NCBI GenBank assembly: GCA_037444665.1
Contig: JBBILZ010000021.1
Location: 1-39,975 of the forward strand
Source of the DNA: a candidate division WOR-3 bacterium
GTDB lineage: Bacteria > Hydrothermota > Tepidihabitantia > SM23-42 > JAOAFX01
Reading direction: 5' to 3'
Length of the DNA: 39,975 nt
Of the stretch, positions 1 through 39,975 are shown one piece after another. The notes below the pieces were generated by a model. The model did not search any database. It had not been told where the DNA came from and saw only the letters and a list, made by a program, of their open reading frames with translations. The translations under genes and the position numbers were made by a program. Every line of letters begins with the position of its first letter. The stretch's first letter is position 1.

Positions 1-150
1 ATCATAGAAGAAAATAGTTCATTTAAACACTTAAACAATTGTTTAATTATTTAACTGTTTAAATGTCCCTTAATGTATTTTTTAAGAGTTTTCATGCGGT
101 TCAGTTTTGCAATATGATGCCAACAGGAATGTTTATACAGAACATACATC

Positions 151-186
151 AATACGGCAATACGACAATTGTCGTATTGCCGTATT
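151..186. repeat. Perfect 36-bp palindrome
   Basis: AATACGGCAATACGACAATTGTCGTATTGCCGTATT equals its own reverse complement; built from CAATACG(G/A) units. Confidence 0.9.
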
Positions 187-226
187 CTCAAATTGGGTTA
201 GTTGAAAATAAAATTCAGAAAATATC

Positions 227-285
227 TATAGCGTTCGGATTCAGCCGGACGAAAACGAATCGTCCATTTGAAAATGGACGCTACA
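227..285. repeat. GTAG-family REP-like inverted pair (REPIN-like)
   Basis: TATAGCGTTCGG-ATTCAG-CCGGACG on +, and TGTAGCGTCCATTTTCAAATGGACG on - (261-285): (G/A)TAG followed by a hairpin, in inverted orientation. Confidence 0.5.
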
Positions 286-294
286 ACCTTCCCT

Positions 295-545
295 GACCAT
301 AAGACCATCAGACTATACAACTATCTCAATCATATAACCATCCAACTATCCAACCATGAACATAATCCTCGCTATCGCTCGGATAAATCCGAAATCCGAA
401 TATCTAAATCCGAAACAATACCCTAAATCCGAATGCCCCAAATTCCAATACTTAAAACTATCTTAACTAGCCAACCATAAAACCATCCAACCATCCAACT
501 ATCTTAACCATCTAACTATAAAACTATCTTAACCATCTAACGACT
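295..545. repeat. Degenerate octamer tandem repeats (AAC(C/T)ATC(C/T)) interrupted by an AAATCCG-type block (~385-447)
   Basis: Repeated AACCATCC/AACTATCT units at ~295-360 and ~456-545; AAATCCGAAATCCGAATATCTAAATCCGAAAC in between. Confidence 0.75.
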
Positions 546-2757
546 TCTGTATCTCTTCTGAATCCGGAATTATCTTTAGGACTTTTTGCAAAACCCTTCT
601 GGCATCTGTTTTATTGCCATGCTCAAGGCAGCTCTTTGCAAAATTTATCGCCTCGGTCTCAAGCTGGGACAGAATCTTGAATCGCATATTTACAGACCAA
701 TCATCAAAATTCTTTTTAAATGGCTCACCACGAAACAGTTTAAATGCCCGCAAATATTCTTTTCTGGCAAATCCCCATTCGCCTGCCCGCTCCAATGCCT
801 TTGCCTGTGCCAATTGAATTTCAAAATAGTTGTAATCGGTCCAGGTGTAAAAACCTTTATTTACCAAAAATTTTTTGTTCCCAATATTTTCAATGCTCAA
901 AAAATGGCTGGGTAGTTTAAGGGCATCTCGGGTCTGCACAAGTAAATGGTATAAACGGCCCAGAGGGTCACTGCTCCTTTGCCAAAAATTTTTGATGATA
1001 TCTTCTACTGGTATGGATTTACCCGGTTCACGGAGATTAAGGCCAAGATTTATCAAAAATGCATTCATCTGTGGATTTATTTTTATCTTTAGATATGAAT
1101 GATTTCTATAGATAATTGTAGGACCCAAAAATTTTAATTCATAAAAGGGAAAGTTTTTATTAAAGATTGGCAATTGAATTAGTGGTTTTGGGAGCATTAC
1201 ATCCTTGCCTTTGTCAAGGTGATACAAGATTAGTTCTGGCTGAAAAAATACGCAACGATGAAGATAACCAGTAAGTCCGTATTTTTGGGCATAACGCACT
1301 GCCTTTTGGTAATCTCCAATCTTTAAACTATTTTTTGCTTTTTTTAATAGATACAAAAGATAGATTGTGGGCAACTTGATTGGCTGATTATCTATTGAAT
1401 CAGGTGCTAACAAATTTTCCATTATCATGGTTTCTCTATTTAACCGGTATCTTTTTATCAATTTGAGATAACGATTTAAAAGTTCATAAGCCTTTTCTTT
1501 TTCTCCCATTGCCATATATATTGCTGCGTAGCAGCAGATTGTAGTAAATATTGTATTACGCAATTGCTCCTTCTCTGATTTTTCAAGGGTCTTCTGGAGA
1601 TACTCCATACACTGCTCAATCCTGCCCAGACCAAAATTAGAGAGTGCGTGGCAAAGGCAGTATGACTCATAGTATATTTCATTGGAATTTATCTTTGCAG
1701 ATTTTAAATAACTAATTGCTGTGCGATACCTTCCTGCCAGTGCCAGGTCAATGCCAATTTTAGTAAAAATTCTTTTTCTGTCATCGTTATTCTCATTCAT
1801 CTCCAGTGCCTTTTTGTGGTAAGTAAAAGAAGAAGAATAATCGCTTAAAAAACTCATTACATCTCCCATAGACTCATAGAAAAGTGGACTATGCAGATTC
1901 TTTAGTAGTCGCTGTGTTTTATGAATGAGTCTTTTTGCTCTATCCATTCTTACGAGTTCAATCTCCGCAGTTGCGGCAAGAAAGGTCAATAAAAAGTTTA
2001 ATACAGGGTCACGCAATCTGCCTTTTCTTTTATTTAATAATTCATTCAATCTTAATTCTTTTTCAGGTGTGCGCATCCAGTGCAGGGCAAGGATTTCAGA
2101 GAGTCCAGCAATGATTGAGGAATAAAATAAGCCATTTTTTCCCATCTGGCACCGAAGTCGGTGAATCTTCTTATAAAATTCTGGTGTGGGCATCTTTGAA
2201 AACTGGATGTATAACCTGTCAAATTTCCTTCTTAATGAGAGGAGATGTTCAGGAATCTTTAAAATAACATCGTCATTCCCTATGGGATAGGCAGGTAGGC
2301 TATTCAGTATCTCTGCCGCCCTTTTTAAGTTTTCCATAGATTCATCATTTTTTAATAAATACCGCACATAATCAAGGGTAGATTGGGTCTCCGGTGTCTC
2401 TTCACAGAAATGGCAAAAGGGGTCTTTTCTTAACCGCCTCACCAGATTATATCTATTCCAGACATCATAAATCCCTTTGATTGAAATTGTGATACCTTTT
2501 TGCTTGAGCAGTTCTTTTGCCTGACGGAGTGTGAGGTCAGGTTTATTTTCTTTTAAAAGCATAATTTGCGTTTCAATCTCTATGGGTAATCTATTCCAGG
2601 GACGGTGATAAAAGAGGCACTGATTATCTTTATGCTGCTTTAGCCATCTATAAATGGTGGATGGGTGAATATTAAAATTCTGGGCAACAATCTTAAAATT
2701 TTTGTGCTTCTGGTATTCTTCAATTACCCTGAGCCTGATTGATAATTCACTCTTCAT
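529..2757 (-). CDS. Large transcriptional regulator: N-terminal HTH, TPR repeats, C-terminal wHTH plus BTAD-like activator domain
   Basis: HTH 'VAQNFNIHPSTIYRWLK'; TPR-like helices; 'LKFLGPTIIYRN', 'DYNYFE...AFKLFRGEPF...FDDW' resemble SARP/BTAD. Start ATG 2757 or TTG 2763. Confidence 0.75.
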   Translation of the reverse strand: MKSELSIRLRVIEEYQKHKNFKIVAQNFNIHPSTIYRWLKQHKDNQCLFYHRPWNRLPIEIETQIMLLKENKPDLTLRQAKELLKQKGITISIKGIYDVWNRYNLVRRLRKDPFCHFCEETPETQSTLDYVRYLLKNDESMENLKRAAEILNSLPAYPIGNDDVILKIPEHLLSLRRKFDRLYIQFSKMPTPEFYKKIHRLRCQMGKNGLFYSSIIAGLSEILALHWMRTPEKELRLNELLNKRKGRLRDPVLNFLLTFLAATAEIELVRMDRAKRLIHKTQRLLKNLHSPLFYESMGDVMSFLSDYSSSFTYHKKALEMNENNDDRKRIFTKIGIDLALAGRYRTAISYLKSAKINSNEIYYESYCLCHALSNFGLGRIEQCMEYLQKTLEKSEKEQLRNTIFTTICCYAAIYMAMGEKEKAYELLNRYLKLIKRYRLNRETMIMENLLAPDSIDNQPIKLPTIYLLYLLKKAKNSLKIGDYQKAVRYAQKYGLTGYLHRCVFFQPELILYHLDKGKDVMLPKPLIQLPIFNKNFPFYELKFLGPTIIYRNHSYLKIKINPQMNAFLINLGLNLREPGKSIPVEDIIKNFWQRSSDPLGRLYHLLVQTRDALKLPSHFLSIENIGNKKFLVNKGFYTWTDYNYFEIQLAQAKALERAGEWGFARKEYLRAFKLFRGEPFKKNFDDWSVNMRFKILSQLETEAINFAKSCLEHGNKTDARRVLQKVLKIIPDSEEIQKSLDG

Positions 2758-2773
2758 TTGCAATCCGTGGAAA

Positions 2774-2802
2774 AATATAGCATAAAATTAACATTTTGTC
2801 AA
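2774..2802 (-). promoter_or_regulatory. sigma70-type promoter of the regulator
   Basis: TTGACA-N17-TATATT with extended -10 TG on the minus strand. Confidence 0.65.
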
Positions 2803-2829
2803 TACTGATATAAATTGGCTAAATTCTAT

Positions 2830-2839
2830 TGAAATTTCA
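2830..2839. promoter_or_regulatory. Palindrome TGAAATTTCA, candidate operator (copy 1)
   Basis: Same palindrome at nearly the same offset in the paralogous intergenic region (6752-6761). Confidence 0.4.
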
Positions 2840-2911
2840 GTATTTTTAGGGATATAATCAGTGATTATTATACATAAATTACAATATAATATTTAAAGAA
2901 AGAAGGTTGAG

Positions 2912-3394
2912 ATGGGATTTCAAGGGAGAACAATATTTATAATAGTGATGGTGGGTGTCCTCCTTACATTGAATGCGAACGCCACTACATACGGACCTTA
3001 TTATGTTGAGTGCGACACTGCATTATATAAAGACACAACATTTCATATTCCTCTTACTAATACGGCGGTTGTGCTTTTTGGCACAATCCACAATTTTGAG
3101 CAACTTGGAGGTTCCAACAGAAAGGTTACTTCAATTGATTTTGCATTAACGAATGGTTATAGTGGGATTACTTATGATTTTTTGATTGATAGCATATATG
3201 TCATTGTGGAAAGATATAATGCCGATTTAGGCGACTGGCGGACTTATAGTTTTTGTAAAATGAGATTGCAGCTCCTAAATGTTTATAATAAAACATGCCG
3301 TAAATTTAAAGTAGAACCTGATTATCCACATACTGATAATATTGGGCGCCAGCGTTACAGAATTAGTTTTACAATTTTTGGTACCTATGAATAA
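2912..3394 (+). CDS. Secreted hypothetical protein
   Basis: AAGG RBS; signal peptide ending ANA; no family recognised. Confidence 0.7.
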   Translation: MGFQGRTIFIIVMVGVLLTLNANATTYGPYYVECDTALYKDTTFHIPLTNTAVVLFGTIHNFEQLGGSNRKVTSIDFALTNGYSGITYDFLIDSIYVIVERYNADLGDWRTYSFCKMRLQLLNVYNKTCRKFKVEPDYPHTDNIGRQRYRISFTIFGTYE

Positions 3395-3481
3395 AAGAAA
3401 TAATAATCCTAATAATAAAATGCACAATTAAATTTGGAGAGAAATGGCTTATAATAGAGACATTCGAAAAGGGAGGAATAA

Positions 3482-5128
3482 ATGCATATAATTTTGACAT
3501 TTCTAATAGTATTCCAAGAAATCACAGACAGCATTTTAGATAAAAAATCGGAAGCGATGGAAGAACAAAAAATGATTGAAGTCATTGTTCATATGAAAAA
3601 TCAACCAGATCTAACAAAATGCCCTGCCACATTCTCAAAAAATGATAAAATAAATTATCTCAAAGAGTTCGTGCGCCTGGACCAGAAAAGCTTAATAGAT
3701 TATTTAGCTGATTTTGCGGAACAGATAGCAGAACTTCGTTCCTACTGGATTTTCAATGGTTTATACCTGAAGACTACAAAAGATGTTATCGACAAAATCG
3801 TCACTCGGAAAGATATCGCCTACATAACTTTTGACCATAAAATCAAATTAGACCAAGTTAGATTCTCTAAATTCAATCCGCTTAGAACATATGGTTATAA
3901 TATTCATATAATTAAAGCTGATTCATGCTGGCAAGAAGGTTATGATGGTTACGGCATAATTATTGGCAATATTGACTCGGGTGTTGATACTACGCATCCA
4001 GCATTAAGAGGTAAGTGGCTTCCTGGTGGTTGGTATGATGCTGTAAATGGACATCCAGGTCCTTATGATGACCATGGGCACGGTACTTTTACAATGGGTA
4101 TCATATGTGGCGGAGATGGTAATGGGCCCTTTATTGATGATATAGGCGTGGCACCCGGGGTAAAATTTATTGTTGCCAAAGCCTTTGATTCTCTCGGGAC
4201 TGCACCATATTCTGCTATTCATAGTTGTCTGCAATGGTTTGCTACTCAGAGTGCGAGAGTCATTAATAATCCTTACAATGAAGGAGAAACTACCTCCCTT
4301 GAGTTTTGGAATGATTGTCTGAATTTACGGAATTTGGGAATTTTTCTCGTTTTTAAGGGTGGTGCTATAAGCACCGGAGAAATGAGAACTCCGGGTAATT
4401 TTCCAACAGTAATTGGAATTGGTGCTACAGACAGTTTGGATGATATAACATGGTATTCGGGCCATGGTCCAGCACCCAATCAGAATCCTTGGAACGATCC
4501 TTTATATTGGTATCGACCTGACTGGAATTTATTAAAACCTGATATCGTTGCGCCTGGACAAAATATAAGATCTTCATGGCCAGGTGGTGGTTATGAATTT
4601 TCAAATGGAACATCCTGGGCAGCAGCACATGTTACTGGGGCTTGTGCAATTTTGCTCCAGAAAGATTCAACATTGACCCCATCAGATTTGTATAATACAT
4701 TGCTTGATAATGCTGATACTCCAACCCAGGGGGGGCCTTATCCAAATAATAATTATGGTTGGGGGCGACTAAATATCTACTCTGCATTGCATTCATTAGG
4801 CGTGAATGGAAAAAAGGCTGTTGAAAGACCTTGGTTTCAATTATTCATTTTTCCCAATCCTTTCTGTAAAAATCTTACAATTGAATTTAAACCTGGCGAG
4901 GAAACCAAGAAACAAGCATCAGCCGTCAGGTTAACGATTTACGATGCTTCTGGCAGAGTGGTGAGACTATGGGGCAATAAATTTGCCTTAGAGGGAATAA
5001 AGCAGGGTGGAAAAATCAGCTGGGATGGCACAGATAATTCAAAGAATAAATTGCCGGCGGGTGTCTATTTTGTTGAACTCTTTACGCATGGTGGAAAAAT
5101 ATTGAAAAAAGTTATTTTAGTCAAATAG
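3482..5128 (+). CDS. S8 (subtilisin) family peptidase with propeptide and T9SS/FlgD-like C-terminal domain
   Basis: IDSG, HGHGTF, GTSWA motifs; C-terminal PNPF...IYDASGRVV...WDG...LPAGVYF...KKVILVK; GGAGG RBS. Confidence 0.9.
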   Translation: MHIILTFLIVFQEITDSILDKKSEAMEEQKMIEVIVHMKNQPDLTKCPATFSKNDKINYLKEFVRLDQKSLIDYLADFAEQIAELRSYWIFNGLYLKTTKDVIDKIVTRKDIAYITFDHKIKLDQVRFSKFNPLRTYGYNIHIIKADSCWQEGYDGYGIIIGNIDSGVDTTHPALRGKWLPGGWYDAVNGHPGPYDDHGHGTFTMGIICGGDGNGPFIDDIGVAPGVKFIVAKAFDSLGTAPYSAIHSCLQWFATQSARVINNPYNEGETTSLEFWNDCLNLRNLGIFLVFKGGAISTGEMRTPGNFPTVIGIGATDSLDDITWYSGHGPAPNQNPWNDPLYWYRPDWNLLKPDIVAPGQNIRSSWPGGGYEFSNGTSWAAAHVTGACAILLQKDSTLTPSDLYNTLLDNADTPTQGGPYPNNNYGWGRLNIYSALHSLGVNGKKAVERPWFQLFIFPNPFCKNLTIEFKPGEETKKQASAVRLTIYDASGRVVRLWGNKFALEGIKQGGKISWDGTDNSKNKLPAGVYFVELFTHGGKILKKVILVK

Positions 5129-5141
5129 CAATAATTAATTT

Positions 5142-6626
5142 ATGAAAATCAAAAAAGATGTTATTCATTACGTAATACGGTGCCTGTTTCTTATCATAAC
5201 ATCATCCTTTGCCCAAGCACCTGATACACTATGGACGCGAACATATGGTGGCTATTATCAGGAATACGGATATTCAGTTAAACAAACTACTGATGGTGGT
5301 TTTATAACAGTTGGCAGTACAAAGACTTATGGCAATGGTGGCTACGATATCTGGTTATTGAAACTCAACGGAAACGGTGATACACTCTGGACAAAAACCT
5401 ATGGTGGACAATATGATGAAGTCGGTTATTCGGTTATAATAAATTCTGACGGTGATTATATAATTGCAGGTAGAAAAAATAATTATCCGTTGACTTACGA
5501 TGATTTCTGGCTGTTGAAAATAAATCCAAGTGGCGACACTATTTGGACACGAAGTTATGGTGGTAATCACAATGACTATGCGCGCTCAGTTCAACAAACT
5601 TCGGACGGAGGATATATAATTGCCGGCACTACCCGTTCTTTTGGTCAAGGTATTCCTGCTTATTCGAATATTTATCTCGTAAAAACAGATGCGAACGGTG
5701 ATACGATATGGACCAGAGTTTATGGAGAGGATGGACTCGTTGATGATGCTGCATATGCTGTTATACAAACATCTGATAATGGATTTCTCGTATGTGGCTA
5801 CACAGGAATTAGCACCCAATATGATATCTATCTTATAAGAACAGATGCTACTGGCAATATTATTTGGAAAAAAATATACGGAGGCACAGGTGAGGAAGTT
5901 GGCGCTTCAGTATTAGAAAACAATGGAGCATATGTTGTCGCAGGTTCTACAAATTCATACGGTCCACATCCGAGTAATTTTTATCTTCTAAAATTGGATA
6001 TGAATGGAGACACTATCTGGACAAAAGTATATGATGGTGGCAGTGATGACCACTGTCACTCCGTTAAAAAAACTTTTGATGGAGGGTATATAATGGTGGG
6101 CTTTACCTACCAATATGACAGTGATGTTTTTCTTATTAGAACCGATTCAATGGGTAATGCGATTTGGAGTAAAGTATACCCCCGGATAAACTACGGAGAT
6201 GAAGCCAACGAAATCCAATTAACCAGTGATGGTGGTTATATTATTGTAGGATATACATATTATTTTTACTCAAATTGGGCACGGGCATACGAGCAGCTTT
6301 ATCTTATGAGGATTGAACCGGAAACTGGCATTGAAGAATACGAGACATCCGATGAATTTATGCCGCTTTCTGCTATCCGCATAATTCCTAATCCCTTTAT
6401 AAAAAATGTGATTTTTGAATATTACTTACCTAATGTGACATTAGTTAACATAGGGGTTTATAATATTTCTGGTCAAAAGGTAGCAGAGATAATTAATAGA
6501 ATTGAACAAGAAGGTTTGCACAGGTTGTTTTGGGATGGTTTTGATAGTCACCATAATGAACTCCCTGCCGGTGTATATTTTGTTGAATTCAATGGTTTAT
6601 TACAAAAAATAATAAAGTTAAAATAA
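5142..6626 (+). CDS. Secreted beta-propeller repeat protein with T9SS/FlgD-like C-terminal domain
   Basis: About 7 repeats of GDTxWT(R/K)xYGG...QTxDGGYIIxG; signal peptide; PNPF...LPAGVYF tail. Confidence 0.85.
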   Translation: MKIKKDVIHYVIRCLFLIITSSFAQAPDTLWTRTYGGYYQEYGYSVKQTTDGGFITVGSTKTYGNGGYDIWLLKLNGNGDTLWTKTYGGQYDEVGYSVIINSDGDYIIAGRKNNYPLTYDDFWLLKINPSGDTIWTRSYGGNHNDYARSVQQTSDGGYIIAGTTRSFGQGIPAYSNIYLVKTDANGDTIWTRVYGEDGLVDDAAYAVIQTSDNGFLVCGYTGISTQYDIYLIRTDATGNIIWKKIYGGTGEEVGASVLENNGAYVVAGSTNSYGPHPSNFYLLKLDMNGDTIWTKVYDGGSDDHCHSVKKTFDGGYIMVGFTYQYDSDVFLIRTDSMGNAIWSKVYPRINYGDEANEIQLTSDGGYIIVGYTYYFYSNWARAYEQLYLMRIEPETGIEEYETSDEFMPLSAIRIIPNPFIKNVIFEYYLPNVTLVNIGVYNISGQKVAEIINRIEQEGLHRLFWDGFDSHHNELPAGVYFVEFNGLLQKIIKLK

Positions 6627-6678
6627 AGGGTATTTATATAGAAGAATTCTCCGTAAGTATGGATTTTTAGGGTATGCT

Positions 6679-6727
6679 ATTTGCAATCCGTGGAAAAATA
6701 TAGCATAAAATTAACATTTTGTCAATA
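6679..6727. repeat. Exact 49-bp copy of 2756-2804 (orphan copy of the regulator promoter)
   Basis: ATTTGCAATCCGTGGAAAAATATAGCATAAAATTAACATTTTGTCAATA is identical at both loci. Confidence 0.95.
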
Positions 6728-6837
6728 GCAATAAATAATGGTTATAATCAATGAAATTTCATGGAATTTTAGTGCATAATTATACTGATATATAGCATAA
6801 TTTTTATTATAATATATATGTTGAAAGGAGGTATGCT

Positions 6838-9699
6838 ATGTGGTCAGTCTTAGGTCTTGTTGCGGTTCTGGCATCGCCCCAGATTCAGGGAAAGTTCACT
6901 GATGAACTTACACAACAACTGATAAAGGCAAAGCCAGACCAGAAGGTCACCTGTATTGTGATGATGAAAGAGACTTATCCATACGCAGAGATGGAGTCCT
7001 ATCCCATAAAGGAGCGGATCAGGACATACCAACGAATAGCACAGCAGTCTCAAAGACCCCTTATTGAATGGCTGAGCATAAGGGTGCAGGATGCAAAGAT
7101 AAAAGGTCAATTCTGGGTGATGAATTGTGTTGTCTTAGAGGCAAAGCCATCTATCATCATGGATATAGCCCAACGCGAAGATGTTGCCTGGATTTCCCAT
7201 AATGGTGAAGTTCATATCATTGCCGAGCCTGACAATACGAATGCGCCAACTTCGCGAGCATTTATCTGGAATCTTCGGCGCATTATGGCTGACTCCTGTT
7301 GGGCTGCAGGTTTTACTGGATAGAATATTATTATTGGCGAGACCGATACTGGTGTTGATTACACCCATCCAGTATTACAGGGAAAATGGGCGGGTTACTG
7401 GAAGGTTGCTGATGGTTTACCACCTTCTACGACGCCTTATGATGACCATGGCCATGGCACACATTGTATGGGCACGATATTGGGTGGTGATGGACCTGGT
7501 TCAATGCCAGATAGTATGGATGTGGGTGTAGCACCAGGTGCAAAATTTGTTGCCGCAAAGGTGCTCAATTCCGGAGGCTCGGGGTCTTATGACCAATGTC
7601 TGCAAGGACTCCAGTATATGGCGGATTTAAAAGATTCTGTTGATATCAAGGCAGTCTCAAATTCCTGGGGTGGGTCAAATGGCGCAGATACATTCTTCTA
7701 TCCGATAATGCGCACCTATAAATCCATTGACATCCTTCCGGTCTTTGCAAATGGTAATAGTGGGCCGAATCCTAACACAGTGGGCTGTCCAGGGAGTTAT
7801 TCCAATGTCCTGGGTGTTGGTGCGACGACTCCTGATGATACTGCAGCCAGTTTTTCTTCACGGGGTCCAGCACCAAACCAACCACCATTTAATGACCCTT
7901 CTACCTGGTTCCGTTCTGACTGGAACTTAACAAAGCCCCAAATCTCTGCTCCTGGCACCCAGATTCGTTCCTGTCTTCCCAATAATGGTTGGGGAACCTG
8001 GCAGGGAACATCCATGGCAACCCCTCATGTTGCGGGTGCGGTTGCGATTCTTTGTAGTAAGAATCCAACACTGACACCAACCCAGTTGTATAATATTCTC
8101 CTTGATAATGTTGATAGACTGAGTGGTGTTACCTATCCTAATAATACCTATGGCTGGGGAAGATTGAATGTCTGGACATCTTTACAAAATACACCCACTG
8201 TGAACCAACCCTGGCTTATGATAATAAATTATGCAATCACTGACCCACCACCAGGTGGCAATGGCAATGGCAGGGTTGACCCTGGTGAGACAGCGAGGAT
8301 GACGATAACAATTAAGAATGTCGGAGGCGTAATGGGATATAATTGCACCGGAATATTGAATTCATTTGATAATTATGTCACGGTGACCAATGGCACCCAT
8401 AACTTTGGCAATCTTGCATCCCAGGCCGAGGCTTCAAATAGCAGTAATCCATTCGTGTTCAGTGCACATAATCTCACACCCCAGGGTCATATTGCAAGCA
8501 TCGGTGTTGTGCTCAGTGCCAGTGGTGGTTCTAACCCCAACTTTATAGATACTGTCTTTTATTCTATCCAGATTGGTACACCTCCCGCACCTTATACAAT
8601 TTACGAAGATGATTTTGAGTATGGGAGTGGCATTGACAGTTTCCTGTATTACTGGGATAAGACCGGCAACTGGAACTGGTCTACAACCCAATCCCATTCA
8701 CCAACGCATTCAGCATATAGTGGCACTGTTTCCAATACGATAATGGCCCTAACTTTGAAAAATAGTATTAATCTCACCCCATTCACAAATCCCCGATTAA
8801 ACTTCTGGCATAAGTATCGCTTTGACCAGGGAATATTCCTGGATAGTGCGGTCATCTCAATCTCAACGAACGGTGGCACTACCTGGCAGAGGTTGTGGAA
8901 ATACGACTGGATGACCGGTGATACAATTCCCTGGAAAGAAGAAGATATTTCTCTGAGTTCTTATATAAGTAGTAATGTCAAAATCCGATTTGCAGTGGAT
9001 GCCTATACATTCTTTAATGATTATGCGGACTGGTGGATTGATGATTTTAAGATTACGGTTCCGACCGATAACGAGCCACCATATTTTACCAATACTACAG
9101 ATTGGCAAGATACAAGTTATACTGGACCATTCCCGGTGCAATCAACGATCACTGACGCCAGTGGTGTGGATTCAGCATACCTCTATTACCGGATAAATAC
9201 TGGTGCCTGGCAGAGGTTGGTAATGCAGCATCAGGGTAGTAATATTTACAGTGCAACGATTCCTTCCCAGCCCTTATACACCACTGTTGATTATTATCTC
9301 TGGGCAAGGGATAAGTGGATAACACCGAATTCAGGTTGTGACCCGGTTGGTGCACCCCAGGATGGTTATTATTCATTCATTATCCGACCAGTGGGCGTGG
9401 TAGAGGAACTGGATATTGTAAAGCCGTTCAGTTTTGCAGTGCGCTCTCCAAATCCATTAAGAGGACAATTGAAGATGGCATTCAATCTGCCTGTTACTAC
9501 AAAGGTAAGGTTACAGGTCTTTGATATCCTTGGCAGGTGTATAAAGGTGCTTGCTGATGGTGAGATGGATGCGGGTCATTATGAGGTTATCTGGAGTGGT
9601 AAAGATGAGAGTGGCAGAATCGCTGCAGATGGTGTCTATTTCTTAAAATTCTCAGCAGGCGATTATGTTCTATTGAAGAAGATTGTATTAATAAGATAG
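6838..9699 (+). pseudogene. S8 peptidase with propeptide, extra C-terminal domains and T9SS/FlgD-like tail, interrupted by one in-frame TAG (7321-7323)
   Basis: ORFs 6838..7323 and 7468..9699 share a frame; reading through gives GFTG*NIIIGETDTG...HGHGTHCMG...FANGNSG...GTSMATPHV; GGAGG RBS at 6827-6831. Confidence 0.85.
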
Positions 9700-9733
9700 T
9701 TTGGACATTAGAGAATCCCCCTTTCAATGACAA

Positions 9734-9768
9734 ATCTCAGGAGGATGGCAAATCCATCCTCCTGAGAT
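9734..9768 (+). terminator. Strong hairpin, probable intrinsic terminator
   Basis: ATCTCAGGAGGATGG-CAAAT-CCATCCTCCTGAGAT, 15-bp perfect stem after the protease stop; weak U-tail. Confidence 0.6.
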
Positions 9769-9848
9769 ACTTTACTGAGGAAGACCTTAATCGGGGTTTG
9801 AGTCTTCAGAGGGATTTACAAATGAACTAAATGATACAAACTCATCCC

Positions 9849-9876
9849 TTGACTTTACAAGTATCACTGATATAAT
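9849..9876 (+). promoter_or_regulatory. sigma70-type promoter
   Basis: TTGACT-N16-TATAAT. Confidence 0.7.
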
Positions 9877-9891
9877 AAATCAGAGGTGGAG

Positions 9892-11391
9892 ATGAAAGGG
9901 TTTGTCTATTTTCTGTCTTCTATCTTCTATCATCTAACTTCTCTCTTTTTTACTTTTTACTTGCTGCTTCCTACTTTCGCATACGCCCAGACTGGTTGGG
10001 GGCCGGATGTGCGGTTGACATATTATATAAGAGGAACTGCGTATCTTCCTAAGATTGCTGTTAGTGGAGACACAATTCATGTTGTCTGGTATGAAGATAT
10101 AAATAACCAGTATCTTGTTATGTATAAGCGCTCTACAGATCGAGGAGAAACCTGGACGCCGGATACGATTCTGTCTCCAGTGCCTCCTGGGGCTTCTAAG
10201 ATGCCGGATATTGCAGTGAGTGGTTCAGTGGTGCATGTTGCTTGGACTGAGGAGGTGGGGGATTCAATTCTTTATACAAGAAGCACCAATAGTGGAAGAG
10301 AGTGGGACATTCCCAAAACATTGTCCTCAGCAGGATTTGTTGTGAATGTCAGTGTTTCCGGTGATTCTGTCATTGTATATTGAGGTACAACAACAGCATC
10401 CTATCTGAGTATGAGTACTGATGCTGGACTTTCCTGGTTACCGGCACAACGGATTCCTAAAGAAAGAGCATCTATGAGTGATGACATAGCTATATGTTTA
10501 CCGTATTTACATCTGGCTTATCAAGATGTCAGTACTGGACCACCCGTTGAGATTTATTACCAGCGGAGTAGCGATGTTGGTCAGACCTGGTCTTTGCCGC
10601 TGATGGTTTCAGAAGATGACATCTGGGGTGGTCAAAGGGCATCTATCGCTGTGGATAATGATGCAAATATTTATATTGACTGGTGGGATTATAAAAACTC
10701 ACCATATGCCTGGACCGGGAGTATCTTTTTAAGAAAAGGAGTTAATAATGGCACTAATTGGGATACAATTCAAAATTTAACAACTCTTTATCGAGCCAAA
10801 ATATCTGACATTGCGGTTCAGGGCAACAATGTCCATATTGTCTGGATGGACCAGCGGGATTATCCTGGTTCGCCTTTTGATAGTTTTGAGATATATTATC
10901 GGTATAGTTCAGACAGGGGAAATACCTGGGGTCCTGAGACCAGACTTACTTATGACCCTCATCAATCTACTGATCCCAGATTAGCCGCGGATTCTAATTT
11001 TGTTTATCTGGTTTGGACAGACGACCGTGATCTTGACTCTTCATTCTATCTCAATGAGATCTATTTCAAGCGCGGGTATATTGAGGCCGATATTAAATTG
11101 GAAAATGATATTTTATCAGCGCCTCAGACTTTTCAAGTTTTCCCAAGTATTTCTTGGGGCACGGTGAGATGTTATTGTGATCTTATAAAATCTCAAGTTT
11201 GGTCATTGGATGTTTTTGATATTATGGGCAGAAAAGTTTGGCATTATACTGGTTCTGGGAAGAGGGTGGATTTGGTATGGGGTTATAAAGACAAAAGTGG
11301 GAAGGAGGTGAGAAATGGGGTCTATTTTATAATGCTACGAACAGGGAGAAATAGTTATCAGCGAAAAGTTATTTTTTTGAAAGGAGGATAA
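9892..11391 (+). pseudogene. Secreted BNR/Asp-box (sialidase-like fold) propeller protein with C-terminal sorting domain, interrupted by in-frame TGA (10381-10383)
   Basis: ORFs 9886..10383 and 10411..11391 share a frame; RSTDxGxTW Asp boxes; the stop falls at the W of the repeated 'HVxW' motif. Start GTG 9886 or ATG 9892. Confidence 0.8.
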
Positions 11392-12847
11392 TCATGAAGG
11401 GATTAGTTTTCCTATCAATCACAGTTGGAGTTTTTGCGTTTGGTCAGGATTGACAACTTGTGAATCCTCTGCCTATAGGAAGGGCAGATGATATTGCGAT
11501 TGGTCAAAAAATTACTGGTGAACAGCGTCTCTACATTGCCGACCGGTGTTCCTGGCCGTTTAAAAGCACAAACGGCGGGGTGAGTTGGGATTCATTGTTT
11601 GCTAACCCCGATGCAGCTAACCCCATTGCCGTTATTACCGATCCTGACAATGCGGCTCGTGTTTGGATTGCCCGGGAAGGCTACGGGGTGTTATATAGTA
11701 GCAACGCAGGCGCAACATGGGAATGGCGCATTGAAGGTTTGACCAACTTGAATGTTGCCACCCTGGAGATGGCGCCGGACAATCCTAATGTCATCTTTGC
11801 CGGGTGTTCTTATTCAGGAAATCCCCAACCCAATGTATTCAAGACCACCAATGGTGGTTTAACCTGGGGTGCGACTCCAAGTTACCCGCCCAGCAGTAGT
11901 GTTTACGATATCGAAACTCCGGGTGCGCCTTATGATATTCTTCTTGCAGGTTGTTATGGTGGCATCTACCGCAGCACTGATGGAGGTAACAGCTGGTTGT
12001 TGAAGTATTCTGGTATTGGCTGGGATATTGCCCGTGACCCGATTAATGATGGCCATTTTTATGCAGCAGTGGCTATTTCTGGTGAGGGAAGAGTGCTCAG
12101 GAGTACTGATTTTGGAAATTCCTGGCAGGAGGTGTTTACTCTTCCTGCTGGAGAAGTTCCTAAAAAAATAGCCATAAGTCCAGAGCCCAACTGGCGGATT
12201 TATGTTGCTACGGAAAATGCGGGTATTTACTGGAAAGGTCCCGATCCTGATGTCTGGCATCTTGATGATTCAAACCGGGGTATTTATGATAAACTGGCGA
12301 CTTCAATTGCCGTAGACCCCAACAATCCCAATTTTCTTGTCTTTAGCACAGCAACGGCACTGTATCGCCACACAAATTTTCCCACAAATTCCTGGGAATT
12401 TTTGACTTCTGGTTTTCGTGCCATCCATCCCTCAGCATTGAGCACTTCTTTGCCTGTTGGCATATTTGCCAAGGCCGTAAGACCAGGAGTAAATCCTGGA
12501 GGTGGTTCTTCTTCCCATGGCATAAGTGTATATCACAGTACCGATAACGGACAAAGTTGGAAAATCATCCACTCGGCTTACTCCTATGAAGGTGAGATTC
12601 GTGGTCCAAAAACCTTGGTGAGCCATCCATTAAATGGTGGTCAAATTTATCTGGCATTTGAAAATGGGATGGATTTTCACACTATCCATAGTACCACGGA
12701 TTGTGGTCTTACCTGGTTTGTGTGGGGATATGGAAGTGGTTGTCTTCGTCAATCAATTGCTGTTGATCAATATACGGCGATTGCCTATGAGGTTGATGAT
12801 ACCCAGTATCCGGTGAATCAAAGAGATCCACAGGTGCTCGTAACGAA

Positions 12848-12879
12848 TAATTACGGTCAAGACTGGACTCAGATTGGTC
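12848..12879. repeat. Exact 32-bp direct repeat, copy 1 (copy 2 at 15099-15130)
   Basis: TAATTACGGTCAAGACTGGACTCAGATTGGTC encodes NYGQDWTQIG in both genes. Confidence 0.95.
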
Positions 12880-12907
12880 TTGACTTTTTAGATATCAGTA
12901 GTATAAT
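12880..12907 (+). promoter_or_regulatory. sigma70-type promoter
   Basis: TTGACT-N16-TATAAT, similar to the 9849 promoter. Confidence 0.7.
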
Positions 12908-12919
12908 TTATACAAAGCA

Positions 12920-14437
12920 ATGAAACAATTTATTATCAGATTTTTATTTATTCTTCTTTTAAATCTATTATTATCTTTTTTTAATTTATTTTCTATTATC
13001 TCTTATCAGCCATCTGTCATCTGTTATCATTCCCTTTTTGCTGATACTCTGGTCTATTGGGAGCCGGAGCAGAGGTTGACCTACGACAGTATTCCCCAGC
13101 TTAACTGTCGGGTCTGGGCTTATGATTCGTTTGTGCATATCCTGGTGAATTATGATTATAGTCCAATAGTTTACCTGAGGAGCTTTGATTACGGCTCCAC
13201 TTGGTTCGATCCAATTCCGCTCAGCATTGAATCTGCTACTTCGAAGAATGACTTAACCCAGCAGGATTCGGTGGTTTATTTTACCTGGAGTGAGTATCGG
13301 GAGGGACCACCATACATCACTCAGGTTGATACTCAATATGCTTTTTTTAGACGAAGCAATGATTATGGAGCATCGCTTGATAGTCTTGTTTTCCTAGGTA
13401 AAGGTGTGCATGTGAGTATTGATGCGCGGGTTGACTCAATATTTATCACACCTGTGGTGGGAGATCCACCACCGACAATTGGTTCGTATCTGATCAGCAG
13501 TTATGATGGCGGTTCAAATTGGTCTAATTACTTGCCAATAATTGATTCCTCGGGAACGCCAAGTATTTTTTATAGAAATGGTGTTCTTCATTTCACTGCT
13601 TTAGAGAATTTCCGAATACTTTACACCCGTTCCACTGACCTTGGCAATTCCTGGTCAACGCCAACGGTTATCACTGCGCCCAATACGGTTTTGCCCAAAA
13701 AACCGGTGTTTGCCTTGGGACCCAATGAAAATGTTTATATTGCCTGGACTGATAATAAGTATTCAGGCATGATGCAATTTGATGATGTGTTATTTAGAAA
13801 GAGCACTGACGATGGATTGACCTGGGGACCCGAGCAGAGATTGACCCCTGATTCTCATTGTGATGTGGCTTCTATTGATATGGTCAGTCAGGATAGTATG
13901 ATATTTATTGTGTGGAATTATAATGGAATAGGATATCCTGCACCGTGCTCGTTATTTTTTCTGGCAAGCACTGATTGTGGAGAAAGTTGGAGACCGAGAG
14001 AGGGAATAGCAGGTGGAGAGGGATATGCACTTAATGATGCTAATGTGGCAGTTTTTCAAAATTTTGTATATGTAGTTTGGACTGATTCTCGTCCTCTGCG
14101 AGCACCACCTGAACTCTACATCCGTCGTGGGACTCTTACGCCCGTGGGGATTAAAGAGAGGACGCAAGTTTCTTGCAATACTGTAGATATTTATCCTAAT
14201 CCGTTCAGCAACAAAGTGGATATCAGATTACAGATAGCAGATAGGAGTCAAGAAATAAATATTAAGATGTATGATGTGAGTGGCAAGGAGGTGGTGTTTT
14301 TGAGACATAGAGACAAAGAGATAGGGAGACAGGGAGAGATGAAAATAGATACCAGTGACCTGCCCTGTGGGGTTTATTTTGTGGAAGTAAGGGCAGGTGA
14401 TGAGCGTATAATCAAAAAGGTGATAAAAATAAGATAA
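12920..14437 (+). CDS. Secreted BNR/Asp-box propeller protein with T9SS-type-A-like C-terminal domain (paralog of 9892..11391)
   Basis: WEPEQRLT, RSxDxGxxW boxes, VYVVWTD; YPNPF...GVYFV...KKVIKIR. Confidence 0.85.
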   Translation: MKQFIIRFLFILLLNLLLSFFNLFSIISYQPSVICYHSLFADTLVYWEPEQRLTYDSIPQLNCRVWAYDSFVHILVNYDYSPIVYLRSFDYGSTWFDPIPLSIESATSKNDLTQQDSVVYFTWSEYREGPPYITQVDTQYAFFRRSNDYGASLDSLVFLGKGVHVSIDARVDSIFITPVVGDPPPTIGSYLISSYDGGSNWSNYLPIIDSSGTPSIFYRNGVLHFTALENFRILYTRSTDLGNSWSTPTVITAPNTVLPKKPVFALGPNENVYIAWTDNKYSGMMQFDDVLFRKSTDDGLTWGPEQRLTPDSHCDVASIDMVSQDSMIFIVWNYNGIGYPAPCSLFFLASTDCGESWRPREGIAGGEGYALNDANVAVFQNFVYVVWTDSRPLRAPPELYIRRGTLTPVGIKERTQVSCNTVDIYPNPFSNKVDIRLQIADRSQEINIKMYDVSGKEVVFLRHRDKEIGRQGEMKIDTSDLPCGVYFVEVRAGDERIIKKVIKIR

Positions 14438-14451
14438 AAAGGAGGTTAAAA

Positions 14452-17400
14452 ATGCTCAGGAAGTGTGTATTTTTAATAATGGGGCTGTGTGCCCTAACAG
14501 TAGCAGACAGTTGGTCATTTTATGGTGGACCCTGGTGTGCGAAGAATATGGTGGACATTGCGGTGGGTTTAAAGAATGGGTCGCTGGTTATCTATGGTGT
14601 AAATTTTGATTATTCGCTGGTGAAGAGCACGGATGAAGGGCAATCGTGGATTACGCTTTTACAAGATGTGCCGATTTCGGACAGGAAGGTTAGGTGTGTT
14701 ACCTGTGACCCGTGTAATGCGGATTTGGTTTATATTGGCTTACCCAGGGGTCAGGGTCGGTTATTTGAGGGGATTCAGTGTAGCACTGATGGAGGAAATA
14801 CCTGGGTTGAGAGGAATGCTGGGCTTCCAGCGAGTTTCACACCGAGTGCCATTGCGATGCGTGATGCCCAGCATATTGTGCTGGGAATGGACCCGCTAAG
14901 TGCAAATGACCATACTATTTATTATTGGAATGTTACTCAATGGTCACAAGCAATATTTCCAAATCCTAATTACAAGGGCTTTCGTGTCGCGGATTTGAAA
15001 TGGGACCCGAGGAGTGGATATGAAAGGTATATCTATGCATCCTCTGACAAGGTCGCTTCCGGTGGCAATCCCCATTATATTGGTGTTTATCAGAGTTCTA
15101 ATTACGGTCAAGACTGGACTCAGATTGGTCACGCTGACCCATCCCAGCCCTCAGGATATATGGAACGTCCTGAGGCGCTCTCTGTTTGCTGTGGTTTGAA
15201 TGGCTACATTTATGCCGGATATCGTCCCGAAGCAGTCAGCCACACTGACGGCGGAGTAATGAGAACAACTGATGGAGGTTTAACCTGGACCAGAGTTTTG
15301 AATATGGAAAACTTCCCGGTTAATGATGTGCTGGGCGACCCGATTAACCCCCAAAAAGTCTATGCAGCATTTGGTTGTAGTGATTATTCCTATGAAGGTA
15401 AGGGCATATATCGTAACACAAATGCAGGTGAACTTGGATTATGGAGTCCATTCAACGAAGATTTGACTGACCTTTACACAAATGTGCTTGTGACATTCAA
15501 AGTGAACACTCAAGACTTTTTATTTCTTGGAACAGATAATAGTTTCTATGTGAGGAATCTTACTACACCAACAAACTGGATTGAGCGAGTGAAAGGTATG
15601 CACAAGCCAAAGGTCATTGCGGTTGAGCCAAGAATTCCAAACTTCTTTTCATTTTCCGACAAGGCAAATTATGCAAGTGAGAATAACGGTATAGATTGGA
15701 CAACTCGCTCAACAGTGGCGAGAATTTCAGAAAATCTTTCAGCCGAAGTCCATCCGAGTTTAAATGGTGAAATGCTCAAGTGGACAAAGGTATTTTTGCC
15801 TGAGATAGAATACGACATCTATCATAGCACCGATGGTGGGTTTATGTGGTATTCACGATATCGTGAGAGATACACCGATTTACCATTCATTCCCAATTTT
15901 GCGTATAGCTATTATCCTGGAGATCCCCATAAGGTCTATACATTTACAAATCAGTATTACGGATACTATCGATTTTTGCTAAGCAGTTCAAATTTTGGCA
16001 CTACTTGGACTGAGCATAATACACCGTATGTTGAACCAGGTTATTACATAACTTCGGTTGCTTGCGATCCTAACTATGATCAAGAAGATCATATCTATAT
16101 TTCAGGTTCGCACAAGACATATGAAAGTAGAGATGGTGGAAATACCTGGATAAATAGAACGATGATAAATGAATCCTACGAATGGGCAACAATTATCTTT
16201 AAACCAGAAGGGGGGAGCGATCTTAGCTATAATCTTTTGCATGCCTGGGCACCTCTGTCAGCAAGTGCACCACGATATTCTAAGACAACTAATTTTGGCG
16301 CAACTTGGCTCTACACTTCTGAGATTGGAGACCACCAGTTTGGTTTGAGTTTTATTGATCCTGAAGAACCAAGCGTTGTTTACACTGCTCCCTTTAACCC
16401 TAATACAAATTTTAGCGATTTTTATTTCTCAGTAGATTATTGCCATGTTTGGATACAGGATAATCGTGGGCTGCCTCCTACACGAATCTGGGATTTAGAG
16501 GTCGACCCAAATTCCCCTCAGTATCTCTATGCAGGAACAGATGAAGGTGTTTACTATTGGACACCACCGTTTATTAGCAAGCATCTGGTCAGCAGTTCGT
16601 CTGAGGCGACCTTTGCCAACAATGGCAGAAAGTTACTACATGTGTATGGGACTGATGAAAAGTGGGTGACCTATGAGAGTGGCGGGGTTATCTATGCGGT
16701 CCATTCTACCGATGCCGGTGTCACCTGGTCAAGGAAGATGGAGATTGGTAAAGGTAAGTATCCAGCAATTGCGATTCGGGATTTACCTGAATATCCACCC
16801 TGTGTGGTCTATCTAAAAGATAATGACCAGGATACCATCTACTTTGCCCGGTATATTGGTGAGAATAAATGGTCTGCTCCTGCGCCGATTGTTGTTTCAC
16901 AATCAGGCATTAATTTTGGGCCACCTTCTTTTGTGATTGGCGACTACAATATCGGTCATCTTGTCTTTTCTGAACATAGCGTTTGTTATTATGTAAATTT
17001 CAATGTCTATGATCCTTCTAATCCCAGCACACCAGAGTTAATCGGCCCGGGCATCAATCCTTGCATCGGTTTTATGGGTGATAGTCAATATCCCCGATTG
17101 CATGTAGTCTTAGAACACAATGGTGTGATTTACTATTCAGCACGGATTTCTGAAAACAACTGGACAAGGGAAATTGTCTCTACAGATGAATACATTACGA
17201 TTTCTAATTCTCAACACCCTTCGCTTATAGTTGAGGGCGCTGTTGTTTATGTGGTCTGGGATGGAGAACTAAATAATAACAGAGATATCTTCTGGAGGCA
17301 TCTGACCTATATTGGAGAAGAATCTATATGGAGCTGGATATGGCCGGTGTGCCAGACAGCAGAGCCTTCCAGTTATCCGGTATTGACCACGGGCTTTTTC

Positions 17401-18417
17401 TGTTCCTGGGTTGAAGAGGTGGACACAGATTATGAGATCTATTATGCCCGTTATGACCCGATGTTATGGACCTGGCGTGACCAGACCAATCTCAGTAATA
17501 GTCCGGACAAGAATTCATGTTATTCTCATCTGGCATACAAACAGACTGAGCAGGGCACTGAGGTCTACTTCATCTGGACCGAGAATTCAAATCCGCCTTA
17601 TGATATAAAATTTACGAGTATCACAATCGGCGGTGGTGGTAGTAGCCCTGAACTATTGGGTGGTCTACCATTATATATTGCCAAAGGTGGTGAAGAAGTG
17701 CCATCACCATTCAATGTGAGGCGTGAGGGTTATGTGGAATATGGTAGTGCACCTTATCAGAAGGTGGATATTGATAATCAGTATATTAAATATCAATTTG
17801 CTGGTCTAAATCCGGAAGATGATTATGCTCTTACTGCCTGTCTTTATCAGCATGGTTATAGTAATCTGCCATTGATTGTGAGGATTGATAATCAAGGAGT
17901 GGGTGTGGTCAATCTGCCCCCTGATACTTTGATAATGCGTCGGCATCAAGTGCCCAGGGGTCTTTATGCAGACGGTGTTATTAAAATAAAGGTCTCTGGC
18001 AATCCTGCGATCAGTGCGCTGTTGGTGCTATACAGGTATGAGAGAAAAAGAGCAGGCGGTGGTCCACAGGATAAAGAGACGATGCCGATGGGTGCATTGA
18101 AGCCTGAATTAGAGGTTTATCCGAATCCATTCACCACGAAATTGGATATCAGATATGAGATACCAGATACGAGATACGAAATAACGAATGAACACATATC
18201 TGACATCTCATATCTCACATCAGTCAGTTTAAAAATCTATGATGCGACTGGCAGATTGGTTAAAGATTTTTCCAGTTTAACGTTTAACGTTGAACGTTCA
18301 ACGGTTCTTTGGGATGGTTCAGACGACTCTGGCCGCAAACTTCCTGCCGGGGTTTACTTTGTGAGACTGGAAAGTGAAGGGTTCAAACAAGTAGAGAAGG
18401 TAATTCTTTTAAGATAA
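14452..18417 (+). CDS. Large secreted multi-propeller (BNR/VPS10-like) protein with T9SS/FlgD-like C-terminal domain
   Basis: 1321 aa; GGAGG RBS; signal peptide; many STDGGxTW boxes; YPNPF...WDGSDDSGRKLPAGVYF...EKVILLR. Confidence 0.88.
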   Translation: MLRKCVFLIMGLCALTVADSWSFYGGPWCAKNMVDIAVGLKNGSLVIYGVNFDYSLVKSTDEGQSWITLLQDVPISDRKVRCVTCDPCNADLVYIGLPRGQGRLFEGIQCSTDGGNTWVERNAGLPASFTPSAIAMRDAQHIVLGMDPLSANDHTIYYWNVTQWSQAIFPNPNYKGFRVADLKWDPRSGYERYIYASSDKVASGGNPHYIGVYQSSNYGQDWTQIGHADPSQPSGYMERPEALSVCCGLNGYIYAGYRPEAVSHTDGGVMRTTDGGLTWTRVLNMENFPVNDVLGDPINPQKVYAAFGCSDYSYEGKGIYRNTNAGELGLWSPFNEDLTDLYTNVLVTFKVNTQDFLFLGTDNSFYVRNLTTPTNWIERVKGMHKPKVIAVEPRIPNFFSFSDKANYASENNGIDWTTRSTVARISENLSAEVHPSLNGEMLKWTKVFLPEIEYDIYHSTDGGFMWYSRYRERYTDLPFIPNFAYSYYPGDPHKVYTFTNQYYGYYRFLLSSSNFGTTWTEHNTPYVEPGYYITSVACDPNYDQEDHIYISGSHKTYESRDGGNTWINRTMINESYEWATIIFKPEGGSDLSYNLLHAWAPLSASAPRYSKTTNFGATWLYTSEIGDHQFGLSFIDPEEPSVVYTAPFNPNTNFSDFYFSVDYCHVWIQDNRGLPPTRIWDLEVDPNSPQYLYAGTDEGVYYWTPPFISKHLVSSSSEATFANNGRKLLHVYGTDEKWVTYESGGVIYAVHSTDAGVTWSRKMEIGKGKYPAIAIRDLPEYPPCVVYLKDNDQDTIYFARYIGENKWSAPAPIVVSQSGINFGPPSFVIGDYNIGHLVFSEHSVCYYVNFNVYDPSNPSTPELIGPGINPCIGFMGDSQYPRLHVVLEHNGVIYYSARISENNWTREIVSTDEYITISNSQHPSLIVEGAVVYVVWDGELNNNRDIFWRHLTYIGEESIWSWIWPVCQTAEPSSYPVLTTGFFCSWVEEVDTDYEIYYARYDPMLWTWRDQTNLSNSPDKNSCYSHLAYKQTEQGTEVYFIWTENSNPPYDIKFTSITIGGGGSSPELLGGLPLYIAKGGEEVPSPFNVRREGYVEYGSAPYQKVDIDNQYIKYQFAGLNPEDDYALTACLYQHGYSNLPLIVRIDNQGVGVVNLPPDTLIMRRHQVPRGLYADGVIKIKVSGNPAISALLVLYRYERKRAGGGPQDKETMPMGALKPELEVYPNPFTTKLDIRYEIPDTRYEITNEHISDISYLTSVSLKIYDATGRLVKDFSSLTFNVERSTVLWDGSDDSGRKLPAGVYFVRLESEGFKQVEKVILLR

Positions 18418-18700
18418 AGCATCAGTCCCATAAAAATTTCACGAGGCTGAAGCCCCTATTCCCAATCTATATGAAAGAGGAGTAAGGACTTTAGTACCAT
18501 TATTTTTACCCCTGACCACGCCTTATTACCATACTGGTAGCCATGCCTTACAACCATATACCATTTACTTAATCATTCCTCGTTATATGGTTTCGCAGCC
18601 CATATCTCCAGAAGGCGAAAAAAGGCTCAAGGAGGTTAAAGACGGCAATATCCTTACTCTTTAAACCATACGAGCATCCACGAAAAAACAATACTTTTCA

Positions 18701-18727
18701 AGACCCTGAAACGAGTTCAGGGTGACA
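18701..18727. repeat. Short palindromic REP-like element or hairpin
   Basis: AGACCCTGAA-ACGAG-TTCAGGGTGACA (ACCCTGAA/TTCAGGGT stem). Confidence 0.5.
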
Positions 18728-18762
18728 GAAAAAGACTTTGTCAGCAATCTCACAAAAAGCCC

Positions 18763-18790
18763 TTGACAACTAAGTTGGTTCAATTATAAT
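18763..18790 (+). promoter_or_regulatory. sigma70-type promoter
   Basis: TTGACA-N16-TATAAT. Confidence 0.75.
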
Positions 18791-18809
18791 ATATTTACAG
18801 GGGGTGGAT

Positions 18810-20402
18810 ATGTCAGAATTTTTGATGGTGTTAATGTTTTCAGTCTTTGTTAGTCCTGAATTAAAAATACAATTAGAGAATCTGCAGGATAATGAAAAGA
18901 TAACTGTAATCGTTGTAATGGATACTGAATATCCATTTGGTGCAGTAGAAAATCTTCCAATAAAAGAAAAGACGGATATTTTCAAAAAGATTGCACACAA
19001 TAGCCAGCAAAATCTCATTGATTACCTGCAACAGTTCATTTCTGAGATTGAGGAGATAAAGCAGTTCTGGGTCTTTAATGGTCTCCATATCAGGGCGACA
19101 AAGAAAATAGTAAATGAATTAATGAAGCGAGATGATATTAGCGCTATTATCCATAATGGGGTGATAAAACTACCTAAAGTAAAAGGATTACCAAATTCAC
19201 GAACTCCAGAAGGGAACATCAGTAAAGTTATGGCTGATTCGTGCTGGTATGCTGGTTATACTGGTGATAGTATAATTATTGGACATCTTGATACTGGTTG
19301 TGATTTTAACCATCCAGCATTGTCCGGCAAATGGAGTGGTTATTGGCGTGACTGTGTTAATGAACAGACACAGCCCTATGATGATAATGGTCATGGTATA
19401 TTTTCTGCCGGGATTATATGTGGCGGAGATGGATTAGGACCTTTTGTTGATGACATCGGCGTTGCACCAGGTGCAAAATTGGTTGTTGCAAAGGTGTTTA
19501 ACGCGAGTGGCTCTGGACAATATGTATGGATTGATGCAGGTATGGAGTGGATTGCAGATTTGAAGGTGGATTCAGGTGTTGATATCAGGGCAGTTTCAAA
19601 TTCCTGGGGCGGAAGTACCTATGACCTCCATTTCTGGAATATGTGCTTGACCTGGAAGTCCATAGGTATTTTAGGTATTTGGGCAATTGGTTCAAGTGGA
19701 CCAGGGCAAGGAACCTGTAATGCACCAGGGAATTATCCATTGGTTCTGGGCTGTGGTGCGACAGATTCTAATGATGTTATTGCATCCTTTTCCTCGCGCG
19801 GTCCAGCACCGAATCTATCACCATGGAATGATACACTGTATTGGTTCAGGCACGACTGGAATTTGACAAAACCAGATATTGTCGCACCAGGTGTGAATAT
19901 CAGGTCAAGTTATAACAATGGTGGCTATATGACAATGAGCGGCACTTCCTGGACCAATCCCCATGTCGCAGGTGGTGTCGCAATATTATGCGAAGCAAAT
20001 CCCAATCTGACAGTTACTCAACTTTATAATCTTTTTCTTGATAATACGGACAGACCTTCTCATGGTGCACCCTATCCCAATAATACCTATGGCTGGGGAA
20101 GATTGAATGTCTGGAAGGCATTGCAGGCAGCGCTCAATATAAACGAAAATGAGACTGATAGACTTTTTCAACAGATTACAATTTCACCCAATCCCTGTCA
20201 GGGCAGGATAAAAATCAAACCTTCAGATATTGATTACTCAATAATTTTATACGATATTGCGGGTAGAGAAGTCTACAGAACAATCCTTAAGAAAAATTTC
20301 TCAACGGTGAATCTTCCTGGGCAATTAAAGAATGGGGTCTATTTTCTCAGAATAGACACACCATCCCGTGTTATCGTGAAAAAGTTTGTCTTGCTCAGAT
20401 AG
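18810..20402 (+). CDS. S8 family peptidase with propeptide and T9SS-type-A-like C-terminal domain
   Basis: LDTG, GHGIF, GTSWT motifs; PNP...YDIAGR...GVYFL...KKFVLLR. Start ATG 18810 or GTG 18804. Confidence 0.9.
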   Translation: MSEFLMVLMFSVFVSPELKIQLENLQDNEKITVIVVMDTEYPFGAVENLPIKEKTDIFKKIAHNSQQNLIDYLQQFISEIEEIKQFWVFNGLHIRATKKIVNELMKRDDISAIIHNGVIKLPKVKGLPNSRTPEGNISKVMADSCWYAGYTGDSIIIGHLDTGCDFNHPALSGKWSGYWRDCVNEQTQPYDDNGHGIFSAGIICGGDGLGPFVDDIGVAPGAKLVVAKVFNASGSGQYVWIDAGMEWIADLKVDSGVDIRAVSNSWGGSTYDLHFWNMCLTWKSIGILGIWAIGSSGPGQGTCNAPGNYPLVLGCGATDSNDVIASFSSRGPAPNLSPWNDTLYWFRHDWNLTKPDIVAPGVNIRSSYNNGGYMTMSGTSWTNPHVAGGVAILCEANPNLTVTQLYNLFLDNTDRPSHGAPYPNNTYGWGRLNVWKALQAALNINENETDRLFQQITISPNPCQGRIKIKPSDIDYSIILYDIAGREVYRTILKKNFSTVNLPGQLKNGVYFLRIDTPSRVIVKKFVLLR

Positions 20403-20409
20403 CAAAATA

Positions 20410-20757
20410 TTAGAGGTTAACCTGCTGTAAAAAGTTCTGAAATTCTACAAGTCTGCCTTCAGGGTCTTTTGCAAAAAAATGATAAATATTATACTTCTCA
20501 TTCACTACTGGCTCTGCCATTGCCTCAACCCTGAATTTTTTATACATATTATAGACCTGGTCAGTATTTTCATAAACAAATGTTATTATACCCTGGGTAT
20601 CCAGTTCCTCACGCTGGCAGAATCCCAGTAGCAAATTACCGTGTTTCAAAATAATACAATCTGCCTGTTCAAGCCATAGTTCCATACCAATTCTCTCAAT
20701 ATAAAAATCTTTAATTAACCTTAGATTTTTTGTTTTAAAGAATATAATCCCTGACAT
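20410..20757 (-). CDS. VOC/glyoxalase-bleomycin resistance family protein
   Basis: 'DFYIERIGM', 'HFFAKDPEGRLVEF'; GAGG upstream of ATG 20757. Confidence 0.8.
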   Translation of the reverse strand: MSGIIFFKTKNLRLIKDFYIERIGMELWLEQADCIILKHGNLLLGFCQREELDTQGIITFVYENTDQVYNMYKKFRVEAMAEPVVNEKYNIYHFFAKDPEGRLVEFQNFLQQVNL

Positions 20758-20889
20758 AATCCTCAACACCAGATATTAAAAGTATGATTTTTATAATCTT
20801 CACTTTATATTATATTTAAAATAGCCTAAAAATCAACAACCATTTTTTATTGGTTCAAATTACACAGATTATGGAAAAATTAAAACAAA

Positions 20890-23337
20890 TTATTGGTTCT
20901 GCAAGAACAATCTTACTTCATTGTTCTCAGGATTTACTTCCAACACTTTTTCAAATGCTTCCCTCATTAATTGTCTATCACCTTTGTTCTGAAAAATCAA
21001 CCCATCAATAAAATATCTCTGCCCCTGCAAATACCTCTGTAATCTATCAGCATCATCAATTCCTTTAATTACCTCCATAATATTCACACGTGTTCCAAAT
21101 ACTGATTGGATATTCAATTCCCAGTTTTCTCTTTTTAAACTCGCCGGCGTAAAAAACTCTAAGACTGGCCTATCATCTGTGTTAATACCTGACCGTTCAG
21201 TCAAATTTAATATCTGATTATTATCAAGAATACAGGAGGTTGCTACAAGATATGGGTCATTGAGCATATCATCCCTGATATGTTTCAAATTTTCAAAATC
21301 AATTACCTGTGGATACTCTGTTCCTACAAGTATGCCATGTGAATACCCAAGCCATATTGAAGTATATGAAAAAACACTGGCAAAGGTCTTTATCAAAGTT
21401 TTAAATTCATTCGGGCTCAATTTATGGAATGGCAGATACTGGCATACTACTCCGTGTTCTTTCAGATGCTGTTTGCATAATAGAAAATATTCTTTTGTAT
21501 AAAGATTACCACTACCCAGAATAGGATGGGTTGGGTCGCAGGAGATTATATCATATTTTTTATTACTCAGGAGTAAAAAATTCCTGCCGTCATTGGAAAT
21601 AAACTTTACTTTGCTATTATTAAAAATATAGTTATTAAAATTTGTAAAATATTTCGCTGCTTCACGCAAATTAGGGCATATTTCAATACAATCAATCTGT
21701 GTTATGTTATATCGCGCTATGACGGATGTAGTGATACCCACACCAAAGCCAATAACAAGAACATCCTTTGCTGCCTGATTAAAAATAAAAGGCAAACTAC
21801 CCAGCATCTTTACCACTTTAATTGCATCATAGGTTGTCCCAATGACCGCACTGTTATTAACATAACAGGACCTTACACCGGTAATTCTATCTTCACCTAC
21901 AATTACGGTTCCATCTTTTGTCTCCTTGTAGTATAAGACTCGGTCTGACCTCGCTGATGTATGGTAGAGTGATGGTGGCAGGATATATCTATTTTTAAGG
22001 GTAAAAAACGAAATAATTACAAAACATATCACAAGTATATAATTCAACAACTTCCTTTTTGTAGAAATCGTGAAAATAATACCGATAAAAAGATTAACCA
22101 GGGCAACAAAGAAGAGTCCTTTAATAACTCCTAATAACGACAACAAAAATATACCAGCAATAAATGAACCGAGTCCACTACCCAGGGTATTTGTGAAATA
22201 AATCCAGCCGATCTTTCCACCAAGAGACTTTATATTTCTACTATAAATCGTGCACAACAAAGGAAAACTCATACCCATTGCTATTGTAGGAAGAAAAACA
22301 ACGAGCATAGAAAGGATTATTGAGGGCAGAACCATACGAAAGATTGGTACTTCAAGCAGATTTTGTAATGAAAAGAGGACTGAAGGTAATCTATGGAGAA
22401 AAAAACCACCAATGACTATATATAAACCAAGTCCAGTCTGAATTGTTGAAAAGATTTTATAAAGATTATTACTCTTTGAGATTTTAGAAAAAATCATACT
22501 GCCAATAAAAGTTCCCATTAAAAAGACCATTAGAATCACAGTAAATGTGTATGTGGAATTTGTAAGGAAGATTGAAAGTGCTCTGATCCAGAAGATTTCA
22601 CAGGCGAGCCCAGCAAAACCTGTCAGTCCTGCGATAACAGGAATATATTTTATTGGCATCTTATCCTCAAAAATTACATTTTTTCCAACATCTGATTTAC
22701 TCTCTAACTCTTTATCTCTGCTTGATATCAAAATGCTTTTTGAAAAAAACAGCGTGATAGTTCCGACCAAAATATTTACTACTATGGCAAGCAACTGTGT
22801 TAAATTCATACCGATATTACGAATGAGAAAAAATCCTGCCAAAACTGCACCAATAATTCCACCCAGAATATTTATACCATAAAGAATGCTAATACCTCTA
22901 CCCAGCCGGTCAGAATCCTGAACATATATACGGATAATTACAGGTAGTGTGCCACCGATAAAAAAAGCAGGAATGAACATCACAATGAAGGCGAAAATAA
23001 ATATTGCAATTACTGAACTTGATTGATTTAAGTGGAGCATATTGAAAATGGCTCTATATAGAACTGGTAGATTGGGCAAAATCACAAGCAGGATAAAAGA
23101 AAATAGTCCTGTACCAAATTGTAATAGAGAAAACAACAAATGTTTTCTCTTTACTACATCTGCTTTTTTACCAAAATATAATCCGCCAATACCGAGTCCG
23201 AGCATAAAAACCATAATAACAATTGTACTGGCAATAGTGGTGGAACCAAATGTAAGGGCAAGTAATTTTGCCCAGACCACTTCATAAATCAAGGCAGAAA
23301 AACCAGAAAAGAAAAGTAAAACAAGATATATTATCAT
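20890..23337 (-). CDS. Fused membrane (MFS-like) / spermidine synthase-like methyltransferase-fold protein
   Basis: 'SGFSALIYEVVW' TM repeats; 'VLVIGFGVGIT', 'DGRNFL', 'YDIISCDP', 'DDRPVLEF'. Confidence 0.85.
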   Translation of the reverse strand: MIIYLVLLFFSGFSALIYEVVWAKLLALTFGSTTIASTIVIMVFMLGLGIGGLYFGKKADVVKRKHLLFSLLQFGTGLFSFILLVILPNLPVLYRAIFNMLHLNQSSSVIAIFIFAFIVMFIPAFFIGGTLPVIIRIYVQDSDRLGRGISILYGINILGGIIGAVLAGFFLIRNIGMNLTQLLAIVVNILVGTITLFFSKSILISSRDKELESKSDVGKNVIFEDKMPIKYIPVIAGLTGFAGLACEIFWIRALSIFLTNSTYTFTVILMVFLMGTFIGSMIFSKISKSNNLYKIFSTIQTGLGLYIVIGGFFLHRLPSVLFSLQNLLEVPIFRMVLPSIILSMLVVFLPTIAMGMSFPLLCTIYSRNIKSLGGKIGWIYFTNTLGSGLGSFIAGIFLLSLLGVIKGLFFVALVNLFIGIIFTISTKRKLLNYILVICFVIISFFTLKNRYILPPSLYHTSARSDRVLYYKETKDGTVIVGEDRITGVRSCYVNNSAVIGTTYDAIKVVKMLGSLPFIFNQAAKDVLVIGFGVGITTSVIARYNITQIDCIEICPNLREAAKYFTNFNNYIFNNSKVKFISNDGRNFLLLSNKKYDIISCDPTHPILGSGNLYTKEYFLLCKQHLKEHGVVCQYLPFHKLSPNEFKTLIKTFASVFSYTSIWLGYSHGILVGTEYPQVIDFENLKHIRDDMLNDPYLVATSCILDNNQILNLTERSGINTDDRPVLEFFTPASLKRENWELNIQSVFGTRVNIMEVIKGIDDADRLQRYLQGQRYFIDGLIFQNKGDRQLMREAFEKVLEVNPENNEVRLFLQNQ

Positions 23338-23422
23338 GAGAAATGAGTATAATTGCTATAAGTATTATGTCAAGGATAAAAATTTAACTTTGACAAGTTC
23401 AGTTAAATAGATATAATTCAAT

Positions 23423-25330
23423 ATGTGGCGTAAATTCATAAAAAATATCAATATCTGGCATCTTACTCTATTTGCAATTTTTATATTGGTATTTTTTTTC
23501 TCAGTGCGGCAAATCTATGATATAGATATTGGCTTTCATCTTCGTGGTGGTGAATGGATGCTTGAAAATAGAACCTTCCATAGTTATGATGTCTTCACTT
23601 ATACTGTAAGAAATCATGAATATATTGCAATGTATTGGTTTTATCAAATCATTTTATTTCTTATTTTCAAAATTGGCAGTGATAAATTAATCTCAATATG
23701 GAATAGCATTTTAATTTTGATTATCTTTTTTCTATTATATCTTCGCCTGAGAAAGTCTGGTGTTAGCACCTATCTAATAGTAATGTTAATTTTGTTCGGA
23801 CTCTTTCCTTTTGAAATCAGATTTGGTGTACGTCCAGAAATTATGACCTATATTTTTTTGGTACTCACACTCATCATCCTTGACCAGTATTTTTATCATA
23901 AAAAGAATTACCTGTATTTCCTGCCCGTCATCCAATTATGCTGGGTCAATGTCCATGGCTTATTCATTCTGGGATGGGTCGTGGAGCTCTGTTATTTATT
24001 CAGCACCTATATTCACTGCCGACCCCACTACAAAAATTTATTAAAATGGGTAATATTATCTTTTTGCGCTGCATTATTAAATCCATATTTTTTGAAAGGT
24101 ATTCTCTTCCCTTTTTATCTTTTTACCCGACTCCAGCATTCCAGTGTTTTTAAAGATGCCATAACTGAATTTGCATCACCCTTTTCAGCACGGGGTTTTT
24201 TACTGACCTCGCATTCTGCCCTGTTCATTTATTTATTATTTTTTATAGTCCTTTTCATTTTGCTCATCTTTACCCATCGTCATCGCAAATTCCATGAATA
24301 TCTCCTCTTTGTTGCCTTTGGTTACCTTTCCAGTACTGCAGTTCGTAATATTCCATTGTTTATCATCATCGCAATCCAGATGATTGGTTTATGTATTAAA
24401 GATTCTACTCCTTTTTTCAAGAAGTTCATAAGATTTTCAAAACCCGCAGAAAACATCTTTGGTTCAATTATTACAATCTTTGCGATAATCTTCATACTCA
24501 GGGTCATCAATAATGGTTATTATGCAAATCGTGGCGGTGGCAATTTTGGGCTGGGTTTTGACCAGACTGTCCAGCCCATAAAAATGGGTGAATTTATGGT
24601 AAAAAATGGACTGCGGCAGAGGATATTAAACGATATGAACCGGGGTAGCTGGTTAATCTGGGCAGTGCGCGAACCAGTTTATATTGATGGCAGGCTTGAA
24701 GTTATGAAGGAAACATTATTCAAAGAATTTCATAATAGCCATCAACCAGGAGGTATTATCAAACTCATTGCGAAGTATAATCCTTCAATTATTCTTTTTG
24801 ATTATTCCTATCCTGAAGCGCTCTTCTGGGATATTGATTTAGGGAATTCAACAGACTGGCGAATAATTTACTGGGATGAGACCACAGTGATTTATGCAAA
24901 GAAAGGCTATGCTGAACAGATAGAACCATTCTCATTTTTATCAGCAATTAGCAAAATGGGGATTGATACAAATCTCAGTGAACAGGAAAAATGGAATATT
25001 TTGCGCACGCCCACAAAAAATCACTTTCACCTTTTCTTTGAAAGTTTGTATAAAAGGCAATCCTATCCAGTCGTGTTAACAAGGATGGCTTTTTACGCTT
25101 CAGTAAAACTTGAATTTACGGTTGCTGAAATTTTGTATTTGAATGCATTGAAACATAGTGATTACCACCGCGGAGAAATTTATTTTCGTCTTGGCTTAAT
25201 ATATCATTTTATGCAAAAACTTGATAGGGCAGAATACTGTTACCAAATGGTTCTTCAGGAAAATCCTTATCATAAAAAAGCAAAGACGATGTTATTCCGT
25301 CTCAGAAGGAATTTACCACCAATAGAATAG
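23423..25330 (+). CDS. Polytopic membrane protein with C-terminal TPR, possible GT-C-fold glycosyltransferase
   Basis: 'DIGFHLRGGEW', 'RPE', 'WVNVHG', 'YIDGR' motifs; many TM helices; terminal TPR. Confidence 0.65.
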   Translation: MWRKFIKNINIWHLTLFAIFILVFFFSVRQIYDIDIGFHLRGGEWMLENRTFHSYDVFTYTVRNHEYIAMYWFYQIILFLIFKIGSDKLISIWNSILILIIFFLLYLRLRKSGVSTYLIVMLILFGLFPFEIRFGVRPEIMTYIFLVLTLIILDQYFYHKKNYLYFLPVIQLCWVNVHGLFILGWVVELCYLFSTYIHCRPHYKNLLKWVILSFCAALLNPYFLKGILFPFYLFTRLQHSSVFKDAITEFASPFSARGFLLTSHSALFIYLLFFIVLFILLIFTHRHRKFHEYLLFVAFGYLSSTAVRNIPLFIIIAIQMIGLCIKDSTPFFKKFIRFSKPAENIFGSIITIFAIIFILRVINNGYYANRGGGNFGLGFDQTVQPIKMGEFMVKNGLRQRILNDMNRGSWLIWAVREPVYIDGRLEVMKETLFKEFHNSHQPGGIIKLIAKYNPSIILFDYSYPEALFWDIDLGNSTDWRIIYWDETTVIYAKKGYAEQIEPFSFLSAISKMGIDTNLSEQEKWNILRTPTKNHFHLFFESLYKRQSYPVVLTRMAFYASVKLEFTVAEILYLNALKHSDYHRGEIYFRLGLIYHFMQKLDRAEYCYQMVLQENPYHKKAKTMLFRLRRNLPPIE

Positions 25331-25336
25331 TTTTAA

Positions 25337-26362
25337 TCAATCAAGGACCTCTTCAATTATTCCGCCACCCAGCACAACATCATCCTGATAAAAAACAACA
25401 GATTGACCAGGTGTGGGTGCCCATTGGGGCCGCTCAAAACAGACTTTTGCCTTGTCCTGCTCTGGATAAACCACTGCTGGACTGAGCTGAGAAAAATATC
25501 GGGTCTTTGCCAGAACTTCTACTGGTTGATTAAATTTAAAAGGGAAGACAAAACTTAAATCGGTAGCAATGAGATTTTTTTTGTATACATCCTGTTTTTT
25601 ACCTACATATATTGTATTATTCTCTGCATCAATTTTAATCACATAATATGGTTCTTTATCACTTATACCAATCCCTTTACGCTGGCCCCAGGTATAGTGA
25701 AAAATTCCTTTATGCTCACCAATCTTTTTTTTATTTTTATCATATATTGGACCAGGCTTTTCTGAAATCTTGTTTTTGAGATAGGTAATATAATCCATAT
25801 CCGGTAAAAAACAGACATCCTGGCTCTTTTTTCTGCGGGCGGTCGGCAATCTTAAATTACTTGCGTATCTGCGTGTCTGGTTTTTTGTCCAATCACCAAG
25901 GGGTAGAATGACCTTTTTTAGTTGTGCCTGAGTTAATCGGTATAAGAAATATGACTGTTCATTCTTATCTTTACCCCGTTTTAAATAGAAAATACCATTT
26001 TGCTTTTCAATCCGTGCATAGTGTCCGGTGGCAATCTGGTCAAAACCCATTTCCAATGCTTTATTCAGAAACATTCCGAATTTTATAAGTTTGTTGCATA
26101 GCACGCAGGGGTTCGGTGTTCTTCCTGCTTCATATTCTTTGATAAAATTTTCTATAATTATTTTTTCGTAATAATCAGTAAAATCAAATAAATGGAATTG
26201 TATGCCAAGCACCTTGCAGGCATTCTTTGCAAATTCAATATCCTCATCCTCCACGCCTCTGAACAACATTGTAGCACCAGCCACCTCATAACCTTTTTCT
26301 TTCAAAATAGCAGCAGCAGAAGATGAATCAACCCCACCGCTTAATGCAACAAGGACTTTCAT
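25337..26362 (-). CDS. mnmA: tRNA 2-thiouridine(34) synthase MnmA
   Basis: SGGVDS, GRTPNPCVLCN, ATGHYA, SQDVCF, TPGQSVVFY. Confidence 0.97.
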   Translation of the reverse strand: MKVLVALSGGVDSSSAAAILKEKGYEVAGATMLFRGVEDEDIEFAKNACKVLGIQFHLFDFTDYYEKIIIENFIKEYEAGRTPNPCVLCNKLIKFGMFLNKALEMGFDQIATGHYARIEKQNGIFYLKRGKDKNEQSYFLYRLTQAQLKKVILPLGDWTKNQTRRYASNLRLPTARRKKSQDVCFLPDMDYITYLKNKISEKPGPIYDKNKKKIGEHKGIFHYTWGQRKGIGISDKEPYYVIKIDAENNTIYVGKKQDVYKKNLIATDLSFVFPFKFNQPVEVLAKTRYFSQLSPAVVYPEQDKAKVCFERPQWAPTPGQSVVFYQDDVVLGGGIIEEVLD

Positions 26363-26378
26363 ATATTGAGATGGTAAA

Positions 26379-27557
26379 TTAAACCGACTTTTTTGAAATT
26401 GGTGATATTGCCCTTAATTCTTTTACAATTCCGGGAAAATGTGCACAGAAATAATCAATGTCCTGCTCAGTAGTGAGTCTGCCCAGAGTGATTCTGAGTG
26501 AACCGCGGGCATCTTCAATAGAAACACCTATGGCGGTTAGAACATGCGATGGCTCAAGTGAACCTGATGAACAGGCAGAGCCAGTAGCAACATCAATGCC
26601 AATCTGGTCAAGACGTACAAGTAAGGCTTCTCCCTCAATATACTTCACTATAATATGGCAATTGTTTGGTAGACGCCTTTCTGGATGGCCATTGAAAATT
26701 AAATCATCAACATTATTTTTCAAAAATTTTATCAGGCGGTTGCGTAAGCGTTGAGTATGTTCAACCCTTTGCGACATTTCTTTTATTGCGAGTTCTGCAG
26801 CATACGCCATACCGACAATACCGGGGACATTATGGGTAGAAGACCTCTTCCCCATTTCCTGGGCACCACCATGCAGAAGTGGCACAATCCTCGTTCCTTT
26901 TCTTATGTACAAAACACCAACACCCTTTGGTCCATAAAATTTGTGGGCAGAAATAGAAAGTAAATCAACACCGATTTCATCAACCTTGGTATTGATTGCG
27001 CCGAATGATTGCACAGCATCAGTGTGCAGGTATACATCTCTGTCACGGCATACTTTTGAAATCTCGGAAATCGGTTCTATTGTCCCAATTTCATTATTGG
27101 CATGCATTATGGAAACAAGAATTGTTTTATCGGTGATTGCCTTTTTCACATCATCCGGGTCAACCATACCATATTTATCAACAGGTAAAAAAGTTATCTT
27201 AAAACCCTGTTTTTGCAAAAAAATAAATGGTTCAAGGACTGCGTGGTGTTCAATCTTTGAAGTAATTAAGTGATTGCCCTTATGTGCCATTGCATAGGCA
27301 ACACCCTTTATTGCAGTATTATCAGATTCACTGCCTCCTGAAGTGAAAACAATCTCGTCAGGATTTGCACCAAGTGTATCTGCAATAGTCTTCCTTGCAT
27401 TTTCAACCGCCTCTTTTGCTTCTGTACCAGAACTATGAATGCTTGAAGGATTAGCAAATTTTTCCATAAAATATGGTTTCATTGCTTTAAACACATCGGG
27501 ATGCAGGGGAGTTGTTGCTGCATAATCTAAATAGATTCTCTTTGTCATTTTAGCCAT
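26379..27557 (-). CDS. iscS: Cysteine desulfurase (IscS/NifS)
   Basis: YLDYAATTP, HTDAVQ, SAHKFYGPKGVG, GSACSSG; adjacent to mnmA. Confidence 0.93.
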   Translation of the reverse strand: MAKMTKRIYLDYAATTPLHPDVFKAMKPYFMEKFANPSSIHSSGTEAKEAVENARKTIADTLGANPDEIVFTSGGSESDNTAIKGVAYAMAHKGNHLITSKIEHHAVLEPFIFLQKQGFKITFLPVDKYGMVDPDDVKKAITDKTILVSIMHANNEIGTIEPISEISKVCRDRDVYLHTDAVQSFGAINTKVDEIGVDLLSISAHKFYGPKGVGVLYIRKGTRIVPLLHGGAQEMGKRSSTHNVPGIVGMAYAAELAIKEMSQRVEHTQRLRNRLIKFLKNNVDDLIFNGHPERRLPNNCHIIVKYIEGEALLVRLDQIGIDVATGSACSSGSLEPSHVLTAIGVSIEDARGSLRITLGRLTTEQDIDYFCAHFPGIVKELRAISPISKKSV

Positions 27558-27626
27558 AGATAATTATATATAAAAAATAGACTATGTCAATTATATTGTG
27601 CTTTCAAAAAATCTATGTAATACGGA

Positions 27627-28727
27627 TTATATGTTAAATTGTGACCTTAATTTGTTATGTCCGGCAATGATTCTTTGTTCAAATGGTGAAGCACGAATTA
27701 TATCAAGTTCATGCCTTGCTGACATTGCAATCTCTTCAGCCTGACTGTTTTTGCCAAATATATATTCCCAGGCATATGCACCCGCAATCTTTCCTTCCAG
27801 CATTGCAGTGGATGCCTCTTCTATTGAAGCAAGGTCACCGGCAACAAAAATATGTTTTCGTGATGTCTGCAGATTTTCATTATAGTAAGGCACATTCCCA
27901 CCAAGTTCCGGAACATATCTAATCTCACACCCTGCCTGATACAATAATTCACAAAGGGGTGATAAGCCTATTGCAATTAAGATGATATCACAATCAATGA
28001 TTTTTTCCTTTCCCTGGATACATTCAAATCTGTCATCAACCTCAGTAATTACAGCAGACTCAACACAATCCTTGCCCCGTGCTTCAATAATTGTGTGTTT
28101 CAGGAGTATTGGCACACCAGCCCTTCTTATCTTTGCTGCGTGAACATAATAACCACCGACCCTGGGTAATATTTCAATAATGGCTGCCACCTCAACCCCT
28201 GCCTGGAGCAACTGATAGGGAACAATTAATCCAATATTTCCTGAACCGACCACCAATGCCCTTTTGCCTGGAACAACCCCATATACATTCATCATTGTCT
28301 GAACAGCACCAGCACCATATACTCCAGGTAGATCAGCATTTTCAAATGCGAGCATATTCTCACTTGCACCTGTAGCAAATATATAACTCTTTGCTTTAAT
28401 CTGTAAAAGTTCGTCCTCTTTCAAAACACCTATGGAATCATCGTCATAATATCCTATCACTGTTGCATTCAGTATCACTTCAATACCAAGTTCTGAAATA
28501 TGTTCAGTTAGAATCTTTGCAATATCAATGCCCCGCACGCCACAATAGTGCTCTTTTGAACCAAAAAATTTATGGGTCTGTTTTATTAACTGTCCACCAA
28601 GAATGGGATTATCATCAATTATTAAGACCTTTGCCCCCAGGGTCTTCGCAACAATTGCTGCATTGAGCCCTGCGGGTCCTCCACCGATAACACAGATATC
28701 AATATCTGAACGATAATAATTCTGCAT
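27627..28727 (-). CDS. NAD(P)/FAD-dependent oxidoreductase (sarcosine oxidase alpha/opine oxidase-like)
   Basis: IGGGPAGL, GGQLIKQTHKFFG, ATGA, VGSGNIG, FVAGD. Confidence 0.85.
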   Translation of the reverse strand: MQNYYRSDIDICVIGGGPAGLNAAIVAKTLGAKVLIIDDNPILGGQLIKQTHKFFGSKEHYCGVRGIDIAKILTEHISELGIEVILNATVIGYYDDDSIGVLKEDELLQIKAKSYIFATGASENMLAFENADLPGVYGAGAVQTMMNVYGVVPGKRALVVGSGNIGLIVPYQLLQAGVEVAAIIEILPRVGGYYVHAAKIRRAGVPILLKHTIIEARGKDCVESAVITEVDDRFECIQGKEKIIDCDIILIAIGLSPLCELLYQAGCEIRYVPELGGNVPYYNENLQTSRKHIFVAGDLASIEEASTAMLEGKIAGAYAWEYIFGKNSQAEEIAMSARHELDIIRASPFEQRIIAGHNKLRSQFNI

Positions 28728-29035
28728 TATAATCGCCCCTTGCCCTTTTGCCTCTTTACAACCATTCCTTCTTTTAATGGTTCCATACAGACCATTACAT
28801 TTGGTCTGCCATCAACTTCCATTAAACAGGAAGAACATTTACCCACTGCACAGAAAAAACCACGAGGCCGATTATATTTTTCTGAATATCTTAAAACCTT
28901 AATCCCTGCAGCATGTAATGCAGCAGCAATAGGAACTCCTTCATAACCCTCAAGTTCTTTATCCTCAAAGTAAAATTTAACTTTTTTCTTTCGCTTAAAT
29001 TGTAATATTGGGTGTTCAGTAATATATCCATTCAT
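28727..29035 (-). CDS. 2Fe-2S binding subunit (Fer2_4-like)
   Basis: RPRGFFCAVGKCSSCLM...C. Confidence 0.85.
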   Translation of the reverse strand: MNGYITEHPILQFKRKKKVKFYFEDKELEGYEGVPIAAALHAAGIKVLRYSEKYNRPRGFFCAVGKCSSCLMEVDGRPNVMVCMEPLKEGMVVKRQKGKGRL

Positions 29036-29036
29036 A

Positions 29037-29801
29037 TTACTTAAAGTAATTCACTCCATTTTCAAAAATTTTAAAGCCATCACCTTTCTCATTCATAGAT
29101 TTCCTTGTATGGAGAGGGTGCTGGAGATAAGAAATATGCCGCTCAGGATGAGGCATCAAACCAAGCACCCTGCCAGTTTTATCTGCAATACCAGCAATAT
29201 TCAAAATAGAACCATTAGGATTATATGGATAACCCGCCAACCTTCCTTTTTCATCTACATACTGGAAAACAATCTGTTTTTCAATCTTCTTTAAAATTGT
29301 TTTATTTTTAACAACGAACTTACCTTCTGCATGGGCAACAGGCAGAGAGATAATTCTATTAATTCCTTTTGTGAATATTGAACGTTCAGCATAAACTTTT
29401 AAATTTGACCAGCGGTCTTCAAATCTCTCTGAGTCATTGGTTATCAAACTTACTGATTGTTCAGTAAAATAATCTTCAAAACCGGGCAGAATGCCTGCCT
29501 TTACCAATACCTGAAAACCATTACATATACCCAGAATTAAATTACCTTTTTCAATGAATTCTAAGATTGCTTCCTTTAATTTATATTTTATTTCATTGGC
29601 AAATATTTTTCCTGCGCTGATATCATCGCCATAAGTAAAACCACCGGGCAGGACAAGAATTTTATAATCAAGTAATCTATTTTTATTAACTGCATCTATA
29701 TATATACGTTCACATTTTGCGCCGGCAAGTTCAAAAGCATAAGCAGTCTCAAGGTCACAATTGGTTCCCGCGGTGCGAATAATAAGAACTTTTATTTTCA
29801 T
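29037..29801 (-). CDS. purQ: Phosphoribosylformylglycinamidine synthase subunit PurQ
   Basis: GTNCD, PGGFTYGD, GICNGFQ, AHAEG, NPNGS, MPHPER. Confidence 0.95.
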   Translation of the reverse strand: MKIKVLIIRTAGTNCDLETAYAFELAGAKCERIYIDAVNKNRLLDYKILVLPGGFTYGDDISAGKIFANEIKYKLKEAILEFIEKGNLILGICNGFQVLVKAGILPGFEDYFTEQSVSLITNDSERFEDRWSNLKVYAERSIFTKGINRIISLPVAHAEGKFVVKNKTILKKIEKQIVFQYVDEKGRLAGYPYNPNGSILNIAGIADKTGRVLGLMPHPERHISYLQHPLHTRKSMNEKGDGFKIFENGVNYFK

Positions 29802-29998
29802 TGTTTTAATGAGACATAGATGGTCCGTTTTTCCCTTCTAAATTTTACTTTATCCTCCCGGGCAAGCCAGCCCAGACCTAAATAAAACATATTTACTGGC
29901 AGACCTGACCTGCGTTGTAATTTTGTAATCACCATCTCACCCTCATCCTTCAATTTCTTCCAGATATTACCTGCGGCAAAACCAATTTCTGTAATCAT
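29798..29998 (-). CDS. Small winged-helix protein (DUF2582-like)
   Basis: 'IGFAAGNIW...GLGWLAREDK'; AGGAGG RBS. Confidence 0.8.
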   Translation of the reverse strand: MITEIGFAAGNIWKKLKDEGEMVITKLQRRSGLPVNMFYLGLGWLAREDKVKFRREKRTIYVSLKQ

Positions 29999-30057
29999 AA
30001 AGCCTCCTAAATATTATTTTTTAAGATAAAATGAAACAAAATATTTTGTGATTTATA

Positions 30058-30879
30058 TTAAAGGTTGATTTCAGTTCCAGTCTTTGCGGCATCAATGTCA
30101 TATTCAGGAAACTTCATTCGTAGGTCACGCAGGATATTATTAATAAATTCATCACTGCTTGAAGGGTCATGATGAGTGAACATTACCCTTTTTACACCCC
30201 CATCCATTGCCAGCTGCATAACTTGACTATATGTTGAATGGCCCCAACCAAGTTTACTTTTGTAATTTTCATCAATGTATTGGGCATCATGTATCAATAT
30301 ATCAGCATCCTTCACAAATTTGGTAAACTTTTTGTAGGTCGTTTTTGGAGATGGCGAAAAAAGTTCATTATCAGTTAAAAAAACTGCAGATTTTTTATTT
30401 TCAATAAATTTCAAACCTAATGTATAATTAGGATGATTATTATGAATGATTTGAACTGTTATTGTGCCAATTTTGAATCTATTTTTTATCTTCTTGAAAA
30501 TAAAATTTGCCGGCAAGTCAGTTAATTTTATTGTTGGGAAAAATGGAATATGCATCTGGTAAGAAAGTGCTTTCTTTGCAACCACTTCATTCTCTGGTCC
30601 ATAAACACTTATTGATGTGTTTTTGGAATATGCCGGAGCAAAAAATGGGAATCCCTGGATATGGTCCCAGTGATAATGTGTGAAGACCAGGTGCAGATTG
30701 TTTTTTCTGTGTTGCATTAAATATATGCCAAGCTCTCTTATCCCGCTACCTGCATCCACAATGATTGATTCACCAGAATTCGTCTCTACATAAACACAGG
30801 TTGTGTTACCCCCATATTGAATGGTGGAAGTACCGGATACAGGAATAGAACCTCGTGTTCCATAGAATTTTATAAGCAT
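30058..30879 (-). CDS. MBL-fold metallo-hydrolase
   Basis: GTRGSIP, YGGNTTC, THYHWDHIQG, HDAQY, WGHS, HHDP. Confidence 0.9.
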   Translation of the reverse strand: MLIKFYGTRGSIPVSGTSTIQYGGNTTCVYVETNSGESIIVDAGSGIRELGIYLMQHRKNNLHLVFTHYHWDHIQGFPFFAPAYSKNTSISVYGPENEVVAKKALSYQMHIPFFPTIKLTDLPANFIFKKIKNRFKIGTITVQIIHNNHPNYTLGLKFIENKKSAVFLTDNELFSPSPKTTYKKFTKFVKDADILIHDAQYIDENYKSKLGWGHSTYSQVMQLAMDGGVKRVMFTHHDPSSSDEFINNILRDLRMKFPEYDIDAAKTGTEINL

Positions 30880-31227
30880 TTAATCTTTTTCCTTTGGTTT
30901 TTGGCCCATCCGACAGTTGCCATCAAAGAATACACCAGCTTGAATAATCAAACCTTTACATATAATATCACCAAACATCTGGGCACCGCTCTGAAATTCT
31001 AAAACATCTTCTGCCTGAATATTACCTTCTATTTTACCGCCAATGATCGCTGATTTACAATTAACATTTCCTTTAATATAACCGGTATTTCCACAAAACA
31101 GGCTATCTTTCACCACAATATTACCTTCAACTGTGCCATCAATCTTCACTGAGCCGGTAATCTTTATATCACCATTTACAACTGTACTTCTGCCAATAAC
31201 AGTATCAATCTTACCTTCTTTTTCCAT
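30880..31227 (-). CDS. Bactofilin (polymer-forming cytoskeletal protein)
   Basis: TVIG...V.GDI...IDGTVEGNI...GVFFDGNCRM beta-helix pattern. Confidence 0.92.
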   Translation of the reverse strand: MEKEGKIDTVIGRSTVVNGDIKITGSVKIDGTVEGNIVVKDSLFCGNTGYIKGNVNCKSAIIGGKIEGNIQAEDVLEFQSGAQMFGDIICKGLIIQAGVFFDGNCRMGQKPKEKD

Positions 31228-31323
31228 TAAACTCCTTTTCTTAAAAATAGATTATATATAAAAATACCGCAAAGTCAAGTAAATTGTGCAAGGTTTTGAT
31301 TGGAACAATTCGGCTAATAGATT

Positions 31324-32514
31324 CTATTTTTTAGCCAGTTCTGACCTTATATAATCCCCTCTCTTTAATTTACCAGCATCCGGAATCCAGCACCTGGGGT
31401 CTGTTGGAATCCTGTTGACCATTATCTGAAAGTGAAGGTTTGAACCAGTGCACATTCCTGTTTTACCCATCTCACCAATCACCTGCCCTTTTGTAACTGT
31501 ATCGCCTACTGCTACTTCAATTTTATTAAGGTGAATATAAACAGTATGAATTGATTGACCATGTGCAATAACAATACTTTTTCCATGCCCTTCAAGTTCT
31601 TCGGTCATGGCCACAACGCCATTATTAGCAGCAACAATCTCTGTTCCAATTGCGTTTGCAATATCAATTGCTTTATGAGACCATTTATCAAGGCCATTGT
31701 TGTATCGCCTTGCCATGCCGTACATAGATGTAATATGACCTGAACAGGGCCAGATAAAATCACCTTCGCACATCAATGTATCAAAATTTTTGTTGTAAGC
31801 CTTGCTGAAATAGCGTGATTCGTATTTCATCATTTCCAATGTCTCTTCTGTGAGAACATGAATGTCCAATTCCACAGTATCCTGCTCTGCAAAATCACCA
31901 GTGATTACTTTAAATGGTAATCTCAAACTTTTTCTGGAATTACCCTCGGTATATTTTAAAGTCATAAAATATTTACCAGTATCAGCATCCATTGGAACTG
32001 CGAGAACAGTTCGGTAAATATTCTTACCTGCTGCATATAATTTGTATTTTTTATAAAGAAATTTTATTTCCGGGTCTATGAGTGGTAATACTGCGGCAAT
32101 ATTCAAGGTTGCGATTTCACCCTGTTTATATACTTTTTTATCAAGTGAAATACTCTGAAACAATCCATTGATGAGTGAATCTTTTATTTGTGGGTTATAA
32201 GAAAGTTTATTATCAATCACATTATTTTTGTTGCCCAATGGTCTTGCTATATTTTCTTCAACCGAGGGACGGGGTATATTAGAAACACTGAAATGGATAA
32301 TTGAAGGTTCGGTGAGTTTGGGAAACAACTCGGGCAAAAAATCTATTGTTTTATTGATCGGTTCAAGCCGCTTTTTTAGGTTAATTGTTCTGTCCCAGAA
32401 ACTCTTTTTTGTGCTATCGCTGTGATCAATGATATCCGTTTCTTCACCTGAGCAGTTATTCATATTGAATGATATCACCAGGACAGTTGTTATAAACATC
32501 AAAAATAATTTCAT
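31324..32514 (-). CDS. M23 (LytM) family peptidase-like protein
   Basis: HKAIDIA, TVYIHL, V.KGQVIG.MGKTG, and NLHF in place of HLHF. Confidence 0.85.
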   Translation of the reverse strand: MKLFLMFITTVLVISFNMNNCSGEETDIIDHSDSTKKSFWDRTINLKKRLEPINKTIDFLPELFPKLTEPSIIHFSVSNIPRPSVEENIARPLGNKNNVIDNKLSYNPQIKDSLINGLFQSISLDKKVYKQGEIATLNIAAVLPLIDPEIKFLYKKYKLYAAGKNIYRTVLAVPMDADTGKYFMTLKYTEGNSRKSLRLPFKVITGDFAEQDTVELDIHVLTEETLEMMKYESRYFSKAYNKNFDTLMCEGDFIWPCSGHITSMYGMARRYNNGLDKWSHKAIDIANAIGTEIVAANNGVVAMTEELEGHGKSIVIAHGQSIHTVYIHLNKIEVAVGDTVTKGQVIGEMGKTGMCTGSNLHFQIMVNRIPTDPRCWIPDAGKLKRGDYIRSELAKK

Positions 32515-32566
32515 TGCTATATTATAATTTTATCTATAAATAAACAGATGTCAAGAATTTTTTTCT

Positions 32567-33364
32567 CTACTCCCTTTTTACATCCCTGGCACAACGGAAT
32601 CCATAATAGCGGTCTTGAACAAATGGTTTTAATCCCATTCTTGCTGAGCATCGCAAATGCTTTGGATTAATACTTAACCATGAACCTCCACGCAAAACTC
32701 TTGTATAACCCGAATCAGGACCGGCTGGATTTTTATCCGGACTTATTCTATAATAAAGCGAATCATAAAAATCAGCACACCATTCCCATACATTACCTGC
32801 CATATCATAAAGCCCAAAATTGTTCGGCGGAAACTTTCCCACAGGCGATGTGTATCTATAACCATCAGCCTCAAGGTTTCCTCCTGGTGCATAATTACAT
32901 TTTTTAAATGGCATATCATCGCCCCATGGAAAATCTTTTTCAACAAGTCCCCCTCTTGCTGCGTATTCCCATTCTGCCTCAGTAGGTAATCTTTTCCCTG
33001 CCCATTTTGCATAACTGAGTGCGTCAAAATAGCTAACTCCCACAACTGGTTGGTTTGGATTATTTAAACTTGAATCCTTAATAAAGGCAGGTCTGGGATG
33101 CCCGGTTGCTTTCACAAACTCTAAATATTGACGATTTGTAACTTCATATTTGTCCATATAAAATGTGTCTATCCAGACCCTGTGTTTTGGATTCTCTCCT
33201 GTTGAATCTGAACCCATAACAAAATATCCTCCAGGGATTAAAACCATACCCTCTGGTGGTGGTAGAATCTTTTTTACTGATTTATCTTCAACCTTTTGTT
33301 TACCACATAATATAAAATAGAGAATAAAACAAAAAATAAACAAAAATTTAATTGACCTTTTCAT
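32567..33364 (-). CDS. FGE-sulfatase domain (SUMF1-like) protein, possibly a lipoprotein
   Basis: RLPTEAEWEYAARGG, GLYDMAGNVWEW, RGGSW, GFRCA; ATG 33364 preferred because the promoter overlaps the longer ORF. Confidence 0.88.
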   Translation of the reverse strand: MKRSIKFLFIFCFILYFILCGKQKVEDKSVKKILPPPEGMVLIPGGYFVMGSDSTGENPKHRVWIDTFYMDKYEVTNRQYLEFVKATGHPRPAFIKDSSLNNPNQPVVGVSYFDALSYAKWAGKRLPTEAEWEYAARGGLVEKDFPWGDDMPFKKCNYAPGGNLEADGYRYTSPVGKFPPNNFGLYDMAGNVWEWCADFYDSLYYRISPDKNPAGPDSGYTRVLRGGSWLSINPKHLRCSARMGLKPFVQDRYYGFRCARDVKRE

Positions 33365-33462
33365 AGAATAAATATTACGCAAATTTTTATCCAAGTCAAT
33401 ACAAATACTAAAAACATAAAAAAATTATTGACACCAAAGTGATTTTGTATATAATTTTTGTA

Positions 33463-33855
33463 ATGGTAAAAGACCCAGTATTCAAAAGAATTCTTGAAAA
33501 TGACCCACGCTACGATATATCAGCATATATATTTGTCATTGAAGCACTGGAGTATGCACGGCAAAAATTTAATGTTGAAAAACATGTTACTGGTAAACAA
33601 CTACTTGAAGGCATCAAAGAATTAGCAATAAAGCGATTTGGGCCAATGGCAAAGATGGTATTTGAATACTGGGGTGTGAAAAAAACTATAGATTTTGGTA
33701 ATATTGTTTTTAATATGCTCAAAGAGAATATTCTGACTAAAACTGAAGAAGATAGCCTTCAGGACTTTGATGAGGTTTATGATTTTGAAGAAGTCTTTGT
33801 AAAAAATTATGAACCAGAATTTAATGGCAAGAATATAAAACACATTAATGATTAA
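33463..33855 (+). CDS. Minf_1886-like conserved protein
   Basis: DPRY...AY.FV.EAL...HVTG..LL.G.....FG.MA..V...WG....DFG.IVFN; ATG 33463 lies after the promoter at 33428-33455. Confidence 0.75.
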   Translation: MVKDPVFKRILENDPRYDISAYIFVIEALEYARQKFNVEKHVTGKQLLEGIKELAIKRFGPMAKMVFEYWGVKKTIDFGNIVFNMLKENILTKTEEDSLQDFDEVYDFEEVFVKNYEPEFNGKNIKHIND

Positions 33856-33940
33856 TTATAAAATTTTTACGATTCCAAACTGTATTTAGATATTGACATT
33901 TGGAAAATTTTATATATACTATTTTTTATAATTGGGGAGT

Positions 33941-34582
33941 ATGGAAAATTATTATACTATTCTTGGAGTAACGAGTACCGCGACTTTGTCAGAGATTAAA
34001 AATGCCTATATGCGGCTGGCAAAACAGTACCATCCTGACAGGTTTACGGATGAAACTGAAAAGGTCAAAGCGAATGAGCATTTTGCTAAGATTACTGCTG
34101 CATATCGTATTCTCTCGGATGAAAAATTGAGGGCTGATTATGACAAATCTCTGGAAAAAGGGACAAAACCTCAAGACCAAATCCAGGAGACCCAGGCAAA
34201 GAACGCCTTTACCCGCGCCCTTGATTTTCTAAAAAATAAAGACCCCTGGCGCGCCGTGAATTTATTGCGGATTGCCTGCCGCTATGACCCACAGCCAATC
34301 TACCTTTCATATCTTGGGCTCGCACTCGTTTATACAAAACAGTATCAAAAAGAAGGGTTTGACCGACTCCAGGAGGCAGCAAAACGCTTGATGTTTGACC
34401 CTATCGTTTATGTAAATTTAGGACTCGCTTATGAATATGTTGGCAATACAGAAAAGGCTTTAAAATATTTTTATGAAGCGCTGAACTGGGATGGTAAAAA
34501 TATTTCTGCAAGAAAAGGGATAGAACGACTGGAACCTAAAAAAACAAACTTTTTCTCAAAATTATTTGGAGGAGGTAAATGA
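33941..34582 (+). CDS. DnaJ-domain plus TPR protein
   Basis: YYTILGV...YHPD...AYRILSD; TPR C-terminus; GGGGAG RBS before ATG 33941. Confidence 0.88.
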   Translation: MENYYTILGVTSTATLSEIKNAYMRLAKQYHPDRFTDETEKVKANEHFAKITAAYRILSDEKLRADYDKSLEKGTKPQDQIQETQAKNAFTRALDFLKNKDPWRAVNLLRIACRYDPQPIYLSYLGLALVYTKQYQKEGFDRLQEAAKRLMFDPIVYVNLGLAYEYVGNTEKALKYFYEALNWDGKNISARKGIERLEPKKTNFFSKLFGGGK

Positions 34583-34818
34583 AAAAAACGACACTAATTG
34601 AAATGCTTGAAGAACTCTGCAAGAATCTCTCCATTATTGTAAAGTATGACCGATTCTTTGGCAAGGGTGGGTTTTGCCGTTTAAAACAAAAATCTTTCTT
34701 TATCATCAATGAAAGTTTATCCAATGCTACAAAAGAAGACATCTTTATTCAGGAGCTCAGGCAGTTGAATCTTGACCCTTCATTAGTGCCACCTAAATTA
34801 AAAGAAGTTATTAAATGA
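34579..34818 (+). CDS. Hypothetical protein
   Basis: GGAGG RBS; ATGA overlap coupling; 'GGFCRL' motif. Confidence 0.7.
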   Translation: MKKTTLIEMLEELCKNLSIIVKYDRFFGKGGFCRLKQKSFFIINESLSNATKEDIFIQELRQLNLDPSLVPPKLKEVIK

Positions 34819-35039
34819 TAAAATTTGGATTAATCATAATATTTTTTTCTGCATTCTTCTGGCTTGCAAATTTTAAAATTCTCTCCTTATCAAGGGACTG
34901 GCCCATTATTCTAATCTTTTTTGGATTTATGAATATCCTTGTATTTCCAAAGTATTCCAGAAAAAAAATTATTGAAGATTTAGAAAAAGGGAAGATTACC
35001 CCGGACGAGGCATTACAAAAATTGGAGAAATTAAATTAA
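34815..35039 (+). CDS. Small membrane protein (LiaF/DUF5668-like TM pair)
   Basis: Two TM helices with 'WPIILI'; ATGA overlap. Confidence 0.6.
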   Translation: MIKFGLIIIFFSAFFWLANFKILSLSRDWPIILIFFGFMNILVFPKYSRKKIIEDLEKGKITPDEALQKLEKLN

Positions 35040-36145
35040 AAAACCTTTTTGAATCCTTAAATATCAATCCTGAAGTTAAAGTCTTTGTCTGTGCCGGTGA
35101 ACCATCAGGAGACTTATACGCAAGTTATTTTATCAAAAACTGGTTAGAAAAAGAAAATTGTGAAATCTTTGGCGTCGGCGGAGAAAATTTAAGAAAAAAT
35201 ATCAATCTGGTATATGATTATGAAAATCTCAAAACCATTGGATTCGCTTCTGGTATTTTTTCATTTATTAAAAATTATAGAATTTACAAAAAAATTGCGC
35301 GGGCAATATATAAAATTAGACCTAAAATATTTATTGCTGTTGCCTATCCTGGAATTAATCTTTTGTTATGCAGATATGCAAAAAAAATCGGCGCAAGAAC
35401 TATCTATTTTATTCCACCGCAGCTCTGGGCATGGGGTAGTTTTAGAAAATATTTTTTAAAAAAATGGGCTGACCTGATTATCTCTGTTTTTCCGTTTGAG
35501 TATCATTATTTCAAAAAGCAAAATATGAAGATTATTTATTGGCAGAACCCTTTAATTAATGAATTGAAAACATATAAAAGAACAGACAGCAAAATGAGAA
35601 TTGGTCTGATGCCGGGTTCGCGTAAAAATGAAGTAAAGCGGAATTTGCCAGTGTTAATTGATGTTGTCCAGGCTTTAGAAAAAAAGCTTGAAGGCACATC
35701 TCATCGCATTGAATACTGCCTTATCCTCCACCCTGACTGTTTATCCGATATAAATTTTAATAATAATTTTTTATCAATAGTACAATGCGGTGGCAAAAAA
35801 AATCAGAATTATAATATCAATCTTTTAACAACAGCAGAGAACCGATACCAGGCAATGCGTAACTGTGACCTGTTACTCATCTGTTCAGGAACTGCATCCC
35901 TGGAAGCAGGCATAATGCAAATCCCGCACATTTTTTGTAATCGTCCCAATTTTTTTGACTATCATCTGTTTCGTCATTTAATTAAAACAAAGGAATATAA
36001 CCTGACCAATTTATATTTCGGAAGAAATGTAATCCCCAGCTTTGTAATGCGTAATAAAAAAGAACTTGTCAAAAAAATACTCCTGAAACTAAAAAAGATG
36101 CTTGAAGATAAGGGTATAAATTGTGATACAAATAAAGATGGTTGA
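35021..36145 (+). CDS. lpxB: Lipid-A-disaccharide synthase LpxB-like protein (start uncertain, non-canonical)
   Basis: Frame of ORF 35363 is open from 34976 and reads KVFVCAGEPSGD...FGVGG...YPGINL...PPQLWAWG...LMPGSR.NE...SGTASLE. Confidence 0.75.
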   Translation: MGEIKLKNLFESLNINPEVKVFVCAGEPSGDLYASYFIKNWLEKENCEIFGVGGENLRKNINLVYDYENLKTIGFASGIFSFIKNYRIYKKIARAIYKIRPKIFIAVAYPGINLLLCRYAKKIGARTIYFIPPQLWAWGSFRKYFLKKWADLIISVFPFEYHYFKKQNMKIIYWQNPLINELKTYKRTDSKMRIGLMPGSRKNEVKRNLPVLIDVVQALEKKLEGTSHRIEYCLILHPDCLSDINFNNNFLSIVQCGGKKNQNYNINLLTTAENRYQAMRNCDLLLICSGTASLEAGIMQIPHIFCNRPNFFDYHLFRHLIKTKEYNLTNLYFGRNVIPSFVMRNKKELVKKILLKLKKMLEDKGINCDTNKDG

Positions 36146-36174
36146 CTTAAGCAATTTTTCCAATATAATTAAGT

Positions 36175-37023
36175 ATGGAAGTTGAAAACCTCGTTACCTG
36201 CCATTCAGGTATTGGCGAGCAATTAATTTCAGAACTTATAAAACGGGGTGAAAATGTATATACTATATTCCCATCACCTAAAGATGTTCCTATGTCGTTT
36301 CTGGGAAAAATAAACTTAAAATATGGTTTTATAAAATTTGAGCAAGAATTGAATATTGAAAAAGGCTTACCAAGAAAGGTAAAGAATGTCTTTCATATAT
36401 ACGAATCTTATTCAGGTTCATTTTCAAAAATTTTTATGTCCAATGTAATGACGACACTCTTCCTGCTGGAATGGGCAAAGAAGGTCGGAGTGAGTAAATT
36501 CATCCTATTATCTTCAGGTGAAGTATATGGTTATGGTGAGAATCTTAATGAAAGTGCACCATACAACCCGCGCAGTTTTTATGCGACAACAAAATTTCAT
36601 GCAGAAACACTCTGCCGATATTACAATAGAAATTTTGAGGTGAAGATCCTGCGGATATTTTTCCCTTATGGAAAAAATCTTCTTCAGGGATACCTGTATA
36701 ATCTTATTGAATCATTCAATAAAACCGGCATTATTGAAACTGATTATGGAGCAATATGCCCTACTTTAATTGACGATATTATTGAGCCTTTAATTAAACT
36801 GCGGGACATCTCGGGGAACAGTATTTACAATATTTGTGGCTCATCTATACCCCTTACTCAACTCATCAAAGAGATTGAATCCATATCAGGAAAATCTATA
36901 AAAAAATTACACACGGGTAAGAATATTCTCTGCGGCGATAGTCTTAAAGCAAAAGAGGAACTCAATTATAAAGAGACACTATTACAAAATGGTATCCAGC
37001 AGCTTATAAACATTCTAAAATGA
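36175..37023 (+). CDS. NAD-dependent epimerase/dehydratase-like protein
   Basis: SSGEVYG, YATTK, LRIFFPYG; degenerate glycine-rich motif (TCHSGIG). Confidence 0.75.
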   Translation: MEVENLVTCHSGIGEQLISELIKRGENVYTIFPSPKDVPMSFLGKINLKYGFIKFEQELNIEKGLPRKVKNVFHIYESYSGSFSKIFMSNVMTTLFLLEWAKKVGVSKFILLSSGEVYGYGENLNESAPYNPRSFYATTKFHAETLCRYYNRNFEVKILRIFFPYGKNLLQGYLYNLIESFNKTGIIETDYGAICPTLIDDIIEPLIKLRDISGNSIYNICGSSIPLTQLIKEIESISGKSIKKLHTGKNILCGDSLKAKEELNYKETLLQNGIQQLINILK

Positions 37024-38435
37024 TTGATATACTTTTGGTAAATCCAGAAGAAAAAGAAGGATTTTTTGAAAGAATGCCGCCCCTGGGGCTCGCTTCCCTC
37101 GCCAGTTTTCTTGAGTCACATAATATTTCTGTAAAAATAATTGATTTTGAAATTGAAAAGAAACCTTTAGAGCACTGGCTCTCTCTTTATCAACCCAGGT
37201 TCCTTGGTATTTCGGGCACGACCCATACACGCTTTGAATCATTCAGATTGGCACGCCTTGCCAAGACAATCAATAAAGAAATAATAACAATATATGGTGG
37301 AGTGCATGCTACATTTACCGCAAGTGAAACTCTGCGTAATATTCCAGAAATAGATTTTGTGATTCGTGGTGAGGGCGAAGAAGTGCTCCTTGAACTTTTA
37401 AATACCTGCAGCACAGACCAGAAATTTGAAAGAATACGAGGATTAAGTTTCAGAATGGATGGCATGCCTGTAGATAATCCACCTGCACACCGACTTCATC
37501 TTGATTCACTACCTCCTCCTGCTTATCATCTTCTGAATATGAAAAAGTATGAAATAAATATGGATTTCATAAATAAAAAGGGGATCTCCCTCCTCACCTC
37601 TCGCGGTTGTCTTTACCGCTGTTCATTCTGCTCGGCAAGTCGGATGTTTAATAATCTATTAACTGTGCGTTCCGCTCAAAATGTCATCGTTGAAATTCAA
37701 AAATTGTTAAATGAATACAATTTTAAAGCAATAAAATTTTTTGATAGTGCGCTCACACTTGACCGCGAGCATATTGAAAGTTTATGTGATGAAATTTTAC
37801 AGCACGATTTAAAATTCCCCTGGGAATGCGAGGTTCGGGTTGGCACTGTGGATATGCCACTTCTTGAAAAAATGCAGAAGGCAGGATGTTATTATGTTGA
37901 TATCGGTGCTGAATCAGCGAGTCAAAAAGTTCTTGATTTAATGCGTAAAGGGATTACTGTTGAACAAACCGAAGAATTGCTAAATATGTGTAAGGCATTA
38001 GGTATCAAAACAAAAGTATTTTTCTCTTTTGGACACATTGGTGAGACGATGAATGATGTTGAACAAACATTTGAATTTATTGAAAAGCATGGTGACAAAA
38101 TAACGACCGTAGCCAGTGGTGCAGGAGTTAGGATCTACCCTGGAACTTACCTTGAAGTTTATGCGCGGAGAAATCAGCTTCTTCCGGACAATTTTGAATG
38201 GTCAATGCCTTATGACGATGAGTGGAATGAATTAATTCTTCAATCTCGTTCAGTGCCAATATTCATTCAGCCCCAATTAGGAAAAAAGGAGTTAGAGCAG
38301 ATTGCCCTTCGTATTTATAGTAAACGCTTCAGTGGCTGGGATGGTTTTATGAGAGGGATAAAGAAATTAACCGACCCCCAGAAATTAAGAAAACTGCAAA
38401 ATTTCTTAAAATTAAAATTTATGACCCAGAAGTGA
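37020..38435 (+). CDS. B12-binding-domain radical SAM protein
   Basis: PPLGLASLAS, GGVHAT, GEGE, SRGCLYRCSFC (CxxxCxxC), YPGT. Confidence 0.9.
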   Translation: MIDILLVNPEEKEGFFERMPPLGLASLASFLESHNISVKIIDFEIEKKPLEHWLSLYQPRFLGISGTTHTRFESFRLARLAKTINKEIITIYGGVHATFTASETLRNIPEIDFVIRGEGEEVLLELLNTCSTDQKFERIRGLSFRMDGMPVDNPPAHRLHLDSLPPPAYHLLNMKKYEINMDFINKKGISLLTSRGCLYRCSFCSASRMFNNLLTVRSAQNVIVEIQKLLNEYNFKAIKFFDSALTLDREHIESLCDEILQHDLKFPWECEVRVGTVDMPLLEKMQKAGCYYVDIGAESASQKVLDLMRKGITVEQTEELLNMCKALGIKTKVFFSFGHIGETMNDVEQTFEFIEKHGDKITTVASGAGVRIYPGTYLEVYARRNQLLPDNFEWSMPYDDEWNELILQSRSVPIFIQPQLGKKELEQIALRIYSKRFSGWDGFMRGIKKLTDPQKLRKLQNFLKLKFMTQK

Positions 38436-39496
38436 AGGTCCTACATTTAACATTTGAAAATTTCCAGGATGTGGCTGGACTCTTAAGTCGGCAACACCAA
38501 TTATATGGTGATGAGGGCGTGCTCGTTACTATGACCCATTCACGGCTTGGTTTTCCTGATGGCATTCTATTAAACTATCCATTTTTGAATTCAGATATTA
38601 TCATTAATTTACGCAAAATTTTAAAAAAGGACAATGTAAATGTCCCACCATCAGAATTAAAAATGCGGATTAAAGGTAATAATATACTGGAAAAAATTTT
38701 TTTTAATATGCGCGACCAGATATGGCTTTATCAATTGCATAAATTCTGGGACCGTTATCATTTCAATTCTTTTGACATCTATCACTTTGATGGTGGTATT
38801 CCATTTATCTATGGGGAGAGAATTCTTAAGAAATTAAAAAATAAACATATCGTTGCCCATTTTTTTGGCAGTGATTTAAGAAAATGGGGGATAAATCCTT
38901 ACTTAAAAGAGTATGCGCAATTGAAATTTACCTCTGAGGTTGACCATATAAAGATTGACCCCACACTAATATTCGTGCCCATTCCATTTGAGGCAGAAAA
39001 AATTGTTCCCAGAAAAACTGAGAATAAAATTTTAAGGGTCTGCCATTCACCAACCCGACGCACCGCAAAGGGAACTGCCGAGATAATTGAAATTGTGGAC
39101 AGATTAAGAAAAAAAATCAAATTTGAATTTGTGTTGATTGAAGGAGTCACACATAAAAAATGTATGGAAATAAAGGCAACCTGCGATATTGGAATTGACC
39201 AGATAGGCAATTATGCCGGCACTGCATATGGCCGTAGTGGCCTTGAATTCCTGGCGCTTGGCATACCGACCATTACTGAAATCCCTGAAGAATATGAATA
39301 TCTTTTACCTGACCATCCATTTATAAATGCCAGTAAAAAGAATCTTGAAGAGATTCTGTATACTGTGGTTACAGACACCGAACTACGCAACAAAAAAAGA
39401 GAACAGGGATTAAAATGGGTTAGAGAATTCCCCAATCCAAAAAGGGTAATTAAATTAATTTATACAGAATATAAACGGCTCGGCTGGATAAAATAG
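38432..39496 (+). CDS. Glycosyltransferase (GT-B/GT4-like)
   Basis: HFFGSDLR, HSPTRRTAKGT, DIGIDQI, YG..GLEFLALGIP. Confidence 0.75.
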   Translation: MKVLHLTFENFQDVAGLLSRQHQLYGDEGVLVTMTHSRLGFPDGILLNYPFLNSDIIINLRKILKKDNVNVPPSELKMRIKGNNILEKIFFNMRDQIWLYQLHKFWDRYHFNSFDIYHFDGGIPFIYGERILKKLKNKHIVAHFFGSDLRKWGINPYLKEYAQLKFTSEVDHIKIDPTLIFVPIPFEAEKIVPRKTENKILRVCHSPTRRTAKGTAEIIEIVDRLRKKIKFEFVLIEGVTHKKCMEIKATCDIGIDQIGNYAGTAYGRSGLEFLALGIPTITEIPEEYEYLLPDHPFINASKKNLEEILYTVVTDTELRNKKREQGLKWVREFPNPKRVIKLIYTEYKRLGWIK

Positions 39497-39525
39497 ATCC
39501 ACTACACTTTCGCATTACTTTTAAG

Positions 39526-39553
39526 TTGACAGCGGGTTAATTCTGAATATAAT
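39526..39553 (+). promoter_or_regulatory. sigma70-type promoter upstream of the tRNA
   Basis: TTGACA-N16-TATAAT. Confidence 0.7.
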
Positions 39554-39603
39554 TGTCCATAATTTATTAGTAGTAATTAGTAATAGTTTAGCCACGCTGC
39601 ATT

Positions 39604-39692
39604 TGTAGTTGCTTGATTTATCAAGCACAAAAAAGAGCCCGATGCTCCGTCCCGATGGGACGAGAGTCCCTTTGGGAAATTAGGCAACTACA
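39604..39692. repeat. GTAG-family REP/REPIN-like element
   Basis: Terminal inverted repeat TGTAGTTGC/GCAACTACA; internal hairpins GCTTGAT-TT-ATCAAGC and CGTCCC-GAT-GGGACG. Confidence 0.55.
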
Positions 39693-39781
39693 TTGATTTA
39701 ATTCCATTTTTTAGAATGGCTAACCTATTACAGTAATTAAGTTATAAATATAAAAACTAAAAACAACATCAGTTGCCATTT

Positions 39782-39867
39782 GCCGAGATGGCGGAACTGG
39801 GAGACGCGGCGGACTCAAAATCCGCAGTGCTGAAAGGCGCGTGGGGGTTCAACTCCCCCTCTCGGCA
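39782..39867 (+). tRNA. tRNA-Leu (anticodon CAA)
   Basis: Acceptor stem GCCGAGA/TCTCGGC+A; anticodon arm GCGGA-CTCAAAA-TCCGC; long variable arm; GGTTCAA T-loop; CCA not encoded. Confidence 0.95.
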
Positions 39868-39975
39868 TTTCTGACAGCTTATTTATATTCCTAATTTCTC
39901 CAACACTTTGACCAATTTCTGCGCTGTTCAACATGGACGGGGTCGTTGCTCATGTTCCTTTTTTTATGCGGTAAA

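Follow-up and report, generated by a model that had tools for sequence, protein, structure and literature searches.

Interrupted reading frames in bacteria are known from several systems. Nonsense-mutation pseudogenes of accessory genes contain one derived stop, the frame being intact apart from it, with a sense codon in relatives and no machinery able to decode the stop. Selenoprotein genes combine an in-frame UGA with a SECIS hairpin and SelB. In phase-variable (contingency) genes, surface or secreted proteins are turned off early in the frame by simple-sequence repeats or invertible segments. UGA may also be read by tRNA-Trp: near-cognate reading is described in the part of the literature considered here, with a 4-bp anticodon stem as the point of comparison (PMC13092985). 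As for mRNA editing by TadA, the sections of PMC5630033 drawn on here place all native sites of E. coli in the motif TACG, the edited A being second in this motif within a tRNA-Arg-like loop and recoding being mostly from Tyr to Cys.

Here, we analysed a window of 39,975 nucleotides (i.e. the whole stretch of DNA under study) from a 120-contig metagenome-assembled genome of a candidate division WOR-3 bacterium. An earlier note on this DNA had drawn attention to three consecutive secreted-protein genes, each with one in-frame stop, and had considered inactivation, a reversible switch and conditional recoding. We conclude that these genes are very probably three ordinary recent pseudogenes of one secreted module, each hit by a single stop-making point mutation.

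Interrupted genes and ancestral codons

The TAG and the two TGAs were recovered in frame at the positions first reported (Table 1), and no second stop follows in any of the three frames, which stay open to 9699, 11391 and 12923, respectively. Single homologous proteins span the interruptions (953 aa for gene 1, 510 aa for gene 2 and 960 aa for gene 3), in accordance with the stop-to-stop ORF tables.

Table 1. Coordinates of the genes, stops and other features discussed (window positions unless a contig is named)
Feature	Position	Strand	Basis or remark
Gene 1 (953 codons), subtilisin-type (S8) protease carrying a C-terminal domain for type IX secretion	6838..9699	+	Pfam
TAG, codon 161 of gene 1	7321..7323	+	in frame; read in GFTG*NIIIG
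Gene 2 (501 codons), secreted protein with signal peptide, BNR repeats of sialidase-like fold and a tail for type IX secretion	9886..11391	+	Pfam
TGA, codon 166 of gene 2	10381..10383	+	in frame; SVIVY*GTT; invariant repeat Trp
Gene 3 (509 codons), BNR/sortilin-like beta-propeller protein	11394..12923	+	Pfam Sortilin-Vps10, E 1.1e-15
TGA, codon 20 of gene 3	11451..11453	+	in frame; FGQD*QLV
Hairpin 17 nt 3' of the gene 3 TGA	11468..11488	+	MFE -20.6 kcal/mol; z -4.0; equalled by 0/200 shuffles
32-nt exact repeat	12848..12879 and 15099-15130 (intact paralog)	+	blastn-short, 32/32 identity
Intact second BNR pair (505-aa BNR protein, then 1321-aa BNR/sortilin protein), both with secretion tail	12920..18417	+	
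tRNA-SeC(tca)	C13:37078-37171		aragorn
selB, adjoining tRNA-Sec	C13:37180-39054		351.8 bits vs cut-off 242

In gene 1, Pfam places Peptidase_S8 (PF00082) at residues 161-441 (E 4.5e-50), with FlgD_ig (28.2 bits, above its cut-off) and Por_Secre_tail at the C-terminus; with both the S8 catalytic and the C-terminal sorting domains present, the product is predicted to be a Peptidase S8 cargo of type IX secretion. Its TAG directly precedes the catalytic Asp (GETDTG), and the next in-frame start (7468) lies 3' of the catalytic His. Intact relatives of 953 aa exist (P0127, 91% identity; P0246; P0247), and none of the other full-length orthologs listed for the genus has an internal stop. The interrupted site is a Gln position: 31 of 44 homologs have Q there and none has W. 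In the sister species G008, which shares 93.4% nucleotide identity with window positions 249-9465, the codon at 7321 is CAG in a 40-nt context that is otherwise identical. Exact look-ups of possible partial products returned no match, which argues neither for nor against the stop.

The Pfam matches of gene 2 to BNR_2 and CHU_C, like those to the C-terminal domain, fall under the curated cut-offs; its homologs bear PF13088 and PF18962. Intact orthologs are a protein of G009 (510 aa, 62-64% identity) and P0121 (510 aa, 88%), and a 326-aa ORF downstream of the TGA is on record from NCBI and from Logan. Gene 3 has a strong Shine-Dalgarno sequence (GGAGG upstream of the ATG), and its TGA comes immediately after the signal peptide. 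At this site G009 reads AAQTWQLVNPLP (TGG) and P0125 reads FGQDWQLVNPLP.

That both TGAs occupy Trp positions had been proposed from internal repeats; it now stands on orthologs, with W in 14/14 homologs of gene 2 and in G009 and P0125 for gene 3. G009 has W at both TGA sites, and the codon is TGG in an ortholog of gene 2 and, in G009, of gene 3. A roughly 90-93% identical strain (X4) encodes full-length proteins with Gln, Trp and Trp at the three sites (P0127, 953 aa; P0121, 510 aa; P0125, 960 aa). In the ortholog alignments the stops do not recur, and because each of the three sites is a sense codon in the closest relatives, sequence comparison indicates that the stops are derived and lineage-specific, arising from CAG>TAG once and TGG>TGA twice.

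The G:C>A:T transitions put forward in the earlier note are therefore backed site by site as codon changes, whereas their description as coordinated found no support: these are three independent point changes. No excess of changes towards A/T is seen when the region is compared with the X4 strain (A>G 63 and T>C 77 vs G>A 76 and C>T 84). The location of the TGAs at Trp sites carries little weight, since TGG and CGA are the only codons that a transition can turn into TGA, and TGG outnumbers CGA by 19 vs 4 in gene 2 and by 17 vs 0 in gene 3. TGA at Trp sites is the expected outcome of transitions in such Trp-rich genes.

Module, genome background and further lesions

Judging from gene content and order, the three genes form a putative conserved secreted-protein module, in which two genes for BNR-repeat propeller proteins come after one for an S8 protease, with export of the products by the type IX secretion pathway. 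Genes 1 and 2 are also adjacent in G001:C10, and genes 2 and 3 in G009:C24 and G006:C60. The flanking paralogs are open, as had been claimed. Both members of the second BNR pair match Por_Secre_tail in Pfam (E 1.2e-15 and 7.4e-08); P0125 aligns to 14455-17334 (41% identity) and P0121 to 13052-14398 (24%). Intact protease paralogs also adjoin the broken module.

If about 10 such stop hits are spread over an assumed total of 2300 genes, the expected number of runs of three neighbouring broken genes is ~1.4e-4. In a comparison with 367 kb of G008 (315 ORFs, ~107,000 codons), gene 1 had the sole internal stop in a confident gene. A partial genome-wide screen revealed further broken genes, so that the load as such is ordinary; the adjacency of three is non-random and points to the decay of one conserved module. 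In-frame stops at C39:20563 and C37:10727 proved to be compensated local frame shifts when set against G008 orthologs of 97% identity; one lies in A-runs, a possible error signature.

The dN/dS of gene 1 against G008 (0.36 and 0.24) exceeds the genome median (0.10, n=250) yet resembles that of the intact neighbouring secreted-protein genes (0.22-0.32), and gives no direct demonstration of relaxed selection. Together with the clean frames, these neighbour-like values are compatible with a very recent event, without proving one. The G008 ortholog, for which the annotation gives a 669-aa fragment, is itself frameshifted by a 1-nt deletion outside any homopolymer run.

The genes had been described as otherwise retained. 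This is true of the frames after the stops, which are clean, but not of the end of gene 3, which stops at least about 465 codons short of its orthologs (open frames of 808-983 aa; 960 aa in P0125), so that the C-terminal part and the secretion tail are absent. A Pfam search of gene 3 gave no C-terminal sorting-domain match, and the missing part was not found elsewhere in the 120 contigs. The match to full-length orthologs ceases at ~12853, within the 32-nt repeat; the X4 contig begins to differ at 12853, Logan contigs from the source sample break at 12850-12877, and the loose end at the junction maps to C21:15131. Given this coincidence, the repeat is the site of a recombination or deletion, or possibly of an assembly join.

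Inactivation and its alternatives

For each of the three genes, the frame is homologous across the stop, relatives have a sense codon one substitution away, and decoding machinery fitting the stop is absent. Under the favoured reading as ordinary pseudogenes, each member of the module would have taken one point mutation in this lineage, with CAG>TAG affecting gene 1 and TGG>TGA the other two. Such early stops would abolish function, in gene 1 ahead of the catalytic Asp and His, in gene 2 one third into the propeller and in gene 3 just past the signal peptide, and downstream restarts would be without an export signal. UGA is somewhat leaky as a terminator, so the two TGA alleles may not be complete nulls. 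Presumably the module, or one of its members, was no longer needed and the remainder drifted; the intact copy of the BNR pair and the protease paralogs alongside may have rendered it dispensable. The truncation of gene 3 and the frameshift of gene 1 in the sister species fit such drift after disuse.

Each stop falls within the first third of its gene, and this early position (product-of-positions test, p ~0.06) hints at selection for loss over pure drift. A selected shut-down would have silenced the module early while the paralogs stayed on; the TGA alleles would leak a trickle of wild-type product via near-cognate reading by tRNA-Trp, and on and off alleles might coexist in the population as a rough polymorphism of expression. 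We consider this unlikely.

The early stops would also suit a population that holds on and off forms, of which the assembly took the off forms; loss, perhaps favoured in some cells, might save cost or evade something that recognises surface proteins. Such segregation is distinctly doubtful. The source sample is not clonal, as differences from the window occur in its Logan contigs at 9282, 9288, 11963 and 12357, and another sample of the study contains a related strain of ~95% identity (X2 record 12). The Logan contig spanning the TAG carries one difference from the window whose place is not listed. At both TGAs, however, the two assemblies of the sample agree: contig record 5 (9022-11675), from the probable source sample, covers both with only 2 differences (9282 and 9288), and single contigs cross all three stop sites unbroken. 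Because rare variants are lost from contigs, such evidence has little force either way. Direct reading of 7260-7400, 10330-10450 and 11370-11500 revealed no repeat tract, inverted repeat, invertible element or other device for reversible switching at the sites, and a point nonsense mutation reverts no faster than other point mutations.

Designed read-through would supply full-length proteins conditionally, with UGA decoded as Sec or Trp, UAG and UGA changed by A-to-I editing, or a suppressor at work; we regard it as very improbable, and the recoding or editing suggested in the earlier note as unsupported. The close relatives have TGG and CAG, so no stop is conserved. In genes 2 and 3, decoding of UGA as Trp would bring back the ancestral residue, and the genome holds tRNA-Sec beside selB as well as apparent secreted selenoproteins. 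A selenoprotein reading was nevertheless rejected: the TGAs align to Trp and never to Cys, have no redox motif and lie in none of the contexts of the genome's own Sec sites (UxxC, CU or HdrA motifs). An Rfam scan of 6700-13100 returned no matches, and among sequencing runs none of RNA was found to contain the stretch.

The stems after the stops had been set aside as common by chance. This applies to genes 1 and 2, where folding is no better than in shuffles (z -0.50 and +0.52, respectively), and not to gene 3, where the hairpin is strong. A hairpin also folds at the matching place in the G009 ortholog (CCUCUGCC..GGCAGGG), whose codon is TGG, and the gene 3 loop is not of the GGUC type seen at some of the genome's own Sec sites. 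This hairpin, which predates the TGA, is ancestral coding sequence and no recoding signal; moreover, gene 3 is truncated in addition.

The genetic code is standard, as had been stated: 1506 ORFs of at least 200 codons end in TAA (754), TGA (504) or TAG (248). With these counts and no adapted tRNA, reassignment of UGA to Trp or of UAG to sense was discarded. Of the genes for suppressor, pyl and sel functions sought, only tRNA-Sec and selB are present, and the sites do not fit them. None of the 49 tRNAs identified by aragorn is a suppressor, the sole stop-reading one being tRNA-Sec; neither a tRNA-Trp(UCA) nor a tRNA with a CUA anticodon was found in the genome. The only tRNA-Trp has the anticodon CCA and a normal 5-bp stem, not the 4-bp stem treated in the portion of PMC13092985 considered. 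Pyrrolysine decoding of UAG was likewise rejected, the best match to TIGR02367 for pylS scoring 36.8 bits against a cut-off of 178.15, with no CUA tRNA. The contexts of the stops (GATAGAAT, TTGAGGT and TTGACAA) contain no TACG, the motif given for TadA in the sections of PMC5630033 drawn on, and editing to Trp would fail to restore gene 1, where the TAG was ancestrally Gln.

Sequencing or consensus errors, which the 120-contig assembly and the compensated frame shifts (one within A-runs) could suggest, are highly improbable: Logan, an independent assembler, shows both TGAs on the probable source run at a word depth of ~18, NCBI and Logan both list the 326-aa product, the changes are substitutions and not indels, and clustering in three neighbouring genes is unexpected of errors.

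Comparison with known systems

The window provides a calibration case, in that an in-frame TGA at a Trp position resembles recoding yet is what a G>A transition is expected to leave behind; the question was settled quickly because the nearest relatives carry TGG and CAG. The run of broken neighbours points to loss of a conserved secreted-protein module in this lineage, a matter of local ecological interest for these uncultured bacteria.

With contingency genes the locus shares surface or secreted products turned off early in frame; unlike them, it shows plain substitutions in sequence that is non-repetitive on direct reading. TadA editing of the A could in principle make UAG or UGA a Trp codon, but no stop lies in the TACG reported in the consulted part of PMC5630033 and the TAG site was ancestrally Gln. 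The Trp positions of the TGAs recall UGA=Trp decoding, from which the genome differs in ending 504/1506 long ORFs with TGA, in its tRNA-Trp with CCA anticodon and 5-bp stem, and in the TGG of relatives. Selenoprotein genes are resembled in the in-frame TGA, in a host with tRNA-Sec and selB, in the hairpin after the gene 3 TGA and in the organism's other TGA-containing genes, several of them secreted. In contrast to such genes, the TGAs here align to Trp rather than Cys or Sec, are absent from close relatives and, in gene 2, have no hairpin.

With nonsense-mutation pseudogenes of accessory genes the locus shares one derived stop per otherwise intact frame, sense in relatives and no decoding machinery, with other lesions at the locus and in the sister species and paralogous back-ups nearby. 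It looks like routine gene decay and adds no new mechanism. What departs from the usual nonsense pseudogenes is the set of three independent hits in consecutive genes, rarer than the genome background, which would stem from the disuse of a single functional module.

Three interrupted genes and the ancestral codons at their stops

The window forms the first 39,975 bases of contig C21 in a genome of 2.54 Mb (120 contigs, 37.7% G+C, completeness score 99.5%), and most named relatives of its proteins bear the annotation candidate division WOR-3. On the + strand, at about 3.5-20.3 kb, lies a row of secreted-protein genes with type IX secretion tails; the tail family Por_Secre_tail gave 98 hits genome-wide. 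Three consecutive genes, hereafter genes 1 to 3, each contain one in-frame stop, exactly where an earlier note on this DNA had placed it. That note had also described the flanking paralogs as intact, and a second, old copy of the BNR pair is indeed unbroken at 12920-18417. Judged from the sequence, each of the three stops disables its gene: the product of gene 1 is left without its catalytic Asp and its catalytic His, as the first start after the TAG (7468) lies past the His, and translation restarting at 10411 (gene 2) or 11460 (gene 3) would give proteins that have no signal peptide.

The closest species genome compared (G008) shares 93.4% DNA identity with the window over 249-9465 and has CAG at the site of the gene 1 TAG, the surrounding 40 nt being otherwise identical; its contig reaches only the first ~250 nt of gene 2, and no gene 2 or gene 3 ortholog was matched in it at E<=1e-30. 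A related strain (X4), known solely from Logan contigs (5430 and 5293 nt) of a hot-spring metagenome, differs from the window at 289 positions over 6800-9752 and at 185 over 9997-12853. All three of its proteins are full length: P0127 (gene 1; 953 aa, 91% identity) reads GFTGQNIIIG at the TAG site, P0121 (gene 2; 510 aa) reads VIVYWGTT and P0125 (gene 3; 960 aa) reads FGQDWQLV at their TGA sites. Two more members of the P0127 cluster are unbroken and both have Q at the TAG position, and in another comparison genome, G009, the orthologs of genes 2 and 3 are unbroken, each having TGG where the window gene has TGA. Among 44 homologs of gene 1, the stop position is occupied by Q in 31, E in six, D in three, T, S, A or K in one each, and W in none. 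Both TGAs had been described as lying at Trp-like positions, and this is borne out by W in 14 of 14 gene 2 homologs and, for gene 3, in G009 and P0125.

Because relatives and homologs carry sense codons, the stops are derived and one transition away from the ancestor (CAG>TAG once, TGG>TGA twice). They are private to this lineage among all sequences compared; the alignment of orthologs, proposed earlier as a means of seeing whether the stops recur, gave sense codons in G008, the X4 strain and G009 and no recurrence. The same codons uphold the reading first put forward for these genes, recent inactivation by CAG>TAG and TGG>TGA, and on this comparative evidence the three genes are best described as ordinary recent pseudogenes. 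Recent nonsense pseudogenes are already a well-known kind of feature.

Further lesions and the background load of broken genes

Gene 3 stops after 509 codons and has no secretion tail, against open frames of 808-983 aa in homologs (960 aa in P0125), and no other place in the 120 contigs matches its missing C-terminal part. P0125 and the X4 contig cease to match gene 3 at about 12853, within 32 nt (12848-12879) of which an exact second copy lies at 15099-15130 in the intact paralog; the Logan contigs of the probable source sample also break at this repeat, and the junction reflects either recombination or a join made during assembly. The G008 ortholog of gene 1 has a 1-nt deletion of its own (GGTGGG-CAAATGG), outside a homopolymer run, and is annotated as a 669-aa fragment. 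Against G008, dN/dS of gene 1 is 0.36 in the first 293 codons and 0.24 in the rest, for a genome median of 0.10 (quartiles 0.074-0.153, n=250) and values of 0.32, 0.22 and 0.24 in its intact secreted-protein neighbours. Constraint on gene 1 thus seems loose, yet usual for the neighbourhood, which fits a recent event without proving relaxed selection.

The comparison with G008 covered 367 kb of about 2.2 Mb, i.e. 315 confident ORFs and about 107,000 aligned codons, and yielded 25 stop rows in the genome under study. Twelve fell in the first 13 or last 3 aligned positions, outside the likely coding part; ten lay in ORFs of 121-145 aa, presumed to be non-coding frames; two were a stop pair in a genome-specific insertion on contig C85; and one was the gene 1 TAG. 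Among the 230 ORFs with a length of at least 200 aa, two, both on contig C58, appear to be frameshifted.

A codon-score screen requiring at least 50 open codons on each side of the stop, and therefore not exhaustive, listed 187 stops between coding-looking frames with one filter setting and 105 with a slightly different one, and 40 of these were chosen by eye for a Pfam scan. Six were of selenocysteine (Sec) type, 27 were ordinary neighbouring genes or unclear, and seven, namely L048, L054, L065, L050, L051, C22:787 and C105:1893, were likely in-frame stops within one gene. The fourth secretion-tail gene (L048) has an ortholog in comparison genome G001 that is 80% identical, carries TGG and forms a single 1128-aa frame. 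The frame shifts at L054 and L065 span 9-14 nt (on C37, one A-run is longer by a base and the next shorter by one), and either genuine double indels or errors of the consensus may account for the stops there. For the lipase-like gene, Pfam matches only sequence that follows the stop; the N-terminal part, and with it the view that this is a single gene, is our own reading of the sequence. Since five genomes of the genus gave no match to the L050 and L051 genes at E<=1e-30, the contigs that carry them may belong to the accessory genome or be of foreign origin. Contig C120 differs from the rest of the genome in having translations rich in Ala, Arg and Pro; its 436-aa read-through frame matched no Pfam family, and it is possibly a contaminant. 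The contamination score of the genome is 2.67%.

The load of stop-broken genes is ordinary, roughly ten genes. With 10 broken genes among an assumed 2300, only about 1.4e-4 runs of three neighbours are expected, so the run of three broken neighbours is non-random.

Interrupted genes and Sec-type sites in the genome (C, contig; L, locus)
Feature	Position	Strand	Gene or protein	Stop, motif or lesion
Gene 1	window 6838-9699	+	S8 protease	TAG 7321, codon 161
Gene 2	window 9886-11391	+	BNR repeat protein	TGA 10381, codon 166
Gene 3	window 11394-12923	+	BNR/sortilin-like protein	TGA 11451, codon 20
L048	C3:33764		fourth secretion-tail gene	TGG>TGA, EAGT-stop-GMPEN
L054	C39:20563		GAF-HD-domain gene	in-frame stop; compensated local frame shift vs 97%-identical G008 ortholog
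L065	C37:10727		indolepyruvate-oxidoreductase-like gene	in-frame stop; compensated local frame shift vs 97%-identical G008 ortholog
	C22:787		sensor kinase	likely in-frame stop; homologs are single ORFs
L050	C32:1992		OMP decarboxylase (pyrF-type) gene	TAG within domain
L051	C98:3311		class-2 lipase-like gene	TGA between N-terminal HG motif and catalytic serine
	C105:1893			candidate in-frame stop, uncertain
	C85:4860-6653		567-aa frame in G008	31-codon insertion, two adjacent stops (GDIDTV-stop-stop-PISTSD)
	C58:2242-4003		single 575-aa frame in G008	pieces in different frames
	C58:6196-6824		single 201-aa frame in G008	pieces in different frames
L071	C18:36307		HdrA-like flavoprotein	DCTA-TGA-ILGPK
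L077	C3:76582		secreted protein, signal peptide	HTC-TGA-G
L078	C5:14659		secreted protein, signal peptide	NGC-TGA-P
L079	C3:48928		signal-peptide protein	G-TGA-GFC
L080	C13:44882		signal-peptide protein	G-TGA-SGC
L081	C85:6656		signal-peptide protein	G-TGA-PYC
tRNA-Sec/selB	C13:37078-39054		

Proposed loss of a module

The adjacency of protease and BNR genes recurs on contig C10 of G001, and that of the BNR pair on C24 of G009 and C60 of another comparison genome, G006. We infer that genes 1 to 3 form one conserved module that has gone out of use in this lineage. The module would have become dispensable, perhaps through cover by paralogs, and its members would then have decayed one by one. Alternatively, loss of the module may have been favoured by selection, given that each of the stops lies in the early part of its gene (p ~0.06). 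In G008 (C11; L011, 9914-14169), about 4.25 kb more DNA lies between genes 1 and 2 than at 9451-9897 of the window; this extra DNA includes the gene for another S8 protease (941 aa), which over its last ~90 residues shares 83% identity with the end of window gene 1. The shorter arrangement is common to the window and the X4 strain, which suggests that a tandem protease gene was gained or lost via recombination between similar 3' ends.

An off switch segregating in the population, the second option raised earlier, is unlikely. In the independent Logan assembly of the probable source sample, one contig (9022-11675) reproduces both TGAs and differs from the window at 9282 and 9288 only; the one over TAG 7321 has a single difference from the window, at a place not among the 40 differences, of 657, that were listed. 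The 326-aa downstream product of gene 2 is on record from both assembly sources. No RNA run was listed as containing the stretch. Exact look-ups of the 444-aa read-through form, the restart forms of 234 and 233 aa and the 72-aa gene 3 piece gave no match; partial products from short Logan contigs seem to go unrecorded, so these absences carry no weight either way.

Evidence against decoding of the stops

Conditional recoding or A-to-I editing, the remaining proposal of the earlier note, was rejected on the ancestral Gln and Trp codons, the lack of any suppressor tRNA or PylS, a canonical tRNA-Trp and stop contexts without TACG; were the TAG edited to a Trp codon, the ancestral Gln would still not be restored. 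TGA can arise by transition from TGG or CGA alone, and the long ORFs of the genome hold 6969 TGG against 2241 CGA (19 against 4 in gene 2, 17 against 0 in gene 3); a TGA that sits at a Trp position is in itself no sign of recoding. The shared G:C>A:T direction is likewise forced and uninformative, because every stop-making transition has it. A regional burst of such mutations was dropped, as transitions between the window and X4 are symmetric (A>G 63 and T>C 77 against G>A 76 and C>T 84), with no A/T-directed excess.

The genetic code is standard, as had been stated: the 1506 ORFs of at least 200 codons are terminated by TAA (754), TGA (504) and TAG (248). Aragorn detected 49 tRNAs, the sole stop-reading one being tRNA-Sec; selenocysteine had to be considered because selB adjoins it. 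The suggested search for suppressor tRNAs and pyl or sel genes yielded this pair, no suppressor tRNA and no PylS (best score 36.8 bits, cut-off 178). A 91-nt 'tRNA-Lys' (C19:29470-29560; anticodon ttt, 29.7% GC, poor stems), considered as an odd suppressor, is probably a false call. In the aragorn tmRNA at C25:28329-28683, the encoded tag peptide, AVTSARVLPGPGSDVIMGKTLSYPAFGFDRVF, is unusually long.

Rfam gave no match over 6700-13100 of the window. The short stems noted earlier after each stop hold for gene 3 (z -4.0) and not for gene 1 (z -0.50) or gene 2 (z +0.52), where there is no structure. The TGG ortholog in G009 folds a hairpin at the same place as the strong one that follows the gene 3 TGA; the hairpin is a feature of the coding sequence for the conserved PLP-GRA.

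Six TGAs elsewhere in the genome resemble real Sec sites (one HdrA-type, two Cys-TGA, three UxxC). That of L071, which we take to be the known Sec/Cys position of HdrA, fits the tRNA-Sec/selB pair. L077 and L078 encode paralogs with the same GGCGAAGGUCUUCGCC hairpin 17 nt downstream of each TGA; no Pfam family was found for either protein, and their features suggest extracellular selenoproteins in which Cys and Sec form a pair. L079-L081 have the TGA in a U-x-x-C motif, with hairpins downstream; two of the three match Omp28, one of these also having a type IX secretion tail, and they are likely secreted thiol-oxidoreductase-type selenoproteins.

These features can be set against known systems. 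A tRNA-Trp reported to read UGA has a 4-bp anticodon stem (PMC13092985), whereas the tRNA-Trp of this genome (anticodon CCA) has 5 bp. Native mRNA editing sites of E. coli TadA are all reported to lie within TACG (PMC5630033), whereas the stop contexts of the window are GATAGAAT, TTGAGGT and TTGACAA, none of them TACG. Finally, the genome's own Sec-type sites sit in HdrA, Cys-TGA or UxxC motifs, whereas the TGAs of the window align with Trp, outside any redox motif.
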